DNA of 64,000 nucleotides, from assembly GCA_963667725.2 (NCBI GenBank), contig CAXXHO010000003.1, forward strand, positions 992,001 to 1,056,000, given 5' to 3'. The stretch is from Treponemataceae bacterium. GTDB taxonomy: Bacteria; Spirochaetota; Spirochaetia; Treponematales; Rectinemataceae. The position numbers and the translations under genes were made by a program. The notes below the pieces were generated by a model. It saw nothing but the letters and a program-made list of their open reading frames with translations, did not search any database and was not told where the DNA came from. Shown one piece after another: positions 1 to 64,000 of the stretch (the stretch's first letter is position 1; each line of letters starts with the position of its first letter).

Positions 1-2
1 TG

Positions 3-1127
3 GATCAGTGGGCTCTGACCGACCTCAAGTTCAATGTCGTGTCGCAGAAAGACAGCGTGGTCAACGTGTCGACCAAGATCGCCGGCATAACGGTCGTGGA
101 TGCCAAGGCGCAGGTGGACATGGTCCTTTCGATAGAAAACGATGTCCTCGTCGCCGAAGGCTCCGTGTATCTCGAGAGGGGACAGGTCATGATCGATCCG
201 CAGGGATTCCAGCCGGAAAACGCCGCCCCCGTCGATCCCGACGCCCTGGCCTTCAGGATCAAGGCGGCGATGACCTTCGGCAAGCAGCTCGAAGTTTACC
301 TTCCCGACAACAAGATTCCTCTCGTCCGAGGCTATACGTCTCCAGGCAGCTATCTGACGCTTCAATACGACTCCGCCTCCCAGGATTTCTCCCTGGACGG
401 AAAAATCGACCTCAGGACGGGGTATGTGCTCTATTATCTGAGAAGCTTCTTCCTCAAGAGCGGAAGCATCTATTTCTCCGAAAACAGCACGAAATTCAAC
501 CCCCTCATCACGGTCGCCGCGGAATTGAGGGAGTCGAACGCCCTCGGAACCGTCAAGATCATGCTGAACGCCGAAAATTCGCCTCTGGAGCATTTGAATC
601 CCACCCTCAGTTCGGTGCCCTTCTACAGCGAAACCCAGCTGATCGCGATGATGTCGGGCGGGGTCCTGGCCGCTGACACTTCGGAAACGCTCAATATCAG
701 GGAAGCCGCGATAGCCTCCTCGGAATTCATACCCCAGTTCAATATTTTTAAGTCGTTCGAAAGGAAAGTGCAGACCGCGTTGGGCCTGGATATCGTGTTC
801 ATACGTTCGTCCTTCATGCAGCGCTGGCTTCTCGACCTTACGAAGCCGGCCACCGAGGCGAATCCCGAGGATCCTCTGGCGCGCTATCTGGATCAGAGCG
901 AGCTCTATGTCGGGAAATACATAACCGATTCGGCCTTCCTTCATGCCGGCCTGAAGTTCCGCGAGGACCCCCTTGTGAGTTCGTCTCGTTTACGTCTAGA
1001 CTCCGAATTCGGCATCGAACTGGATTCGCCGATGGGTCTTATCAATTGGAGCATCACGCCTTCCATAGACGAAGGCTCTCTCGTCACCGGGCAGGAATTG
1101 AGCCTGAGCTGGCGATATGTGTATTAG
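3..1127 (+). CDS. tamB: Translocation/assembly module TamB-like protein, C-terminal part (5' end outside window)
   Basis: Frame is open from the window start. Beta-rich C-terminus ends in LSWRYVY, and the gene lies directly upstream of bamA as in spirochaete tamB-bamA-skp clusters. Confidence 0.75.
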   Translation, partial: DQWALTDLKFNVVSQKDSVVNVSTKIAGITVVDAKAQVDMVLSIENDVLVAEGSVYLERGQVMIDPQGFQPENAAPVDPDALAFRIKAAMTFGKQLEVYLPDNKIPLVRGYTSPGSYLTLQYDSASQDFSLDGKIDLRTGYVLYYLRSFFLKSGSIYFSENSTKFNPLITVAAELRESNALGTVKIMLNAENSPLEHLNPTLSSVPFYSETQLIAMMSGGVLAADTSETLNIREAAIASSEFIPQFNIFKSFERKVQTALGLDIVFIRSSFMQRWLLDLTKPATEANPEDPLARYLDQSELYVGKYITDSAFLHAGLKFREDPLVSSSRLRLDSEFGIELDSPMGLINWSITPSIDEGSLVTGQELSLSWRYVY

Positions 1128-1146
1128 ATTACCTAAGGGAACATAC

Positions 1147-3657
1147 ATGAGAAAAACTTTGCTGGCTTTTGCCCTGATCCTGGCTTTCGGTATGGTGGGC
1201 GCGCAGGAATCCTCGGAAGAATGGTTCTGGGATAAGTCCATCCAGTCCGTGCAGTGGGACGGAATAAAGAAAGCGAACAGGAACGAACTGGACGCCCTCC
1301 TCCGCAATTACATAGGCAAGCCGTTCACGCCCGATCTTTGGCTTGAGATGCAGTCGAGGCTGTATGAACTCGAATGGTTCGAAACGATAGAACCCCTCGC
1401 CGTGCGGATCGAGGACTCGAAGGAACAGCTCATCCTTCGTTTCGTGGTAAAGGAAAAAGCCTCGGTACTCTCCGTGCGGGTGAGCGGCAACTCAGGGGTC
1501 AGATCCTCCGACATTCTGGGAGCGATCGGCACCAAATCCGGCGATATATACAATCCCGCAAAAGCCAACCTCGACGATGTGGCCATCAAGAAACTCTATA
1601 ACGAAAAGGGTTATCCGGACGCCCTTGTCACTCATGAAGCGACGGCTTCCTCTGATCCTTCCCTTATGATCCTGACCTTCAAGGCGGTCGAAGGCGTCCA
1701 AGTCTCCCTCCGAACGATCAAATTCACGGGCAACACTTCGATGTCAGCCAAGACGCTCAAAGGGCAGATGACGCTCAAGGAAGCGGCTCTTTTCCAGAGC
1801 GGAGCTTTCCAGGAAACGAAGCTTGAGGAGAGCAAGAAAGCAGTCATCGACTATTACCAGTCCAAGGGCTTTGTGGACGCCAAGATCATCGACGTATTCA
1901 AGGAATATGAAAAAGACGCCGCTACGGGCAAAAACTGGCTGATACTTACCTTGGCCCTCTCCGAAGGCAGACAGTGGAAATACGGCGGCATGGCTTTCGA
2001 GGGAAACAAGGTCTTCGCCGAGGACAAGCTGAAAGGCCTCGTCACCCTGAAGCAGGGCTCCGTCCTCAACTACAAGAAGCTCCAGCAGGAAAAACAGAAG
2101 ATTGACGATCTTTATTATGAATCGGGATACATCTTCAACCAGATCAATCTGGCGGAAACGAGGGACGAGAACGCCGGTACCATCCTGTTCACGATAACCG
2201 TGACCGAACGCGACAGGGCTCACATCGAAAACCTGAGCTTCAAGGGCAACGAGAAGACCAAGGAATTCGTCCTGGCCAGGGAAGTGCCGCTGGAGGCGGG
2301 GGATATTTTCTCCAAGGCGAAAATTATCGACGGCCTTCGGAATCTGTATAATCTTCAGTATTTCTCCGCGGTGGAGCCTGAAATCCATCAGGGAAGCGCC
2401 GAAAACCTGATGGACCTTGTCGTCAACGTCGAGGAGATGAGCACGGCTGAAATCCAGTTCGGCGTCACGCTGAGCGGCCTGGGCCAGAGCGACTCCTTCC
2501 CCCTCTCCGGCTACGTCAAATGGAATGACAGGAACCTGGGCGGCAACGGCCAGAATCTCCAGGCCAATGTGACGCTCTCGCCGACGGAACAGTCGGTGGA
2601 AACCTCGTTCAGCGAAAGCTGGCTCTTCAATAAGAGAATCTCGCGCGGCCTGAGCCTTAAAGTGGGGCATAGCACCGAAACGACAGGTCAGGATATTCTC
2701 GGCCCCGTATTCACTGACCAGGATATCCCCGATCCTTTCGTGGCGATCGGCAGCGGCACCAACGAATGGAGCGGCTCCCTTTCCTCGGTCCCCGACCAGT
2801 ATCTCATGCCCTATGAAAACTGGGATTTCAGCCTTGGCTTCAATCTCGGCTACACCCTCAAGACGAGGGTTGGCGACATCGGCGCTACGGGCGGCCTGTC
2901 CTCAGGTCTGGGCATGATCAATTACGACGAGGATAAGTATAGGCCTTACGAAGCCGAGTTCCGCGAGACCAACCAGGACTGGCTCCTCACCAACAGGATC
3001 TATGGCCGCGCTTACCTGAACAATCTGGACTACTGGTACAATCCCTCCACGGGCTATTACGCCAGTCAGCGTATGACCGTCACCGGATTCCTTCCCTTCG
3101 AGCGACAGCACTATATAAAGTCAGAAACCCGCCTGGACGGCTATGCGACGCTTTTCTCCATTCCTCTCAGCGAAACCTGGAATTTTAAATGGGTTCTGAT
3201 GGCCCATTCCGGATTCCAGGCCCTCATGGCCGAGCCTTGGGCCGACTTCAGGGTCACGAAGGATTGGGTGAGTCTCGACGGAACCTTCAACGTGCGCGGT
3301 TGGGACGATCTCTACGGCTCGAAAGGCACGATGCTCTGGGAGAATTCCCTGGAGTTGAGAATGCCGGTGATAGACCAGATGCTCTGGATGGATCTTTTCG
3401 TGGACGCTGGCGCCATGAAGACGAGGAACGGCATGGTCGATATGACCTTGTCGACGCCTGCCGCCACCGGATCCAGCAGCCTTTCGTGGGAGAATTTCGC
3501 GTTCAGCACGGGGCTGGGATTCAGGTTTACCATTCCCCAGTTCCCCTTCAGATTTTATTTCGCGAAGCGCTTCACCTTCGACGGTTCGGATATAACCTGG
3601 AAGACCACGGGCACGGACTTCGATTTCGTGCTGAGCATAACGCAGCCGCTCTACTGA
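1147..3657 (+). CDS. bamA: Outer membrane protein assembly factor BamA
   Basis: Signal peptide MRKTLLAFALILAFGMVGA, repeated POTRA-type segments (GNxxT..., Y...GY), barrel with VRGW motif. ATG at 1147 follows AAGGGA. Confidence 0.93.
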   Translation: MRKTLLAFALILAFGMVGAQESSEEWFWDKSIQSVQWDGIKKANRNELDALLRNYIGKPFTPDLWLEMQSRLYELEWFETIEPLAVRIEDSKEQLILRFVVKEKASVLSVRVSGNSGVRSSDILGAIGTKSGDIYNPAKANLDDVAIKKLYNEKGYPDALVTHEATASSDPSLMILTFKAVEGVQVSLRTIKFTGNTSMSAKTLKGQMTLKEAALFQSGAFQETKLEESKKAVIDYYQSKGFVDAKIIDVFKEYEKDAATGKNWLILTLALSEGRQWKYGGMAFEGNKVFAEDKLKGLVTLKQGSVLNYKKLQQEKQKIDDLYYESGYIFNQINLAETRDENAGTILFTITVTERDRAHIENLSFKGNEKTKEFVLAREVPLEAGDIFSKAKIIDGLRNLYNLQYFSAVEPEIHQGSAENLMDLVVNVEEMSTAEIQFGVTLSGLGQSDSFPLSGYVKWNDRNLGGNGQNLQANVTLSPTEQSVETSFSESWLFNKRISRGLSLKVGHSTETTGQDILGPVFTDQDIPDPFVAIGSGTNEWSGSLSSVPDQYLMPYENWDFSLGFNLGYTLKTRVGDIGATGGLSSGLGMINYDEDKYRPYEAEFRETNQDWLLTNRIYGRAYLNNLDYWYNPSTGYYASQRMTVTGFLPFERQHYIKSETRLDGYATLFSIPLSETWNFKWVLMAHSGFQALMAEPWADFRVTKDWVSLDGTFNVRGWDDLYGSKGTMLWENSLELRMPVIDQMLWMDLFVDAGAMKTRNGMVDMTLSTPAATGSSSLSWENFAFSTGLGFRFTIPQFPFRFYFAKRFTFDGSDITWKTTGTDFDFVLSITQPLY

Positions 3658-3743
3658 TCGGGGACCGGCTGCCGCTAAGGACTGGCTGTCGCTTTGGGAC
3701 AGGCATCGCCGGGGTATCGGCGAGGATGCATGGAGGTAAGGAC

Positions 3744-4289
3744 ATGAATAAGATAGCGAAAGCGGGAACGATATGCGTGATTTTTCTCATATTGATGACG
3801 GCCCCTGTCGTGTCGCAGCAGATAACGCGCGTAGCCGTCGTAGACCTTTCTCGGGTCCTGTCGGCTTTTCCCGCTGACACCGCCGCCCTCAAGAACTTCG
3901 AGGCGAAAAAGGCGGAAATCCAGGCAGAAGTGGACAGGAGAGCGGCTGAAATCAAGAATCTGCAGAGTAAAAAGGCCGATTCCGATACCTTCGGCGACGG
4001 AGACCGCGCTTTCGACCTATCACGCGAGATCGAACAGAAAACGGAAGCTTTGAAGGAATATGTCAGCGCCAGGCAGAATGAGCTGGACCTTCTCGCCAAG
4101 GCGCTGAGCTCGAGCGCTTCATTCGTGCAGAAGCTCGGCTCGACGATCGCCAAAGTGGCCGAAGCCGAAGGGTATTCCCTGGTGCTGAATCTCAAGCCCC
4201 AGGATCAGAACGCGAGCGTGGTGTTGTGGAACAGCGCTTCCATCGATATCACCGACAAGGTCATACAGGCGATTCCCGCTTCTCGGTGA
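3744..4289 (+). CDS. skp: OmpH/Skp periplasmic chaperone
   Basis: Signal peptide, QQITRVAVVDL, coiled coil, AEAEGYSLVL...DITDKVI. GGAGG SD precedes ATG 3744. Confidence 0.9.
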   Translation: MNKIAKAGTICVIFLILMTAPVVSQQITRVAVVDLSRVLSAFPADTAALKNFEAKKAEIQAEVDRRAAEIKNLQSKKADSDTFGDGDRAFDLSREIEQKTEALKEYVSARQNELDLLAKALSSSASFVQKLGSTIAKVAEAEGYSLVLNLKPQDQNASVVLWNSASIDITDKVIQAIPASR

Positions 4290-4294
4290 AGCGC

Positions 4295-4786
4295 TCAGTC
4301 TTCCTGGTTCTGGCTGTCCGCCAGGGCTGAAGTCAGGGAGCGGAATCGTTCCTCGTTTTCGGCCGAAAGCATGCTCAGCTCCTTGTGGGCATCCAGAAGG
4401 AAGCTGACACTAAGCGCCTCCTGCGCCGCGAGTTCCGTTTTTTCCGCGGGCTCCGGGCAGGATTCGTCGGAGAACTCCAGCATTTTCGTCATTCCCATGG
4501 TTCTGAACAGGCTCATGCACTGCGCGTTGGCGTGATGTATCACAGGCTGGCCAATTCCGAGATTATGGGCCGTCTTGGCCAGGTAAACGATGAGACCCAG
4601 GAAGGTCGAGTCCATATAGAGGCAGTCGGAAAAATCGAAACGAAGAGAGCGCAGGCTCGAGTCCGGTCCCAGAAAGGCCTGAAGCTTGGCCTTGAGTTCA
4701 GGGCAAAGCGTTGCCGTGATATGACCGACAGGGATGATGACGAGACTCGTATCCTTTAAACCGAAAAAAATCTGCTCTGCTGTCAT
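4295..4786 (-). CDS. STAS-domain protein (anti-sigma factor antagonist-like)
   Basis: DFSDCLYMDSTFLGLIV matches the STAS phosphoserine motif. C-terminal 'LDAHKEL...NEERF' extension. Confidence 0.85.
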   Translation of the reverse strand: MTAEQIFFGLKDTSLVIIPVGHITATLCPELKAKLQAFLGPDSSLRSLRFDFSDCLYMDSTFLGLIVYLAKTAHNLGIGQPVIHHANAQCMSLFRTMGMTKMLEFSDESCPEPAEKTELAAQEALSVSFLLDAHKELSMLSAENEERFRSLTSALADSQNQED

Positions 4787-4835
4787 AACCTTCTTCTTTC
4801 GTTCCGTTCCAGTCCGCTGGAAGCGTTTTTTCGCC

Positions 4836-4864
4836 TTGTAGAGTAACCGTCCGATACGTATAAT
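4836..4864 (+). promoter_or_regulatory. Putative sigma70 promoter of mutS (probably leaderless)
   Basis: TTGTAG-N17-TATAAT. The ATG is 8 nt downstream and there is no SD. Confidence 0.6.
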
Positions 4865-4872
4865 TCAAGCCT

Positions 4873-7515
4873 ATGCCCGAACGCCTTGCAATGCTGGATC
4901 AATACCGCAGAATTAAAGCGCGTTATCGCGACGCCATCCTCTTTTTTCGCCTCGGTGATTTTTACGAGATGTTTTTCGAGGACGCGATCGTAGCCAGCTC
5001 CCTCCTCGATCTCACGCTCACGAAGAGGCAGGGGCAGCCCATGTGCGGGATTCCCTATCACGCGTATAAGCCCTACATCGCGAGGCTGCTCAAGGCAGGC
5101 AAGAAAGTAGCCATCTGCGAACAGCTTACGGCGCCAGGTTCCAAGGGAATAATTGAACGCGACGTCATCGAAGTCGTGACGCCCGGGACGACCATCGAGG
5201 AAGATTTCATCGATCACGCGTCCAATAATTATCTCGCAAGCCTCTGCAGCCTCGAGGGGCGGATGTGCATCGCCTGTCTCGATGTGTCCACCGGCGAATT
5301 CAGGGCTTATTCCAGCATGGAGGAGGGCGGGGGCGGCTCCGAAGCAGGGGCTGGAGCCGGATCCGGCGCAGAATTCCTTCGATCGGAGCTGTACAGACTG
5401 GCGCCGAGGGAAATCATCATCCAGCAGTCTTTATACGAGCGCCCCGAAATGGGAGCGATCATCCGGGAGATGGAAGGAATCCTCGTGGAACGCCGCCCGG
5501 ACTGGAGTTTCGACAGAGTGAAAGCCTTGGGGGAACTCAAGGAACGTTTCGGCGTAGCCTCCCTGAAAGGCTTCGGCTTTTCCGACGAAGCGCCGGAACT
5601 AGCCGCCGCGGGGATTCTTCTGGAATACCTGGACGAGAACGCCAAGACGCGAAGTCCCCATATCAGATCCCTTCTTCCCTATGACAGGGACGATCATCTT
5701 TCGCTGGATGAAGCCACTCGCAGGAACCTGGAACTCGTAAGGAACCTCTCCGATTCGGGGAAGCGGGATACGTTGCTTTCAGTGCTGGACAAGACAAAGT
5801 GCGCCGGGGGATTCAGGCTGCTGAGGCAATGGATACTCCAGCCGCTGCGGCGGAAAGGGCTCATCGAGGCCCGTCTGGATGCCGTGGAATACCTGTACCG
5901 GGATCAGCTTCTCCTCAACGATCTGCGCAGGCGACTGGGCGCCGTCCTGGATTCCGAACGTCTCATCGCGCGTCTCGCCATGGATAAAGCCCATGCCAAG
6001 GACCTGCTGGCCCTCGGGGATTCTCTGCGGGCTTCGCTCTCCATAGGCGACCTGCTGAAAGACAGGAGCGCGCCAGCTCTCCTCACCGAGGGCCTGGACG
6101 AGGAGGTGGAGAAAAGCTGCGCGCTGGTCTCAGGCATCATCGATCGTTCGATCAAGGAAGATCCTTCGATTCTCCTCACCGAGGGCAATCTCATGATGGA
6201 TGGATACAGCGCGGAACTGGATCATCTCCGCTCCGTCAAGAAGGATTCCACCCAGATTCTCGAGGAATATCTCGAGGAGGAAAAGAACGGATCGGGCATC
6301 CAGAATCTTCGGATACGCTACAATAAAATCATCGGATACTATCTTGAAGTGTCCAAGGGCAAGATCGACGCCGTGCCGGCGCACTTCATCCGGCGCCAGT
6401 CCCTTGTCGCGGGCGAGCGCTACACGACCGATCGCCTGGCTGAAATAGAGAGCGAAATCAACGGCGCCACGGAGAAAATCGCCGAGCTGGAAAAAAGACT
6501 CTTCCTTGAAGTCAGGGAAAGCCTGAAAATCCATATAGAGTCGATGGAACGCCTGGCGCGCGTCATCGCCGCCACCGATTGTCTCGCCTCGTTCGCCGAA
6601 ACGGCCACGGAGGGAGCCTATTGCAGGCCCGAACTTCTCGAAGAGTCGGTCATATCGATCAAGCAGGGGCGCCATCCCGTCGTGGAGGCCTGCCTTCCCG
6701 CGGGCGATTTTGTGCCGAACGACCTGGAGCTGGATACGGAAGGCGCCTGCTTCGCTCTCATCACCGGACCCAACATGGCGGGAAAGTCCACGATTCTCAG
6801 GCAGACCGCCCTCATCACCCTCATGGCCCATATCGGTTCCTTCGTGCCGGCGGAAACGGCCAGAATTGGGATCACGGACAAGATTTTCTGCCGCGTGGGC
6901 GCCCAGGACAATCTCGCGAGGGGAGAGAGCACCTTCCTCGTGGAGATGCATGAAACGGCCTATATCCTCAATACGGCGACTCCCCGAAGCCTTGTCATCA
7001 TGGACGAGGTGGGCAGGGGAACCGGGACGCTCGACGGCGTCTCCATCGCCTGGGCGGTGAGCGAGCAGCTTCTGGACGCCGTGCGCTGCAGGACGCTTTT
7101 CGCCACCCATTACCACGAACTCACCTCGATAAGCCATCCCCATCTGGTCAATCTCAGCATGGCCGTCCTCGAAAACGAGGGCGAAATCGTCTTCTTAAAG
7201 CGGCTAAAGGAAGGAGCGGCGGCCGGGTCCTACGGACTGCATGTCGCGAGGCTGGCCGGCATTCCCGAAGAAGTCCTCGCCCGGGCCAAGGCGCTGCAGA
7301 AGAGGTTCGTCAGTTTCGAGCGGAGCCTCTCGCCGCTGGCGGAAGCCGAACCCCCTGCCGTCGCGTCCCCTCGGATAAGGGAGCGGCAGCCCTCGCGCGA
7401 ACTGTTCTCGGCCGACGACATGGCGATCGCGAAACTCAGGGGCATCGATCCGGATCGCATGACCCCTCTGGAAGCCCTTCAGTTTCTTTCCGAACTCAGC
7501 GCGACGCTCCGCTGA
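4873..7515 (+). CDS. mutS: DNA mismatch repair protein MutS
   Basis: GDFYEMF mismatch-binding motif, Walker A TGPNMAGKST, DEVGRGT, FATHYHEL. Confidence 0.97.
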   Translation: MPERLAMLDQYRRIKARYRDAILFFRLGDFYEMFFEDAIVASSLLDLTLTKRQGQPMCGIPYHAYKPYIARLLKAGKKVAICEQLTAPGSKGIIERDVIEVVTPGTTIEEDFIDHASNNYLASLCSLEGRMCIACLDVSTGEFRAYSSMEEGGGGSEAGAGAGSGAEFLRSELYRLAPREIIIQQSLYERPEMGAIIREMEGILVERRPDWSFDRVKALGELKERFGVASLKGFGFSDEAPELAAAGILLEYLDENAKTRSPHIRSLLPYDRDDHLSLDEATRRNLELVRNLSDSGKRDTLLSVLDKTKCAGGFRLLRQWILQPLRRKGLIEARLDAVEYLYRDQLLLNDLRRRLGAVLDSERLIARLAMDKAHAKDLLALGDSLRASLSIGDLLKDRSAPALLTEGLDEEVEKSCALVSGIIDRSIKEDPSILLTEGNLMMDGYSAELDHLRSVKKDSTQILEEYLEEEKNGSGIQNLRIRYNKIIGYYLEVSKGKIDAVPAHFIRRQSLVAGERYTTDRLAEIESEINGATEKIAELEKRLFLEVRESLKIHIESMERLARVIAATDCLASFAETATEGAYCRPELLEESVISIKQGRHPVVEACLPAGDFVPNDLELDTEGACFALITGPNMAGKSTILRQTALITLMAHIGSFVPAETARIGITDKIFCRVGAQDNLARGESTFLVEMHETAYILNTATPRSLVIMDEVGRGTGTLDGVSIAWAVSEQLLDAVRCRTLFATHYHELTSISHPHLVNLSMAVLENEGEIVFLKRLKEGAAAGSYGLHVARLAGIPEEVLARAKALQKRFVSFERSLSPLAEAEPPAVASPRIRERQPSRELFSADDMAIAKLRGIDPDRMTPLEALQFLSELSATLR

Positions 7516-7567
7516 AGCAAAGCGTTCCGTTGAAGCAAAACGCTTTATCGGACGCGTCCATAGGCTG

Positions 7568-8344
7568 ATGAATGTAAAGCCTGTAAATGTCTTTAAAGCC
7601 TTGGCCTCGACCGTCGCCGGGTGGGTCGTCCCCCATTATTGCGCCGTATGCGGCGAGCGCGTGGACGCGTCTATCGCGACAGACGCGTCAGACGCGACAG
7701 ACGCGGCGGAGGAGGAGGGGAACCCCACTCTTTCGATACCCCTTTGCACGCGCTGCGGGGCGAAACTGACGCGGATAGGCGGCCGTCGCTGCAGGGTATG
7801 CGGCCAGGAGCTTTATTCCGAGCAGGATATCTGTTATGGATGCAGAGATATCGAGCGATCCTGTCCCGAAATCTACCCGCTCTTCAAATATTCCGGGCTG
7901 CCGGCCGTTCTCATGAGAGAATACAAGTCCTCGAAACGACGCTCCCTCGCGCCGTTCTGGGCTAGCCTCCTCTCCGAGGTAATCGATTCCCGCTGGCCCG
8001 GCAGAACCATAGTTCCCGTGCCTCCTCGCCCCGAGAAGATAAGGCGGAGAGAATGGGACCAGGTGGAGGCAATCGTCGCTGCGCTGGAGAAGAGGGGCTA
8101 TCGCGTCGAGCGAATCCTTGAGCGGCATGCCGGCGCACAGCAGAAAAAGCTGAACAAGGCCATGAGGAAGACGAATGCCGAGAAGGCATATTCGGTCATT
8201 CCCGCCAGAGTCTCCCGAATGCCGGCCGATCTCATTCTCATGGACGATGTCTACACGACGGGCGCCACGATCGAAGCGTGCGCCAAAGCCCTGCGCGAAA
8301 ACGGAGCCGTAAATGTCTGCGCCCTCGTCATCGCCGCGGATTGA
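7568..8344 (+). CDS. comF: ComF family protein (double zinc ribbon + PRTase-like domain)
   Basis: Four CxxC pairs, VPVP, LMDDVYTTGATI. Confidence 0.88.
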   Translation: MNVKPVNVFKALASTVAGWVVPHYCAVCGERVDASIATDASDATDAAEEEGNPTLSIPLCTRCGAKLTRIGGRRCRVCGQELYSEQDICYGCRDIERSCPEIYPLFKYSGLPAVLMREYKSSKRRSLAPFWASLLSEVIDSRWPGRTIVPVPPRPEKIRRREWDQVEAIVAALEKRGYRVERILERHAGAQQKKLNKAMRKTNAEKAYSVIPARVSRMPADLILMDDVYTTGATIEACAKALRENGAVNVCALVIAAD

Positions 8345-8414
8345 CGTCCTTCCCCAAAAGGTCTTTAGGCTTTATGCGGGCGTCACGGCCGCCCTGGCGA
8401 TATCCTTCTGGCTA

Positions 8415-8443
8415 TTGACTAACCCATTGTAGAATACTACTAT
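8415..8443 (+). promoter_or_regulatory. Putative sigma70 promoter of the rimP-nusA-infB operon
   Basis: TTGACT-N17-TACTAT in an AT-rich intergenic region. Confidence 0.65.
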
Positions 8444-8484
8444 AACGGCATGTAAAAAGCGCATGATTCTTTTTAGAAATAAGG

Positions 8485-8511
8485 AGAGTCGTTCTACGAC
8501 TCTTTTTTTTT
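8485..8511 (+). terminator. Intrinsic terminator/attenuator in the rimP leader
   Basis: Stem AGAGTCGT-tct-ACGACTCT running into a T9 tract, between the promoter and the rimP start. Confidence 0.75.
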
Positions 8512-8589
8512 GGTTTGATCTCCAGCATGCTGAGAGTTCAAATCTATCCGTTGCCGGACAATATCCGGAACAAATGCAGGCGAGGCGGC

Positions 8590-9039
8590 GTGGCGGACGA
8601 CAAAGATTTGGAACCAAGGATCGAAGAGATCCTGGGGAACGCGGGATTGCATCTCCTTGATTTTTCGCTTTTCAAGCACAAGGGGGGCATCAAGGTTAAG
8701 GCGGTCGTATATTCGCCTTCTGGGACGGGGACGGATGAATGCGCGAAGGCGCACAGACTCATTCTCCCCCAAATTCAGCTCGCTTTCGATGCGCAAACTC
8801 CAGATATTGAAATTTCGAGCCCAGGCATAGACAGGATCATCAAATCGTCGAGGGAGTGGAAGGCCTTCGTCGGCAAGGCGGTCAAAGTGCTGCTGCATGG
8901 CCGTGAAGAATGGATCACCGGGGAGCTGACCGGGTATTCCGAAGGGAAAATCAGTTTTTCCGTCGCGGGAGAACCAGTCACCATCGACATTTCATCCATC
9001 GCGAAAGCGCGCTTGGATTCTTCGCATAAGGGAGAGTAA
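8590..9039 (+). CDS. rimP: Ribosome maturation factor RimP
   Basis: EISSPGIDR motif, AKARL near C-terminus, first gene before nusA. GTG start at 8590 after GAGG (start uncertain). Confidence 0.9.
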   Translation: MADDKDLEPRIEEILGNAGLHLLDFSLFKHKGGIKVKAVVYSPSGTGTDECAKAHRLILPQIQLAFDAQTPDIEISSPGIDRIIKSSREWKAFVGKAVKVLLHGREEWITGELTGYSEGKISFSVAGEPVTIDISSIAKARLDSSHKGE

Positions 9040-9042
9040 GCA

Positions 9043-10506
9043 ATGGCATCTGACATGGCGGAAGCCATTCGACAGCTGATCAGCGAGAAGGGCATTTCCG
9101 AGGAACTCATCGTCAATACGCTGCAGGAAGCCCTGCTCGCGGCATATAAGAAGAAATTCGGAACGAGCGAAAACGCCATCATTCGCTTCCGGGACAACTA
9201 TGAAGGCGTGGATATCTACGCCAAGAAAGTCATCGTGGCCGATGACGACCTGGAGGACGAGGTTCTCCAGATGACGCTGGAAGAGGCTCATGATTACGCA
9301 GAGGACGCCGAGGTCGGCGATATTCTCGAAATGCCCGTCGATCCCCAGGAATTTGATCTCCAGTCCGTCATGGTGGCGAAACAGACGACCAGGCAGAACT
9401 TCCGCGATATCTCGCGCGACACCCTCTACGCCGAATACAAATCGAAGCAGGGCGAGCTGATAATCGGCTACTTCCAGCGCGAAAGGAACAATGTCATCTA
9501 TGTCGACCTGGGCAAGGTCGAGGGCATTTTCCCCAAGAAATATCAGTCCCCCAGGGAAGCCTACCACGTCGGCGACCGCATCAAAGCCCTTATTTACGAA
9601 GTGGACAAGGGAAAGAACGGTCTTCAGATCATTCTTTCCAGGAGCCATGCCGAGTTCGTGACCAAGCTTCTCGAGCTGGAAATACCGGAAATCTACGACA
9701 AGACGATAGAGATTTTCAAAATAGTCCGCGAGCCCGGCTACAGGACAAAGGTGGCCGTATTCTCCAAGAGGGACGATGTGGATCCGGTGGGCGCCTGCGT
9801 CGGCCCCAAGGGAATGCGCAGCCAGCTCATAAGCCAGGAGCTCGAAGGGGAGAAGATAGACTTCGTCAAATATGATGTCGATTCCCGTCAGTTCATCAAG
9901 AACGCCCTGTCGCCCGCGGAAGTGAAGACCGTCCATATCATGGACGAGGCCAAGCACACGGCGCTGGCCATCGTGGCCGACAAGGAACTCTCGATAGCGA
10001 TCGGCAAGATGGGGCAGAACGTGAAGCTCGCCAATCGCCTCTGCGACTGGAATATCGATGTGAAGACCGAAGAGCAGTATCTGCAGGACGGCAGGAACAT
10101 CGAACTCAAGCGCGCGGCCGACAGCCTGTTCTCCGACACCAATGAGCAGATCGAAGAGGAAGCGGAAGAATCCGTTCTCCTGTCCGACCTGCCTGGCATG
10201 AAGCCCGAGTGGCTTTCGGCTATGGACGCCGCCGGAGTGAGCCTTGTCGAGGACTTCCTTGAAAAGGACGATGAGGAACTCGCAAGAGTATCCGGTCTGT
10301 CCATCGAGGAAATCCAGATGATCCAGGGCATCATCGAGGAAAATATCGAGATCGTCCAGGAAGAGACCGAGGATTCAGCCGAAACGGCATCCGATGAATA
10401 TACCTGCCCGGATTGCGGCACGGCGGTCACTCCCGACATGAAGAATTGCCCATCGTGTGGCGTTGAACTGAGTTTTGAATATAATAGCGACGACCAGCAA
10501 GCGTAA
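9043..10506 (+). CDS. nusA: Transcription elongation factor NusA with acidic and zinc-ribbon C-terminal extension
   Basis: S1 and KH domains (REPGYRTKVAV, DPVGACVG, AIGKMGQNV). C-terminal CPDC...CPSC. Confidence 0.97.
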   Translation: MASDMAEAIRQLISEKGISEELIVNTLQEALLAAYKKKFGTSENAIIRFRDNYEGVDIYAKKVIVADDDLEDEVLQMTLEEAHDYAEDAEVGDILEMPVDPQEFDLQSVMVAKQTTRQNFRDISRDTLYAEYKSKQGELIIGYFQRERNNVIYVDLGKVEGIFPKKYQSPREAYHVGDRIKALIYEVDKGKNGLQIILSRSHAEFVTKLLELEIPEIYDKTIEIFKIVREPGYRTKVAVFSKRDDVDPVGACVGPKGMRSQLISQELEGEKIDFVKYDVDSRQFIKNALSPAEVKTVHIMDEAKHTALAIVADKELSIAIGKMGQNVKLANRLCDWNIDVKTEEQYLQDGRNIELKRAADSLFSDTNEQIEEEAEESVLLSDLPGMKPEWLSAMDAAGVSLVEDFLEKDDEELARVSGLSIEEIQMIQGIIEENIEIVQEETEDSAETASDEYTCPDCGTAVTPDMKNCPSCGVELSFEYNSDDQQA

Positions 10507-10516
10507 AAGGTAGGAT

Positions 10517-13500
10517 ATGACGGATAATACCGAGAACTCTCAGAAGAAAGTCCATCTCATCAAACAGCCGAAACCGGCCCAAGGCGAGGTACCCGCGACG
10601 CAGGTTCCTGTTTCGCACGAAAAGCCAGAAGAAGAAGCCCAGGCCGAGAGGAAGAAGGTTGTCGTGGTGAAGAAAAAGATCGTGCTGAAGAAGGTGCAGG
10701 CTAAAGTCGTCGCCCATCACGATCTTGAAGGCGGAGAGCAGCCTGCTGAGGTCGTTCAGGTTCCAACTGTTCAGGTCCAGCATGAAAAGACCGCCGCTCA
10801 GCCATCTGAGAAGTTGTCGACTCACGTTCACCATACGGCCGAGCAGGCAACAAGTCCTGCCGCTCCTCCGAGCATGGCGCGGCCCGAAGCCGGGCTTTCG
10901 CGCGACGAAGGTTCGAGCGCGGACCAGAAAAAAGCTCCCGTATCCGTTCTCGCCGCCTTAGGCGAAGCGGCCGCGACCGCATCGACCGCCGCGTCGGTTT
11001 CTCCCGCGGCAGCGACGGAAAATGCGCCATCCTCGCCTTCCGCCCATGACGCTTCCGCAGCGCCGGCGGCAAGCAGGCCGGCTGATGCTTCCGCGTCCTC
11101 TCCTGCCGGTCAGCCGGCACGACGCGACCCCCCTATGAGACCAGCTCAGCCGGCCAGACCGGCTTCATCAGCCAATCAGACTCCTCCGCAGCCAGGCTCG
11201 TCCCCGAGCGGCTATCGCGGAAGCTATCAAAGCAACCCGGCAAGACCTCACGGGACTGCCGGAACCGTCGGCGGCTACCCCGCCAACCGAACTCCGGGCG
11301 ATTCACCCAGGCCTTCCGGCTATCAGGGCAGAAGTGGCGGATATCAGGGACCCTCGGGCTCAGGTGGATACCAAGGTCCCGGCGGTTACCAGGGGCAGGG
11401 CGGCCAGAGTTCGGGCGGCTACCAGGGCGGTTACAGGGGGAATTCCTCTCAACCCTACGATCCCAACAGGCCGAGGCCTCAGGGCTACCAAGGCTCGGGC
11501 GGCTACCAAGGTACAGGCGGTGGCTATCAGGGCCAGGGCGGCGGCCAGAGTTCGGGCGGCTATCAGGGCGGCTATAGAGGGAATTCATCCCAGCCTTACG
11601 ATCCCAACCGACCGAGGCCTCAGGGCTACCAAGGTTCGGGCGGCTACCAGGGTTCTGGAGGCGGCTACCAGGGCACCGGCGGCGGCTATCAAGGGCAAAG
11701 GCCCTATCAGGGTTCCGGAGGATACCAAGGATCCGGAGGCTATCAGGGATCTGGTGGTTACCAAGGCCCTCCGGGAAGCTTTCCCGGGACAAGACCTCAG
11801 TATCCATCTTCGGCCCCGGGCGGATACCCGCGCGGTCCCCGTCCTCAAGGCCCAGGCGGCCCCGGCGCTCCCGGCGGCTATCGTCCCGGCTACCCCGCGC
11901 AGGGCAGACCGGCGGGCAGGGGCGGCAATATGTCGGGCGGACCGAGAGGCGGCGGCTATGGCGGCGCCCGCGGTCCTGCCAATGGTCCTTCTCCCCTCGA
12001 AAGCAGCAAGACAGCCCAGCGCAAACCGGCTCCGAGAAGAAAGCCGGGCTTCGTCCGACGCGAGGATGTGGAACTAGAGAAGGAACTTCAGCTCAAGAAG
12101 AAGGCCGAGGCTCGCGCCATCGCCATTCCCAAGTCCATCGACATCATGGAAAATATCTCCGTCAGCGATCTGGCGAAGAAAATGAATATTAAGCCGGCCG
12201 AGCTCATCGGCAAGCTCATGGCGCTCGGCGTCATGGCTACGATCAACCAGAAAATTGACGCCGAAACGGCGACGATCCTCGCCAGCGAATACAACTGCGA
12301 AGTCAAGATCGTCAGCCTCTATGACGAGACGGTCATCGAAAAGGAAGCCGAGAATCCCGACGACCTCCGTGCCCGTCCGCCCATCGTCACCGTCATGGGA
12401 CATGTCGACCATGGAAAGACGAAACTGCTGGACGCCATCAGGAAAACCGATGTCGTGGCCCACGAATACGGCGGGATAACCCAGCATATCGGCGCATACC
12501 AGGTGGTTACGGCCAAAGGCAACAAGATCACCTTCCTGGACACGCCGGGACACGCCGCGTTCACGAAGATGCGCGCCCGTGGCGCCCAGATTACCGATAT
12601 CGTCATCCTTGTGGTTTCGGCCGTCGAAGGCGTCATGCCCCAGACGAAGGAAGCCCTCGATCACGCCAAGGCCGCCAAGGTTCCCATCATTGTGGCCATC
12701 AACAAGATCGACTTGCCCGAATCCAATCCGGACAGGGTCAAGACTCAGCTTTCCGAGATGGGCCTGATTCCCGAGCAGTGGGGCGGCACGACACAGTTCT
12801 GCGAGATTTCCGCCCTTCAGAAAAAAGGTATTCCCGAACTGCTCGACGCCATACTGCTGCAAGCCGAGATACTCGAACTGCAGGCCAGCTACAAGCGCCT
12901 GGCGGAAGCCAAGATTGTCGAATCACGCATCGATCAGGGCAGAGGCATTGTCGCCACCATCATCGTGGCCACGGGAACCCTGCGCATCGGCGATTCCTTC
13001 GTGGCAGGCATCTACCCCGGAAGGGTAAGGGCCATGTTCGACGACAAGGGCAACCGCGTCGAAGAAGCGACGCCCTCCACGCCGGTCGAGGTTCTGGGTT
13101 TCGAAGGCATACCCAACGCCGGCGATCCCTTCGAGGTCGTTGAAGAGGAAAAATACGCCCGCGCCATCTCCGACAAGCGCCAGGAACTCAAGAAGTACGA
13201 AGAAGGAAAGAACGTCAAGAAAGTCACCCTGGACAACCTCTACGAGACGATTTCGGCCGGAGAGGTCCAGGAACTCAAGGTGATCATAAAGGGCGACGTC
13301 CAGGGCTCCGTCGAGGCGCTCAAGGGCATGCTGGAGAAGCTTTCCACCAAGGAAGTGCGCCTGAATGTCCTGCGCGCGGCCGCCGGCGCCATCTCGGACG
13401 ACGACGTCATGATGGCTTCCGCCTCGGATGCCATCATCATAGGCTTCAACGTACGGCCGATCGCTTCGGCCAAGCTGCTCGCCGACAGGGAAAAAGTCGA

Positions 13501-13912
13501 TATCAGGAAGTACAACATCATCTACAGGGCCCAAGAGGATATCCTCAAGGCCATGGAAGGCATGCTGTCTCCCGAGCTCAAGGAACAGGAAATCGGCAAG
13601 GCCGAAGTGCGGAACATATTCAAGGTCCCGAAGATCGGCATCATCGCCGGTTGTTACATGCTTGAGGGCGCCGTGCACAGAAACAGCCAGGTGCGCGTCA
13701 TCCGCGACGCCATCGAAATTTTCCAGGGTAAGATCAATTCGCTCAGAAGGTTCAAGGACGACGCCAAGGAAGTGGTCGCCGGCTACGAGTGCGGTATTGG
13801 AATCGAAAACTGCAACGACCTCAAGGAAGGCGACATGCTCGAGATCTACGAAACGGTCGAAGTGGCGCGTACCCTTGGGAAAGCTGAAGGCAATGGATCA
13901 GATAAGGCTTAG
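10517..13912 (+). CDS. infB: Translation initiation factor IF-2 with long low-complexity N-terminus
   Basis: [18 protein letters not shown]-domain motifs and C-terminal GYECG. Confidence 0.98.
11321..11767 (+). repeat. Coding repeat array in infB: 17 YQG units including a 141-bp (47-codon period) duplication
   Basis: Copies start at 11399 and 11540, plus 18-bp (YQGSGG) tandem units at about 11705-11767. Confidence 0.9.
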
Positions 13913-14246
13913 GCGGCTCGAAGAGCTACTGCGCGAGGAAATCGCGGCGCTCATCTCATCGGGCGAAATCAGGGATCCGCGCGTCGGGTCCCTGGTCTCC
14001 GTCACTCGCGTGGAAGCCAACCGAGACGGCTCCACCGCGAAGGTCTGGGTGAGCTGCATCACGGAAGACGATAAGGAACTCTACGCCGCCGTCGATGGAC
14101 TCACCAGCGCGGCGGGTTTCATACAGTCCCAGATAGCGCGAAGGGTGAGGCTCCGCCTCACTCCCGTCCTTCATTTCGTGGCCGACCTGGGCATCAGGGA
14201 AGGCTTCGAGATGACCGAAAAGATAAAGGGTCTCCTCAAGGAATGA
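13893..14246 (+). CDS. rbfA: Ribosome-binding factor A
   Basis: IRDPRV...VTRVE...AKVWVS...LRLTPVLHF. Overlaps the infB end by 20 nt. Confidence 0.93.
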   Translation: MDQIRLRRLEELLREEIAALISSGEIRDPRVGSLVSVTRVEANRDGSTAKVWVSCITEDDKELYAAVDGLTSAAGFIQSQIARRVRLRLTPVLHFVADLGIREGFEMTEKIKGLLKE

Positions 14247-15133
14247 CAGCATCCGGCTTCCTTCTCTTCGACAAGCCAGCGGGCAGGACATCCTTCGCCG
14301 CGCTTGGCGGATTCAGGAAAATTTTTCCCGGGGCCCGCGTGGGCCATACGGGTACGCTCGACAACTTCGCCACGGGACTGCTCGTGGTGGTGGTGGGAAG
14401 CTATAGCCACCTCACGCCCTGGTTCACGGGCCTCGACAAAGAATATGAAGCCGAAATTCGGTTTGGCCTGGGAACAGACACGCTTGATCCAGGCGGCGCC
14501 GTAACCGCCACGGGAGAGATTCCTTCCCTTACCGCCCTGGAAGCCTCCCTTGGCCCGTTCAGGGGCCTTATAGAGCAGATCCCTCCTGAATACTCCGCCA
14601 TACATGTTCAAGGGAAAAGGGCGTCTGACATGGCGCGGAAAGGCGAGGCCGTAAAGCTTCAGGCAAGGCCGATCACCATCCACTCCCTGGATCTCGTCGA
14701 TTATAAGGACGGCAAAGCGTCCGTGAAAGTTCATTGTTCATCCGGTACCTATATCCGCTCCCTCGCGAGGGACATAGCCGCGGCCTGCGGTACCTGCGCC
14801 CATGTCAGCGCGCTGAGAAGGACGAAAGTCGGGGCTTTTTCGGTAAGTGACGCCATTCAGTCGCCCGAAGAGGCCAGCGTCCAGACGCTCCATAGCTTCA
14901 CTCCCGAGACGGCCGGACTCCTGGGGCTGGGAACCATCAGCATCGCCAGGGAAGCGGAAGCCGCCTTCACGAACGGCCTTCCGGCCCTCCTTGTAGAACT
15001 CGGGGCTGGCCTTTCGCGCGACGGCGATCTGGCGGCCTTCTCCGGCGATGGGAGAATCTTGGGCGTTTTGGAGCGTCGTTCGGGCCTTCTCGCCTATAAA
15101 TTCGTCATGCCGAAGGGAGCGGGCGCCCGATGA
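14243..15133 (+). CDS. truB: tRNA pseudouridine(55) synthase TruB
   Basis: DKPAG.TS, GHTGTLD, PPEYSA, CSSGTYIRSL. Confidence 0.95.
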   Translation: MTASGFLLFDKPAGRTSFAALGGFRKIFPGARVGHTGTLDNFATGLLVVVVGSYSHLTPWFTGLDKEYEAEIRFGLGTDTLDPGGAVTATGEIPSLTALEASLGPFRGLIEQIPPEYSAIHVQGKRASDMARKGEAVKLQARPITIHSLDLVDYKDGKASVKVHCSSGTYIRSLARDIAAACGTCAHVSALRRTKVGAFSVSDAIQSPEEASVQTLHSFTPETAGLLGLGTISIAREAEAAFTNGLPALLVELGAGLSRDGDLAAFSGDGRILGVLERRSGLLAYKFVMPKGAGAR

Positions 15134-15915
15134 ACATCCAGACCTGGTCAGAGTTCGCCGCCTCCAAAGGCCATGAGCCGCTTTCCGTGACGATAGGCGT
15201 ATTCGATGGCGTTCATCGAGGGCATCAAAGGCTGCTGGATGCCGTTCTGGCCAAAAAACCGGCCATGAAAAGCGCTGTCATCACCTTCGCCAACAATCCC
15301 AAGAAGATACTTCATCCTCAGTCTTTCAGGGGAAGCATCTTCAGCCTCCGGCAGAAGACCGACGCTTTCGCCAGGGCGAGTTTCGATCTTTGCGTACTGA
15401 TTGACTTTTCCCAGAATTTCGGTACACTTTCAGGCGCGGAATTCCTTTCGCTGCTTGCGAATGCGGGGGTAAAATTCGTCTGTGTCGGCCCGAATTTCAG
15501 ATGCGGCTACAAGATGGATACGAACGCGCAGGCCCTCGCTGAAATCTGCGGGACGCTCGGAATGGAAGCGCGGATAGCCGAGCCGGTCATGTATGGCGGA
15601 CATCCCGTGAGCTCGAGCAGGATAAGGAACGCGATTCTCGAAGGCAGGCTTGGCGAGGCCGCCGACATGCTGGGAAGGCCCCATATCGTCGATATCGAAA
15701 CGGTGGATACAAGCGTTTCCGGCGGTTTCGTTTTAAAGCCGGTGGAAGACGCGGTGCTTCCGCCCGCAGGCGTCTACAGGATCATCATGGATCCGGATAC
15801 GGGGAATACGATGATTTCTGCCCGCATCGAGAACGGGGAGATCATCACGGGAACTTTTGAACTACGCGACGTGAAACGCGCCGCGATAATAAACTTGGTA
15901 TCACAAGAGTGGTAA
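15130..15915 (+). CDS. ribF: FAD synthetase (RibF-like) with degenerate riboflavin-kinase half
   Basis: IGVFDGVHRGH and VSSSRIR are present. The kinase PTAN motif is absent and the C-terminal part is short. Confidence 0.85.
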   Translation: MNIQTWSEFAASKGHEPLSVTIGVFDGVHRGHQRLLDAVLAKKPAMKSAVITFANNPKKILHPQSFRGSIFSLRQKTDAFARASFDLCVLIDFSQNFGTLSGAEFLSLLANAGVKFVCVGPNFRCGYKMDTNAQALAEICGTLGMEARIAEPVMYGGHPVSSSRIRNAILEGRLGEAADMLGRPHIVDIETVDTSVSGGFVLKPVEDAVLPPAGVYRIIMDPDTGNTMISARIENGEIITGTFELRDVKRAAIINLVSQEW

Positions 15916-15928
15916 GGAGAAATAGAAG

Positions 15929-16198
15929 ATGGCATTGACCAAAGAGGACAAGGCCCAGGTCGTACTCGAGTACGGCACCAACGAGAAGAATACCGGATCG
16001 ATCGAGACGCAGGTAGCCCTGCTCACCAAAAGGATCACCGACCTCACCGATCATTTCAAGACTCATAAAAAGGATACAAACTCCAGGCGCGGCCTGCTGA
16101 AAGTTGTCGGTCAGCGACGCAAGCTGCTCAAATATCTTCAGAGGACCAACCTCGAAGGTTACAGAGCGCTCGTCGAGAAGCTTCAGATCAGGAAGTGA
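15929..16198 (+). CDS. rpsO: 30S ribosomal protein S15
   Basis: [12 protein letters not shown]...[25 protein letters not shown]. Confidence 0.98.
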
Positions 16199-16211
16199 TT
16201 GTGGATGAGTT

Positions 16212-16296
16212 ACAGGAAATCAGGCCCGGCCGCAGTTTATGCGCACGGGCCTTTTCCTGTTGTTCCGGCCTTGCCCGGAACCTGCGGTCTAGGCCG
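16212..16296 (+). promoter_or_regulatory. Structured rpsO-pnp intergenic leader (two hairpins)
   Basis: ACAGGAAA..AGGCCCG..CGCA pairs with TGCG..CGGGCCT-TTTCCTGT (16212-16260). A second stem CGGCCT../..AGGCCG spans 16266-16296. Confidence 0.55.
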
Positions 16297-16311
16297 TAAA
16301 AAGGAAGAAAA

Positions 16312-18501
16312 ATGGTACATTCAGTAAGTTGCCAGATCGGCAACGAAACCCTGGTCCTGGAGACCGGCCGCATGGCAAAACAGGCTGGCGGCGCGGTGTT
16401 CGCGACCTACGGTGGTTCGGCCGTCCTCGCGACCGCTTGCTGCTCCGAAAAAGTGACGGAAGGCCTGGATTTCGTTCCCCTCACCGTCGAGTACAACGAA
16501 AAATATTATGCCGCCGGCAAGATTCCCGGCGGTTTCATCAAGAGGGAATCCCGTCCCAAGGACAAGGAAATCCTCGTATCGCGAATCATAGACAGGCCCA
16601 TGCGCCCGCTCTTCGACAAGGCCTTCGGCAGGGAAATCCAGGTCGTTCCGACCTGCCTTTCGACGGATAACGTCAATCCTCCGGACATCGTGGCGATCAA
16701 CGCGGCCAGCGCGGCAGTCCATATCTCCGACATTCCCTTCGCCGGTCCTATCGCGGCCGTCCGCGTGGCTCTCGTCGATGACAAGTACGTCGTCAACCCC
16801 ACCTTCGAGCAGTGCGAGACCGCCAAACTCGAGATCACCGTCTCGGGCACAGCGGCGGGCATCACCATGGTCGAGGGCGGATCCCACGAAGTCTCCGAAG
16901 AGGAGATGATCGGGGCCATCGAGTGCGCCAAGGAACCCATCGCCAAGATCTGCGCCATGATCGTGGAACTCCGCGGCCTCGCCGGCAAGGATAAGCTCCC
17001 CCTCGCGCCCCTCAAGGTCACCCTGAACAAGGAAGAAGAGATCCGCGCTTTCGCTGCGCCGCTCCTCTCCGCGGCCCTCTTCGTGAAAGTGAAGCAGGAA
17101 CGCTACCTGGCCGTGCGCGCCGCCATCAAGCAGACCCAGGAAACCTTCGCCGAAGTCCTCGACTGCGAGGTGCAGCAGAAGCTCTTCTCCGCCCTCATGG
17201 AGGACCTCCAGTACCATATTCTCAGGAACGGCATCCTCGACAAGGGACTGCGCGTCGATGGCCGCGGTCTAGAGGACGTGCGCCCGATCACCTGCGAAAT
17301 CAACGTTCTCCCGAGAACCCACGGTTCGGCCCTCTTCACGCGCGGCGAAACCCAGGCTCTCGCCGTTACCACGCTCGGAACCATTCTCGACGAGCAGATC
17401 CTGGACGACATCGAAGGCGATCGTCGCGACCGCTTCATGCTGCACTACAACTTCCCCCCCTTCTCGGTAGGCGAAACCGGACGTCTGGGAACGGGAAGAC
17501 GAGAAATCGGCCACGGCAGCCTTGCGCGCCGCGCCATTGAGGTCATGCTCCCGCCCAAAGATAAGTTCCCGTACACCATCCGCGTCGTCTCCGAGGTCCT
17601 GGAATCCAACGGTTCCTCTTCCATGGCGACCGTCTGCGGTTCCTCCCTCTCCCTGATGAGCGCCGGCGTTCCGATGCGCAAACCCGTGGCGGGCATCGCC
17701 ATGGGACTTATCACCGACGAGACCCGCTTCGCCGTGCTCACCGACATCCTCGGCGACGAGGACCATCTCGGCGACATGGATTTCAAGGTAGCCGGAACGA
17801 AGGACGGCATCACCGCCTTCCAGATGGACATCAAGATTTCCTCGGTCAGCACCGAAATCCTCACCAAGGCTCTCGCCCAGGCGAAGCGCGGTAGGATGCA
17901 TATTCTCGGCATCATGGAGAAGACGCTCTCCGTGCCCTCTGAAGACATCTCCGCATACGCTCCCAAGGTCGTCAGCGTCAAGGTAGACCAGGAAAAGATC
18001 GGCGCCATCATCGGGCCGGGCGGCAAGAACATCAAGGGAATGTCCGAGAAGTACGACGTCCAGATCAACATCGACGAGGAAGGCACCGTCACCATCTACG
18101 GCAAGAATCAGAAAGCCGCCTATGACGCGCGCGACGCCGTCCTCAGCATGGTCGAGGAACCGGAGATCGGGAAGATCTACGACGGCACCGTCAAGCGGGT
18201 CATGGAATTCGGCGCCTTCATCGAGATCATGCCGGGCAAGGAAGGACTCTGCCATATATCGAAACTCGCCAAGGGCCGGGTGGAACGCGTAAGCGATGTG
18301 GTCAAGGAAGGCGACGCGGTAAAGGTCAAGCTCATGGAAATCGATCACATGGGAAGACTCAACCTCGCCATGCTCGAAGCTCTCGACGAGAACGGACAGC
18401 TGCCGCCCCAGAGCCGCGACGACAGGCCGCCGAGAGACGACCGCGGTCCCAGGGAGCCTCGCAGGTTTGACGACCGGAGGGATTCGTCCCGCAGACGCTG
18501 A
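16312..18501 (+). CDS. pnp: Polyribonucleotide nucleotidyltransferase
   Basis: GSALFTRGETQ, RREIGHG, DHLGDMDFKVAG, KH and S1 domains. Confidence 0.98.
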   Translation: MVHSVSCQIGNETLVLETGRMAKQAGGAVFATYGGSAVLATACCSEKVTEGLDFVPLTVEYNEKYYAAGKIPGGFIKRESRPKDKEILVSRIIDRPMRPLFDKAFGREIQVVPTCLSTDNVNPPDIVAINAASAAVHISDIPFAGPIAAVRVALVDDKYVVNPTFEQCETAKLEITVSGTAAGITMVEGGSHEVSEEEMIGAIECAKEPIAKICAMIVELRGLAGKDKLPLAPLKVTLNKEEEIRAFAAPLLSAALFVKVKQERYLAVRAAIKQTQETFAEVLDCEVQQKLFSALMEDLQYHILRNGILDKGLRVDGRGLEDVRPITCEINVLPRTHGSALFTRGETQALAVTTLGTILDEQILDDIEGDRRDRFMLHYNFPPFSVGETGRLGTGRREIGHGSLARRAIEVMLPPKDKFPYTIRVVSEVLESNGSSSMATVCGSSLSLMSAGVPMRKPVAGIAMGLITDETRFAVLTDILGDEDHLGDMDFKVAGTKDGITAFQMDIKISSVSTEILTKALAQAKRGRMHILGIMEKTLSVPSEDISAYAPKVVSVKVDQEKIGAIIGPGGKNIKGMSEKYDVQINIDEEGTVTIYGKNQKAAYDARDAVLSMVEEPEIGKIYDGTVKRVMEFGAFIEIMPGKEGLCHISKLAKGRVERVSDVVKEGDAVKVKLMEIDHMGRLNLAMLEALDENGQLPPQSRDDRPPRDDRGPREPRRFDDRRDSSRRR

Positions 18502-18514
18502 ATCTGACGTTTTT

Positions 18515-19846
18515 ATGATACAACCCAAAATCCTGTCGGCCGGAGCGGCCCTGCTCTCCGAGAGCCGGCGGGATTCTCCCAGTTTTACCGTCTCGATCTG
18601 GTTTCCCTACGGATCCAGGAATGAAGCCCCGATGAATCGGGGCTTCGTTCATTTCGTCGAGCACATGCTCTTCAAGGGCACGAAACGGCACGACGCTTTC
18701 TCCCTCTGGCGGGCCATAGAACGCACCGGCGGCTACGCCAACGGCTTCACCGAGCGCGACTGCATCTGCGTTTACTGCTGCGTTCCCTCCAGGGACTGGC
18801 GCCTTGCCACGGAACTCATCGCGGAAGCGGCTTTTTCCTCCACCTTTCCCGTACAGGAGTTCGAAAAGGAAAAGCAGGTCATCCTTTCGGAAATCCTGCA
18901 GATAGAGGACGACGTCGAGGAGACCGCCTTCGATGCCTTCCTCGCCCATTTCTGGCCTGACCATCCCGCCGCCAAGCCCATCGGGGGCAGCTGCGCCGAG
19001 GTGGAAGCCATAGACCGCGGCCGGCTCTTCGACTTCTACCGCGGCCTGTTCACTGTTTCGAACGCGATAATCGCTGCATCGGGCGATTTTGACGAGGCCG
19101 GACTCGCGGAATTCATGGATGAGGCGATAGCCAAGGCCGCGGTCTCGGACGGAGCATCGGCTGACGCCGCAGCTGGAAGAGCCGTAGCTGGAACCTCGGC
19201 TGAAGCCGTCAGCGCGGTATTCTCGCTCGCGTATCCTGGGACTCCCGCCGCCAGGGCTTTCCGGGGTTACACCAAGGCCCCCAGTTCGCAGATCTATTAT
19301 TTCGACGCTCTCCAGCTCGACGCCCCCCTCGCCATGAAGGATTTTTTCTGCCTGAGCGCTATAAACGGCATCCTGGGCGAAGCTTCCACCTCCAGGCTTT
19401 TTCAGAAGGTGAGGGAAAAATTGGGTCTGGCCTATACGGTACAGTCCTCCCTGTCCTTTTCCCGCACAGAGGCGCTCGTGGCCATTCAAGTGGTGATGGG
19501 AGACAATAAGTTCGTGGAATGCGTGAACGCGGTGGACGAAGAGACGAAGGCGCTCTTTGCATCGACGCTCTCAGACGAGGAGCTGACCGAAGCCGCATCG
19601 AGGCTGGCCGGCAGCTTTGTCCTCTCCCTCGAGGATCCGGAATCCAGGATCAGAAGGCTGGCCAGCTGGTATATGACGCTGGGAAAGATCCCCGATATAG
19701 AGGAAGAGCGACAAATGTACCTCAACGTGGAAAGGGACGATGTCCTGGCCTTGCTGACGCGGCTCGCTTCGGCCCGCAGGGGACGATACGCCTACGGCAG
19801 CATAAAGCCCAGAACGGCTCGAACGCTCGGCCTGGAGGAGATATAA
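18515..19846 (+). CDS. M16 family zinc peptidase
   Basis: Inverted zincin motif HFVEHMLFKGT and SRLFQKVREKLGLAY. Confidence 0.9.
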   Translation: MIQPKILSAGAALLSESRRDSPSFTVSIWFPYGSRNEAPMNRGFVHFVEHMLFKGTKRHDAFSLWRAIERTGGYANGFTERDCICVYCCVPSRDWRLATELIAEAAFSSTFPVQEFEKEKQVILSEILQIEDDVEETAFDAFLAHFWPDHPAAKPIGGSCAEVEAIDRGRLFDFYRGLFTVSNAIIAASGDFDEAGLAEFMDEAIAKAAVSDGASADAAAGRAVAGTSAEAVSAVFSLAYPGTPAARAFRGYTKAPSSQIYYFDALQLDAPLAMKDFFCLSAINGILGEASTSRLFQKVREKLGLAYTVQSSLSFSRTEALVAIQVVMGDNKFVECVNAVDEETKALFASTLSDEELTEAASRLAGSFVLSLEDPESRIRRLASWYMTLGKIPDIEEERQMYLNVERDDVLALLTRLASARRGRYAYGSIKPRTARTLGLEEI

Positions 19847-19847
19847 G

Positions 19848-20288
19848 ATGGATTCGATCCGCGTACCGGTTATCCTCGAGGAGGGAGCCCGGCTCCCCGA
19901 ATACAAAACCAGGGGATCGGCCGGCGCCGACCTCTATGCGAACATAGCCGAGACTCTTCGGCTCATGCCCATGGAAAGACGGGCCGTTCCGACGGGGCTT
20001 CGCATGGAGCTTCCCCCCGGGTATGAGGCCCAGGTCAGGCCGAGGTCAGGGCTGGCGCTGGAGAAGGGCGTCACCTGCCTCAACAGCCCTGGCACGATCG
20101 ATTCGGACTATCGAGGGGAGATCAAGGTGATTCTCGTCAATCTGGGGAACGCGGAAGCGCGCATCGAACCAGGCGACAGGATAGCGCAGCTCGTGATCGC
20201 AAGGTATACTGAGGCTGCCTTCGAGCCAGAAAGGGCGATCGGAAAATCCGATCGCGGCGATGGGGGATTCGGCTCGACAGGTGCGTAG
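19848..20288 (+). CDS. dut: dUTP diphosphatase
   Basis: SAGADL, RPRSGLA, GTIDSDYRGE, RGDGGFGSTG. Confidence 0.97.
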   Translation: MDSIRVPVILEEGARLPEYKTRGSAGADLYANIAETLRLMPMERRAVPTGLRMELPPGYEAQVRPRSGLALEKGVTCLNSPGTIDSDYRGEIKVILVNLGNAEARIEPGDRIAQLVIARYTEAAFEPERAIGKSDRGDGGFGSTGA

Positions 20289-20313
20289 CCAGTAAGGTCC
20301 CAGGAGGTCTTCG

Positions 20314-21636
20314 TTGATGGCAAGGAGGACGGATGCGGCAATATCGCGCGGATTTCCTTTCACCGCGCTCTTTTATATCGTCCGCGAGTTCTGCCTTTCC
20401 TTCGCGATATCCTTTCTTTTCTTCTTTGTCGTCTTTTTCATAAACCAGATACTTCTCCTGGCCGAGGATATCCTTGCCAAGAGCGCCCCCCTGGACCAGA
20501 CCCTTCTTCTACTTCTCTATTCCCTTCCATCGGTCGTCGCCATCGCCGCACCATTCTCGGCCCTGGCCGGCGCTCTCATGACATCAGCCAGGATGAATAC
20601 CGACAATGAAATACTCGCTTTTTCCGCGGTCGGGATTTCGCCGGCCGCGCTCTACGCTCCCTTCCTGATTATGGGCCTCGTAGCCTCCCTTCTTTCCTTC
20701 GCGGCCAACGATTATTTCCTTCCTCGCAGCGCCGTGGCTTTTCGCAAGGTCTATGGCCAGCTCGTCGCGCGTTCCGCTTCCATCGAGTTGACGCCTTATT
20801 CGGTAAAACGCTATTCGCAGACCGTTGTCGTGACGGGAGCGGGAAAAAGCGGCGATATCGGGGATATCCTCCTTTTCGAGTCGGGCGGGAAAACGGCCGA
20901 CAAGGTCATGGCGGCGGGAAGGGCCAGCATCGTCATAGACCCGAGCGGAAACGGCGCGATCATAAAAATGACCGACGTACTGGAGCACTCCGTCGTCCTG
21001 ACCGAGGACAGCAAATTTTCGGTTTCCCGTGCCGACACGTTGTTCTACCGTTTCGTGCTCAAGGAACCGATAGTCGGTTTTTCCGGCAACAGCCCTTCTG
21101 AGATGAGCTCCGGAGATTTGCTGGTCAATCTGCGGAAGAAAAAAAGCACCCTAGAGGCGCGGAAAAGGGATGTGGCTAAGCAGAGCGCCGAAGCCAGAGC
21201 CCGCATGATGGATGACTATCGACAGAAAGATCCCTTACCCGGAAACCGGCCGGATTCCCCGGAAAACGAAAAGAGACTCCAGCGGTCCATCACCGTCCTT
21301 CGACAAACCCAGACTTCGCCCCCTTCGGACCGGTCGCTTCAGATCTATGAACTCGAATACAACAAGAAGTTCGCCATTCCCGCGGCGGCTTTTTTCTTTT
21401 CGCTTCTGGCCTTTCCTCTCGGACTCGGGACGAGAAGAGCCGGAAGAACGGCCGGCTTCGGCATGGCGCTGCTCTTGTCCACGCTTTACTGGGGCCTTCT
21501 CTTTGCCGGCCAGACCGCCGGACTGCGCAGCCGCATCCCGCCGGCCCTCGCCATGTGGGCGCCCAACGCCCTTGTCCTGGTTGCCGCTATCCTGGCCTGG
21601 GTGATACGCCACAAAGGCAAGAGGCGAAGCATATGA
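20314..21636 (+). CDS. lptF: LptF/LptG family permease
   Basis: Three N-terminal TMs, DNEILAF..GIS, periplasmic domain, KKFAIP plus three C-terminal TMs. Confidence 0.8.
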   Translation: MMARRTDAAISRGFPFTALFYIVREFCLSFAISFLFFFVVFFINQILLLAEDILAKSAPLDQTLLLLLYSLPSVVAIAAPFSALAGALMTSARMNTDNEILAFSAVGISPAALYAPFLIMGLVASLLSFAANDYFLPRSAVAFRKVYGQLVARSASIELTPYSVKRYSQTVVVTGAGKSGDIGDILLFESGGKTADKVMAAGRASIVIDPSGNGAIIKMTDVLEHSVVLTEDSKFSVSRADTLFYRFVLKEPIVGFSGNSPSEMSSGDLLVNLRKKKSTLEARKRDVAKQSAEARARMMDDYRQKDPLPGNRPDSPENEKRLQRSITVLRQTQTSPPSDRSLQIYELEYNKKFAIPAAAFFFSLLAFPLGLGTRRAGRTAGFGMALLLSTLYWGLLFAGQTAGLRSRIPPALAMWAPNALVLVAAILAWVIRHKGKRRSI

Positions 21637-22724
21637 GAACCGGTCCCAGACTCCTGCGACGCCTTCTCTTCAGGCAGACCATGCTGCGCTTTTTGGGCGG
21701 GGAGGCTTTTCTAGTCGGGATAATGATGCTCGCCGACCTCTTCTCCTCCATGTGGCGCCTCCTGGCCATGGACGCTCCCATCGGCAGTATCCTCGTCTGG
21801 CTGGCCGCCGGAATTCCCGCACACGTCACGGAAGTGCTTCCCATCGCCTACCTTTTCGGCATCACGCTGAGCCTCGCCGAGATGCATGCCGACGGGGAAC
21901 TGCTCGTCGTCTGGGGCTCGGGCATCAGCGTGCAGAGTCTGAGCCTTCCTATCCTGGCTTTTTCCGCCATCATGGCGGGAACCATGTTCGTCGCGAACGA
22001 TATGGTTACGATTCCGGCCTCGGCTGAGCGCGACCGTCTCTTCAGGACGATGACAGGGCAAAAGGGGCAGGGCAGCCAGATATCGGACATCACGATCATG
22101 GCCGACGGAGGCTCCTTCGTTTACAGGGTGGGATACTACGATCCCACGGCCAGAAGAATCGTGGATGTGGATATTATCGAAAGGAATGCTTCGGGCGAGT
22201 TCCTCGCGAGAATTCAGTCTCCACGCGCCGATTGGACGGGGGAGAGCTGGAAATTCCAGGAAGCGAGGATTTTTTTCAGGCAGGCATCGGGTGGATGGAC
22301 GGAGAAGACCGAGGCCGAGTATTCCCGCCCTGACCTGAACGAGGGACCCGATTCCTTCGGAATATTGAGGGAAAAGCCTCCCCTCATGAAGACCGCCGAA
22401 CTCGCGTCCTATATCAGGGTGCTCCGGGATTCTGGACTGCCCTCCGTCGAGGCGCGAACCGAATACCACAAGCGATTTTCCCTGATCTTCACGCCTTTCA
22501 TCGTCTATGGGCTTTCCATCGCCTTCGCCGGGCTTTTCAGGAAGAACTCGCTGCTGATGAGCCTCCTTTTCAGCCTCAGCACCGCCACGGTATATTATGT
22601 CGCGCAGATGCTCGGCGCCCTTTCCTCCAAGACCGGCTGGGTTTCACCCGGTTTCGGCATCTGGAGCGTTACCGTCGCCTTCATCGTCGTTTCGACGCTG
22701 GGCTATCTGAAAGCCAAAACATAA
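21633..22724 (+). CDS. lptG: LptF/LptG family permease
   Basis: GELLV..GSGIS, EYHKRFS, same topology as the upstream paralogue. ATGA overlap. Confidence 0.8.
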   Translation: MRTGPRLLRRLLFRQTMLRFLGGEAFLVGIMMLADLFSSMWRLLAMDAPIGSILVWLAAGIPAHVTEVLPIAYLFGITLSLAEMHADGELLVVWGSGISVQSLSLPILAFSAIMAGTMFVANDMVTIPASAERDRLFRTMTGQKGQGSQISDITIMADGGSFVYRVGYYDPTARRIVDVDIIERNASGEFLARIQSPRADWTGESWKFQEARIFFRQASGGWTEKTEAEYSRPDLNEGPDSFGILREKPPLMKTAELASYIRVLRDSGLPSVEARTEYHKRFSLIFTPFIVYGLSIAFAGLFRKNSLLMSLLFSLSTATVYYVAQMLGALSSKTGWVSPGFGIWSVTVAFIVVSTLGYLKAKT

Positions 22725-22734
22725 AGGATCGCGA

Positions 22735-23892
22735 ATGATCAATTCCGGAATATTCATAGAAGGACACAGGGACTCGGGTTCGCGGGCGAGAACCGGCGAG
22801 ATCCATCTTCCTCATGGAATCGTCCAGACACCAGCTTTCATGCCCGTGGGCACCAACGCGACGGTGAAGGCCGTTCCTCCGGAAGACCTGCAGGCCATGG
22901 GCTTCAAGATAATCCTCGCCAACACCTACCACCTCTATCTCAGGCCAGGCCACGAACTCATCAAGGCCGCCGGGGGACTGCATGGCTTTTCGGGCTGGAA
23001 GGGCAACTTCCTCACCGACTCGGGCGGTTTCCAGGTGTTTTCGCTCTCCCCGCTCAGGAAGATTACCGAGGAAGGCGTGAAATTCCGCTCGCACATTGAC
23101 GGCTCGAGCCATTTCCTGAGCCCGGAAAAGGTGGTGGAAGTCCAGACGGCCTTCAATTCGGATATACAGATGCAGCTGGATATCTGTTCGCCCTGGGGCG
23201 AGGATGAAAAGAAAGCGCAGAAGGACATGAACCTCACCCATGCCTGGGCGCGCCGCGCCAAGGCGGCATGGGAGAAGGCGAGGGACGAGGATGGCTACCA
23301 GGGGAAGCTCTTCGGCATCGTCCAAGGCAATTTCTACAAAAACCTCAGGCAGGAAAGCGTCGAGCGGATCGCCGAGCTGGATCTCCCCGGCATCGCCATA
23401 GGCGGACTCTCAGTGGGCGAGCCCAAGGAAGTCTTCAACGAAATGCTGGAGCATACGGCGGCGCTCCTCCCCTCAGACAAACCGCGCTACCTGATGGGCA
23501 TAGGAACGCCCGATTACATACTGGAGGCAGTCCGCAACGGCATAGACATCTTCGATTGCGTGTACCCCACCAGAACCGCGCGCAACGGCCTTTTATTCAC
23601 TTCAGCCGGACAGATCGTCATCAAGAAAGCGGTCTATGAGCACGACTTCTCCCCCATAGATCCCGAGTGCTCCTGCCCGGTCTGCCTCAACCATTCGAGG
23701 GCATATCTGCGCCATCTGTACCGGAACGGGGAAATTCTCTATTCGATACTTGCTACGAGACATAATCTCCATTTCCTCGGCGACCTCGTACGCAGCATCA
23801 GGCTCGCCATCCTTCAGGATCGGTTTGAGGCTTTCCGCGCCGAATTCCTCAAGCGATACGCAGGACAGAAGAATGTCGAGGATGAGAATTAA
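22735..23892 (+). CDS. tgt: tRNA guanosine(34) transglycosylase
   Basis: TPAFMPVGT, ANTYHL, TDSGGFQVFSL, CSCPVC...H zinc site. Confidence 0.97.
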   Translation: MINSGIFIEGHRDSGSRARTGEIHLPHGIVQTPAFMPVGTNATVKAVPPEDLQAMGFKIILANTYHLYLRPGHELIKAAGGLHGFSGWKGNFLTDSGGFQVFSLSPLRKITEEGVKFRSHIDGSSHFLSPEKVVEVQTAFNSDIQMQLDICSPWGEDEKKAQKDMNLTHAWARRAKAAWEKARDEDGYQGKLFGIVQGNFYKNLRQESVERIAELDLPGIAIGGLSVGEPKEVFNEMLEHTAALLPSDKPRYLMGIGTPDYILEAVRNGIDIFDCVYPTRTARNGLLFTSAGQIVIKKAVYEHDFSPIDPECSCPVCLNHSRAYLRHLYRNGEILYSILATRHNLHFLGDLVRSIRLAILQDRFEAFRAEFLKRYAGQKNVEDEN

Positions 23893-24463
23893 TCGGAGCG
23901 TCGCTGTCCTTCTGCTGGCGTTCTGGCCCATCTTCGGTAACGGACAGGCGCAGGAATTGCCGTCGGCGGCTTCTCCTCCCATCGTGGATATTTCCAGCCT
24001 TCTGCCTCCCGTCAGAGGCCTCGATTTCAACGAGCCCCGCGAGGAGGTAGGTAGGACGGGGACTATCCTGCCCGACGAGGCGGCCGTGGATGGGCTTTCC
24101 CTCATAGCGGGGGCGCTGGCCTGGCTAGGGACGCCCTACCAGCTCGGCGGCTCCTCGCGTTCCGGTGTCGACTGTTCGGGTTTCGTCTCCAGGGTGCTCT
24201 ACGCGGCCGTGCCGAAGCTAGGGCCCTTCCCGAGGCGCAGCGACGAGTTCTCGGCCGTCGGCGAGAAATCCGCGACGATCGAACCCGGCGATATCCTGCT
24301 GTTCGCCTACGATCAGGCGATCTACCACGTGGGCTTCGCCCTGAGCGCGAGCACCTTCATCCATTCAGCGTCGGAGGGGGCGAGGACGGGCGTCATCATC
24401 TCCAGCCTCTATGAGGGCAACTGGAGCGCAAGGCTCTACGGAGTCCGCCGACTTAAAATATGA
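23882..24463 (+). CDS. NlpC/P60 (C40) cell-wall peptidase, secreted
   Basis: Signal peptide, LGTPYQLGG, DCSGFV, YHVG, FIHS (Cys-His-His). Confidence 0.9.
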   Translation: MRINRSVAVLLLAFWPIFGNGQAQELPSAASPPIVDISSLLPPVRGLDFNEPREEVGRTGTILPDEAAVDGLSLIAGALAWLGTPYQLGGSSRSGVDCSGFVSRVLYAAVPKLGPFPRRSDEFSAVGEKSATIEPGDILLFAYDQAIYHVGFALSASTFIHSASEGARTGVIISSLYEGNWSARLYGVRRLKI

Positions 24464-24490
24464 AAAAAGCCGCTTTTAAGCGGCTTTTTT
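24463..24490. terminator. Bidirectional intrinsic terminator
   Basis: AAAAAAGCCGCTT-tt-AAGCGGCTTTTTT between convergent NlpC/P60 and greA. Confidence 0.85.
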
Positions 24491-24524
24491 ATTGGATCGG
24501 TTCAGGCCAGCGGCTTCGCGGCAA

Positions 24525-27209
24525 TCAAAGATCAGCCACCTCGATGCTCTCGATGAGGTACTGGAACTTTCTGTCGTGTATCGCGAAGGTCAGGCGCTCT
24601 CCCACTTTATGGTTGAAAAGCTTCTTGCCGAGGGGCGAGAGGTAGGAAATGATGTCCTTGGCCGGGTCGGATTCCCAGGGGCCGAGGATCGTATAATATT
24701 CCTTTTCGCCGGTCAGTTCGTTGGTGAGGGTCGCCTTCGTGCCGAAGGATATCTTTGTGGTCGTGATCGTGGATTTGTCGAAGATCTGGGCTTTTTCCAG
24801 CTCATTCTTTAGCTTCCCGACCTTGGCGTTCAGCTCGTCCTGCTTCTCCTTGGAAGCCTTGTATTCGGCGTTCTCCCGCAGATCCCCAAGGGACAGGGCG
24901 AAGGCGATTTCCTTCTGGTTCAGCGGCACGTCCACTTCCATGATCGACTGGAGGAGCTTCTGCTTTTCCGAATATTTTTCCGAGGTGACGATAAGTCCGC
25001 GCGAAACGGTGAGCTTTTCCTCCTCGCCGAAGAAGCGGAGGTTGGGATACTTTTCGGAAATCTTGTGCTTGATGCTCAGCTTGATCGCGGGATCCACTTC
25101 CTTGATGTCCATGAGGAGGGCGTAGACGCGCTCCGTGGTCTCGATGTTGGTCTCGAGGAGGAACTTCTCGAGGACGTTTTCCTTGAAGAGGATGTTCTGG
25201 ACCAGCCTGTTGACCTTGCGGTTTTCGGAGGTGTCCTTGTGGTTGTCGATTTCCTTGAACGTGATGTCGAGAATGTGGAGCAGAGTGAGGAGAATCTTCT
25301 CGTACACGATGCCGAGCTCTGCGAACCAGGGCTCCTCGCGCAGATCCTTGATGAGCCAGATGAAGGCTTCCCGGTAGTCCTTGTAGTTCTCGACGATGTC
25401 CATGCCCATCTTCTTGAGCTTGGCTGAATGTCCCGCTGTCTTGAGCGCGTCGAGCATGCGCATGGAACGGGCATAGGGCAGCAGCTTGATATAGATTTCC
25501 GGCCAGCTGGGGATGAAGTTCTTGATGTGCAGGATATAGGCGTTCCTGAGATCGCTGTCCTTGAGGTTCAGGTATATGGCCAGGGGATTATCTATCTGGG
25601 CGAAAAGATCGGCGAACTTTATCTGGACGCCCTGCTGGAGTCTCGGGTACTTGGTCGCGAGTTCCTTCAGGAGGAGGTAGGAAGCGATGACGTGCTCATC
25701 CACCGACTGGTATGATTTGAGGAAACTCTGGAAATAGGTGAGCATCTCCGAGAAATAATCGGAATCGAAATCGTTGGTCTCGATGTAATCCCTGAAATAC
25801 ACGACGCGGTCGAAATAATTCTTCTCGGCCTTGAACTGGATGTAAACCTTTTCCTCGTAGGAAAGCGGCCTGTCCCTGACGATGAAGGTCGAGATGTCGT
25901 CGGCGGCGTTGCCGAAGGAAGCGTCGGTCTTGAGAATTTCCTTGGCCTTAGCGCTCCAGCTGTTCCATTCGCTGGCGGTGAGGACGGCGGGCACGAGTTC
26001 CGCCTTTACGCGCTTCAGTTCGGCCTTGTTGTCGAAGCTCTTTATGATGTTCTTGAGCGTCCAGACGATGTCGGTCTTGACCTTTTCGCGAAGCTTGTCC
26101 TTGGGCCAGATGGCCTTGAGCACCCAAATATGATCCTTGGAAAGGGGCATGAGGCTGTCGATGGCCATCTTCAGGGACATCTTATGCCCTCTGGACTTCG
26201 CGAAATCGATGGTGACCTCGTCTCCCTTGACCACCGCGATGCGGCCGATGTTCCAGGTCCTGTGGAAGACGAAGTTGCCCACGTCGAAGACGATGTGCTT
26301 TTCGAAATCGTCCATCGCTTCATGCAGGGCGCGGTATGATTGGTTGATATTGGAGAGCTTGAGATAGTCCTGGAGCCTGGAGTGCCCGGCGTACTTGCCC
26401 GAATAGCACTCGATGAGCTCCTTGCGCATGGCGGGATTTTTCTCGTCGTAATCGATGACCAGTTTCAGGATATCGAGGGCAGTGCTCCATTCCTTTTTGG
26501 CCTTGTAGTTCGCGTAGAGATCCATGAGCAGCATGGCGGCCTTGTCCGGGGAGATCACAGAGGCGATTTTTTTCTGGACATGGAAGAAATAATCGATGTC
26601 CTCGGGACAATAATCGACGAGCTTGAGCCATATCTCGCGAACGTTGGTGGGCAGACCCTTGTTGATGTAGCGCAGGAGGGCTTTCTTGTAGAAGTCGATC
26701 GCGTCCTCGCGAAGCCCGAGCTTGTCTTTGCGCTCGGCGATCAACTTGACGATGTCCGCTTCCTCGTAGTCTATCTTGATGAGCCTTTCCCAAGTCGCAT
26801 AACGCTCTTCGATCTTGTCGTCGCTCTCATAGCATTCCGCGAGGCGGGCGAGGGCGATCCTGTTCTCGCCATAGTCGAGAATCCTCAGGCATACGAACTC
26901 GACGATGTTCGTGCGCTTGCCTTCCGCGAAAAGATCCATGAGCTGGGTAAGGTAGGATTCATCGGAAGGCTGCTTTCGCAGGGCGATGATGCCGGCCACA
27001 TAGAGAGCGATGACGCTGCTTTTCGTCTGCGTGAGATGTTCGTCGCAAACCTGGAAAAGTTCATCTACGGCAGAGCTTGCTTCGGCCTCTTCGATAAGTG
27101 CATCCAGCTCTTTCAGGCTGTTGACGGAATAGTTCTGGAGCGTCGATCTCGTCCATTTCTCTTCGTTGAGCATTTCTTGCACTTTGCCAGCAAGCTGGGT
27201 TTCTGCCAT
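24525..27209 (-). CDS. greA: Transcription elongation factor GreA, long form (~895 aa) with large helical N-terminal region
   Basis: C-terminal GDLRENAEY, ISFGT, ILGPWESD, ISYLSPLG. ATG 27209 after AGGAGA. Confidence 0.93.
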   Translation of the reverse strand: MAETQLAGKVQEMLNEEKWTRSTLQNYSVNSLKELDALIEEAEASSAVDELFQVCDEHLTQTKSSVIALYVAGIIALRKQPSDESYLTQLMDLFAEGKRTNIVEFVCLRILDYGENRIALARLAECYESDDKIEERYATWERLIKIDYEEADIVKLIAERKDKLGLREDAIDFYKKALLRYINKGLPTNVREIWLKLVDYCPEDIDYFFHVQKKIASVISPDKAAMLLMDLYANYKAKKEWSTALDILKLVIDYDEKNPAMRKELIECYSGKYAGHSRLQDYLKLSNINQSYRALHEAMDDFEKHIVFDVGNFVFHRTWNIGRIAVVKGDEVTIDFAKSRGHKMSLKMAIDSLMPLSKDHIWVLKAIWPKDKLREKVKTDIVWTLKNIIKSFDNKAELKRVKAELVPAVLTASEWNSWSAKAKEILKTDASFGNAADDISTFIVRDRPLSYEEKVYIQFKAEKNYFDRVVYFRDYIETNDFDSDYFSEMLTYFQSFLKSYQSVDEHVIASYLLLKELATKYPRLQQGVQIKFADLFAQIDNPLAIYLNLKDSDLRNAYILHIKNFIPSWPEIYIKLLPYARSMRMLDALKTAGHSAKLKKMGMDIVENYKDYREAFIWLIKDLREEPWFAELGIVYEKILLTLLHILDITFKEIDNHKDTSENRKVNRLVQNILFKENVLEKFLLETNIETTERVYALLMDIKEVDPAIKLSIKHKISEKYPNLRFFGEEEKLTVSRGLIVTSEKYSEKQKLLQSIMEVDVPLNQKEIAFALSLGDLRENAEYKASKEKQDELNAKVGKLKNELEKAQIFDKSTITTTKISFGTKATLTNELTGEKEYYTILGPWESDPAKDIISYLSPLGKKLFNHKVGERLTFAIHDRKFQYLIESIEVADL

Positions 27210-27222
27210 AGCGTTCTCCTCT

Positions 27223-28167
27223 CTATGATACATACTGCTTGAAGATATCCTCATCGAGCAGCCGGATTTTCAGCAATATTTTTTCGCTCCGCGCCTTTTC
27301 GGCGCCGGACGCCTCGTAATGATCCAGAATCCAGAAATATCGGTTCAGAAGGCGAGGCTTCAGCGTGGCGCTCATCGCGGGATTCTCGCGGAGATCGTTC
27401 TCCAGCTGGAACATGGAAGAATTGAGCCGTGAACTTTCCGAAGGCCCCAGTTCGCGCTTTACCCCGAACAGACCGGTGAGTTCACCGTAGACCGGAATCC
27501 ATTCGGGAACTTCCTTTTCCGGAAATCCCTTTCCCTTCGCTATTTCGACGAGTTTATGGATCGTATCGGATTCCAGCAACTCGAGATCTATCTTGTCGGG
27601 GCCAATAAAAAAGGCCTCCCGGAAAAGAACCTTGGATTGGCGATGCTCTCCCGAAAGGGCATGGCAGTCGGCCAGTTCAGCCAGATAGCGCGCCTCATCC
27701 TTCCTGCACTTCACCGCCCGCTCAAGGTGCTGCTGCGCCGTCTCGTAATCGCCCAGGGCTTTCCGGCATCTTCCCAGGCGGAAATCGAATTCGGAGCCGA
27801 GGGCCGCCTTTTCCTCATCGGGAATGGCCAGGAAAAAATCCAGCGCCACGCTGAAAGCCATACGCCTGAAAGCGTATTTCGCCATCTCGAAATCGCCGGT
27901 GATCCGCGAGAGGAAAGACTGGAAGGTCTTCCACCTCGCCATGATCTGGTCGCCTTTCAGAAGAGGCGTCTCCAGTTGGCCCGCCTCATCGATTCGTTCG
28001 CGCCAGAACTGTGCGCACTTCATGGAAAAAAGGACCTCGCCGTTGTCAAAATCCTCATAAAGCGCTTCGTCGAAAAATCGTGAAGCGTTGCCGAGATCGG
28101 CGTTCTTGAGGCATTCATATCCCAGTGCCAGAAGCGAAGGGACGCGATCTAGGTTTACCATGTACAT
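27223..28167 (-). CDS. Tetratricopeptide-repeat protein
   Basis: LGRCRKALGDYETA and LAELADCHALSG helical repeats. Ends 13 nt upstream of greA. Confidence 0.75.
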   Translation of the reverse strand: MYMVNLDRVPSLLALGYECLKNADLGNASRFFDEALYEDFDNGEVLFSMKCAQFWRERIDEAGQLETPLLKGDQIMARWKTFQSFLSRITGDFEMAKYAFRRMAFSVALDFFLAIPDEEKAALGSEFDFRLGRCRKALGDYETAQQHLERAVKCRKDEARYLAELADCHALSGEHRQSKVLFREAFFIGPDKIDLELLESDTIHKLVEIAKGKGFPEKEVPEWIPVYGELTGLFGVKRELGPSESSRLNSSMFQLENDLRENPAMSATLKPRLLNRYFWILDHYEASGAEKARSEKILLKIRLLDEDIFKQYVS

Positions 28168-28319
28168 CCAGTTCCGAACATCACTATCTTTTCATACTAA
28201 CCCATCGTTGCGGAAAGAGTCAATCGTTGACAGGATTTCCATGCTTTCGCTGAAGGATGGATGAATTCACGTAAAGAAAACCGGTGGAAAATTTAGGGCC
28301 ATGATGTTACTATTCAGAT

Positions 28320-28994
28320 ATGAATTTTCCTTTGATCGCTCCCTCCATCCTTTCCGCCGATTTTACGGATATTTCTTCCGGCCTTGAGGCCGTGAAGCGT
28401 TCCGGAGCCGACTGGATTCACCTGGACGTAATGGATGGGCGTTTCGTGCCGCCCATCACCTTCGGCGCGAAGATGGTATCCGATATCCGCGCCCGAACGA
28501 CCCTCCCGCTCGACGTTCATCTCATGACGGAAGAGCCGGAACGGATGATTCCGGAATTCGCCGAAGCCTGCGCCGACATCATTACCTTCCACGCGGAGGC
28601 ATGCGTCCATGCGCACCGCGCGATCCAGACCATTCGCGAGTGCGGAAAAAAGGCAGGTCTTTCGATCGTTCCATCCACCCCGCTGTCGTCCATTGTCGAG
28701 TTGCTTCCTTTCGTCGATCTTGTCCTCATAATGACGGTCAATCCGGGATATGGGGGACAGAAGCTTCTTCCTTTCTGCCTGGAGAAAATCAAGCGTCTGA
28801 AGGACATGCGTTCTTCCATGAAGCTGGAGTTTCTGATCTCGGCCGATGGGGGCATAGGCCCTTCGACTATCGCCGAAGTCGCCGATGCCGGTCCCGAGGT
28901 CCTTGTCATCGGCTCGGCGTTTTTCAATGCCGAAGACAGGGATTCCGTCGTTCGCGACATGCGGAACGCATACAGGAAGAAGGCCGTCTGTTGA
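28320..28994 (+). CDS. rpe: Ribulose-phosphate 3-epimerase
   Basis: IAPSILSADF, HLDVMDG, DVHLM, MTVNPGYGGQ, DGG. Confidence 0.96.
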   Translation: MNFPLIAPSILSADFTDISSGLEAVKRSGADWIHLDVMDGRFVPPITFGAKMVSDIRARTTLPLDVHLMTEEPERMIPEFAEACADIITFHAEACVHAHRAIQTIRECGKKAGLSIVPSTPLSSIVELLPFVDLVLIMTVNPGYGGQKLLPFCLEKIKRLKDMRSSMKLEFLISADGGIGPSTIAEVADAGPEVLVIGSAFFNAEDRDSVVRDMRNAYRKKAVC

Positions 28995-29052
28995 GTCTCG
29001 TCCCATTCGCAAGCGCGGAGGCGTCGAAAGCTTTCCTCAAGAGGGCGAAGCG

Positions 29053-29514
29053 ATGAGAGCCGTCGTACAGAGAGTATCCTCGGCGAGCGTGACGATAGGA
29101 AAGGCCGATAGCGTCGTTGTAGCCGGAGCCATCGACCAGGGCCTTCTCGTGTATCTCGGCGTGGGCAAGGAAGATTCCGAAAAGGACGCCGAATACCTGG
29201 CGGAAAAGGTCGCCCATCTCCGCATATTCATGGACGATGAGGAAAAAATGAATCTATCCCTCGTCGATCTCGGCTATGGGGTTTTGGCGGTTTCCCAGTT
29301 CACCCTCTATGCGGACGCAAGGAAGGGAAGACGTCCGTCTTACTCGGACGCGGCCGGAAACGATGAGGCTCTCAGGCTTTACGAACATTTCTGCCGATCG
29401 CTCTCGGCCGGGGGAATCCATGTCGAGAAGGGGCGTTTCGGGGAAATCATGCGCGTCGCTTACGTGAACGAGGGTCCCATTACCATTCTCCTCGATTCCA
29501 AAAAACTGTTCTAG
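29053..29514 (+). CDS. dtd: D-aminoacyl-tRNA deacylase
   Basis: MRAVVQRV, SQFTL, KGRRPS, NEGPITI. Confidence 0.96.
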   Translation: MRAVVQRVSSASVTIGKADSVVVAGAIDQGLLVYLGVGKEDSEKDAEYLAEKVAHLRIFMDDEEKMNLSLVDLGYGVLAVSQFTLYADARKGRRPSYSDAAGNDEALRLYEHFCRSLSAGGIHVEKGRFGEIMRVAYVNEGPITILLDSKKLF

Positions 29515-29543
29515 GAAATTACCGAGGCGAGGTCGCCGGAATA

Positions 29544-29579
29544 AAAAAAGGGTTGTCCGTTTCCGGACAACCCTTTTTT
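29544..29579. terminator. Bidirectional intrinsic terminator
   Basis: AAAAAAGGGTTGTCCG-tttc-CGGACAACCCTTTTTT between convergent dtd and ppdK. Confidence 0.9.
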
Positions 29580-29607
29580 ATTTGCTACATGGAGCCATTA
29601 AGTCTCA

Positions 29608-32600
29608 CTATTTCTTGGACGTTCCCTTGGGCCTGCCGACATGGCGTTTCGTGGAAATCGCCGCGGCGGTTTTCTTGGCTTTCACAGCCGCTTTGGCGGG
29701 GGCTTTCGCGGCTGTTTTGGTTGCTGTCTTGACAGCGGCCTTGACAGTCTTCTTGACGGCGGGCGTCTTGGTCGACAGCGCTTTCGCGGCCGCCGGCTTT
29801 CGTCCCCGAGTCGATTTGACTTTCTGAACCGCGCCTTTCTTGGCGGGGGCTTTCGCCGTCGGTTTGGCGCCTGCCTTGGAGGCTTTCGCGGTCTTGAGGG
29901 TTTTCGATGCCTTGGCTAAGGCCATGGCCTTTTCGGCCTTGGCGGCCGGTCTGCCGCGTTTTGCCTTGACGTCGGCCGCTTTCACGGCGACTTTTTTGGC
30001 GGCGGCTACTGCCTTTTTAGCCGGCGCTTTCACCGTCTTGGCGGCCTTGGCCGCGGCTTTTTCCTCGATAACAGCCTGAGCCGCCGCGAGGCGGGCGATG
30101 GGCACGCGGAAAGGCGAGCAGGAAACGTAGTTCATTCCCGCCGCGTGGCAGAATTTGACGGATTTGGCTTCGCCGCCGTGTTCGCCGCAGATGCCTACCT
30201 TGAGATTCTTGCGCGTTGAGCGGCCGCCGGCTATGCCCATTTTCACGAGCTTGCCTACGCCTGCCTGATCGATGCTGACGAAGGGATCGTTCGCGAAGAT
30301 CTCTTTTCCGCCTTCCTTCTCCGCCTTTACGTAGTCGGGGAGGAATCGGCCGGCGTCGTCGCGTGAGAGGCCTAAGGTCATCTGGGTGAGGTCGTTCGTC
30401 CCGAAGGAGAAGAATTCCGCTTCCTCGGCGATCTCGTCGGCGAGGAGGGCGGCGCGGGGAATCTCGATCATCGTGCCGACCATGTAGGTGATCTTGGATT
30501 TTGCCTTGGCGATGATAGGATCGGCCACTCCCCTCGTCTGATCGGCGAGGATCTTGAACTCTTTCCTGTCGATGGTGAGGGGTATCATGATCTCAGGGAG
30601 CACTTTGATGCCCTTCTTCTCCATGTTGACGGCGGCCTGGATGATGGCGGTCACCTGCATGTCGAGAATCTCGGGGTAGGTGATGCAGAGGCGGCAGCCG
30701 CGGTGGCCGAGCATGGGGTTGGATTCGTGGAGCTGGTCGCAGCGCATCTTGATGAATTCGGGGGTCTTGCCGGTGATCTTGGCGAGCTTGTCGACGCCCG
30801 CGTCGTCCTTGGGGGTAAACTCGTGAAGGGGAGGGTCGATGAGGCGGATGGTGACGGGTTTGCCGTTCATGGCCTCGAAGATGCCCTCGAAATCGCCCTG
30901 CTGGAAGGGAAGGAGCTTGGCGAGCGCCTTCTTGCGGGTTTCGACATCGTCGGCGATGATCATTTCCTGGATGGCAAGCTGACGCTTTTCCGAATTGGCC
31001 GGGACTTTGAAATCTTTGAAGAACATGTGTTCGGTACGGCAGAGGCCGATGCCTTCGGCGCCGAGCTCGACAGCCTTCTGAGCGTCGTGGGGAGTGTCGG
31101 CGTTGGTGCGGACCTTGAGGGTGCGGATTTCGTCGCACCAGCCAAGCAGCGTCTTGAATTCCTTGGTCTGTTCGGGCTTTTTCAGGGGGAGAGCGCTGAT
31201 GAATACGTCGCCGGTGGTGCCGTTGATGGTCACTTCATCGCCCTGCTTGAGAATCTTGCCGCCGACTTTTACGGTCTTGGCCTTCTCGTCGATATCGAGG
31301 GCTTCGCAGCCTACGATGCAGCACTTGCCCCATCCGCGGGCCACGACGGCCGCGTGGGAAGTCTTGCCGCCGGTCGCGGTGAGGATTCCCTGGGCGGCGA
31401 ACATGCCGCCGACGTCTTCGGGGCTGGTTTCGCGGCGGATGAGAATGGTCTTCTCGCCGGCCAGAGCCATGGTTTCGGCGTCGGCGGCGTTGAACACGAG
31501 CTTGCCCGCGGCGGCGCCCGGGACGGCGTCGATGCCGGTGGCGAGCTTCAGTTCCTTGAGCTTGGCGGCGCCGGTGGCGGCGACGTCGATGATGGGATAG
31601 AAGACGCCCTCGATCTGCTCGGGTGTTATGCGGGAAATGGCTTCCGCCTTGGTGATGAGTCCTTCGTTGACCATATCCACCGCGATCTTGAAGGCCGCGG
31701 AGGGAAGGCGCTTGCCGGTGCGGCACTGAAGCATGTAGAGCTTCTCGTCTTCAATCGTGAACTCGAGATCCTGCATTTCCTTGAAGTTCTTCTCGAGGGT
31801 CTTGCGGACCTTGAGCAGCTGCTTGTAAGCCTTGGGAAGCTTGGTGCCGAGTTCGGCGAGCTTCATGGGCGTGCGGATTCCGGCGACGACATCTTCGCCC
31901 TGGGCGTTGATGAGGCAGTCGCCGTAGAAGACGTTCTCGCCGGAGTTGGGGTCGCGGGTAAAGCAGACGCCGGTGCCGGAGTTGTCGCCCTTGTTGCCGA
32001 ACACCATCTGCACGACGTTAACGGCGGTGCCCTTGAGGTCGGTGATTTTCTCGACGCGGCGGTAGGTTACGGACTTGTCCGCTTCCCATGAATTGAAGAC
32101 GGCGTCGATGGCGCCCCAGAGCTGTTCCATCGGATCCTGGGGGAAATCATCTTTCTTGTTTTTCTTATAGAATGCCTTGAATTCCTCGCAGAGCTCCTTG
32201 AGGTTGTCGGCGCTGAGTTCGGTGTCGTTCTTGAATCCGAGCTTGCTCTTCATCTCGCTGAGCATTTCTTCCATGGGCTCTTTGGAAAGTCCCATGGCTG
32301 TGGTGGAATACATCTGGATGAAGCGGCGGTAGCTGTCGTAGGCGAAACGGGGATTTTTCGTGACGGCGGCGAGACCCTGGACGGATTCGTCGTTGAGGCC
32401 GAGGTTGAGGATAGTCTCGAGCATGCCGGGCATGGAACGGGCCGCGCCCGAACGGACGGAGACAAGGAGGGGATCCTTGGAATCGCCGAGTTTCTTGCCG
32501 GCCATTTTTTCCAGCTTTATGACGGCGGCTTTCACTTCATCGACGATCGCCTTCGGGAGTTTGCGTCCGGCCTTGAAATATTCCTCACAGGAGGGAATGC

Positions 32601-32745
32601 TGATCGTAAAGCCGGCGGGAACGGGAAGACCGATCTTGGTCATCTCCATGAGTCCGGCGCCTTTGCCGCCGAGAATGTCTTTGCTCATTCCGGCGCCCTC
32701 TGCGATACCGCTTCCAAACGCGTACACGAATTTCTTTTTAGCCAT
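29608..32745 (-). CDS. ppdK: Pyruvate, phosphate dikinase with C-terminal Lys/Ala-rich histone-H1-like tail
   Basis: LGGKG, SVRSGA, GGKTSHAAVVARG (phospho-His), GLCRTEHMF, GICGEHGG. ATG 32745 after GGAGGA. Confidence 0.97.
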   Translation of the reverse strand: MAKKKFVYAFGSGIAEGAGMSKDILGGKGAGLMEMTKIGLPVPAGFTISIPSCEEYFKAGRKLPKAIVDEVKAAVIKLEKMAGKKLGDSKDPLLVSVRSGAARSMPGMLETILNLGLNDESVQGLAAVTKNPRFAYDSYRRFIQMYSTTAMGLSKEPMEEMLSEMKSKLGFKNDTELSADNLKELCEEFKAFYKKNKKDDFPQDPMEQLWGAIDAVFNSWEADKSVTYRRVEKITDLKGTAVNVVQMVFGNKGDNSGTGVCFTRDPNSGENVFYGDCLINAQGEDVVAGIRTPMKLAELGTKLPKAYKQLLKVRKTLEKNFKEMQDLEFTIEDEKLYMLQCRTGKRLPSAAFKIAVDMVNEGLITKAEAISRITPEQIEGVFYPIIDVAATGAAKLKELKLATGIDAVPGAAAGKLVFNAADAETMALAGEKTILIRRETSPEDVGGMFAAQGILTATGGKTSHAAVVARGWGKCCIVGCEALDIDEKAKTVKVGGKILKQGDEVTINGTTGDVFISALPLKKPEQTKEFKTLLGWCDEIRTLKVRTNADTPHDAQKAVELGAEGIGLCRTEHMFFKDFKVPANSEKRQLAIQEMIIADDVETRKKALAKLLPFQQGDFEGIFEAMNGKPVTIRLIDPPLHEFTPKDDAGVDKLAKITGKTPEFIKMRCDQLHESNPMLGHRGCRLCITYPEILDMQVTAIIQAAVNMEKKGIKVLPEIMIPLTIDRKEFKILADQTRGVADPIIAKAKSKITYMVGTMIEIPRAALLADEIAEEAEFFSFGTNDLTQMTLGLSRDDAGRFLPDYVKAEKEGGKEIFANDPFVSIDQAGVGKLVKMGIAGGRSTRKNLKVGICGEHGGEAKSVKFCHAAGMNYVSCSPFRVPIARLAAAQAVIEEKAAAKAAKTVKAPAKKAVAAAKKVAVKAADVKAKRGRPAAKAEKAMALAKASKTLKTAKASKAGAKPTAKAPAKKGAVQKVKSTRGRKPAAAKALSTKTPAVKKTVKAAVKTATKTAAKAPAKAAVKAKKTAAAISTKRHVGRPKGTSKK

Positions 32746-32830
32746 TAGGCATGTCCTCCGAAAGGAAAATGAATCGCGAAGCAATGCTTCGCATGAAAAG
32801 CGATTTGCTTTGTTCAAATCACACTGGAGT

Positions 32831-32859
32831 AAACTAATAGAAAGAATGCTCTATGTCAA
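32831..32859 (-). promoter_or_regulatory. Putative sigma70 promoter of ppdK
   Basis: TTGACA-N17-TAGTTT on the minus strand. Confidence 0.55.
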
Positions 32860-32935
32860 GAAAGCGCGGATGGCGTTATGCGATCCAGCCCTTCGCCATT
32901 GACTTAAACAGCTCCGTCGGGTACATGATATTTAC

Positions 32936-34105
32936 GTGAAGCATATATTTTTCCACGTCGACCTCGACGCTTTTTTCGCTTCGGTGGAGCAATGCGACCA
33001 TCCCGAATATAAGGGAAAACCGACGATAGTCGGCGCGGCGCCGGGACATCGGGGCGTCGTTTCGACCTGTTCCTACGAGGCCAGAGCGTTCGGCCTGCAT
33101 TCCGCCATGCCCATCTCCCAGGCCTTCAAGCTTTGTCCCCAAGGCATTTTTCTCCCGGTACGAATGCGACGATATTCGGAGGTTTCCCGACAAATAATGA
33201 AAATCCTGACGGGCTTCACGCCCGACACCATGCAGATTTCCATAGACGAAGCCATGCTCGACATGACGGGAACCCAACGTCTATGGGGCGAATCCGAGAG
33301 CGCGTCGGCGAGGATAAAGAAAAATATTTTCGATGAAACGGGGCTGACCGTTTCAATCGGCGTCAGCGCCAACCGATATGTGGCGAAAATCGCTTCGGGA
33401 ATCAGGAAACCCGATGGATTCGTCCTTGTTCCCGAGGGTTCCGAATCGGAGTTCATGAGCTCGCTCCCCCTGGAAAAATTATGGGGGGCCGGCGAGAAGA
33501 CCAGAAAATCCCTCAAGGATATCGGAATTACCTCGATTGCCGGACTTCAGAAAATTTCGCTTTCCATTCTGGAGTCGAAATTCGGAAAGGCCGGCGCGGC
33601 ATTTCTCTGCGCCGCGGCGAGGGGCGAGGATCCCGGAATTTTCTCGGGCGAGACAAAATCTTCATCGATGAGCGGCGAGCGCACGTTCGAGAGGGATACA
33701 ACGGACAGGGAAGCGGTGTGCGACGTACTGCGCATGCTCGCCGACGACCTGGCGGCCCGGATGTGCGTTGAAGGAACCTGGTCCTGCACGCTGGACCTCA
33801 AGCTCCGTTTCGGCGATTTCTCGTCGATCTCCCGGCAGTGCACGAAGGCCGAACCTTATTCCTCGGCCAACGAAATCTACGGCGACGCGATCATGCTTCT
33901 TGACAGGAATTGGGACGGAAAAAATCCCCTGCGTCTCGTAGGCGCGGGGCTGCACAGACTCCAGAAAGGCGCCTGTCTCCAAGGCCAGCTTTTTGAGCCC
34001 CAGGACGGCAAATCCGAGGAAGTGCGCAGGGTAGTGCAGGAAATAGGCAGGAAAGGCGCCGGCACACTTGTCCGGGCGAAATTCCTACCAGGAAAGCCTC
34101 ATTGA
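32936..34105 (+). CDS. dinB: DNA polymerase IV
   Basis: HVDLDAFFASVE, SYEAR, SIDEA, KPDG, little-finger domain. Confidence 0.95.
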   Translation: MKHIFFHVDLDAFFASVEQCDHPEYKGKPTIVGAAPGHRGVVSTCSYEARAFGLHSAMPISQAFKLCPQGIFLPVRMRRYSEVSRQIMKILTGFTPDTMQISIDEAMLDMTGTQRLWGESESASARIKKNIFDETGLTVSIGVSANRYVAKIASGIRKPDGFVLVPEGSESEFMSSLPLEKLWGAGEKTRKSLKDIGITSIAGLQKISLSILESKFGKAGAAFLCAAARGEDPGIFSGETKSSSMSGERTFERDTTDREAVCDVLRMLADDLAARMCVEGTWSCTLDLKLRFGDFSSISRQCTKAEPYSSANEIYGDAIMLLDRNWDGKNPLRLVGAGLHRLQKGACLQGQLFEPQDGKSEEVRRVVQEIGRKGAGTLVRAKFLPGKPH

Positions 34106-34717
34106 CGGGGGAATTTCGCTCGCGACGATGTCTTTCATCTGCCCTTCGAAGATCGCCGTATTGCCTTCCTGCCGCACCGCTACGGCCGGATGCTGGGATG
34201 CCGTTTCCTTGATGGGGGAGGGGAGTTCGACGGCGAATTTGAAGGTATAGGAGGCAAAGGCTTCCTGGGCGATCTGCTTCATGTCGGCATCGAAGGTAGG
34301 AAGGCTCTCCCCCACGGTGAAGACGATATGGTGTCCTCCCGAGTCCTGACTGTGCTTCGCCAGCTCTCCCTTTGGATCCAGATATCGCATGAAGGCGTCC
34401 AGGCTGTCGAAGGATATCACGGTCTTTATGAGGAGGTCCGTGCCATCCTTCCTGCTAGACCAGGCATCCAGCGCCAATCCCTTCACGCCCCTGAGGCTGT
34501 TCTCTACATCGGCCCTCGTCAGCGGGACGGGAAGCATGGCCTTGTTGGCCTCCAGTTCCCCGAAAGAAACAAGTTCCTCGGAAAGCCTGTATTCGGCCGA
34601 AACTTTTCCCGAACCATTCTCCGAAATCTTTACCTTCGTATCGATGCCAACGCAGGAAGTCATCAGAATCATCATGGCGAGGCAGCCAAGGACGGCCCTG
34701 CAGTTTTTGGAAATCAT
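34085..34717 (-). CDS. Putative lipoprotein of unknown function
   Basis: Signal peptide ending LMTS-C (lipobox). ATG after AAAGGGGA. 3' end overlaps dinB. Confidence 0.7.
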   Translation of the reverse strand: MISKNCRAVLGCLAMMILMTSCVGIDTKVKISENGSGKVSAEYRLSEELVSFGELEANKAMLPVPLTRADVENSLRGVKGLALDAWSSRKDGTDLLIKTVISFDSLDAFMRYLDPKGELAKHSQDSGGHHIVFTVGESLPTFDADMKQIAQEAFASYTFKFAVELPSPIKETASQHPAVAVRQEGNTAIFEGQMKDIVASEIPPSMRLSW

Positions 34718-34736
34718 CGTGTCCCCTTTCATATTG

Positions 34737-35027
34737 TCAGTCATATACCTCGGAATGAATTTGCGCTTCATAGATGTTCACGGGAAAACCGTCCTCCACG
34801 AACCTCACCGCCTCGTTGAGAACCTTCTCCCCGAAGGTCTGGGAGTTGGAGACGATGGCCGCGCCGATTTCGGCGAAGCCGAGCGAATCCTGGAGATCGA
34901 CTTCAGCGCAGGAAAGCCGGAACTTCCTCTGCATCCTGCTTTTCATTCCGGAAATCACCTTGCGCTTGTCTTTGATGCTCGTGGTTTCCGGCAGCTCCAC
35001 GATAAGCAGAAGCATGGATACGACCAT
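34737..35027 (-). CDS. DUF503 (YlxP-like) protein
   Basis: SIKDKRKV...SCAEVDLQD...IGAAIVSN pattern. Confidence 0.8.
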   Translation of the reverse strand: MVVSMLLLIVELPETTSIKDKRKVISGMKSRMQRKFRLSCAEVDLQDSLGFAEIGAAIVSNSQTFGEKVLNEAVRFVEDGFPVNIYEAQIHSEVYD

Positions 35028-35058
35028 ATCGGAATAATAGTATCACGCACCCGCATTC

Positions 35059-35087
35059 TTGACACCCCCTTATGGCGTGGATATTGT
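35059..35087 (+). promoter_or_regulatory. Putative sigma70 promoter of metG (probably leaderless)
   Basis: TTGACA-N17-TATTGT. The ATG is 8 nt downstream and there is no SD. Confidence 0.6.
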
Positions 35088-35095
35088 GCTGAGTT

Positions 35096-37468
35096 ATGAA
35101 ACGCAGACTAATCACTTCGGCGCTGCCCTATGTGAACAATGTCCCCCATCTGGGGAACCTCATACAAGTACTTTCGGCCGACGTGTTCGCCAGATTCTGC
35201 CGCCTGAGGGGCTACGATACCCTTTATATCTGCGGAACCGACGAATACGGCACGGCCACCGAGACGAAGGCTCAGGAAGAAGGCATTACTCCCCGCGAGC
35301 TCTGCGACAGATTCCACGCCCTCCATCGCGACATCTATTCGTGGTTCGGCATCTCCTTCGACAAGTTCGGGCGCACATCGGCGCCCGAGCAGACCGCCAT
35401 AACGCAATCGATCTTCCTCGATCTCGAAAAGAACGGCTACATAAAAAGCCAGACCATAGAGCAGCTGTACTGCGATTCCTGCGGCAGGTTCCTGGCCGAC
35501 CGCTACGTCAAGGGAACCTGTCCCTCCTGCGGCTACGACGGCGCCCGGGGCGACCAGTGCGAGCACTGCGGCAAGCTTCTCGAGCCGACAGAGCTCGTCA
35601 ATCCCAAGTGTTCCAGCTGCGGCGCCACGCCCCATCTCAAGGCCACGACCCATCTCTACATCGACCTGCCGGCCATTAAGCCCAAGCTCGAGCCCTGGAT
35701 CAGGGAAGCGAGCGAGAAGGGATTCTGGTCCAACAACGCCATCCAGATGACACAAGCCTGGCTTAGGGACGGCCTCAAGGCCCGCGCCATCACCCGGGAC
35801 CTGAAATGGGGCATTCCCGTTCCCCTGAAAGGCTACGAAGACAAGGTCTTCTACGTCTGGTTCGACGCCCCCATCGGCTACATTTCGATGACGGCTGGGC
35901 TAGCGGCCGAAAAAGGCTTCGACTGGAAATCCTGGTGGCAGAATCCCGAGAACGTCGACCTGTTCCAGTTCATCGGAAAGGACAACATCCCCTTCCATAC
36001 GGTCATCTTCCCCTCCAGCCTCCTGGGCTCAGGACGGGACTGGACGATGCTTCACCACATGTCATCGAGCGAGTACCTGAACTATGAATCCGGCAAGTTC
36101 TCTAAGTCCAAGGGAATCGGCGTTTTCGGCACCGACGTCATGGAGACCGGCATCCCGGCCGACGTGTGGCGCTTCTATATTTTCTGGAACAGACCCGAGA
36201 CTTCGGACTACACCTTCACCTGGTCTGACTTCCTGGAAAAAGTGAACGGCGAACTCATCGGCAACCTCGGCAACCTGGCCAACCGAACCCTGACCTTCGT
36301 CTCGCGCTACTACGAGGGAGCGATCCCCGCCGGCAGACCCGACGCGGAGTTCTGGGAAAGGGCGAGGGAAATCGAGGCGAGAATCACCGCTTCCCTGGAG
36401 AGGGCTGACCTGCGCGAAGCCTTCCGCGCCATCTTCGAGCTGTCAGATATCGCGAACAAGCGTTTCCAGGACGGCGCGCCGTGGAAGACCAGGATTTCCG
36501 ACCCGGAGGCGGCGGCCTCCCTCGTGTCGGACCTCTGCTACATCCTCAGGGACATCGCCCTGCTCACCGAGCCCTACATGCCCCACGCCGCAGAAAAGCT
36601 CGCGGCGATGCTTGGGCAGAAACTGGGCCAAGGCGGCCTCGACTGGTCCGTCCTCGGCAGGACGGAGGGGCTTTCGGAAGTGAAGACTCCCGAGGTGCTT
36701 TTCGCCAAGCTGGATGAAAAATATATCGCGACCCTGCGCGAGCGCTATTCGGGCTCGCAGAAGGAAAGAGCCGACAGGGATCTGGCGGCTGGCGACGTAA
36801 AGGCGCCAGCGGGCGACGCGAAGGCGCCGGTCTCTGCCTCTGCCTCTGCCGTGAAAGCCCCGGCTCCCGACGCCAAGCCCGCGTCCGCGGCCAGCGCGCC
36901 TACGGCAAACGCTCTCGCCGCCAAGGAAGCACCGGCTCCCAAGCCTATCCCCTACGCGGATTTGCCCGTAGAGCAGCGCTTTCTCAAGCTCGTTGCCCTC
37001 AAAGTGGCGAAAATCGTCAAGATAGAACGCCATCCCAAGGCGGACAAGCTCTATATAGAAACCCTCGACGACGGCTCTGGCGTCGAACGCGTGATCGTGT
37101 CCGGCCTCGTGCCTTTCTATAAAGAAGAGGAGCTCCTCGGCAAGCACATCATCCTCGTCGACAACCTGAAGCCCGCGAAGCTGCGAGGCGTGGAGTCGAA
37201 GGGAATGCTTCTCGCTGCATCGCTTTCCGGCCCGGACGGAAAGGAAGCGGTGGAGGTGTTGAGCGCTCCCTGGGCCGCGCCGGGAACGCCTGTCTCGCTT
37301 GAAGGGATGAAAGCCGAAGGCCCCGCCGATGCTCAGATCGACGTGGACAGCTTCTTCTCCGTGCCGCTGGCGGCCAAGCTCGGTTATGCCCAGGCAGGTT
37401 CCGCCCGGCTCAGCGTCGACGGCAATCCGCTCAAGCTCCAGACCGTGCTCGACGGCGAGATCGGTTGA
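35096..37468 (+). CDS. metG: Methionine--tRNA ligase with C-terminal tRNA-binding (EMAPII-like) domain
   Basis: LPYVNNVPHLGN, two zinc knuckles, YVWFDAP, KFSKS, A/P/K-rich linker, HPKADKLY...LRGVESKGM. Confidence 0.98.
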   Translation: MKRRLITSALPYVNNVPHLGNLIQVLSADVFARFCRLRGYDTLYICGTDEYGTATETKAQEEGITPRELCDRFHALHRDIYSWFGISFDKFGRTSAPEQTAITQSIFLDLEKNGYIKSQTIEQLYCDSCGRFLADRYVKGTCPSCGYDGARGDQCEHCGKLLEPTELVNPKCSSCGATPHLKATTHLYIDLPAIKPKLEPWIREASEKGFWSNNAIQMTQAWLRDGLKARAITRDLKWGIPVPLKGYEDKVFYVWFDAPIGYISMTAGLAAEKGFDWKSWWQNPENVDLFQFIGKDNIPFHTVIFPSSLLGSGRDWTMLHHMSSSEYLNYESGKFSKSKGIGVFGTDVMETGIPADVWRFYIFWNRPETSDYTFTWSDFLEKVNGELIGNLGNLANRTLTFVSRYYEGAIPAGRPDAEFWERAREIEARITASLERADLREAFRAIFELSDIANKRFQDGAPWKTRISDPEAAASLVSDLCYILRDIALLTEPYMPHAAEKLAAMLGQKLGQGGLDWSVLGRTEGLSEVKTPEVLFAKLDEKYIATLRERYSGSQKERADRDLAAGDVKAPAGDAKAPVSASASAVKAPAPDAKPASAASAPTANALAAKEAPAPKPIPYADLPVEQRFLKLVALKVAKIVKIERHPKADKLYIETLDDGSGVERVIVSGLVPFYKEEELLGKHIILVDNLKPAKLRGVESKGMLLAASLSGPDGKEAVEVLSAPWAAPGTPVSLEGMKAEGPADAQIDVDSFFSVPLAAKLGYAQAGSARLSVDGNPLKLQTVLDGEIG

Positions 37469-38625
37469 TTTTGGAAGAAAAAACCTTGCCTGAGGCAGAT
37501 GGCGACAGCGGCGATAGCGGCGACGAGACCTCCGCGAGCCCGAACCCGTGCCCCAGCCTGAGCCGGAGTTTCATGCAGACCACCTTCTGGGCCCGTTTCA
37601 AGGAAAGGACGGGCTGGAAGGTCTATATTTTCCCGAGCGGTCCAACCGAAGGGAATCGCGCGGCCGCAGCGGAAAGAAAAGGCGAGGGCGATATCGTAGT
37701 TCTTGTCCGCCCGCTGAGGCTTGGATTCAGCTTTGCCTATGTTCCTCACGCTCCGGCTCTGACTCCCGAGATTACCGATCCTTCCGCTTATCTCGAATCC
37801 CTTGCCGCGACGATAGCGGCCGCCATAAAGGAAAAGATACTCTTTCTGCGTTTCGACCTCGCTTGGGATCGAGAAGGCGCCGCGGGCAGGCTCCTTCTCG
37901 AGGCTGTAGGGAAGGGCGAGGGGAGACTGAGGCGAGGTACGGCTGTCCAGGTGCCTGACACCGTCCTTCTCGACCTGAGAAGACCGGAGGAAGAAATCCT
38001 TTCCGGGATGAAGCCGAAATGGCGCTACAACATCAAGCTGTCGGAAAAGAAGGGCGTGGAGATAAGCAGGGAAGGCGCCGCGGCGCTGGACGTCTTCTAT
38101 ACGCTCTATCTGGAAACGGCGAAGCGGGACGGCATAGCCATCCACCCGCTGGCTTACTATGAAAACCTTTTCGTCACCGCCCGGGACGTTGAAAAATCGT
38201 CGGATTCGCTTTCTCCCAAGCTATCGATTTGGGTGGCGCGACATGAGGGAGAGGCGCTGGCCTCTATCATCACCCTCTTCCAGGGCGAACACGCGACCTA
38301 TCTGTACGGCGCTTCCTCGGGCGAAAAGCGTAACCTGATGCCCGCTTACGGTCTCCAGTGGAAGGCCATCCAGGCCGCCAAAGCGGAAGGCTGTGTCGAC
38401 TACGATTTTTTCGGGATTCCTCCCGACGAAGATCCCCGCCATCCGATGGCGGGACTCTATTTCTTCAAGACAGGGTTCGGCGGAAAGATCGTGCACCGGG
38501 TCGGATGCGTGGATTACCCCGTGCTGCCCCTTGGATACGACCTCTTCAGAAAAGCGGAAACCTTGCGTCTCTTCTGGTTCAAGAAGATCAAGAAAATGCT
38601 CAAGGGATCAGCCAGAAGGCCCTGA
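37465..38625 (+). CDS. FemABX-family peptidoglycan bridge peptidyltransferase
   Basis: FMQTTFWARFK, KWRYNI, YLYGAS, LQWKAI, YDFFG, FKTGFGG. Confidence 0.9.
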   Translation: MILEEKTLPEADGDSGDSGDETSASPNPCPSLSRSFMQTTFWARFKERTGWKVYIFPSGPTEGNRAAAAERKGEGDIVVLVRPLRLGFSFAYVPHAPALTPEITDPSAYLESLAATIAAAIKEKILFLRFDLAWDREGAAGRLLLEAVGKGEGRLRRGTAVQVPDTVLLDLRRPEEEILSGMKPKWRYNIKLSEKKGVEISREGAAALDVFYTLYLETAKRDGIAIHPLAYYENLFVTARDVEKSSDSLSPKLSIWVARHEGEALASIITLFQGEHATYLYGASSGEKRNLMPAYGLQWKAIQAAKAEGCVDYDFFGIPPDEDPRHPMAGLYFFKTGFGGKIVHRVGCVDYPVLPLGYDLFRKAETLRLFWFKKIKKMLKGSARRP

Positions 38626-39219
38626 AATCTCCGGATCGCTTTCGCCGAACACGATTCCCTCGAAGATGAAAAGCTGCGTATCCGCTTCCTGCCAGGCCCC
38701 GGGGGGAAGCCCCGCCTTGAGGCATACATGGTTCAGGAATTCCAGGCGATTCCATCCATTTTCCGTGGCGACTTGCGGAAGAAGGACTCCCGACCTTCCT
38801 CTCGCGATGATATAGATTCCATGGTCTCCCACGATGATTTCTTCGGCGCTGGCGATTTTTCGCGGAATGCCCAATACGGTGATCTCTATCGTGATGTCGG
38901 CGATTTCCGCGCGGCTGACCGGGTCGAAGCGGGGATCCTCAAAGGCGGCGGCCAGGGCCATCTCGCTTATGGTCTCGTCGAGCGGCAATTCGCTTCGCAT
39001 GCGGCCGATACAGCCGCGGAGCTGTCCGTTTTCATGCAGCGTCACGAAGGCTCCCGCGGACCCAGCGGCTCCAGTTGACCCAGCGGCTCCCGTGCGCCGA
39101 CGGAGGTCTTTCCCTGAGGCGGGCATCGCCTGAGCCCTATGAAACAGGCGCGCTTCGATGCTCTCCCTGGCGATGGCGCATAACGCGCGCTTCTCATCGA
39201 GCGATAAGGCTAGATCCAT
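38608..39219 (-). CDS. AmmeMemoRadiSam system protein A (AMMECR1 domain)
   Basis: GAFVTLH...LRGCIG, AAFEDPRF, LLPQVA, CLKAG. Confidence 0.93.
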   Translation of the reverse strand: MDLALSLDEKRALCAIARESIEARLFHRAQAMPASGKDLRRRTGAAGSTGAAGSAGAFVTLHENGQLRGCIGRMRSELPLDETISEMALAAAFEDPRFDPVSRAEIADITIEITVLGIPRKIASAEEIIVGDHGIYIIARGRSGVLLPQVATENGWNRLEFLNHVCLKAGLPPGAWQEADTQLFIFEGIVFGESDPEISGPSG

Positions 39220-39221
39220 GG

Positions 39222-40076
39222 CTACATCCTCGCAAAGCCCATTGCCGCGTAGCCGACGATAGGTTCGCCCGCTTCGGCGAGAACTGCCGAGCTGTTCAGT
39301 CCGTAGAGGAGCGGCCTGGTTCCCGATGAAAGCGCCGAACGCATATATCCGGCTATTATCCTGCCTCCGCAGAAAGAAGGAGCCGAATCGCAGAAGGCGC
39401 GCAACTCATCCATCGCCCTTTTTTCGATGGATTCCACGATGGCGCCGCTCTGCCTGAGACAGGCCTCCGCGTCCTCGTCGACGGCCAGATTGGTGGTGAG
39501 CACGAAAAGGGTAGATTCCAGACGTCCGCCCAGTATGAATCGCAGATTGGAGAAAAGCCCATCGAGCGTCTGGTCGTCGGCGCCGGAGACGATGATGGGC
39601 AGGATAAGGGCCTTGGGAAAACAATGCGCGGCGAAGATAAGCTGCATTTCGATCGAGTGTTCCTCGAAATGGGGAATATCGCTGAGGCTGAGGCTTGTGC
39701 TACAATGGAGCAGTTGCCTGACCGCGATCCTGTCGACCTTAAAAGTACAGGTGGGAACGGAGAAATCATGCGCTTCCGGCATGAAGATGCCCGGCTCGAA
39801 GCTTCGATGCGAAGGACTCACGATAACGATAGTCTCGATATCGCCGCCCGCGGCCGCCTTCCATGCTCTTGCGGCCATAGCGCCGGAATAATCGATGCTC
39901 CCGTGGGGGCTGACGATAGCGGCGCAGCGATCTGTCTGGGGAGACGCTTCGTTCAGCAGGGTGCCTATTTTCTGCGCAAGTTCCTGTGGAGATGCGGGGT
40001 AGAAGAGGCCGGATACGACGGCAGTGCGCGTGAACCGCGATGTATCCCTTCGGGAGGCATCGGTTTTATTTTTCAT
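39222..40076 (-). CDS. AmmeMemoRadiSam system protein B (Memo-like)
   Basis: AVVSGLFYP, SPHG, SPSH, EEHSIEMQL, CG, VGYAA. Confidence 0.85.
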   Translation of the reverse strand: MKNKTDASRRDTSRFTRTAVVSGLFYPASPQELAQKIGTLLNEASPQTDRCAAIVSPHGSIDYSGAMAARAWKAAAGGDIETIVIVSPSHRSFEPGIFMPEAHDFSVPTCTFKVDRIAVRQLLHCSTSLSLSDIPHFEEHSIEMQLIFAAHCFPKALILPIIVSGADDQTLDGLFSNLRFILGGRLESTLFVLTTNLAVDEDAEACLRQSGAIVESIEKRAMDELRAFCDSAPSFCGGRIIAGYMRSALSSGTRPLLYGLNSSAVLAEAGEPIVGYAAMGFARM

Positions 40077-40141
40077 ATCTTTGAGTATAAGCGCAGATTC
40101 ATTAAATTCAATGCGATTGAGGGAAAAAACGGAGTAATGCG

Positions 40142-41518
40142 GTGATGCGAATTCTTATCGTGGACGATGAAAAACAGCTTGCCTTTTCGCTAAAGGATTA
40201 TTTTGGACCGGATGGAATCGAAGCCGACATCGCGTTGGACGGCAAGACAGGGCGGCAGAAACTCGAGGAGCAGGCGTATGACGCCCTCGTCTCCGATCTG
40301 AGGATGCCCGGACTTGACGGCATGCAGCTGCTTCATTGGGTGAAGGAAGAAGGACCGAACATTCCCGTCATCATGATATCGGCCCATGGGGAAATCCGGG
40401 ACGCCGTCGAGGCGATGAAGACCGGCGCCTATGACTATCTCGTCAAGCCTTTCGACCCTGACGAGCTTCTCATACGCATAAAGAAAGCGGTGGAGAATCA
40501 TCGCCTCACGCTCTCGCTCCGGGCGGGAAAGAGCGGGAAAAAGGCCACGGGAGAGATGATCGGCGAGAGCCAGAAGATGAAGGAGATCGTAAGGATCCTG
40601 GGTAAGGCGGCTCCTTCTGGCGCGACGATTCTCCTCACGGGGGAGAGCGGAACCGGCAAGGAAGTGGCCGCCCGTCTCGTCCACAACCTTTCCAAACGCG
40701 AAGGACCTTTCGTTCCCATCAATATGGGCGCTTTTCCCGAGCACCTTCTGGAGAGCGAGCTTTTCGGCTATGAAAAAGGCGCCTTTACCGGCGCGGATTC
40801 CCGGAAACAGGGTCTCTTTGAAAGCGCCCAGGGCGGAACCCTCTTTCTCGACGAGATCGCCGAATTGCCCCTCCACCTGCAGGTGAAGCTGCTCCGCGTC
40901 CTGCAGGAACGCAAGGTACAGCGGCTGGGCTCGCTTAAGGGCACGCCCATCGAGGTACGGGTCGTGGCCGCCACGAATCGCGATCTCGAAAAGGAAGTCA
41001 AGGAAGGTCGTTTCAGGGAGGATCTTTATTATCGCATCAACGTGATCAGGGTGAGGCTGCCTCCGCTGCGGGAACGTCGGGAAGATATTCCCCTGCTCGC
41101 GGGAGCCTTCCTATCGCGCTTTTCGTCTGACATGGGAAGAAAGGTGGAAGGCATCGGGAGCGAGGCCATGGATTTTCTCATTCGCTACGATTTTCCCGGA
41201 AACATCCGCGAACTGGAGAACGCGATCGAGCGAGCCTGCATCCTCACCGAATCCGACCTGCTTCAGTCCCGCGATTTCGAGTTCATAGCGCCCAGGGAAG
41301 CGAGACCCGGTCTTCGGGGCGAAGGCGCTGAAATGGCTGCCGAGGCGATGGGCGGCATTGGCGCGGCGAGGACCCTCGAGGCGATGGAAAAGCAGGCCAT
41401 TATTGAGGCATTGAGCCGCAACGCGAACCATAGGGAGAAGACGGCGGCCGAGTTGGGGATTACGAGGCGCACCTTACTCAACAAGATTAAAGAATACGAC
41501 CTGGACAAAGGAAACTGA
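40142..41518 (+). CDS. Sigma54-dependent response regulator (AtoC/NtrC family)
   Basis: Receiver DLRMP, GESGTGKE, GAFTGA, FLDEI, Fis-type HTH. Confidence 0.95.
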   Translation: MMRILIVDDEKQLAFSLKDYFGPDGIEADIALDGKTGRQKLEEQAYDALVSDLRMPGLDGMQLLHWVKEEGPNIPVIMISAHGEIRDAVEAMKTGAYDYLVKPFDPDELLIRIKKAVENHRLTLSLRAGKSGKKATGEMIGESQKMKEIVRILGKAAPSGATILLTGESGTGKEVAARLVHNLSKREGPFVPINMGAFPEHLLESELFGYEKGAFTGADSRKQGLFESAQGGTLFLDEIAELPLHLQVKLLRVLQERKVQRLGSLKGTPIEVRVVAATNRDLEKEVKEGRFREDLYYRINVIRVRLPPLRERREDIPLLAGAFLSRFSSDMGRKVEGIGSEAMDFLIRYDFPGNIRELENAIERACILTESDLLQSRDFEFIAPREARPGLRGEGAEMAAEAMGGIGAARTLEAMEKQAIIEALSRNANHREKTAAELGITRRTLLNKIKEYDLDKGN

Positions 41519-42906
41519 TGAAAGCTCTATTCGGACCCGCAAAATTCTATCGCAGCGCGCTCGTGGTGGTCGTTCCCATCATGATCCAGACCCTCCTGAC
41601 CGGACTTGTCTCCCTTGTTGACAATTTTATGGTGGCCGCCTTAGGCGACTCCAAGATGGCGGGAGTGAATGTATCCAACCAGATCAACTTCATCTATCTC
41701 GTCATCATCAATACGATATGCGCCGCAGGTGGCATTTACCTGTCCCAGCACAGGGGAGCCGGGCATAAGGAAGGGATGCGCCAGGCTTTCAGATTCAAGC
41801 TCATCCTGGCCCTCGGCATTTCCGCCCTGTATACCCTCATTTGCCTGTTCTTTGCGGAACCCCTGATACGGATGATGCTGGGCGGCAATTCGGAAGGGGA
41901 AGAAATCGTCAGGGAGGGCGCGAAATACCTTCGGGCGGTAGCCCCCAGCTTCATACCGATAGGCCTTTCCTCGGCGATGAGCACTTCCTTCCGCGACACG
42001 GGCGTCACAAAGGTGCCGCTCCTGGTCTCTGTCTGCGCGGCCCTCGTCAACACATTCTTCAACTGGGTGCTGATCTATGGCAATCTCGGCGCGGCGAGAC
42101 TGGAAGTAACCGGGGCTGCCATAGCCACGGTAATCGCGCGCGTCGTGGAGGCTCTTGCTTTCGCCGCGATGATTTGGCGTAAGAAGCCGGGGTTCGGATT
42201 CAAGCCTTCGGCGCTGCTCCGTATTGACCGAAGACTCTTCGGGGAAGTGCTTTCGAAATCGGGCATGATGCTTTTCTCGGAAACCGCCTGGGTCGTTTCG
42301 GAGACCATCATCACCGCTCTCTACAACGGGAGAGGCGGGGCCGAGACGGTGGCGGGCATGGCCGCGGGCTGGACCATAGCGAACATCATGTTCCTCGTGT
42401 TCCCGGCAATCCATGCAGCGACGGGCATCATCGTCGGATCCACCCTGGGTTCGGGGAAGCTGGACGAGGCCAGGGAGAAGGCCCGATGGATACAGTCAGG
42501 GTCGGTCATCCTCGGCCTGGCGGCCTGCCTCGTGGCAAGCGCTTCGACCCTTGGCATTCCCCTGGTCTTCGGCAATCTTTCCGAAGAGGCCAAAAAAGTT
42601 ACAATAGGGCTAGTCTTCGTCATCGCCGCCTACCTTCCGCTCTGGTGCCTCCTCAACGCCCAGTTCGCCGTGTCCCGGGCTGGCGGCGACACCCTCATGG
42701 GAGTATGGGTCGACGTGGGCATCAGCTACGCGATATTCATCCCGGCGGCCATCATAATCTCGCGTATCAGCTCCTGGGGGCCTGTCCTTCTTTACGGCGT
42801 GGCGAAACTGTCGGACTTCCCGAAAGCCTTCTTGGCGATGTGGTGGCTGAAAAAGGAACATTGGGTGAAAAACCTCGCGGTTGAAAAAACGGTCGCGCCG
42901 GAGTAG
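41518..42906 (+). CDS. MATE family efflux transporter
   Basis: VDNFMVAALG, about 12 hydrophobic segments, GAAIATVIAR, RAGGDT. Confidence 0.9.
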   Translation: MKALFGPAKFYRSALVVVVPIMIQTLLTGLVSLVDNFMVAALGDSKMAGVNVSNQINFIYLVIINTICAAGGIYLSQHRGAGHKEGMRQAFRFKLILALGISALYTLICLFFAEPLIRMMLGGNSEGEEIVREGAKYLRAVAPSFIPIGLSSAMSTSFRDTGVTKVPLLVSVCAALVNTFFNWVLIYGNLGAARLEVTGAAIATVIARVVEALAFAAMIWRKKPGFGFKPSALLRIDRRLFGEVLSKSGMMLFSETAWVVSETIITALYNGRGGAETVAGMAAGWTIANIMFLVFPAIHAATGIIVGSTLGSGKLDEAREKARWIQSGSVILGLAACLVASASTLGIPLVFGNLSEEAKKVTIGLVFVIAAYLPLWCLLNAQFAVSRAGGDTLMGVWVDVGISYAIFIPAAIIISRISSWGPVLLYGVAKLSDFPKAFLAMWWLKKEHWVKNLAVEKTVAPE

Positions 42907-42919
42907 TCCATCTCGCTAT

Positions 42920-42976
42920 CCCTGGTGCGCACGAAATGCGCACCAGGGGAAAGTATGGATGCGCAAATATTGCGCT
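42920..42976. promoter_or_regulatory. Tandem enhancer (UAS) sites for a sigma54 activator
   Basis: TGCGCA-N5-TGCGCA (42926-42942, within a 12-bp perfect palindrome) and TGCGCA-N5-TGCGCT (42960-42976), centres 34 bp apart. Confidence 0.6.
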
Positions 42977-43067
42977 TCTGTGAAAAAAGCGGCGATAATT
43001 GCCTGTAAATAATTTTAAAAACTAAATTATTCTATATATATAATAGAATTATAGTTATAAATATCGA

Positions 43068-43084
43068 TTGGCACGATTCCTGCT
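43068..43084 (+). promoter_or_regulatory. Sigma54 (-24/-12) promoter
   Basis: TTGGCACG-ATTC-CTGCT with GG and GC 12 nt apart, preceded by a very AT-rich tract, 29 nt before the ATG. Confidence 0.85.
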
Positions 43085-43113
43085 CTAAATATTGCGAGGA
43101 AGGAGAACCCGCA

Positions 43114-44484
43114 ATGAAAAAGAAATGGATAGCAGGAATTATGGCCACGGTTTTAATAGCGAGCGCCGCGATGCTGCTTTTAAGCACCCGAACAGGCGAA
43201 AAAGCAAACGTATCTAAAAGTGATTACGAATTTACCTCGGCATCGAGGGGCACCCTTGAAACCGTAGTGACGAGCTCAGGCACACTGGCGCCTGTCTCGA
43301 GCGTCAGCGTCCTCTCGCAGATGAGCGGCAGAGTCGAGAAAGTTTTCGCGGACTACAATGATACCGTCAAGAAGGGACAGATCCTCGTCACGCTCAACAC
43401 CGACATGCTCGAGCTTGAGCAGAAGGAAGCGCAGGCTGACCTCAACATAGCCCAAGCCAACTACAATCTCGCGGCCCTCGATTATCAGAACAATTCCACG
43501 CTGGCAGCCAAAGGCCTCGTGTCCGAATACGATCTGAAATCAAGCAGGACAACGCTCGATGTGAAGAAGGCAACGCTTAGTTCAGCCCAGTCTGCGCTGA
43601 AGGTCATCGAGACCCAGCTCACCCAGTACGCGCAGATCAAGTCTCCCATAGACGGCATCGTCCTCGAGAAGGACGTCGATGTAGGGCAGAGCGTCGTGGA
43701 AGGGTCGAGTTCCAACGCGACCGCGCTATTCACCCTGGCCGAAGATCTCTCCAAAATGGAGATAAAAGCAGAAGTGGACGAGCTCGACATCGGCTCCATC
43801 AAAGTCGGGCAGGCGGTGCGCTTCACCGTGGAGGCCAATTCCGGAAAGACCTACTCGGGATCGGTGGGGACCATAAGGCTCGTGCCAGAAACGACGGACA
43901 ACGTCGTGAACTATTACGTGATCATAAAAGCCGACAACGCGGACGGCACGCTTCTGCCCGGCATGACGGCCAACGTGGAATTCATAAAGGAAACCAGGGA
44001 GAACGCTCTCCTTGTCCAAAATTCCGCGCTGCGTTACCAGCCGTCCAGCCTCGGCGCTCAGGAAATACAGCGCATGGTCTACGCGGCCGGCCTCGCGGAT
44101 CTCTCCGAAGACGCGAAAAAGGCCGCGCTCGCCGAATACGACGCCGCGCTGAAGGCCACCGACCTCGCCAAGAATGCAAGCTCAACCACGACGAGCGGTC
44201 TCTCCAGCATACTGGCAGGCGGCGGTCAGGGTGGCCCCGGCGGTCCCGGTGGATTCGGAAACAAGAAAACGGCAGCTACGGGGACGGAGTCAGCGTCGGA
44301 CGCGGCCGCCTCGGCGACGGCGGATTCAACCGTGGCGAAAAAAGCGCTCTGGTATTTGGACAGCCAGGGGAAACTCGCCGTGAGAATGGTGGGCGTAGGG
44401 TCGACCGATGGCGCGCGTACGGAAATAATCGGCGCCGACGATCTGGAAGGGATGAAGATCATCCTTCGCGAAAAGGCGGAGTAG
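43114..44484 (+). CDS. Efflux periplasmic adaptor (MacA-like)
   Basis: N-terminal anchor, SGRVEKVFADYNDTVKKGQ, IKSPIDG, LLPGMTA. Confidence 0.9.
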   Translation: MKKKWIAGIMATVLIASAAMLLLSTRTGEKANVSKSDYEFTSASRGTLETVVTSSGTLAPVSSVSVLSQMSGRVEKVFADYNDTVKKGQILVTLNTDMLELEQKEAQADLNIAQANYNLAALDYQNNSTLAAKGLVSEYDLKSSRTTLDVKKATLSSAQSALKVIETQLTQYAQIKSPIDGIVLEKDVDVGQSVVEGSSSNATALFTLAEDLSKMEIKAEVDELDIGSIKVGQAVRFTVEANSGKTYSGSVGTIRLVPETTDNVVNYYVIIKADNADGTLLPGMTANVEFIKETRENALLVQNSALRYQPSSLGAQEIQRMVYAAGLADLSEDAKKAALAEYDAALKATDLAKNASSTTTSGLSSILAGGGQGGPGGPGGFGNKKTAATGTESASDAAASATADSTVAKKALWYLDSQGKLAVRMVGVGSTDGARTEIIGADDLEGMKIILREKAE

Positions 44485-44488
44485 GCAT

Positions 44489-45229
44489 ATGGCAATCATC
44501 GAGCTGCGCGGCATCCAACGCCGCTACGAGTTGGGCGACATAACCGTAAAGGCTATCAGAGGCCTGGACCTGGACGTCGATTCGGGCGAGTTCGTCTCCA
44601 TCATGGGACCTTCGGGCTCGGGAAAATCGACGCTCATGAACATACTCGGCTGCCTGGACAAACCCACGGCGGGAAGCTACTTCCTCGACGGTGAGGATAT
44701 CGCCGCGGCAGACGATACTACCTTCGCGGATATACGCAACAGAAAGATAGGTTTCGTGTTCCAGGGCTTCAATCTTCTCGCCAGGACCACGGCGCTGGAG
44801 AATGTCCAGCTGCCCCTCCTTTATAGGCGCGGCGGTCTCGACGGCGATCCCGCCAAGAGAGGCGTGGAAGTGCTCGAAGCCGTGGGACTGGGCTCCAGGC
44901 TTCACCACCTGCCTTCCCAGCTTTCGGGCGGACAGCAGCAGAGGGTGGCCATAGCGCGGGCGATGATCAATAACCCGGCCTTCGTGCTGGCCGATGAGCC
45001 CACGGGCAATCTGGATTCGGAGATGACGCTCGAAGTCATGTCGCTGTTCCAGGAGCTGAACGCCAAGGGAATAACGATCGTGATGGTGACGCATGAGCCC
45101 GAAGTGGCGGCTTATACGAACAGAATCATCACCATGAGGGACGGCGCCATCATTTCCGACACTGCCGTGGAAAAGCCAGGGAACGCGGCGGCCGACCTGG
45201 CGGCTAAAAGAACAAGGGGGGCGGCATGA
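44489..45229 (+). CDS. ABC transporter ATP-binding protein (MacB/LolD-like)
   Basis: [27 protein letters not shown]. Confidence 0.95.
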
Positions 45230-46422
45230 GCATAGGAAAACTACTTTCTCTTTCAACGAGGAGCATCCTCAGGAACAGGATGCGGAGCCTGCTCACCTCG
45301 CTGGGAATCATCATCGGCGTCTGCTCGGTGATCGTGATGGTCGCGGTGGGCCAGGGATCCCAGGCTCAGATAGCCAAGAACATAGCGTCGATGGGCACCA
45401 ACCTCCTGATGGTGATGCCGCCCCGCGGTCCCCGCGAAGCCAACAGAATCAGCGAGAGCGATATCGAGAAAATAATGGCCGAAGCGAGCTATATCTCAGC
45501 GATCTCCGGTTCGGTGCAGAGCAACGACACCGAAGTGGTAGGAGGCTCAGGCAACTGGCCCACCACAGTCAGGGGCGTGCAGACCGGATATACGACCATT
45601 AAGCAGTGGACCATGGCGCAAGGCGAGTTCTTCACCGAAAGCGACGAAACATCCAGGAACAAGGTGGCCGTCATCGGCAGCACGGTGGCCAATGAGCTTT
45701 TCGCCGACACGGACCCGGTGGGACAGAGGCTGAGGATAGGGTCCACGATCTTCACGGTGATAGGCGTTCTCAATTCCAAAGGGAGCAGCGGCATGGGTGA
45801 GGACCAGGACGATGTCGTGATGGTGCCGCTCTCCGCGGCGCTGGCGCGGCTCCAGAAGAGCAAGTACCTGAATTCCATAGAGATGAGCGTGACCCGCGAG
45901 GATCTCATGGACGCCGCGCAGGCCGAGGTCACGACGATACTGCGCGAAGCCCACAGGCTTGGGCAGAACGATGAAGCCGATTTCGACGTGATGAACCAGG
46001 CCGAGATCATCGCCACGGCCTCGGCGAGTTCCGCCACGCTCACGACCCTGCTTGCCGTCATCGCCGGAGTATCACTGATCGTCGGCGGTATCGGCATCAT
46101 GAACATCATGCTCGTCTCGGTGACCGAGCGGACAAGGGAAATCGGCATACGCATGGCGGTCGGCGCGCGAAGCAAGGACATCCTCCTGCAGTTTCTGTCG
46201 GAGTCGATACTGCTGAGCCTCTGCGGCGGCGTCATAGGCATCGCTCTCGCCTTCATCATCGTGAAGCTGCTCGGAAGCCTCGCCCAGATACCGGCCATCA
46301 TCAATCCGCTTGTCGTGGCCATTTCGGCAGGCTTTGCCGCCGTCGTGGGCGTTTTCTTCGGCTATTATCCGGCGAGGAAAGCGTCGCGGCTCTATCCCAT
46401 CGAAGCGCTTCGCTATGAATGA
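45226..46422 (+). CDS. ABC transporter permease (MacB/FtsX-like)
   Basis: RSLLTSLGIIIGV, GGIGIMNIMLVSVTERTREIGIR, PIEALRYE. Confidence 0.95.
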   Translation: MSIGKLLSLSTRSILRNRMRSLLTSLGIIIGVCSVIVMVAVGQGSQAQIAKNIASMGTNLLMVMPPRGPREANRISESDIEKIMAEASYISAISGSVQSNDTEVVGGSGNWPTTVRGVQTGYTTIKQWTMAQGEFFTESDETSRNKVAVIGSTVANELFADTDPVGQRLRIGSTIFTVIGVLNSKGSSGMGEDQDDVVMVPLSAALARLQKSKYLNSIEMSVTREDLMDAAQAEVTTILREAHRLGQNDEADFDVMNQAEIIATASASSATLTTLLAVIAGVSLIVGGIGIMNIMLVSVTERTREIGIRMAVGARSKDILLQFLSESILLSLCGGVIGIALAFIIVKLLGSLAQIPAIINPLVVAISAGFAAVVGVFFGYYPARKASRLYPIEALRYE

Positions 46423-46435
46423 CAAGGAGAAAAAC

Positions 46436-47770
46436 ATGAAATCCAAAGGTGCGATAATTTTTCTGGTTCTATGTATGCTCGGGGGAATGAACCTCTGGGC
46501 GGGAGAGGCCGCGAGCCAAGGCCTGAGCCTCGAAAAGGCGAGACAGCTCGCTCTCGCGAAATCCAACACGATACAGCAGGCTCTCCTCAGCGTGGATTCA
46601 AGCCTCCTGGCCGAAAAGGCCCAGCGCTACGAGCTTCTTCCCCAGGCTGCGTTGGGCCTGAGCGGCGGAATCACTTATCCCGCCGGCAGTACATCGACCG
46701 TAGCCGACTCGGCGACGGTCACGGCTTCCTTCTCCCTGTCGCAGACCATCTACGACGGGGGCGAGAACGCCATTCTTCTGGCGATCGACAAGCTCGCCAC
46801 CGAGAGCGCGAGGAAAGAAGCCAGAACAGCCTATCTCGATGCGCTCGAGTCCACCGATTCGGCCTACTACGCCGTGCTGGAGGCTCAGGCTGTCGTAGAG
46901 GCGGCCGAGAGCGACCTTTCGGCCTCCAAGGCTCACCAGGCCATAGCGCAGGCCAAATTCGACTCAGGCATAGTCATAAAGGCCCTGGTGATGGAAGCCC
47001 AGGCTGAGACGGCATCGAAGGAAACGGCGCTGAGCCAGGCGCGAAGGACCTTGGCCGTGGCCAAGGCGAAACTGAAGTCGGTCACCGGCTCCACGCTGGC
47101 GCCGGAAGCCGTCGATTTTTCTCGATACGATACGCTGATGGAGACCCTCATGTCCTTCGACGATTCGTCGACCGATGCTTTCATCGCGAAACTGCAGGCT
47201 TCCGCCCTCGCGAACAATCCGGCGCTGGCGGTGTCTTCGCTGGCATTGAGCCAGGCGGAGAAGGAAGTAGAGGCTGCCAAGACAGGGTATCTGCCCTCCG
47301 TTACCGCTGGATGGACCCATGCGGCCTCATATGAGGCCGCGGGCCTGGATTTGGCCTCGAAGGGAAGCCTAAGCCTGTCCGTCTCGATCCCCCTGGATGG
47401 GTATGTCACGAAGAATACGGTTCAGGCCAAGACGATAGAGGCCAGGAAGACAGCGCTCACTCTGAACTCCGATATTGAAGACTTGAGCCTCAGCATCCAG
47501 AGCGCCGCCTACGACCTCATCTCTGCGGCGCGTTCGGTATTCTCTTCACGGAAAGCGCTTGAGTACGCGGAAAGCAACTACGAGGTTGAGCTGGAATTGT
47601 TCAGGCTGTCCAAGGCTTCTTCCTCCGATTTATCGGACGCCGAGCTGCTCGTGAGCAGCAATCGCTCCTCGCTCATCTCGGCGCGCTACACCTTCCTCAA
47701 TGGGCTGACCTCGCTCAGGAATCTGGCCGGCCTGGACAGCGAAGCACTTCTTCTATCGCTTATGCAATGA
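46436..47770 (+). CDS. TolC-family outer membrane efflux protein
   Basis: Signal peptide and two OEP repeats (LP...QTIYDGG; NP.L...YLPSV). AAGGAG SD. Confidence 0.88.
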   Translation: MKSKGAIIFLVLCMLGGMNLWAGEAASQGLSLEKARQLALAKSNTIQQALLSVDSSLLAEKAQRYELLPQAALGLSGGITYPAGSTSTVADSATVTASFSLSQTIYDGGENAILLAIDKLATESARKEARTAYLDALESTDSAYYAVLEAQAVVEAAESDLSASKAHQAIAQAKFDSGIVIKALVMEAQAETASKETALSQARRTLAVAKAKLKSVTGSTLAPEAVDFSRYDTLMETLMSFDDSSTDAFIAKLQASALANNPALAVSSLALSQAEKEVEAAKTGYLPSVTAGWTHAASYEAAGLDLASKGSLSLSVSIPLDGYVTKNTVQAKTIEARKTALTLNSDIEDLSLSIQSAAYDLISAARSVFSSRKALEYAESNYEVELELFRLSKASSSDLSDAELLVSSNRSSLISARYTFLNGLTSLRNLAGLDSEALLLSLMQ

Positions 47771-47807
47771 TATTCTCAGCCATAGGGCGGAAAGCCTGGA
47801 GGTTTTC

Positions 47808-49094
47808 GTGAAAGGGCATAAGGCGTCGGCCGCGATCGCCGTTCTGGTATTTATCATTCTCACCCTCGCGAACGGGATGATATTCAGGGGCCAGAGTCTC
47901 CTCTATCGTCTCGAGAGCCGGAACGAAGCCGAGCAGACCTTGAACGCCCTTTTCACGAGCCAGAAGGTGTATGACGATTTCGGGTCGGCCATCGAGCAGA
48001 ACGCGACCCTGATGGATCGCGTTCTCGGACTTGGGCTTTACGACGTCCATGGGGAGGGGCTCTACTCCTGGGGCGAGGTGCCGGCGACGTACAGCGCGGC
48101 CGGATTGCCCGCCAAGGACGAGGGCAATCAGGTGCGCCTCTACAGCGAGAACGAAAAGAACCATTCACTCGTGCTTATCTTGAGACCTACGCGCATGATC
48201 CCTCCGCCGCATCCACGCGCGGAAGACCTTGATTATATAGCGGAGGACGATTTTCCCAAGCCGCGTTCCCTCATGCTGGAACTGCTGCGCGACAGCGACG
48301 TCGTCTTCCTGGAGCTGCGCCAGCCCGAACTGTGGCGGAATACTTATCTCATGAGAATCCTTTTCCCCATCGTCGAAATCATCCTGGCCGGCCTCGTCTT
48401 TTTCATCCGGCTTCTCGTGGTTCGAAACCGCGAGTTCCTCGACAGGCTGGAGAAGCAGAAAAGCCTCGTCGTCCTCGGCACGGCCGCGAGTACCCTGGCT
48501 CACGAAATCAAGAATCCTCTGCTCGCCATAAGGCTCCAGACCAGCATCCTGGAAAAGACGCTTCCCGAAGAATCCAAGACTGAAGTGAGCATCATCAATA
48601 CCGAAGTGGAAAGGCTCTCTCGGCTCACCACGAGGGTAAACGACTATCTGCGTGACCCCAAGGGCTTTCCAAGCCTCCTCGACCCTGCCGAAATTGCTTC
48701 CGAAGCGGGCCTGCGGCTCTGCGGGCGATCCCTCGTCGAGGCCGGAACCTCAGACCTGAGAATCCTGATGGATCCGGAGCGTTACCGTTCGATCCTCGAA
48801 AACCTTCTGAGGAACGCCATCGAAAGCGGCGGGAATCCGGAAGAAATCAGGATAGCCATGGAAGCTCAGAACGGAAAAGTGAACATCGAGGTACTGGACA
48901 GGGGGAAGGGGATATCCCCTGCGGATAAGGTACGCGTCTTCGATCCCTTCTTCACCACGAAAAGCCAGGGAACAGGGATCGGATTGGCCATATGCGTACG
49001 ATTCGCGAAAGAAGCGGGCGGCGCGATCAGCCTCGAACGGCGCGAAGGCGGCGGAACCTGCGCCAGGCTTAGCTTGCCGGAGGCGGTCGCATGA
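47808..49094 (+). CDS. Sensor histidine kinase
   Basis: Two TMs, LAHEIKNPL, NLLRNA, DRGKG, FFTTK, GTGIGL. Confidence 0.95.
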   Translation: MKGHKASAAIAVLVFIILTLANGMIFRGQSLLYRLESRNEAEQTLNALFTSQKVYDDFGSAIEQNATLMDRVLGLGLYDVHGEGLYSWGEVPATYSAAGLPAKDEGNQVRLYSENEKNHSLVLILRPTRMIPPPHPRAEDLDYIAEDDFPKPRSLMLELLRDSDVVFLELRQPELWRNTYLMRILFPIVEIILAGLVFFIRLLVVRNREFLDRLEKQKSLVVLGTAASTLAHEIKNPLLAIRLQTSILEKTLPEESKTEVSIINTEVERLSRLTTRVNDYLRDPKGFPSLLDPAEIASEAGLRLCGRSLVEAGTSDLRILMDPERYRSILENLLRNAIESGGNPEEIRIAMEAQNGKVNIEVLDRGKGISPADKVRVFDPFFTTKSQGTGIGLAICVRFAKEAGGAISLERREGGGTCARLSLPEAVA

Positions 49095-50494
49095 TGAAAG
49101 TGCTGGTCGTGGACGACGAAAAAAACATACGCGACTCGATCCAGAAGCTTTTTGGCCTGGAAGGCATGAGCGTCACGACGGCTTCGGACGGCATAGAGGG
49201 CAAGGAAGCCCTCATAGGCCAGAACTTCGACGCCATAATACTGGATCTACGCATGCCGAGAATGGGCGGCCAGGCTCTCCTGGAGTGGATCGTCTCCGAA
49301 GGAATTCGTTCGCCGGTTATCATGATTTCTGCCCTGGGCGAGATTTCGGATGCCGTGAGGGCTCTCAAGTCGGGCGCGGAGGATTATCTCCTGAAACCCT
49401 TCGACCCGGAAGAACTTATCCGCAAAGTAAGGAACGCGGCGCTCAACAGAAAGCGCGACGACGCGCTGGAGGCCCACTCGAGGACGGCGGGCGCCCCTTC
49501 GAGGCTCATCGGAGAATCGCCTTCGATACGTTCGCTCAGGTCAGTCATCGAGCGGGTGGCGGCGACGGACAGCACCGTCCTCATTACGGGAGAGAGCGGG
49601 ACGGGCAAGGAAGTCGTCGCCAGGGAGATCCACGGCGCTTCTACGGGGGCGGGGGAGCCTTTCGTGGCGGTGAACATCGGCGGCATGCACGCCGAACTCG
49701 TGGAGAGCGAGCTTTTCGGCCACGAAAAGGGGGCTTTCACCGGCGCCGACGCCAGAAAGCCCGGACTCTTCGAACTGGCTGGGGCCGGCACCATTTTCCT
49801 CGACGAGATCGGCGACATGCCCCTCCCGCTTCAGGTAAAGCTGCTGCGGGTGCTTCAGGAGCGCAGGATCAGGAGGCTGGGCGGGACGCGGGACCTTCCC
49901 GTGGCCGCCAGGATACTCTCCGCCACTAACAAGAATATCGACGATCTCGTCGCCGAAGGCCGTTTCCGCGAAGATCTGTATTACCGCCTGAACGTGGTGA
50001 GAATCCGGATTCCCCCATTGAGGGAAAGAAAGGAAGACATTCCCCTTATCGCGCGCCATGTTCTCCAGAAGCTCTGCGACCGCATGGGGAAGGCCCCGAA
50101 AACGCTCGGCGCCGCGGCGATGGAGCGGCTCTCCGCCTACGAATTCCCCGGGAATATCCGGGAGCTGGAGAACGTCCTTGAAAGGGCCATGATCTATTGC
50201 GAGAACAGCCTCATAGAGGTGGCCGACCTGGACTTTGCCCTTCCGAATCAGGATCGTCCCGCGATAGCGAGTCCCCGGTCGGGCGCCTCCGAAACCGCTG
50301 GGATTTCGCGCGGTCAGGTAGAATCCATCGGAAAGGCGGCAGCCACAGAATCGATGGACGACATCGAGCGTGACGCCATCGCTCAGGCGCTTAAGCATTG
50401 CGCGGGCAACCGCAGTAAGGCCGCCGAGATGCTCGGCATAAGCAGGCGGAGCATTCAGTACAAAATCAAACGCTATGGCTTAGGCAGTTCATAA
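49091..50494 (+). CDS. Sigma54-dependent response regulator (AtoC/NtrC family)
   Basis: Receiver DLRMP, GESGTGKE, GAFTGA, Fis HTH. Coupled to the kinase by an ATGA overlap. Confidence 0.95.
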   Translation: MMKVLVVDDEKNIRDSIQKLFGLEGMSVTTASDGIEGKEALIGQNFDAIILDLRMPRMGGQALLEWIVSEGIRSPVIMISALGEISDAVRALKSGAEDYLLKPFDPEELIRKVRNAALNRKRDDALEAHSRTAGAPSRLIGESPSIRSLRSVIERVAATDSTVLITGESGTGKEVVAREIHGASTGAGEPFVAVNIGGMHAELVESELFGHEKGAFTGADARKPGLFELAGAGTIFLDEIGDMPLPLQVKLLRVLQERRIRRLGGTRDLPVAARILSATNKNIDDLVAEGRFREDLYYRLNVVRIRIPPLRERKEDIPLIARHVLQKLCDRMGKAPKTLGAAAMERLSAYEFPGNIRELENVLERAMIYCENSLIEVADLDFALPNQDRPAIASPRSGASETAGISRGQVESIGKAAATESMDDIERDAIAQALKHCAGNRSKAAEMLGISRRSIQYKIKRYGLGSS

Positions 50495-50629
50495 GCTTCG
50501 CCTGATTCCGCGAAAGTCAATATTCACAATGCTCCATCCTCATTTTTGCCGCGTTTTCCCTTGACAGAAAGGGAGCGCCCGTCCCATCATTGGGTCAATC
50601 ACGAATTTTTTTTAAAAAGGGAGGAGTGA

Positions 50630-52315
50630 ATGAAAAAATTGTTAGCAGTCTTCATTTTATTGACCGCTGGCCTATCCATTGCCTTTGCGCAGACGCCTGT
50701 AAATCTCTATGGCCGAGGCGCCCAGGGCAAGAACGGCGTGGTCGCCGCCGCTAAGCCTGAGGCTTCGCAGGTTGGCGTCGATATTCTCAAGAAGGGCGGA
50801 AACGCAGTGGATGCCGCCATCGCCACGGCATTCGCGCTCCATGTCCTGGAACCCAACGCTTCCGGCGTAGGCGGCGGCGGATTCATGATCATCAAGATGG
50901 CCAACATGGACAAGGCCGTCGTCGTAGACTTCCGCGAGTGCGCCCCGGGCGCCTCCACCCCGACGATGTATCTCGGAAAGGACGGCAAGGTCGTTCCCGG
51001 CTCCACCTTCGAGGGCGGACTTTCCGTCGGCGTGCCTGGCGAAGTGAAGGGGCTTCTCTATGCCTTCGATCATTTCGGTTCAGGCAATCTCTCCCGCATG
51101 GATCTCGTGCAGCCGGCCATCGGCTGGGCGCTGAAGGGCGTGCCCGTCACGGTCAACCTCGCCCAGATCATCAATGACAACTACAAGAAGCTCGTGCAGT
51201 ACGAGGAAGGCGCGAAAATCTATCTCAATGAAGGGCTTCCCTATGAAGTAGGCGAGACCTTCACGAACCTGGATTACGCGAACACCCTCGCGAAGATCGG
51301 AATTTATGGCGAAGACGCGATTTACAAGGGAGAAATCGCCGAAGCCATGGTCGCCGAGGTACAGAAACGCGGCGGTATCCTGACCATGGAAGATTTGGCG
51401 AACTATGAAGTGAAGATCCGTGAACCGGTCGTGGGCAGCTATCGCGGCTACAAGATACTCTCCGTGCCTCCCGCTTCTTCTGGCGGAACTCATCTTGTGC
51501 AGATGCTCAACATAATGGAAAATTTCGACGTAGCCAAATCGGTCCAAGGCAGCGCAGCCAACGCCCACCTCTGGGCCGAGACGCTCAAGATGACCTTCGC
51601 CGACCGTTCCAAGTACATGGCCGACACCGATTTCGTCAAGGTTCCGCTGGCGGGCCTCACTTCAAAAGAATACGCGAAAACCCTCGCGGCAAAAATCGAC
51701 GTTAAGAAACCGATGGCATCGGCCACCGCAGGCGATCCCTCGAAGTACGAATCAGGTTCCACCACCAGCCTTTCCGTCATGGACAAGGAAGGCAACATGG
51801 TGAACATCACCAAGACGATCAACTACTTCTTCGGTTCCGGCGTCGTCGTCCCCGGCACGGGCATCATCATGAACGACGAGATGGACGATTTCGTGCCGAC
51901 CCCCGGTTCAGCCAACTCCGTCGAACCCGGAAAGCGCCCCCTCTCCAGTATCAGCCCGACCCTCGTCCTCGATCCCAAGGGCAGATCCTTCATGACGCTC
52001 GGCTCTCCAGGCGCGACACGCATTTTCCCGACGGTAGCCCAGGTCATCTCCAACGTCATCGATTTCGGCATGCCCATACAGGAAGCCATTATCGCCCCCA
52101 GGGTCTTCCAGATGGCCTCAGGCGCCCTCAATCTCGAAGGACGCTATTCTATCAACACCTATGAAGCGCTCAAGAAACAGGGCCATACGGTTACGATCCG
52201 CGGCGATTGGGACGCCTATTTCGGCGGCGTGCACGCCGTTCTTTATGATTACAGCGCGGGCATCCTCTACGGCGGCGCCGATCCCCGGCGCGATGGACAG
52301 GCCGCGGCGTTCTAA
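50630..52315 (+). CDS. ggt: Gamma-glutamyltransferase (exported)
   Basis: Signal peptide, GGNAVDAA, SGVGGGGF, DFRE, autoproteolytic S-TTS, PLSS, GGADPRRDG. Confidence 0.95.
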   Translation: MKKLLAVFILLTAGLSIAFAQTPVNLYGRGAQGKNGVVAAAKPEASQVGVDILKKGGNAVDAAIATAFALHVLEPNASGVGGGGFMIIKMANMDKAVVVDFRECAPGASTPTMYLGKDGKVVPGSTFEGGLSVGVPGEVKGLLYAFDHFGSGNLSRMDLVQPAIGWALKGVPVTVNLAQIINDNYKKLVQYEEGAKIYLNEGLPYEVGETFTNLDYANTLAKIGIYGEDAIYKGEIAEAMVAEVQKRGGILTMEDLANYEVKIREPVVGSYRGYKILSVPPASSGGTHLVQMLNIMENFDVAKSVQGSAANAHLWAETLKMTFADRSKYMADTDFVKVPLAGLTSKEYAKTLAAKIDVKKPMASATAGDPSKYESGSTTSLSVMDKEGNMVNITKTINYFFGSGVVVPGTGIIMNDEMDDFVPTPGSANSVEPGKRPLSSISPTLVLDPKGRSFMTLGSPGATRIFPTVAQVISNVIDFGMPIQEAIIAPRVFQMASGALNLEGRYSINTYEALKKQGHTVTIRGDWDAYFGGVHAVLYDYSAGILYGGADPRRDGQAAAF

Positions 52316-52344
52316 GCCGAATCTTCAGTAACAATGTTTTCTAG

Positions 52345-52372
52345 TGGGTGCCGCTGATATCGGCGGCACCCA
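52345..52372 (+). other. Intercistronic GC-rich hairpin after ggt
   Basis: TGGGTGCCGC...GCGGCACCCA with no U-tract, so more likely a stabiliser or attenuator than a terminator. Confidence 0.5.
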
Positions 52373-52395
52373 TCTTCATAGATAGGGGGAATGGT

Positions 52396-53667
52396 TTGTC
52401 GCAGGAATTCATGATTTTTCTCGTAATGGTTGGCGTATTCATCGTAGGATGTTTCGCGGTGAAATGGCCAGTCTCCATCTCCATGCTCGTGGCATCGGTC
52501 GCCGGCGCGCTCGCGGGGGGGCAGGGGATACCTATCCGCCATCTGGTCGAGGGCAGCTTCGGCTACGTCGATACGATTCTCACCATCGCCACGGCCATGA
52601 TCTTCATGAGCACGTTCAAAGAATCGGGCGGGCTGGAAGGTCTTTCCACCGCCGTAATTAAGCGTTTTCATAAAGTGCCTTCCGTACTGCTTATTCTCTT
52701 GACCTTCGTGGCAATGTTCCCCGGCATGATAACGGGATCGTCCAGCGCCGCTGTCCTGACCGCGGGCGCGGTGATAGCCCCCATCCTGGCTTTGCTCGGC
52801 ATCCCCGGCAGCAATGCCGCGGCTCTTATCGCGATGGCTGGTATATTGGGAATGATAGCTCCGCCCGTCAACCTTCCCGCGATGATCATCGGCGGAGGCA
52901 TCGACATGCCCTATATGGGATTCGAGATTCCCCTGCTTCTGCTCACGGTTCCTCTCGCCGTTTTCTCGGCGCTGTGGTTTGGCTATCGTTACGCGAAAAA
53001 AACCGACATGTCCAAAGTGCTCGCCGCGCTGGATACGACGATGCTTAATAAATATGGCGCCCTGCGACTTTTTTCGCCGGTCATTCTCGTCGTTCTGCTC
53101 ATGGTGACCGATAGGCTTTTGCCAAAATATTCCAATTTCGGCATGCCGCTCATTTTCGCGATCGGAGCCGCCCTTGCCTGCTTCACGGGCAGAAAATTCA
53201 ACATCTTTTCCGCCGCGAAGACCGCGATAGGGCAGGCGCTTCCGGTGCTCGGCATTCTCGTCGGCGTCGGCATGTTCATACAGATCATGACGCTCACGGG
53301 AGTCAGAGGATTCATCGTCGTAAACGCTTTGTCGGTCTCCCCGGCGATGCTCTATATCGCGATAGCGGTAATAATCCCGCTTTTCGGGGCGGTGTCGGCA
53401 TTCGGCGCGGCCAGCGTTCTCGGCGTTCCCTTCCTGCTCGCGCTCCTGCAGAAAGATCAGATCATCACGGCCTCGGCGCTTTCGCTGATCGCGGCATTGG
53501 GCGATTTCATGCCGCCCACGGCGCTGTCGGCCATCTTCGCCGCTCAGGTTGTGGGATTAAAGGGCTACGGCTCTACATTGAAGAAACTGATTTTCCCGGC
53601 GCTTCTCGTTGTCGCATGGGCGCTGATATTCATAATTTTTTCGAAACAGATTCGCGCATTCATATAA
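52396..53667 (+). CDS. DctM-like (TRAP large permease / IT superfamily) transporter
   Basis: About 12 TMs, GMITGSS, GMIAPP, DFMPPT helical hairpins. TTG start after GGGGGA (start uncertain). Confidence 0.8.
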   Translation: MSQEFMIFLVMVGVFIVGCFAVKWPVSISMLVASVAGALAGGQGIPIRHLVEGSFGYVDTILTIATAMIFMSTFKESGGLEGLSTAVIKRFHKVPSVLLILLTFVAMFPGMITGSSSAAVLTAGAVIAPILALLGIPGSNAAALIAMAGILGMIAPPVNLPAMIIGGGIDMPYMGFEIPLLLLTVPLAVFSALWFGYRYAKKTDMSKVLAALDTTMLNKYGALRLFSPVILVVLLMVTDRLLPKYSNFGMPLIFAIGAALACFTGRKFNIFSAAKTAIGQALPVLGILVGVGMFIQIMTLTGVRGFIVVNALSVSPAMLYIAIAVIIPLFGAVSAFGAASVLGVPFLLALLQKDQIITASALSLIAALGDFMPPTALSAIFAAQVVGLKGYGSTLKKLIFPALLVVAWALIFIIFSKQIRAFI

Positions 53668-53679
53668 AAGGAGGCCGCG

Positions 53680-53829
53680 ATGCTGACGACTATTATCTAT
53701 CTTGCGATTCTCGCGGTCGTGCTGGGGCTCACCGTATGGTGTCTCTTGACCTCGAAAAAACCCAGTGAACAGGCTACTGCGGCGATGGTGATCGTGCCTC
53801 TGCTGCTTCGGCTCTTTCTAATAAACTAG
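53680..53829 (+). CDS. 49-aa two-TM membrane microprotein (not in ORF track)
   Basis: AAGGAGG SD, then MLTTIIYLAILAVVLGLTVWCLLTSKKPSEQATAAMVIVPLLLRLFLIN. Fills the gap between permease and deacylase. Confidence 0.75.
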   Translation: MLTTIIYLAILAVVLGLTVWCLLTSKKPSEQATAAMVIVPLLLRLFLIN

Positions 53830-53838
53830 GAATATGGC

Positions 53839-55005
53839 ATGAAAAAACATCAAATTACGGCAGCTATTTTCCTCATGCTCGCTCTCGGCGCCGCGATCGC
53901 GGCAGGCTTTTCTTTCCTCTCGATGCGAAAGGCTGAACCCATCGTAAAGGGTCCCGGCGTCTCGGAAGTTAAAATGCTCTCTGACTGGTTTCCCGGACTG
54001 AAGGGATCAGCGGGTGATACGGAAGTATACATCCTTAAGTCGGCAGCCTCGCCAGATGCGATGACAACGACAAAGACAGAGACGGTACCCGACGCGTCCA
54101 TGCTCATCTTGGGCGGCACTCATCCCAATGAACCTTCCGGCTTCATGGCGGCCGTACTGCTCATTGAAAACGCCCTGCCTTTATCAGGAACATTCTATGT
54201 CATACCAAGAGCTAACGCTTCCGGCTTCACTCACAATGACCCTCAGGAAGGATCGCCCCAGCGTTTCAGTATAAAAACCGCCAACGGATCCCGCACTTTC
54301 CGCTATGGATCACGCGCCACCAATCCGATCCATCAATGGCCAGACCCGGACGTCTATATACATGCTTCCTCGGGGCAAAAGCTGTCAGGAAGCGAAACGC
54401 GCAACCTCAATCGCGGCTATCCAGGCAGGCCGGACGGAACCCTCACCGAAAAGGTATGCTACGGCATAACTGAGATGATCAAGGCTGAAAAAATCGCCAT
54501 CACCGTCGATCTCCACGAGGCCTCGCCTGAGTACCCCGTGAATATGGCCATGGTAGCCCATCCCAAGTCCATGGACCTGGCTTCTTCTACCGTCATCGGT
54601 CTCGAAATGCAGGATATCGCCATAAGTCTCGAGCCTTCGCCCGTGAACCTGCGAGGGCTGACGCATCGCGAGTTAGGCGATTTTACCGATACATTGCCTG
54701 TGTTGATGGAAACGCCCAACGCTTCCCAGGGACGCCTGCGCGGCAAGACCGACGAAGCGCTTGTCCTGACCGGCAAAGACAAGTGGTATGTGCGCGCCCA
54801 GAAACTGGGCCGTCTCTACGTGCCCTACGATGAGAATGGGCATCCTCTGGAGGAACGCGTGGGAAGGCATCTCGCGGGCATTTCGGAACTGGCTTTTTCC
54901 TGGACGATGCTCAATGAAAACCGTCCTCTGGAATTTTCGGGACTGCCCACTTTCGCGGAAATCCAGGAAAAAGGATTGGGAACCTGGCTGAAAGACGTGA
55001 ATTGA
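53839..55005 (+). CDS. Succinylglutamate desuccinylase/aspartoacylase-like (M14) zinc hydrolase with N-terminal anchor
   Basis: GGTHPNE (HxxE), NLNRGYPG, DLHE, later ETP. Hydrophobic N-terminus. Confidence 0.82.
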   Translation: MKKHQITAAIFLMLALGAAIAAGFSFLSMRKAEPIVKGPGVSEVKMLSDWFPGLKGSAGDTEVYILKSAASPDAMTTTKTETVPDASMLILGGTHPNEPSGFMAAVLLIENALPLSGTFYVIPRANASGFTHNDPQEGSPQRFSIKTANGSRTFRYGSRATNPIHQWPDPDVYIHASSGQKLSGSETRNLNRGYPGRPDGTLTEKVCYGITEMIKAEKIAITVDLHEASPEYPVNMAMVAHPKSMDLASSTVIGLEMQDIAISLEPSPVNLRGLTHRELGDFTDTLPVLMETPNASQGRLRGKTDEALVLTGKDKWYVRAQKLGRLYVPYDENGHPLEERVGRHLAGISELAFSWTMLNENRPLEFSGLPTFAEIQEKGLGTWLKDVN

Positions 55006-55016
55006 TCGAGCCGAAA

Positions 55017-55634
55017 CTATTGTTTTTTCGAGAACCGGCCCGCCAGCTCAGCGATCCAAGCGCCCTGCGCCTTCGCCGCTCCAAGCTCGTGTTCGCTCGG
55101 CATTCTGGCGCCGTCGCCGCCGGCTATGGTCGTCGCGCCGAAGACCGAGCCGCCATTGACCTCCGTGGTGTCGAAGAGGGGCGGATACTTGGCGTAGGGC
55201 AGGCCGACGACGACCATGCCGTGGGCGAGGAGCGTGCTATGCACATGATGAATCGTCGTGACGGCGCCGCCGTGCTGGGTCGCGCTCGAACTTATCACGG
55301 ATCCTACTTTGCCCACGAGTCCGCCCCGTCCCCACACTGATCCGGTGGAATCGAAGAAAGCTGCCACCTGGCTCGGCATATTCCCGTAGCGGGTGGGCAC
55401 GCCAAAGATGATGCCGTCGGCCCATTCGAGGTCTTCCGGCGCGACGAGAGCCACGCCCGCAAAGGCTTTTTGAGCCTCGATCGAGTGCGTGATGGAGAGT
55501 ACGTCGGGCGACAACGTCTCGGCAATGCGCAGGAGCTTCACTTCGGCTCCCGCGCTTTTCGCGCCTTCCTCGGCCGCCTTGGACATCTGATACATATGGC
55601 CGTACATCGAATAAAAGACTATCGTGATCTTCAT
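55017..55634 (-). CDS. wrbA: NAD(P)H:quinone oxidoreductase WrbA
   Basis: YSMYGH, GVPTRYG, TQHGG, GATTIAGGDG.R.PS. Confidence 0.92.
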   Translation of the reverse strand: MKITIVFYSMYGHMYQMSKAAEEGAKSAGAEVKLLRIAETLSPDVLSITHSIEAQKAFAGVALVAPEDLEWADGIIFGVPTRYGNMPSQVAAFFDSTGSVWGRGGLVGKVGSVISSSATQHGGAVTTIHHVHSTLLAHGMVVVGLPYAKYPPLFDTTEVNGGSVFGATTIAGGDGARMPSEHELGAAKAQGAWIAELAGRFSKKQ

Positions 55635-55686
55635 GGATCGGCTCCTTAAATCTGCTGGCTGAGATAAATGGCTGTGTTCATCTGAA

Positions 55687-56310
55687 TCAGTTCGAAAGAT
55701 TGGATTCGGCGAAATCCCAGTTTATGAGCTTTTCCAGAACCAGGCCGACATAGTCCGCGCGCCTGTTCTGGTAATCCAGATAGTACGCGTGTTCCCAAAC
55801 ATCGATGGTCAGCAGCGGTTTCAAACCCGATGTCATCGGCGTTTCAGCATTGCCGGTTTTTACAACCTTCAACGTGCCGCCGTCCATTACGAGCCACGCC
55901 CATCCGCTACCGAACTGGCTTGTCGCCGCGGCCAGCAACTCTTTTTTGCAGACGTCCAGGGAACCGAACGAGGCGTCAATTTTTTTCCTCAACGCGGCGG
56001 AAAGTTCGGTGCCGGAGAAGGGCGCGAGACTGTGCCAATAGAAAGCGTGGTTCCATGCCTGGGCCGCATTGTTGAAGATCGCCGCTTTATCCGTCTTCCC
56101 GGCTGTCCGAAGGATGATTTCCTCGAGCGACAACGCCGAAAGTTCCGTTCCAGCGATGAACTTGTTCAGGTTGTCGACATAGGCTTTGTGATGCTTGCCG
56201 TAGTGGAAGCCGATCGTCTCCGCGGAAATTACCGGGGAGAGAGCGCTATCCGCATAAGGCAGAGGCGGAAGAACGATGACGGTCGCTTTTTGAGTCTTGT
56301 CAGTATCCAT
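55687..56310 (-). CDS. sodB: Superoxide dismutase, probably Fe-type
   Basis: [15 protein letters not shown] (AAQ typical of FeSOD), [18 protein letters not shown]. Confidence 0.92.
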
Positions 56311-56326
56311 ACTTTTTACTCCTTTT

Positions 56327-57151
56327 TCATTTTTTGATAAAAGCCAGAAGATCGGCGTTGAGCTTCGACTGATGCGTATAGGAAAGTCCGTGCGGCGCTC
56401 CGGGATAGATTTTCAGCGTGGCGTCCTTGATGAGCGCGGACGAGCGAAGGGCGGAAGCCTCGATCGGGACTATCTGATCATCGTCCCCATGAATGATCAG
56501 CGTGGGCACATCGATTTTCTCCAGGTCTTCCGTAAAATCGGTTTCGGAGAATGCCGCGATGCAGTCCAGCGTATTCTGATGGCCGGCCTGCATCCCCTGA
56601 AGCCAGAACGAATCTATCATTCCCTGGGACACCTTCGCTCCGGCGCGATTCGCTCCAAAGAAGGGACCCGAGGCGATGTCGCGGTAACATTGGGAGCGGT
56701 CGGCGATGGAATTGGCGCGAATCGAATTGAACGCTTCAATCGGTAGACCTTTCGGGTTGCCTGGCGTTTTCAGCATCAGGGGAGGAACGGCGGCTATAAG
56801 GGCGAGCCTGGATAATCGTTTCGTGCCATGACGGCCGATATAGCGGACGGCTTCGCCGCCGCCGGCTGAAAAGCCGACCAGAGCCAAGTCTTTCAGATCG
56901 AGCGTTTCAATGAGCGTCGAAAGATCGTCGGCATAGGTATCCATGTCATTGCCGATCCAGCTCTGTTCCGAGCGGCCGTGTCCTCTTCGATCGTGCGCTA
57001 CGCAGCGGAATCCATTGGAAGCGAGGAATACCATCTGCGCTTCCCAGCTGTCGGAGTTGAGGGGCCAGCCATGACAGAAAACCACGGGTTGCCCGCTGCC
57101 CCAATCCTTGTAATAAATTTTCGTGCCGTCTTTCATCGCGATAATGCTCAA
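56327..57151 (-). CDS. cpo: Non-heme chloroperoxidase-like alpha/beta hydrolase
   Basis: [27 protein letters not shown] nucleophile, [12 protein letters not shown]. Confidence 0.88.
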
Positions 57152-57172
57152 GATGGACTCCTTTAAAAATTA

Positions 57173-58648
57173 CTAAACGCGTTTGAAGTTTATAAAGCCG
57201 CGCTCCACATCGGCGCTGATCAGTTGGACTCGCAGCGTTTGCCCCACGTCCAGCCCCTCAAACCCCTGTTCAAGCCTTCCTTCGAGGGGGGGGGCGGTGA
57301 TTCGCACCCACGTGCCCTTATCGGACGCGCCGGTGACGATGGCCTCGAAAAGGTCGCCGATCCTTTTCTCGAGGAGGATCGCCGCCGCCGACTTGATGAG
57401 CTGCCGCTCGACTTTTTGGGCCGCATCCTCGGATTCGGTGCAATGCCGCGCGAGAATCTCGAGTTCTTCGATAGAGTAGGGAAGGGGTAGTCCTTCGATG
57501 GCGGCCTTCAGAAGTCTTTGGGTGATCAGGTCCGGATACCGGCGGTTCGGCGCCGTGGAATGCGCGTAATCCCCCACGGCGAGGCCAAAATGCCCTTCGC
57601 TTGGGCTTCCTGGCGCCTGGACGACATATTCGCCTCTGCCGAGTAGCTTGATGATGCTGAGGGACAAGTCGGGAAAATGAAGAGGGTCGGTCTTTTTCGA
57701 TGCAGCCAGAAAACTTTCCAGCGCTTTAGGATCGGGTTTAAGGGGCAAGGTCGTGCCGCGTTCGGTGGCGATCGCCATTATTCGATCCCATCGCTTGGGC
57801 TTCCGGACGACCCTGCGAATAGCGGGGAAATGTTTGGAGGCAAGAAAACGAACGGTAATGCCGTTCGTGGCTATCATGAATTCTTCTATGATTTCTTTTG
57901 CCCGGTTGCGCGTATCCGGTTCCAGGTTGACGAGGGTATCGCCCATAAAAACGGGCTTTGCCTCGATCGTTTCGAGCATGAGCGCGCCTTGTTCGTGCCG
58001 CAGTTTCTTCATCTTCTGCGCCATGGAATCCTGCAGGCGAAGGCTCTCTTCCATGCCGGCGACGACGCTTATTTCCTGCGGAATGGGACCGCTGCCATCG
58101 AGCCAGGCCGCCACGCTGTTGTAGGAGAGCCGCGCCCGGTTACGTACCTTAGCCCTATAAAGGGAAGAGCGCTGTATAGCGCCTTTTTGGTCGAGCGTCA
58201 TATCAATCACCACGGCGAGACGATCGGCGCTAAAATTAAGCGAAGTTAAATCCGTGGAAAGTTTTTCTGGAAGCATGGGAAAGACTTCGGAAGCCGTATA
58301 GACGGATGTCGTGTTTTGCCGCGCATGAAGATCGATGGCGGATTGTTTTTTAACGATGGCGTCAACATCAGCGATTGCCACCAGGATCCTGGCATCGCCA
58401 TTGTCCGATGATTCGGCGGCTGTAAGCTGGTCGAGGTCACGCGAATCGTCGTTATCGAGGGAGCACCAGAGAAGATTGCGGGCATCGGTTAAAGCCGTGG
58501 CGTCGGTTTCGACCGCCGGTCCCGTGACTTTCTCGAGCTCGGCGAGCGCCGCGCGCGGAAAATCGGGAGCAAGTCCCCGCTCGATCATTACCCTGTGCGC
58601 GATCTCGTCGAGAAAGCCTCGATCCCTATGCTCGTTTGTTTTCATCAT
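57173..58648 (-). CDS. RNB-domain ribonuclease (RNase II/R-like, short form)
   Basis: DNDDSRDLDQ, VAIADV, TSVY..PMLP, IEEFMI, HFGLA..YAHSTAPNRRYPDL, C-terminal S1. No N-terminal cold-shock domains. Confidence 0.88.
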   Translation of the reverse strand: MMKTNEHRDRGFLDEIAHRVMIERGLAPDFPRAALAELEKVTGPAVETDATALTDARNLLWCSLDNDDSRDLDQLTAAESSDNGDARILVAIADVDAIVKKQSAIDLHARQNTTSVYTASEVFPMLPEKLSTDLTSLNFSADRLAVVIDMTLDQKGAIQRSSLYRAKVRNRARLSYNSVAAWLDGSGPIPQEISVVAGMEESLRLQDSMAQKMKKLRHEQGALMLETIEAKPVFMGDTLVNLEPDTRNRAKEIIEEFMIATNGITVRFLASKHFPAIRRVVRKPKRWDRIMAIATERGTTLPLKPDPKALESFLAASKKTDPLHFPDLSLSIIKLLGRGEYVVQAPGSPSEGHFGLAVGDYAHSTAPNRRYPDLITQRLLKAAIEGLPLPYSIEELEILARHCTESEDAAQKVERQLIKSAAAILLEKRIGDLFEAIVTGASDKGTWVRITAPPLEGRLEQGFEGLDVGQTLRVQLISADVERGFINFKRV

Positions 58649-58728
58649 CGTTATCTCACAATAGTAAATAAGGGAAGCGGGAAAGGTCTGTGCGGTATCG
58701 AACATATGTGGCCTCCGCTAAATCTGCA

Positions 58729-58772
58729 TTGACAAGTTTTAGTTCAAGATATATATTGACAAATATGTCAAT
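58729..58772 (+). promoter_or_regulatory. tetR promoter with overlapping palindromic operator
   Basis: TTGACA-N17-TATATT (58729-58757) and ATTGACA-aata-TGTCAAT (58755-58772). Confidence 0.7.
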
Positions 58773-58786
58773 CATAAGGAGAGACC

Positions 58787-59359
58787 ATGTCGCCACGAAC
58801 CCAGGAAGCCAATGACGCCCTCCATGCGGAAAGGCGAAAGACAATTCTGGATGCGGCTCTGCATGTCTTCGTGGAGAACGGTTTCAACGGGACGCGGATG
58901 CAAGAGATAGCCAAGCGATGCGCTTTAAGCTACGGGCTGGTCTATCATTACTTCCCCGCCAAGGAAGCGATATTCGCGACGCTTGTGAACATGGCTCTCG
59001 ACGCGGCCGAACTGTTGCTATATTCCCTTCCTCAGGGCGCGGAGCCCCAAGGCTTCGGCTCTCTCGCGGGTTTCGCCGTTTCCGACCCGTCACCGCTCTA
59101 TTTTGCCATAATCGTGGAGGCATTGACGAAGAAAAGCGTAGCGCCAGAACTGAAAGCCCGCGCGAGGGAAACGATACTGAGCATGAAGACCGCTTTGGCC
59201 TCGGCTGGGAGCGGCGAATCCCCAACCGACGATGCAACGAAAGGCGAGGGGATACTTGCCGTACTTCTCGGCGCATCGATCATGAAAATCTGCCGCCTGT
59301 CGGATGGAACTTTCGCTTCGCGTTCGGCGATGATTTTAGCCGCTTCTGGAAGGAAATAG
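58787..59359 (+). CDS. TetR/AcrR family regulator
   Basis: ILDAALHVFVENGFNGTRMQEIA...GLVYHYFPAKEAI. Confidence 0.92.
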   Translation: MSPRTQEANDALHAERRKTILDAALHVFVENGFNGTRMQEIAKRCALSYGLVYHYFPAKEAIFATLVNMALDAAELLLYSLPQGAEPQGFGSLAGFAVSDPSPLYFAIIVEALTKKSVAPELKARARETILSMKTALASAGSGESPTDDATKGEGILAVLLGASIMKICRLSDGTFASRSAMILAASGRK

Positions 59360-59610
59360 GATATGGAAGCGAGGAGATCGCCCCTTTTCGCATGCTGCCT
59401 GGCTCGACGACCGAAGCCTCTTCTTCATACTCCCAGCTCTTCTCGATCCAAAAATTATTGGCGGAGAGACCCGGTTCGTGCTCGTGCGTACCGAGGGCGG
59501 CCAACGCGCGGCGATGCGGCTTCGCGCGGAAGGTGTTGCCGAGGTGACCGATTACGCCGGGAATTTCGCGTATCATCCTGATCGACGCCGCTATCCTGAG
59601 GAGTGAATGA

Positions 59611-60033
59611 ATGAGCAATCCGCTGGCAAGAATTCTTATCGCGATCGGAAGTTCGGCTTCCATAGGTTTCGGCATCTGGCATTTTTTCGTCCCAAAGGAT
59701 TGGAAATGGTATTCGTATATCGATGCGCGCGCGACCGAGTTGATCATCGCGGTACAGGCGATTAATATCTTTTTTTCACTCGCCCTCGTCCTGTTTGGCT
59801 TGATGAATCTATCGCTGATAATCGGGAACAAGTCAAATAGATACTCCATCGCGATCGTACTGGGGGCGACATGTATACTATGGCTTACGAGAATATCGAT
59901 GCAGATAATCCGCCCCCAGGGTTCGATGAGTCCAACGCTTCAATACTCGATGCTTTCATCATTTATAGCTATTTCCCTCTGTTTCGTCGTTCCGCTGGTT
60001 TTGGTGCTGGTAAAAAAGGATTATTGCCGATGA
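59611..60033 (+). CDS. Hypothetical four-TM membrane protein
   Basis: GAGGAG SD, four hydrophobic segments, WHFFVP..W motif. Confidence 0.65.
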   Translation: MSNPLARILIAIGSSASIGFGIWHFFVPKDWKWYSYIDARATELIIAVQAINIFFSLALVLFGLMNLSLIIGNKSNRYSIAIVLGATCILWLTRISMQIIRPQGSMSPTLQYSMLSSFIAISLCFVVPLVLVLVKKDYCR

Positions 60034-60052
60034 TCGCCTCGCAAAACGATTT

Positions 60053-60382
60053 TCAGGCAACGATTACATCAGGCACTTTAGGCCATCGAAGCGAAATGAC
60101 GCTGGTGACCACATTGATGATGCGGCATTCTCTCGCGGTCGCGAGCGTAGAGACGAGGATCATGATGCTTGGAATGACCATCAATAGCGACGCGGAAAAA
60201 AGACTCATTTGTGAAAAATCAAGAAATCCCATCTTACCGCTTGTAATGCTGCCGATGGTTCCGGGCCGAAACAGCGAAAAGATATCGCAATAAATATAGA
60301 GACACATCAGAGCGATCCATGCGGACATTATGATGAGCTTTATATTAGCTTTTTGTTCCACGAGAGATAATTTCTTTGCCAT
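60053..60382 (-). pseudogene. DUF6326-like membrane protein, apparently internally deleted
   Basis: W..LM.LYIYCDIF..F.PG and IPS.MI match the family from memory, but the last two TMs before the terminal WPK appear to be missing. Confidence 0.5.
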
Positions 60383-60491
60383 AAAAACCCCTTTTATAAA
60401 CGAATAAAATGACTGTCTTCCTGAGTGCCGCGCCAATAATCTTTCTCAATAAAAGACAGGGGAAGAATAGGCAAAACCATCGTGGATGTCA

Positions 60492-60505
60492 TTGATCTAG
60501 GTTAA
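60492..60505. promoter_or_regulatory. Fnr-box-like site between Crp/Fnr remnant and DUF6326-like gene
   Basis: TTGAT-ctag-GTTAA versus the FNR consensus TTGAT-N4-ATCAA. Confidence 0.45.
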
Positions 60506-60522
60506 GAACGATCGGGAATATT

Positions 60523-60774
60523 TTACTTCCTCGTCGGGCGAGAAAGCCTCTTTCGTATTCTGCTCAAGGATTCGGGCTTTACCCCGAGGTAACTGGCAAT
60601 TTGATATTGAGGAATCCTCTGGAGCAAATCCGGCCGCTTTTCTACCAAGTCCGAATAGCGCTCCTAGGACGTCGAGGTCCTGTAGCGAGCGAGGCTTTCC
60701 TGAAGTTTCGCCGCCATTATCTCCGACATGGCCAGGCACACCGACTTCAGCTCGGGATATTCGGCGAGTATTCT
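60523..60774 (-). pseudogene. Crp/Fnr-family regulator, 3' remnant
   Basis: ...[44 protein letters not shown] (HTH). In-frame TAG at 60664-60666, 5' part cut at the IS end. Confidence 0.85.
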
Positions 60775-60868
60775 TATAATGAGCCGCGATAACTGGACAG
60801 GAATAGAGACAATATAAAGTGGACCGCTCCTCCTTGCAGAACGGAAAGAAGGAGGCATAGAGTTAGCT

Positions 60869-61171
60869 ATGAGAAAGCGGTACGACAAAGAATTCAAGGC
60901 CAAAGTAGCCTTGGAAGCCCTGAAGGGCGAAAAGACTCTGCAGGAACTGGCGATTACTTACTCGGTCCATCCGAACATGATCGCGCTCTGGAAAAGGCAA
61001 CTTTCGGAGCACGCATCGGCGCTCTTTGAGAAAGAAGGGAAGGATAAAACAACAGAAGACGCCACGAGGCAAAAGGATGAACTGTACAAACAGATAGGAC
61101 AGCTCCAAGTGGAGAACGACTACCTTAAAAAAAAATACAAACAACTGTACGGGACCGATCCGAAATGGTAG
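60869..61171 (+). CDS. IS3-family transposase OrfA
   Basis: RYDKEFKAKVALEA HTH and LYKQIGQLQVENDYLKKK zipper. Confidence 0.92.
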   Translation: MRKRYDKEFKAKVALEALKGEKTLQELAITYSVHPNMIALWKRQLSEHASALFEKEGKDKTTEDATRQKDELYKQIGQLQVENDYLKKKYKQLYGTDPKW

Positions 61172-62001
61172 AAGCCGATCATCCCGAGCTCTCAATAGCG
61201 CAGCAATGCACGATCCTCGGGATAGCTCGATCATCTTACTACTACCAGCCTAAGGAAGCTCCGGAAGATCATGATTTGGCTATTCTGGAAGCTATCCTCG
61301 AGGTGCTGAAAGAGAAACCGTTCTACGGTTACCGTAGAATAGCAAGGGAACTGATCTATTTGGACGTTACACGAAAGCAAGTTCGAAGGATTATGAAGAA
61401 AGCCGGATTACGGGCGATCTATCCTGGACTTCAGCTTTCCAAACCGTCCAAGGGTTCCAAGAAATACCCCTATTTACTTAGGGGGATGAATATTTGGCTA
61501 CCGAATCAGGTGTGGGCGTCTGACATAACCTATATCAAGCTTTCTGGCGGTTACGTCTATCTGGTTACGATAATTGACCTGTATTCCAGGAAGATTCTGT
61601 CCTGGCGGGTTTCTAACACCATGGATGCCCAATTTTGTGTGTCGGCACTGGAAGAAGCAATTGCCCATTACGGAGTACCAGGCATTTTTAACACAGATCA
61701 AGGAAGCCAGTTTACTTCTGACGCCTTTGTGTCGGTGCTGGAATCTCATGGAATACAAATCAGCATGGATGGCGTAAACAGGGCGCTGGACAATATCTTT
61801 GTAGAACGGTTCTGGAGATCCTTGAAGTACGAGGACATTTATCTCAAGGATTACCGAACTATGACGGAGCTGAAAGATGGGCTGGCTCGCTACCTTAGGT
61901 TTTATAACAGTGAGCGATTCCATCAATCGCTGGAGTACGAAACTCCAGACACTATTTATTGGAGTAAGTTCCCGGCAAGGGAACTCAAAGAAGCTGTATG
62001 A
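61165..62001 (+). CDS. IS3-family transposase OrfB (DDE integrase core)
   Basis: WASDITY, NTDQGSQF, DNIFVERFWRSLKYE. Confidence 0.95.
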   Translation: MVEADHPELSIAQQCTILGIARSSYYYQPKEAPEDHDLAILEAILEVLKEKPFYGYRRIARELIYLDVTRKQVRRIMKKAGLRAIYPGLQLSKPSKGSKKYPYLLRGMNIWLPNQVWASDITYIKLSGGYVYLVTIIDLYSRKILSWRVSNTMDAQFCVSALEEAIAHYGVPGIFNTDQGSQFTSDAFVSVLESHGIQISMDGVNRALDNIFVERFWRSLKYEDIYLKDYRTMTELKDGLARYLRFYNSERFHQSLEYETPDTIYWSKFPARELKEAV

Positions 62002-62062
62002 GAGGAGAAGGTGTCCACCTTATTCCTGATTCTTTTCTGTCTAGACAGGTGGGCTCATTATA

Positions 62063-62358
62063 GTGTTAATCGAGCCCTGGATAACATCTTTGTTGAGCGA
62101 TTCTGGAGATTCTTGAAATACGAAGACATTTATCTTAATGATTACTAGACAATGTTGGAACTAAAAGCTGGTATTTATCGGTACATCATGTTTTACAACG
62201 GTGAGCGATTTCACAAGTCTCTGGAGTATGAGATGCCATACTTTATCTATAGAAACGTTTTCAAAGAACAATAATCAGCCAACTTCGCGTAGAAAGGGAG
62301 GACCATACACGGATGAATCTGTTCTTTTCTGTATTGACAACAATATCCAATAGATACA
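62063..62358 (+). mobile_element. Remnant of an older related IS3 element (orfB 3' end + right IR)
   Basis: Translates VNRALDNIFVERFWRFLKYEDIYLNDY*TMLELK...FYNGERFHKSLEY, paralogous to the orfB 3' end from about 61794. TTCTTTTCTGT...GACA resembles the intact IRR. Confidence 0.85.
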
Positions 62359-62382
62359 GTATAAATAAAAGGAGTTTAAAGA

Positions 62383-63525
62383 ATGAAAAAAACTTTCTTT
62401 TTCCGTCTCACCACGTTACTTATAATCGCATTGTTCGTCTTGGCAGGTTGCGCAACCACAATCGGAAGTACCTCTAAAGTGGATACCTACACCCACGCTT
62501 CATCCAATCCTAAGGGTATGTCGGGTTTCCCCGATAAAACGCCGCTCACGGGAGCAAAGCTCCAGGGCGCATACGACTTCCTGGTAGATTCTTCCCACTA
62601 TGCGTACACTCAGAAGGATCTGCCGTCTTTTAACTCAGCAAAATATCCCCATGGATTTGACGAAAACTGGCGCTCCAAGCTAAACAGTCGTGTATACCGA
62701 GGTCCCTACTACGATCCCTTATGCAGGTCCGTTGACTGGCTCTCCATTAATCCCAACGGCACGGTGGACGTATCCCTGGGTTCTTATTGGGGCATGGTGA
62801 CTCCGAATAAGGAACTCCCGGTTTCTGAATTACCGGGCTATCAAAAATCGAGCAAATATCAGATTTTTTCCTACAATTCCTCGGGCCAGATGACCCAGAA
62901 CTGGAAAGAGCGCAAACGCGGTACCTTTGCTATAGATGCCTCCCTGGCTGAATATTATGGCATCGGAGGCAACGGCGTTCTTCTCGTAGAAGTGGCGCTG
63001 AACCACTACACGGACGTTGTTGTTACCCCGGAACAGTACTATGACGGCTTGCTGCCCGAAAGCTGGTCGATGGGCACCAATTTCGGTCTCAAGGCCATCG
63101 ATCCTTCATATCCCAGCTGGACAGAATTCTGGAAACTGAGCGAAGCGCAGCGGAAGGACGTTCTTGCCAAAATGAACGGCGATGTCAAGGTCAAGGAATT
63201 GCTGGCTACCCGGGGCTCTTATTTCTGGTTTGATGTCCTACAGATCGTCAGCGTTACCAATCTGATCGGCTTTGAGTTCGAATCCGCCAATGGTAAAATT
63301 AACGGCATCGACAAGGACCACGACGGGTTCCTGGATAAATATCCTGCTGGCCACGAAAAAGCCGGCCAGCCAATCATCTCCAAAATGTCAAATCTTCGGG
63401 TACCCGAGTACAGCCTTTACCTGAACTTTAACGACGGCTGGTGGTACGACCGCTGGTCCACTCCCGGCCAGATTAAAGTCGTCTATGCCGACGGTACCGT
63501 CGTGTCGGATCCCAGAAAGAAATAA
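62383..63525 (+). CDS. Lipoprotein of unknown function
   Basis: AAGGAG SD, signal peptide with LAG-C lipobox, aromatic-rich body, DKDHDG motif. Confidence 0.8.
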   Translation: MKKTFFFRLTTLLIIALFVLAGCATTIGSTSKVDTYTHASSNPKGMSGFPDKTPLTGAKLQGAYDFLVDSSHYAYTQKDLPSFNSAKYPHGFDENWRSKLNSRVYRGPYYDPLCRSVDWLSINPNGTVDVSLGSYWGMVTPNKELPVSELPGYQKSSKYQIFSYNSSGQMTQNWKERKRGTFAIDASLAEYYGIGGNGVLLVEVALNHYTDVVVTPEQYYDGLLPESWSMGTNFGLKAIDPSYPSWTEFWKLSEAQRKDVLAKMNGDVKVKELLATRGSYFWFDVLQIVSVTNLIGFEFESANGKINGIDKDHDGFLDKYPAGHEKAGQPIISKMSNLRVPEYSLYLNFNDGWWYDRWSTPGQIKVVYADGTVVSDPRKK

Positions 63526-63622
63526 CGCACTTTGCCCGTGGCGCTTTTCGTGCCGCGGGGGCTGCGTTCCGGGCGCCTTCTCGTAGAGGTGTCCCGGGCG
63601 CGCAACATCGGAGGAGATTATC

Positions 63623-64000
63623 TTGAAGCTGCGCACCTATGCCGCGACCGTATGCGTCCTGGCATTTCTCTTAATGGTCACTAACTGTGCCAGTAGCGCT
63701 AAAAAGCCGATGGCCGAAAATCCCCGGGTGACAACGCCCACCATGGCGCAAAACCCTGACAGGTATTTTAATAACGGTTCCATAGCTATTACCCTGGTAA
63801 CTGAAACGCCCAACGCGGCAATTTACTATACCCTCGACGGGTCCATCCCCGCCGCGGAAAACGGCACCCTCTACGCTGGGCCTTTTAACCTGACCTTTGA
63901 TAAAACAAAGAATACTGAATTTAGGGGCTACGTCCTAGTACAGGCCATTGCCGTTAAGGCGGGCCATCCCAACAGCGCCATGACCTCGCAGATTTTCCAA
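63623..64000 (+). CDS. Lipoprotein with chitobiase/Fn3-associated-type Ig-like domain (3' end outside window)
   Basis: GGAGGAG SD, TTG start, MKLRTYAATVCVLAFLLMVTN-C, then AAIYYTLDGSIP...LYAGPF...VQAIAVKAG. Frame is open to the window end. Confidence 0.75.
   Translation, partial: MKLRTYAATVCVLAFLLMVTNCASSAKKPMAENPRVTTPTMAQNPDRYFNNGSIAITLVTETPNAAIYYTLDGSIPAAENGTLYAGPFNLTFDKTKNTEFRGYVLVQAIAVKAGHPNSAMTSQIFQ

Follow-up and report, generated by a model that had tools for sequence, protein, structure and literature searches.

The purpose of the variable N-terminus of translation initiation factor IF2 is a long-standing question, recently linked to stress condensates in E. coli, and the infB gene carried by the 64,000-nucleotide stretch of DNA from an environmental, Rectinemataceae-like spirochaete analysed here (the window) raises it for a long N-terminal tract containing a block of YQG repeats. 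The gene is located in the rimP-nusA-infB-rbfA-truB-ribF operon, and its product belongs to bacterial IF2 by virtue of the IF2_N, G domain, domain II and C1/C2 modules together with the nusA-infB-rbfA gene order; Pfam places IF2_N at aa 544-594, GTP_EFTU at 623-780 and IF-2 at 896-1009. IF2 is single-copy in the source genome, where one full-length match was found. The 16S rRNA of this genome ends in GATCACCTCCTTT, to which the sequence AAAGGTAGG upstream of infB is partly complementary.

Table 1. Features of the infB locus, with positions in the window.
Feature	Positions	Strand	Basis or remark
nusA, gene upstream of infB	9043..10506	+	Pfam domains
Shine-Dalgarno-like sequence AAAGGTAGG ahead of infB ATG 10517	10506..10514	+	Partial complementarity to 16S 3' end
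infB, translation initiation factor IF2, 1131 aa	10517..13912	+	ORF and Pfam domains
Conserved N-terminal head, aa 1-70, LIKQPK and KKVVVVKKK motifs	10517..10726	+	Omega, alignment
Ala/Pro/Ser/Glu-rich disordered linker, aa 71-204, weak constraint	10727..11128	+	Internal control
Tyr/Gly/Gln/Ser/Pro/Arg low-complexity tract, aa 205-493	11129..11995	+	Best-scoring segment
Non-repeat short motif, aa 243-257, AG[TR]VGG-type	11243..11287	+	Regex search of fetched IF2s, post hoc
Block of 17 YQG units, aa 267-417	11315..11767	+	Counted in translation
Long repeat copy 1, 47 codons	11399..11539	+	TRF and translation
Long repeat copy 2	11540..11680	+	TRF and translation
RG/RGG segment, aa 466-486	11912..11974	+	Translation; not strictly conserved in family
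Basic segment and predicted helix before core, aa 496-543	12002..12145	+	Helix 515-536
Folded core (IF2_N, G domain, domain II, C1, C2)	12146..13909	+	Pfam; omega

Within aa 205-493 there are 29 Tyr, 22 Arg, no Lys, a single Phe and three acidic residues; aa 207-495, composed of 32% Gly, 15% Pro, 11% Gln, 11% Ser, 10% Tyr and 8% Arg, contain four acidic residues, again with no Lys and one Phe. An earlier interpretation of this DNA (the sequence-only reading) had described an almost acid-free G/Q/Y/S/P tract with 17 YQG units, mostly (G/S)GYQG, and both descriptions were borne out, 14 of the 17 units being [GS]GYQG. TRF detected a 141-bp period at 11399-11686 within infB. The count of 11 differing codons among 38 aligned between the copies at 11399 and 11540, all of them synonymous, was reproduced, and over the full 47-codon period the two copies differ by 14 synonymous and two non-synonymous codons. 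If codon changes were neutral, so silent a pattern would arise with a probability of about 1e-7 to 7e-7 over 38 codons and of 2e-6 to 9e-6 over all 47. The earlier 38-codon comparison had ended one codon short of the first replacement.

The tract is not an assembly artefact, since one contig from run X2 (possibly the source sample) covers 10534-12400 with no differences, contigs from run X5 of another study cover the tract with few changes (nine silent and one replacement among the differences listed), and the same tract is present in the IF2 of the nearest congener. Contigs of run X6, which we guess to be RNA, cover parts of the tract and are patchy elsewhere; they were not used as evidence. 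Overlapping and antisense open reading frames (11133-11807 on the minus strand, 11334-12077 on the plus strand) were considered as a source of constraint and rejected; alternative frames across the tract are stop-poor through its repeat content, yet broken in several relatives, and silent divergence (dS 0.22 in the tract versus 0.13 in the core) counts against constraint of this kind. No RNA-level element matched Rfam at the gathering threshold within 7000-19000. Programmed frameshifting was likewise rejected: in two relatives (G057 and G072) tract and core lie in separate frames, shifted at different sites, and the tract itself is intact in another frame, which we read as assembly indels. Counts leave out these two and a third genome (G014) for which the wrong region had been fetched. 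Among 48 family entries, no conserved ATG, GTG or TTG with a well-spaced Shine-Dalgarno sequence, from which a short IF2 isoform of the E. coli alpha/beta/gamma type might start, was found between tract and core, and several relatives have Leu or Phe in place of the Met at aa 474.

Purifying selection on the repeat sequence, proposed previously from the two long copies, was confirmed by comparison with relatives. Against the nearest congener (G002), aa 226-495 show 44 silent and five replacement changes (omega 0.04), with 29 of 29 tract Tyr kept, whereas the adjoining disordered linker (aa 71-225) shows 32 silent and 39 replacement changes (omega 0.39; Fisher p = 3e-7). In all 16 congeneric pairs compared, dN was lower in the tract than in the linker; omega of the tract, estimable in 13 of the 16, lay between 0.05 and 0.30 (median 0.084) and exceeded that of the linker in one of 10 pairs. 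Against G002, omega is 0.16 in the head (aa 1-70), which has invariant columns across a 32-sequence alignment, and 0.006 in the folded core, and aa 496-543 contain no replacements relative to either G001 or G002. Bacterial N-terminal extensions average an omega of 0.44 (10.64898/2026.02.08.704698), compared with 0.04-0.08 for the IF2 tract. We regard it as highly improbable that the tract is no more than a spacer, generated by slippage and tolerated, with a low dN that stems from the need to keep harmful residues out of an abundant essential protein or from repeat alignment bias. This explanation is already largely refuted by the linker, in which omega is about 10-fold higher within the same protein, and by a neutral simulation passed through the same aligner, which gave a mean omega of 0.94 and a minimum of 0.44; moreover, a spacer does not need 10% Tyr with Phe excluded. 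It draws on the observation in PMC6821194 (Table 1) that IF2 is the bacterial protein with the most low-complexity regions, and on turnover of the arrays, the two long copies differing at 1 of 23 codons in G001, 5 of 23 in G005 and 9 of 23 in the source. The earlier argument against slippage therefore has to be divided: the array does turn over and is re-homogenised in some lineages, but its protein grammar is held.

The tract is in frame, family-wide and under purifying selection, with at least 10 Tyr in 42 of the 45 family IF2s scored and at least 20 in 31 of the 45. Tracts are 88-310 aa long and built, from genus to genus, of widely different repeat units and copy numbers, yet their bulk Tyr density (median 0.10; 0.08-0.115 from the 10th to the 90th percentile) and charge (NCPR 0.055-0.117) are constant. 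In the pooled family tracts, the boundaries of which were set by a score favouring Tyr and penalising Lys, Tyr outnumbers Phe by 906 to 33 (27:1) and Arg outnumbers Lys by 728 to 6 (121:1); whole N-termini, which are independent of these boundaries, still contain 958 Tyr to 87 Phe, and the source proteome has 2.9% Tyr to 4.4% Phe and 6.0% Arg to 5.1% Lys. Tyr spacing in the source tract has a CV of 0.51, a value matched by none of 1000 shuffles, and close Tyr pairs number 0 against 5.7 expected from shuffles. Conserved, even spacing was also found in the relatives, where Tyr is more evenly placed than in shuffles and its density is held. Tandem repetition alone gives even Tyr spacing trivially. 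Tyr density, even spacing, the preference for Tyr over Phe and for Arg over Lys, and a slight positive charge are kept while repeat units turn over, a combination of varied units and constant bulk properties that fits selection on those properties better than selection on a single interface.

AGRGG is present in the tract, and the source IF2 has two RGG motifs. The importance attached to RGG by the sequence-only reading was nevertheless overstated, since Arg in the family stands mostly before Pro (456 of 764, versus 115 of 764 before Gly) and any RGG occurs in 25 of 45 N-termini; the motifs do not directly adjoin the folded core either, as about 50 basic and helical residues (aa 496-543) precede the first Pfam domain. 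The family tree, built with FastTree, includes one genus with short, non-repetitive tracts of 6-13 Tyr, and the sister families f3 and f4 are without the tract, which must therefore be dispensable over evolutionary time.

AlphaFold2 (AF2), run with the 32-sequence alignment, gave pLDDT below 50 and no secondary structure over nearly all of aa 1-514, including the Tyr-free linker, and the tract modelled alone had a pTM of 0.13 with low confidence. The disorder anticipated for the tract is thus predicted in both models, although low pLDDT is soft evidence because confidence is also poor in parts of the core. Glycine-rich folded bundles are known, for example the Obg fold, and Gly occupies every third position in aa 391-416, as would suit Gly-periodic GYQ-GSG repeats folding into a polyproline-II, glycine-rich bundle or a beta-solenoid. 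Units of 6, 7, 8 and more residues break this register, however, and differ among genera, and with no such fold predicted by AF2 this candidate was rejected, being in our estimation the least credible of those considered.

The GYQG unit resembles the oligopeptide repeat of yeast Sup35, and both proteins are essential translational GTPases with G/Y/Q repeats at the N-terminus. If the tract were a genuine prion or amyloid domain, a self-templating heritable aggregate would lower initiation as in Sup35; this reading would also agree with a PLAAC-type best-60 score of 31.2, above the cut-off of 20 for prion-like domains (PMC6400439) and the highest among 3094 crudely called genes (rbfA was mis-called), the next scoring 9.9. 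The PAPA-type score of the source tract points the other way, its maximum being -0.001 against a threshold of 0.05, although some relatives exceed the threshold, reaching up to 0.125. Asn/Tyr-rich repeats with 34% Q+N occur in an IF2 of another family (G124), but the source tract, compared with the Sup35 N domain, has far less Q+N (15%, with Asn at 3%) and more Pro (16%), Gly (32%) and Arg (8%). According to PMC7865556, charged residues inhibit prion formation, low Asn with evenly spaced aromatics accompanies liquid assemblies, and uniform aromatic spacing is proposed to favour liquid-liquid phase separation over solids. IF2 is, moreover, essential and encoded by a single copy in this genome. 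The Sup35 half of the sequence-only reading was not upheld, and a Sup35-type prion is very unlikely because of the Q+N, Pro and Arg contents and the sub-threshold PAPA-type score.

The FET half of that reading fared better. Judged from composition, including the PLAAC-type score above 20 and the scarcity of acidic residues, and from spacing, the grammar of the tract is of the FET/hnRNP sticker-and-spacer type. It shares evenly placed Tyr, spacers of G/S/Q and a preference for Tyr over Phe and for Arg over Lys with the low-complexity domains of FUS, TAF15 and hnRNPA1 and with the glycine-rich tails of plant GRP7; in each case the low-complexity region is joined to an RNA-handling protein. The FET family is not homologous, as IF2 has neither RRM nor zinc finger, its Pfam matches being IF2/GTPase domains only, and the spirochaete tract differs in its high Pro and in Arg that is mostly in RP rather than RGG. 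With Tyr and Arg interleaved in one tract, we take it to be nearer to hnRNPA1 and GRP7 than to the FUS N-terminus.

The tract is probably a conserved, predicted-disordered Tyr/Arg sticker-and-spacer module through which free IF2 would, by analogy with other IF2s, bind RNA multivalently and condense reversibly with it under stress. The N-terminal disordered region of E. coli IF2 forms RNA-dependent droplets and cold-induced reversible foci and contributes to cold fitness, that of Caulobacter IF2 also forms RNA-dependent droplets, and the E. coli condensates are dissolved by 70S and tRNAfMet (Ghosh et al., 10.1101/2025.02.02.631968). The proposed condensate role is supported by this analogy, which concerns the same protein with a long predicted-disordered extension ahead of the core; the chemistry differs, since the N-terminal 309 aa of E. 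coli IF2 are Ala/Glu/Arg/Lys-rich with one Tyr, whereas the spirochaete tract is Lys-free, nearly acid-free and 10% Tyr. About 30 evenly spaced Tyr could engage Tyr, Arg and RNA bases through pi-pi and cation-pi contacts, in an assembly that may be kept fluid by the Gly/Ser/Gln/Pro spacers. According to 10.1101/2021.01.01.425046, Tyr is a stronger sticker than Phe, and Lys and net charge weaken condensation. At about +0.07 per residue, net charge would make the tract less prone to condense by itself and more prone to do so together with RNA. In cold or starvation, when initiator tRNA and ribosomes run short, IF2 may be stored in RNA droplets, which these two partners would dissolve, as reported for E. 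coli. The array would be renewed by slippage or unequal exchange, with selection filtering its amino-acid grammar.

A possible but distinctly less favoured alternative is that the tract serves as a stoichiometric arm binding RNA or a partner (NusA, 30S/rRNA or mRNA leader), so as to tether IF2 or act as an RNA chaperone; short motifs would then be under selection, and there would be no meaningful condensation. Residue retention in the tract is 0.93 for Tyr, 0.92 for Gly, 0.95 for Arg and 0.94 for Asp; Tyr is thus no better kept than the others, so constraint acts on whole motifs, and plain RNA or partner binding fits equally well. The motifs AG[TR]VGG, AGNL[AS] and PYDPNR are kept outside the repeats, the first two even in families without the Tyr tract, the AG[TR]VGG type being common to other spirochaete families by post-hoc regex. 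The [GS]Y[GQ] and RG/RP elements resemble the YGG/RGG described as RNA-binding low-complexity motifs in PMC6821194, and PMC12297416 reports that NusA is bound by the E. coli IF2 N-terminus. The wide variation of units and copy number at constant Tyr density and charge speaks against such an arm. The two readings, arm and condensation, are compatible.

Novelty is limited, since prion-like domains of IF2 and its condensation have both been published. Predicted prion-like domains of IF2 were found in 548 orthologues from nine phyla, with coverage 0.10 (Harrison 2019, PMC6400439), and in 233 sequences (Iglesias 2015, PMC4606120), a set that the spirochaete tract would join by its PLAAC-type score; the two surveys characterise their detected regions as a whole as N/Q-rich and sporadically conserved, whereas the present tract is Gly/Tyr/Arg-rich, strongly constrained by purifying selection and shared by 42 of 45 family members. 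Neither survey includes a selection test or mentions spirochaetes in its main text; the words tyrosine, aromatic, prion and Spirochaet are all absent from the main text of Ghosh et al. (10.1101/2025.02.02.631968), and our literature search for such a tract in spirochaetes returned nothing relevant. New here are the tract chemistry, the strong selection and the repeated origin in spirochaetes. It would be a long shot that spirochaetes repeatedly and independently gave IF2 a prion-like Tyr-sticker domain in eukaryotic style, as a single stress-granule scaffold maturing into a heritable self-templating initiation switch; if true, IF2 would be both the scaffold of a bacterial stress granule and a Sup35-like heritable switch of translation initiation. 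Under the favoured condensation reading, the same module in FUS-like Tyr/Arg chemistry and in charged E. coli chemistry would constitute a natural experiment, the selected function could be condensation in itself and not a particular sequence, and the tract would provide a clean bacterial example in which selection acts on the bulk grammar of a continually renewed disordered repeat. Some exchanges of the N-terminus may be non-viable (Fer et al., Fig. 2g legend).

A metagenome scan for triple YQG gave at least 119 loci, and among those listed one aligned to the IF2 core, two more resemble IF2 tracts on visual inspection, and the others are either non-coding or unrelated; YQG repeats are therefore not IF2-specific, and the scan is uninformative on IF2 distribution outside spirochaetes. 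GYQG-type IF2 tracts occur not only in the Rectinemataceae clade but also in Sphaerochaeta and a distant family, with an Asn/Tyr type in another family; a homologue search by the tract alone (7988 candidates scored, lengths 622-1980) returned 11 matches, all of them IF2 by Pfam.

The Tyr/Gly/Arg-rich tract in the N-terminus of the window's translation initiation factor IF2 is a real, strongly selected and family-wide FET-like variant of the known IF2 disordered module. infB lies in the gene order rimP, nusA, infB, rbfA, truB, ribF, with an SD-like AAAGGTAGG upstream of its ATG. The nearest named IF2 cores are those of spirochaete MAGs, several of them Rectinemataceae (97%), and of Rectinema subterraneum (81%), hence our term Rectinemataceae-like for the family. 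The first 543 aa of IF2 comprise four parts, listed below. In the AF2 model, nearly all of aa 1-514 has pLDDT <50 and lacks secondary structure, the core also being weak in parts, and no structure is predicted for the isolated tract; that the tract is a folded bundle seems extremely improbable. Across 48 family entries, no ATG, GTG or TTG with a suitably placed SD is conserved between tract and core. The neighbouring NusA (window 9043-10506) carries a predicted C-terminal zinc ribbon (CPDC...CPSC, aa 452-476), behind a helix-hairpin-like region, where E. coli NusA has acidic repeats.

Features of infB and its product in the window
Feature	Position	Strand	Remarks
infB (IF2)	10517-13912	+	ORF, 1131 aa
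N-terminal head	aa 1-70		conserved
Linker	aa 71-204		Ala/Pro/Ser/Glu, without Tyr
Tract	aa 205-493
Basic helical segment	aa 496-543
IF2_N	aa 544-594		Pfam
G domain	aa 623-780		Pfam
IF-2	aa 896-1009		Pfam
AG[TR]VGG/AGNL[AS]-type motif	11243-11287

The repeat count and the almost acid-free, RGG-containing composition described in the sequence-only reading are borne out: IF2 contains 17 YQG, 14 of them [GS]GYQG, and aa 207-495 hold four acidic residues, two RGG, 29 Tyr, 22 Arg, one Phe and no Lys. Its PLAAC-type score (best 60-residue window) of 31.2 was first among 3094 crudely called genes, the next being 9.9, and a cut-off of 20 has been used (PMC6400439). The PAPA-type maximum of the tract was -0.001, under the threshold of 0.05, with some relatives up to 0.125. 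The Sup35-like prion proposed earlier is unlikely, and we give it little credence.

Purifying selection on the repeats, as previously proposed, is supported by Nei-Gojobori counts on pairwise codon alignments. A relative of the same genus (G002) differs from the window's IF2 by 44 silent and 5 replacement changes in the tract (aa 226-495; omega 0.04) and by 32 and 39 in the linker (aa 71-225; omega 0.39), the core having an omega of 0.006; all 29 tract Tyr are kept, five with a changed codon. Against a second relative (G001), omega was 0.08, 0.34 and 0.024 for tract, linker and core, and 26/26 aligned tract Tyr are kept. In the G002 counts, tract and linker differ at Fisher p = 3e-7. Among 16 disjoint congeneric pairs, three of them (genus g17) saturated and one (G073) with a core apparently part mis-framed, dN was lower in the tract than in the linker in all 16, tract omega was 0.05-0.30 (median 0.084) in the 13 where it was estimable, and it lay below linker omega in nine of the ten pairs with both. 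Alignment bias in repeats does not account for this, because a neutral simulation with an inserted duplication and the same aligner (200 runs) gave a mean omega of 0.94 and a minimum of 0.44. We consider a neutral spacer very unlikely.

The tract contains a 141-bp duplication. Its two copies differ at 11 silent and no replacement codons over the first 38, matching the original count, and at 14 silent and two replacement codons when all 47 codons of the period are compared (neutral p ~1e-7 to 9e-6 for the 38- and 47-codon counts). The claim that this is not neutral slippage stands in part: the copy differences are far from neutral, but in lineages other than those of the window's genome (G000) and G002 the copies have been re-homogenised or re-made. 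The long duplication also occurs in G001, G002, G005 and G046, and copies differ from each other over 23 codons at 9 in G000, 9 in G002, 1 in G001, 5 in G005 and 11 in G046; between G000 and G002, the orthologous first copies show three differences, so the duplication is older than their split. In run X2, which may be the source sample, one contig crosses the tract with 0 differences; contigs of run X5, from another study, cover it with few changes (of the listed differences, 9 are silent and 1 is a replacement within the tract, against 4 silent and 2 replacement in the linker). Codon usage varies more in the tract than in the core (GC3 0.63 vs 0.77; TAT for Tyr 13/29 vs 1/14), which would fit either relaxed codon choice or selection against inter-repeat deletion.

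The family search spanned 69 genomes, from which 48 IF2 N-termini were tabulated and 45 scored, two frameshifted and one from a wrong region being left out. Many more family MAGs, whose contigs end within the tract, were left uncounted; because of such breaks the tract will be under-represented in databases. At least 10 Tyr occur in the best low-complexity segment of 42/45 family IF2s, and at least 20 in 31/45. The dominant unit varies by genus (GSGGYQG, GGYGGQR, GYPPRQG, YQGSNYQ, RPGGYQG) and tract length from 88 to 310 aa; Tyr density nonetheless stays at ~0.10 and net charge at ~+0.07 per residue. Pooled tracts have Y906:F33 and R728:K6 (proteome baseline Y 2.9 : F 4.4%, R 6.0 : K 5.1%), and whole N-termini, independent of segment score, Y958:F87. 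Even Tyr spacing extends to relatives, aromatics being more evenly placed than in shuffles in most tracts, an evenness that tandem repeats give by construction. In two family genomes (L157 in G057, L163 in G072) IF2 is frameshifted at the tract end, at differing positions, probably through assembly errors.

On a FastTree tree of 111 IF2 cores the Tyr tract falls in the clade of families f1+f6+f5+f2 (support 82). In the sister families f3+f4 (13 genomes) the whole N-terminus contains 2-7 Tyr, with Phe at least as frequent, and the tracts of genus g17 are reduced (6-13 Tyr), mostly without repeats. Outside the family, a best segment with at least 10 Tyr occurs in 5/54 genomes. Separate tandem arrays occur in named Sphaerochaeta IF2s (L074, L076, L077, L080; GYQG arrays, GYQGNNP up to 8x) and in family f17, which may be Leptospira (L201, L204, L216; GGYQGNR 6-8x). 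Their placement on the tree suggests that GYQG and GGYQGN-type arrays arose repeatedly in distant spirochaete lineages. Family f11 IF2s carry N-terminal Asn/Tyr repeats (L200, G124:C19:81170-84380, NTGGYNN 9x, Q+N 34%; L212 in G086, an Asn/Tyr-rich tract, Q+N 47%) and are nearer to Sup35 in composition than the window's tract.

Ghosh et al. (10.1101/2025.02.02.631968) report that the IDR drives IF2-RNA droplets in both E. coli and Caulobacter, that E. coli IF2 forms reversible foci in the cold, and that 70S and tRNAfMet dissolve the condensates; the condensate idea is already established for IF2 in general, and is plausible here. Bacterial N-terminal extensions are reported to have a mean omega of 0.44 and to give stress phenotypes when truncated (Fer et al., 10.64898/2026.02.08.704698). 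IF2 ranks first for low-complexity regions (PMC6821194), is among predicted prion-like proteins (Harrison 2019, PMC6400439; Iglesias 2015, PMC4606120) and binds NusA (PMC12297416). The N-terminal 309 aa of E. coli IF2, in contrast, are Ala/Glu/Arg/Lys-rich with one Tyr. We found no description of a Tyr-sticker IF2 tract in spirochaetes in the open-access literature; the 39,197 and about 800 IF2s surveyed in the two bioRxiv papers may include these proteins.

What is conserved in the tract matches the features that favour condensation of prion-like low-complexity domains into liquids: Tyr acts more strongly than Phe, Lys has a weakening effect and homotypic assembly is reduced by net charge (10.1101/2021.01.01.425046), FUS assembly is driven by Tyr-Arg contacts and kept fluid by Gly, an even spacing of aromatics has been proposed to work against solids, and prions are disfavoured by charge and by low Asn (PMC7865556). 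Because of this match, we consider it reasonably probable that IF2 forms an RNA-dependent, reversible condensate. Against this Tyr-based reading, Tyr is retained in the tract (0.93) no better than Gly (0.92), Arg (0.95) or Asp (0.94). The main rival, compatible with condensation and to our minds a distinct though lesser possibility, is that the tract is a stoichiometric RNA- or partner-binding arm. In its favour, short non-repeat motifs (AG[TR]VGG or AGNL[AS], by post-hoc regex) lie in disordered IF2 N-termini of the family (22/43), f3 (9/9), f4 (4/4), f6 (2/3) and Sphaerochaeta (5/5), and so also where the Tyr tract is absent; the motif seems older than the tract and may bind a partner.

Elsewhere, the PNPase C-terminal tail (window 18380-18501) is charged and of low complexity (RDDRPPRDDRGPREPRRFDDRRDSSRRR), and an ORF of the crude gene set (G000:C3:1216005-1216967) would encode >55 prolines in a row. 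At window 50625-55333, long contigs of run X6, which may be RNA, start 5 bases upstream of the ORF and span the genes at 50630-55005, with patchy coverage beside this region. A 100-aa ORF at 60869-61171 resembles, by eye, an IS3-type transposase orfA.

Follow-up and report, generated by a model that had tools for sequence, protein, structure and literature searches.

The minus strand of the window (the whole 64,000-nt stretch that was analysed) carries a complete PPDK gene at 29608..32745, with 1045 codons and a TAG stop at 29608-29610, within an open frame that the ORF list gives as 29608..32817. The likely translation start is the ATG at 32745 (MAKKKFVY...), since close homologues also begin there with MAKKKF. 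The 1045-aa product (P0001) scored 1268.6 bits against the PPDK equivalog model TIGR01828 (EC 2.7.9.1), above the curated cut-off of 843.45 bits and over the full length of the model (residues 4-893 versus model positions 1-865 of 865). In addition, Pfam identified PF01326 (PPDK_N, 7.6e-44), PF00391 (PEP-utilizers mobile domain, 1.1e-22) and PF02896 (PEP-utilizers_C, 1e-75), i.e., the complete three-domain architecture of nucleotide-binding, phospho-histidine swivel and PEP/pyruvate-binding domains, which stop at residue 891. The phospho-carrier histidine motif GGxTSHAA is found as GGKTSHAAVVARGWG (GGKTSHAA), and T462, S463 and H464 remain unchanged across 32 sequences (alignment A1); the His of this motif is the catalytic residue. 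The AF2 model shows a folded enzyme part whose final helix spans residues 883-905, and the canonical enzyme part (residues 1-893; 30067..32745, minus strand) is intact.

Beyond the end of the TIGR01828 model at residue 893, the frame continues for 152 residues (894-1045; 29611..30066, minus strand), which form a polycationic Lys/Ala/Thr/Pro tail. The sequence-only reading had announced an extension of about 150 residues without aromatics past the normal PPDK end, and this is borne out: the tail contains 41 K (26%), about 49 A (32%), 6 R, 1 D, 3 E and no F, W or Y, with a net charge of +43 and a pI of 11.7. Its count of only two acidic residues holds when counting starts after AVIEEK and fails from the end of the PPDK model, where there are four. 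In the AF2 model, residues 907-1045 display pLDDT values of 24-31 (all below 50) and neither helix nor strand, so that the tail is predicted to be disordered; with no predicted structure, high positive charge and low complexity, it falls into the disordered polycationic class. No Pfam family matched the tail alone at E <= 10, including PF07382 (HC2). Four relatives (P0104, P0129, P0130 and P0133) do have precomputed PF07382 matches on their tails; for the tail studied here, the likeness to histone H1-like or Hc2 proteins is one of composition, not of homology. Canonical bacterial and plant PPDKs, as captured by TIGR01828, share the three domains and the full-length score with our protein, whereas their model ends at our residue 893, without the 152-residue tail. 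To our knowledge, classical characterised PPDKs lack such tails.

The tail is genuine and in frame. An assembly artefact, which had been raised as a way for the proposal to fail, is ruled out by independent contigs and by the indels among orthologous tails, all of which preserve frame and stop. Over the tail, the contigs of run X5, an independent groundwater metagenome, differ by substitutions only, their single 1-nt deletion being located at position 29543, inside the terminator, and a 3,199-nt contig of run X6 displays 27 substitutions and 0 gaps on 29583-30450; by extrapolation, the latter would cover the entire PPDK gene. Note that the X6 library is recorded as metatranscriptomic, its RNA origin being flagged as a guess in the run data, and that X19 and other small-share runs reached only the conserved enzyme part and are uninformative on the tail. 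The strong terminator noticed past the PPDK stop was confirmed as well: a hairpin at 29543..29580 with a 10-bp G+C stem reaches a folding energy of -29.8 kcal/mol (z = -4.8), a stability matched by 0 of 200 shuffles, and it is common to PPDK and to a convergent plus-strand gene ending at 29514. This intrinsic terminator is bidirectional because an A-run and a T-run flank the stem; a simple terminator scan missed it, probably since these runs lengthen the stem, and it became visible on folding.

Three AT-hook-type motifs, read by hand on the minus strand, lie within the tail at exactly the positions first proposed. These are hook 1, KRGRP, with a canonical RGRP core (29947..29961; context VKAKRGRPAAKAEK); motif 2, the non-canonical RGRKP, with a Lys between Arg and Pro (29794..29808; context VKSTRGRKPAAAK); and the terminal AT-hook KRHVGRPKGTSKK directly before the stop (29611..29649), which includes GRPK at 29626-29637. 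Under the R-G-R-P (P-R-G-R-P) core definition that we took from PMC4482583, where PRGRP hooks are described as binding AT-rich minor grooves, hook 1 fits the core, and hooks 2 (RGRKP) and 3 (VGRPKG, in which Val replaces the first Arg) deviate. Basic residues flank all three cores (AKRGRPAAK, TRGRKPAAAK and, for the third, the terminal context given above). The 13-position Pfam model AT_hook (PF02178) did not match the tail even at E <= 10, and phmmer with the 30 C-terminal residues found no match among PDB sequences at E <= 10. All six tail arginines are located inside the three motifs, and among 100,000 composition-preserving shuffles of the tail, none reached three GRP/GRKP cores and 1,474 reached one.

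The same motifs recur in 35 distinct hook-bearing tails. An internal [RKP]GRP more than 20 residues before the C-terminus, as in hook 1, is present in 31 of them (KRGRP or GRGRP in 28), and GRKP occurs 28 times in 23 tails, mostly as (S/A/K)(T/A/K)RGRKPAA. The terminal hook is the invariant core, with K-4, R-3, G0, R1, P2 and G4 found in 35/35 tails and V-1, K+7 and K+8 each in 34/35. Moreover, 189 of the 231 arginines fall in hook windows, which make up 796 of 5303 residues, and in an alignment of nine tails the terminal hook accounts for 9 of the 16 invariant columns (out of 223). These patterns show strong purifying selection on the three arginine-containing motifs, most clearly on the terminal KRxVGRPKG(S/T)xKK, and drift of the remaining tail in sequence and length. 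We take the terminal KRxVGRPKGSxKK, and its variant KRPRGRPRGSKNK at locus L023, to resemble closely the second hook of HMGA1.

The survey of PPDK C-termini suggested by the sequence-only reading found the tail conserved: Lys/Ala tails of 33-189 residues end 28 of 30 orthologous loci in the window's order, and the terminal motif KR[S/P/H]VGRPKG[S/T]xKK closes 14 of the 22 loci of the window's own family. Hooks are not universal, since this motif is missing in the other 8 and hooks occur in none of the 8 sister-family loci. A DNA pattern for the terminal motif matched once in the window's genome, at the PPDK 3′ end. Of the 69 family genomes, 20 gave exactly one match each (13 of 13 cross-checked matches lay at the PPDK 3′ end); the pattern matched in 0 of 400 other Spirochaetota genomes. 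Across these 20 genomes the motif is spelled with differing synonymous codons, and the HMGA-type hook is kept unchanged in at least 11 genera. The tree is a quick one of 29 rows, locus L030 being left out as its C-terminal anchor was not recognised.

The tail might have no specific ligand at all. It could then be an 'entropic bristle' that solubilises or spaces the enzyme, could regulate how PPDK oligomerises or how active it is, or could persist as a tolerated low-complexity expansion. The wide variation in length and sequence, with repeat expansions such as (AKKPV)n, would agree with this, as would the family members without hooks and the 0 matches at E <= 0.001 in a tail-only phmmer search against 1.84 billion representatives, although the composition filter removes everything in that search and makes its result uninformative either way. 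However, neutral expansion would not preserve composition, charge and a 13-residue terminal motif, and the retention of the tail in 28 of 30 loci, with an invariant terminal motif on a drifting background, suggests selection on a specific interaction; we consider a tail without ligand very unlikely.

Shorter lysine-rich PPDK C-termini were found in several phyla, and the hook-bearing tail is the long end of this continuum; the idea of a one-off fusion is thus not upheld. In the wider PPDK clade, 15 of the 120 closest clusters have a tail of fewer than 15 residues (e.g., AKKKK), and a few clusters carry CCC together with a polybasic end. Such tips are too short for DNA organisation and fit any polyanion, including membranes and polyphosphate. 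They favour a general polyanion anchor, for which the GRP motifs would be secondary and which would hold PPDK at polyphosphate granules or, through acidic lipids, at the inner membrane beside the H+-pyrophosphatase. The window's genome does carry a membrane H+-pyrophosphatase, and in Caulobacter crescentus the 22-residue basic C-terminal tail of Ppk1 is described as required for localisation to polyphosphate granules (PMC3806658). On the other hand, such an anchor leaves unexplained both the invariant KRxVGRPKG, maintained through synonymous change in 20 genomes, and the confinement of arginine to the GRP motifs, and K/A/P repeats combined with AT-hooks are presented as a hallmark of DNA-binding tails (PMC4374960, PMC4482583). 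Overall, we regard a general anchor as improbable.

The genome of the window (97% complete) provides further context for the hook module. A six-frame scan revealed K/A-rich 40-residue windows in only four ORFs, namely PPDK (124 windows), a small protein, the N-terminus of a protein that looks, by eye, like topoisomerase I, and a fourth ORF that is doubtful; a lineage-wide habit of basic tails on many proteins is therefore rejected for this genome. In the small protein (C3:2110937-2111332), a K/A/P linker joins an N-terminal domain of 35 residues to a terminal KRGRPAK.KK; this hook scores 8 bits against PF02178 (cut-off 17.4). Clear matches to the small protein (E <= 4e-7) came from 7 of the 41 genomes searched, all with a hooked PPDK, and two weaker ones (E ~0.004) from G008 and G036; it is likely a DNA protein. 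A second small ORF ending in KAKRGRPAKKGI (C3:341453-341734) was rejected as a family trait, as none of 40 relatives has it; it is perhaps no gene at all.

These module bearers also bear on a tail that binds RNA or ribosomes instead of DNA, which would place PPDK on rRNA, mRNA or RNA-rich condensates and might link the turnover of ATP and PPi with protein or RNA synthesis. With a net charge of +43, a disordered tail would bind RNA of any kind, and a preference for RNA has been reported for GRP-type hooks that have distant basic patches; both points count for this explanation. So does the frequency of lysine-rich low-complexity regions in ribosomal proteins, such regions being regarded as general nucleic-acid binders (PMC6821194). 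The other bearers of the module in this genome are a topoisomerase-I-like protein and a small H1-like protein, not translation or ribosomal proteins, and hook 1 is a canonical DNA-type KRGRP. Weighing both sides, we find RNA an unlikely primary target.

The most probable explanation, to which we assign a probability of roughly 55%, is that the PPDK tail tethers the enzyme to nucleic acid, most probably nucleoid DNA. In such a tether, the Lys/Ala/Pro stretches would contact the phosphate backbone regardless of sequence, the way H1-like tails do, and the minor grooves of AT-rich DNA would take up the GRP cores, following the example of HMGA and CarD. PPDK functions as a dimer, and two tails and six hooks would therefore be available to hold the enzyme on DNA or to bridge DNA. 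The cell might gain an ATP/PPi/PEP-converting enzyme positioned within the nucleoid; PPDK might instead moonlight in an architectural role, or the tail might serve to store or regulate the enzyme. The specificity of the hook module for PPDK, with few K/A-rich ORFs and one motif match per genome, speaks in favour of the tether, as does the recurrence of the module on the small, likely DNA-associated protein; the lack of a match to Pfam AT_hook and HC2, and the canonical RGRP being restricted to hook 1, speak against it. In addition, hooks are absent from many loci while the lysine-rich tail is kept in nearly all of those surveyed in the order, so that hooks are dispensable and a generic polycation may be the core function of the tail.

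The known bearers of H1-like or AT-hook tails are proteins with a function on DNA in any case, and we know of no nucleic-acid substrate of PPDK. CarD of Myxococcus xanthus is similar in that a folded N-terminal part is followed by a basic, intrinsically unfolded C-terminal domain of ~140 residues, which bears repeated RGRP hooks and binds DNA (PMC4374960). However, CarD is an RNA-polymerase-binding transcription factor, whereas the folded part here is a glycolytic/gluconeogenic enzyme, and an acidic segment precedes the CarD hooks, whereas the PPDK tail is mostly Lys and Ala and nearly devoid of acidic residues; the similarity concerns motif and composition only, with no sequence homology. The Anaeromyxobacter orthologue of CarD has an H1-like domain, and functional equivalence of HMGA-like and H1-like domains was reportedly the subject of Garcia-Heras et al. 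(2009), which that paper cites. Unlike in eukaryotic HMGA, the motifs here are appended to an enzyme and RGRP is found only in PPDK hook 1, and the HMGA-like hooks on PPDK likely arose by convergence.

Appended Lys/Ala/Pro C-terminal tails are also described for actinobacterial topoisomerase I, Ku and HupB, where low-complexity (PAKKA) tails modulate or stabilise DNA binding (PMC5714199, PMC3553676). These hosts, in contrast to PPDK, already act on DNA, and conserved AT-hooks are not reported there for their tails. Caulobacter Ppk1, like PPDK, is a phosphotransfer enzyme of energy metabolism. Its C-terminal tail is strongly positively charged and serves as a localisation signal, for which binding of polyphosphate or access to the nucleoid region is discussed (PMC3806658). 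Its 22 residues contain no AT-hooks, versus 152 residues and three hooks here, and the two enzyme families are unrelated.

A bolder version of the tether would make the PPDK of this flagellum-less spirochaete family a true nucleoid-associated protein, a dimer held on AT-rich DNA by six AT-hooks and two H1-like tails, in which a major PEP/pyruvate/ATP/PPi enzyme doubles as a chromosome-architecture protein or senses and sets the local ATP/PPi balance at DNA/RNA synthesis; the shorter lysine tails of other phyla would then be simpler forms. We put this forward as a tentative possibility that is more doubtful than true. Two points weigh against the DNA tether in general: since the genome encodes two HU-family proteins, there is no obvious need for a new nucleoid protein, and its G+C content of 55.7% implies no wealth of AT tracts. 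Two functional proposals of the sequence-only reading, that PPi released by polymerases is recycled on the spot and that carbon flux is coupled to compaction of the chromosome, found nothing in their support and are speculation. PPDK is not the sole PPi sink, because a CBS-type family II pyrophosphatase-like gene (strong E-values, below NCBIfam cut-offs) is encoded beside the H+-pyrophosphatase; a family I PPase was not found in this genome of 97% completeness. With pyruvate kinase also present, PPDK is likewise rejected as the only PEP-to-pyruvate enzyme.

Among the literature matches listed, we found no description of a PPDK with an AT-hook, H1-like or lysine-rich C-terminal extension, and the conserved AT-hooks on PPDK are the new part. 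Metabolic enzymes are described as normally poor in low-complexity regions (PMC6821194). If true, a tethered PPDK would offer a clear and testable example of an enzyme central to carbon and energy metabolism being positioned on the bacterial chromosome or another polyanion. Given the lysine-rich PPDK C-termini of several phyla, it would also concern a trait of PPi-based metabolism that is widespread among uncultured bacteria and so far undescribed.

The gene under study encodes a pyruvate phosphate dikinase (PPDK) on the minus strand, called as an ORF at 29608..32817 with a TAG stop at its low-coordinate end and most likely starting with the ATG at 32745, since MAKKKFVY is also how close homologues start; the product then has 1045 residues. 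The enzyme belongs to the PPDK family and carries all the family features tested: the NCBIfam equivalog model TIGR01828 (pyruvate, phosphate dikinase) matches end to end over residues 4-893 (1268.6 bits vs. a cut-off of 843.45), the three PPDK Pfam domains are all found and end at residue 891, and the enzyme part is intact and folded in the AlphaFold2 model. In frame after it follow 152 residues (894-1045; 29611-30066, minus strand), which a sequence-only reading had described as a histone-H1-like tail bearing KRGRP, RGRKP and GRPK, and all three AT-hook-type motifs (hooks) lie exactly where that reading placed them. This tail contains 41 lysines, 6 arginines, one aspartate, three glutamates and no phenylalanine, tryptophan or tyrosine, giving a net charge of +43, a pI of 11.7 and a mass of about 15 kDa. 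It is predicted to be disordered: in the AlphaFold2 model (32-sequence alignment), the last helix (883-905) reaches about 12 residues into the extension and residues 907-1045 display no secondary structure (pLDDT 24-31). All six arginines fall inside the three motifs, the remaining 41 positive charges being lysines, and three GRP/GRKP cores were obtained in none of 100,000 shuffled tails (one core in 1,474). The strong terminator proposed after the stop was likewise recovered as a hairpin (29543-29580; -29.8 kcal/mol, z = -4.8) whose 10-bp G+C stem has an A-run on one side and a T-run on the other, 3′ of the TAG; it can also be used by the convergent plus-strand gene ending at 29514.

The tail is neither a product of chance nor an assembly artefact, and three sequencing runs keep it without a frame-breaking gap. 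The run from which the sequence probably derives (X1) matches the tail without a single difference, and an independent groundwater metagenome (X5) shows only substitutions over it, its sole 1-nt deletion lying at 29543, in the terminator. A contig of 3,199 nt from a third run (X6) displays 27 substitutions and no gap on 29583-30450; if it is colinear, extrapolation would put its end some 36 nt upstream of the PPDK ATG. Note that the X6 library is recorded as metatranscriptomic, its RNA origin being a guess.

A PPDK match was present in all 41 genomes searched (the window's own genome and 40 relatives), and the survey of PPDK C-termini suggested in the sequence-only reading, carried out on the 30 best PPDK loci parsed, found a Lys/Ala-rich tail in 28 of them (33-189 residues, K 20-37%, A 21-44%, 0-2 aromatics), while the other two end in 8 residues (..NTKK). 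In the window's own family (f1), 14/22 loci end in a common terminal motif, usually with one to four internal hooks, and none of the eight loci of the sister families f2, f3, f4 and f6 carries hooks. Close protein-database matches carry the names of Rectinemataceae or of unclassified spirochaete MAGs. Pooling database matches with the parsed loci gave 35 distinct hook-bearing tails. In these, the terminal motif reads, with numbers of tails, K(35) R(35) (S19/P13/H3) V(34) G(35) R(35) P(35) K(33) G(35) (S27/T8) x K(34) K(34); the first hook (31/35 tails) is mostly (A/K/R)KRGRPA or GRGRP, and the middle one (28 occurrences, 23/35 tails) mostly (S/A)(T/A)RGRKPAA. Hook windows hold 189 of the 231 arginines in 796 of the 5303 residues, and in a nine-tail alignment of the window's subclade 9 of the 16 invariant columns (out of 223) belong to the terminal hook and 3 to the helix end AVIEE. 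The three arginine-bearing motifs are under purifying selection, the terminal one being nearly immutable. A tail with no specific ligand is very unlikely in our opinion, the invariance of the terminal hook being the strongest counterpoint.

A DNA pattern for K-R-x-V-G-R-P-K-G has a single match in the window's genome, at 29624-29649, and none in 400 other Spirochaetota genomes (six for a reversed control pattern). Within the family, it was found in 20/69 genomes (11/21 genera), once in each and with zero control matches, a count that is underestimated because variants are missed (e.g., KRPRGRPRGSKNK in locus L023). All 13 matches in genomes with known PPDK coordinates lie at the PPDK 3′ end, and the 20 sites differ in synonymous codons (AAA/AAG, CGC/CGT/AGG/AGA, GTC/GTT/GTG/GTA, GGC/GGA and CCC/CCG/CCT), so it is the peptide that is under selection.

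In a quick maximum-likelihood tree calculated from the enzyme part (29 rows, locus L030 left out), the hook label requires at least 3-4 changes, and hooks occur in two deep f1 PPDK clades with hook-less f3 sequences branching between them, an arrangement suggestive of gene transfer or ancient paralogy. The hook is either ancestral, with several later losses, or has spread by movement of tails among PPDK genes; under both readings f1 keeps the hook on PPDK. A second PPDK-like gene (35-38% identity, no evident long tail) is found in most genomes of the order, the window's genome not being among them.

A wider search, for which residues 520-890 of the enzyme part served alone as query, covered the closest 120 clusters at 90% identity, whose source names include Planctomycetota, Bacteroidota, Elusimicrobia, Dependentiae and Verrucomicrobia MAGs. 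Tails have at least 30 residues in 88 clusters, 15-29 in 17 and fewer than 15 in 15; terminal hooks are seen in 16 of the 40 nearest clusters, in 2 of the following 40 and in none of the final 40. Since even the short tails finish in basic runs such as AKKKK, a basic C-terminus is a trait of the whole PPDK clade, and the form in the window stands at the longest and most elaborate end. Such short polybasic tips, and the precedent of the Ppk1 tail (PMC3806658), would suit a tail that anchors the enzyme to polyanions in general, such as polyP or acidic lipids, a reading which we nevertheless consider unlikely given, above all, the invariant terminal hook. In the same clade, the database proteins P0154, P0156 and P0161 (one of them named as a Dependentiae bacterium protein) end in a cysteine cluster and a polybasic tip (..AKCCCGKPSKKGKK, ..SKCCCKGKCK and ..NCNCCCGGNKSKAKKK), possibly metal-binding or lipid-anchor-like. 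The tail of P0070 consists of five tandem AKRGPKPKAAAEKPVA units in which RGPKPK replaces RGRP, a variant hook tail enlarged by repeats.

In a six-frame scan of the window's genome, K/A-rich windows of 40 residues turned up in just four ORFs, namely PPDK (124), a small protein (55), the N-terminus of an ORF that by eye, from the motif after its extension, is topoisomerase-I-like (25) and one doubtful ORF. GRP-type motifs with lysine-rich surroundings are confined to PPDK and two small ORFs. The small protein (contig C3, 2110937-2111332, plus strand, outside the window; loci L032-L038) combines a conserved N-terminal domain of ~35 residues (VDKKALASLKKL..NGHALVEI..KYL.ILDE), a K/A/P-rich linker 80-130 residues long and, at its end, the AT-hook KRGRPAK.KK. 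Clear matches to it (E <= 4e-7) come from 7/41 genomes, every one with a hook-bearing PPDK, and two weaker ones from relatives G008 and G036 (E about 0.004); Pfam gives only weak hints of HC2 and AT_hook. It looks like a candidate small H1/HMGA-like nucleoid protein built with the module of the PPDK tail, and this speaks for a nucleic-acid role of the module in the lineage. That the PPDK tail binds RNA or the ribosome seems improbable to us. The other small ORF (L031; C3, 341453-341734, plus strand; 94 residues ending in KPKAKRGRPAKKGI) is conserved in none of the 40 relatives, two same-genus genomes included, and is either strain-specific or no gene at all. Also outside the window, a plus-strand ORF of 778 aa from near 816741 on C3 has a lysine-rich N-terminal extension of ~60 residues (..KKPAPKKTATKKAKPKKSAAAKGTKKAEKGK), followed by a stretch that by eye resembles the beginning of topoisomerase I. 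In the window, a 909-residue ORF (24525-27254, minus strand) has a very long N-terminal extension and a C-terminal end that to the eye resembles a GreA/GreB-type transcript cleavage factor; long N-terminal extensions on such factors are typical of spirochaetes.

Our results lead us to favor, at slightly better than even odds (roughly 0.55), that the tail tethers PPDK to the nucleoid or DNA. Its K/A/P stretches would bind DNA electrostatically, as K/A/P tails do (PMC6821194, PMC5714199 and PMC3553676), and its hooks would order themselves in AT-rich minor grooves, as those of PRGRP type do (PMC4482583). Because active PPDK is a dimer (PMC5556012), the enzyme would offer two tails and six hooks. 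The tail resembles by motif the bacterial CarD, which binds DNA through an unfolded RGRP domain (PMC4374960). The Pfam AT_hook and HC2 models did not match the tail, and a tail-only search gave zero matches, which is uninformative either way since the composition filter removes such sequence; the tail belongs to no homology family and, by motif and composition, may act like an H1/HMGA-type tail. The proposal that tethered PPDK recycles PPi stays speculative and gained no support here. For PPi, PEP and DNA packaging the genome also encodes an H+-PPase, a CBS-type family II PPase-like gene (below cut-offs), pyruvate kinase and two HU genes; only a family I PPase went undetected (genome 97% complete). 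Literature searches, which cover open-access full text, turned up no account of PPDK with a lysine-rich or AT-hook tail, and what is new here is that an enzyme of central metabolism carries a DNA-type polycationic tail with conserved AT-hooks.
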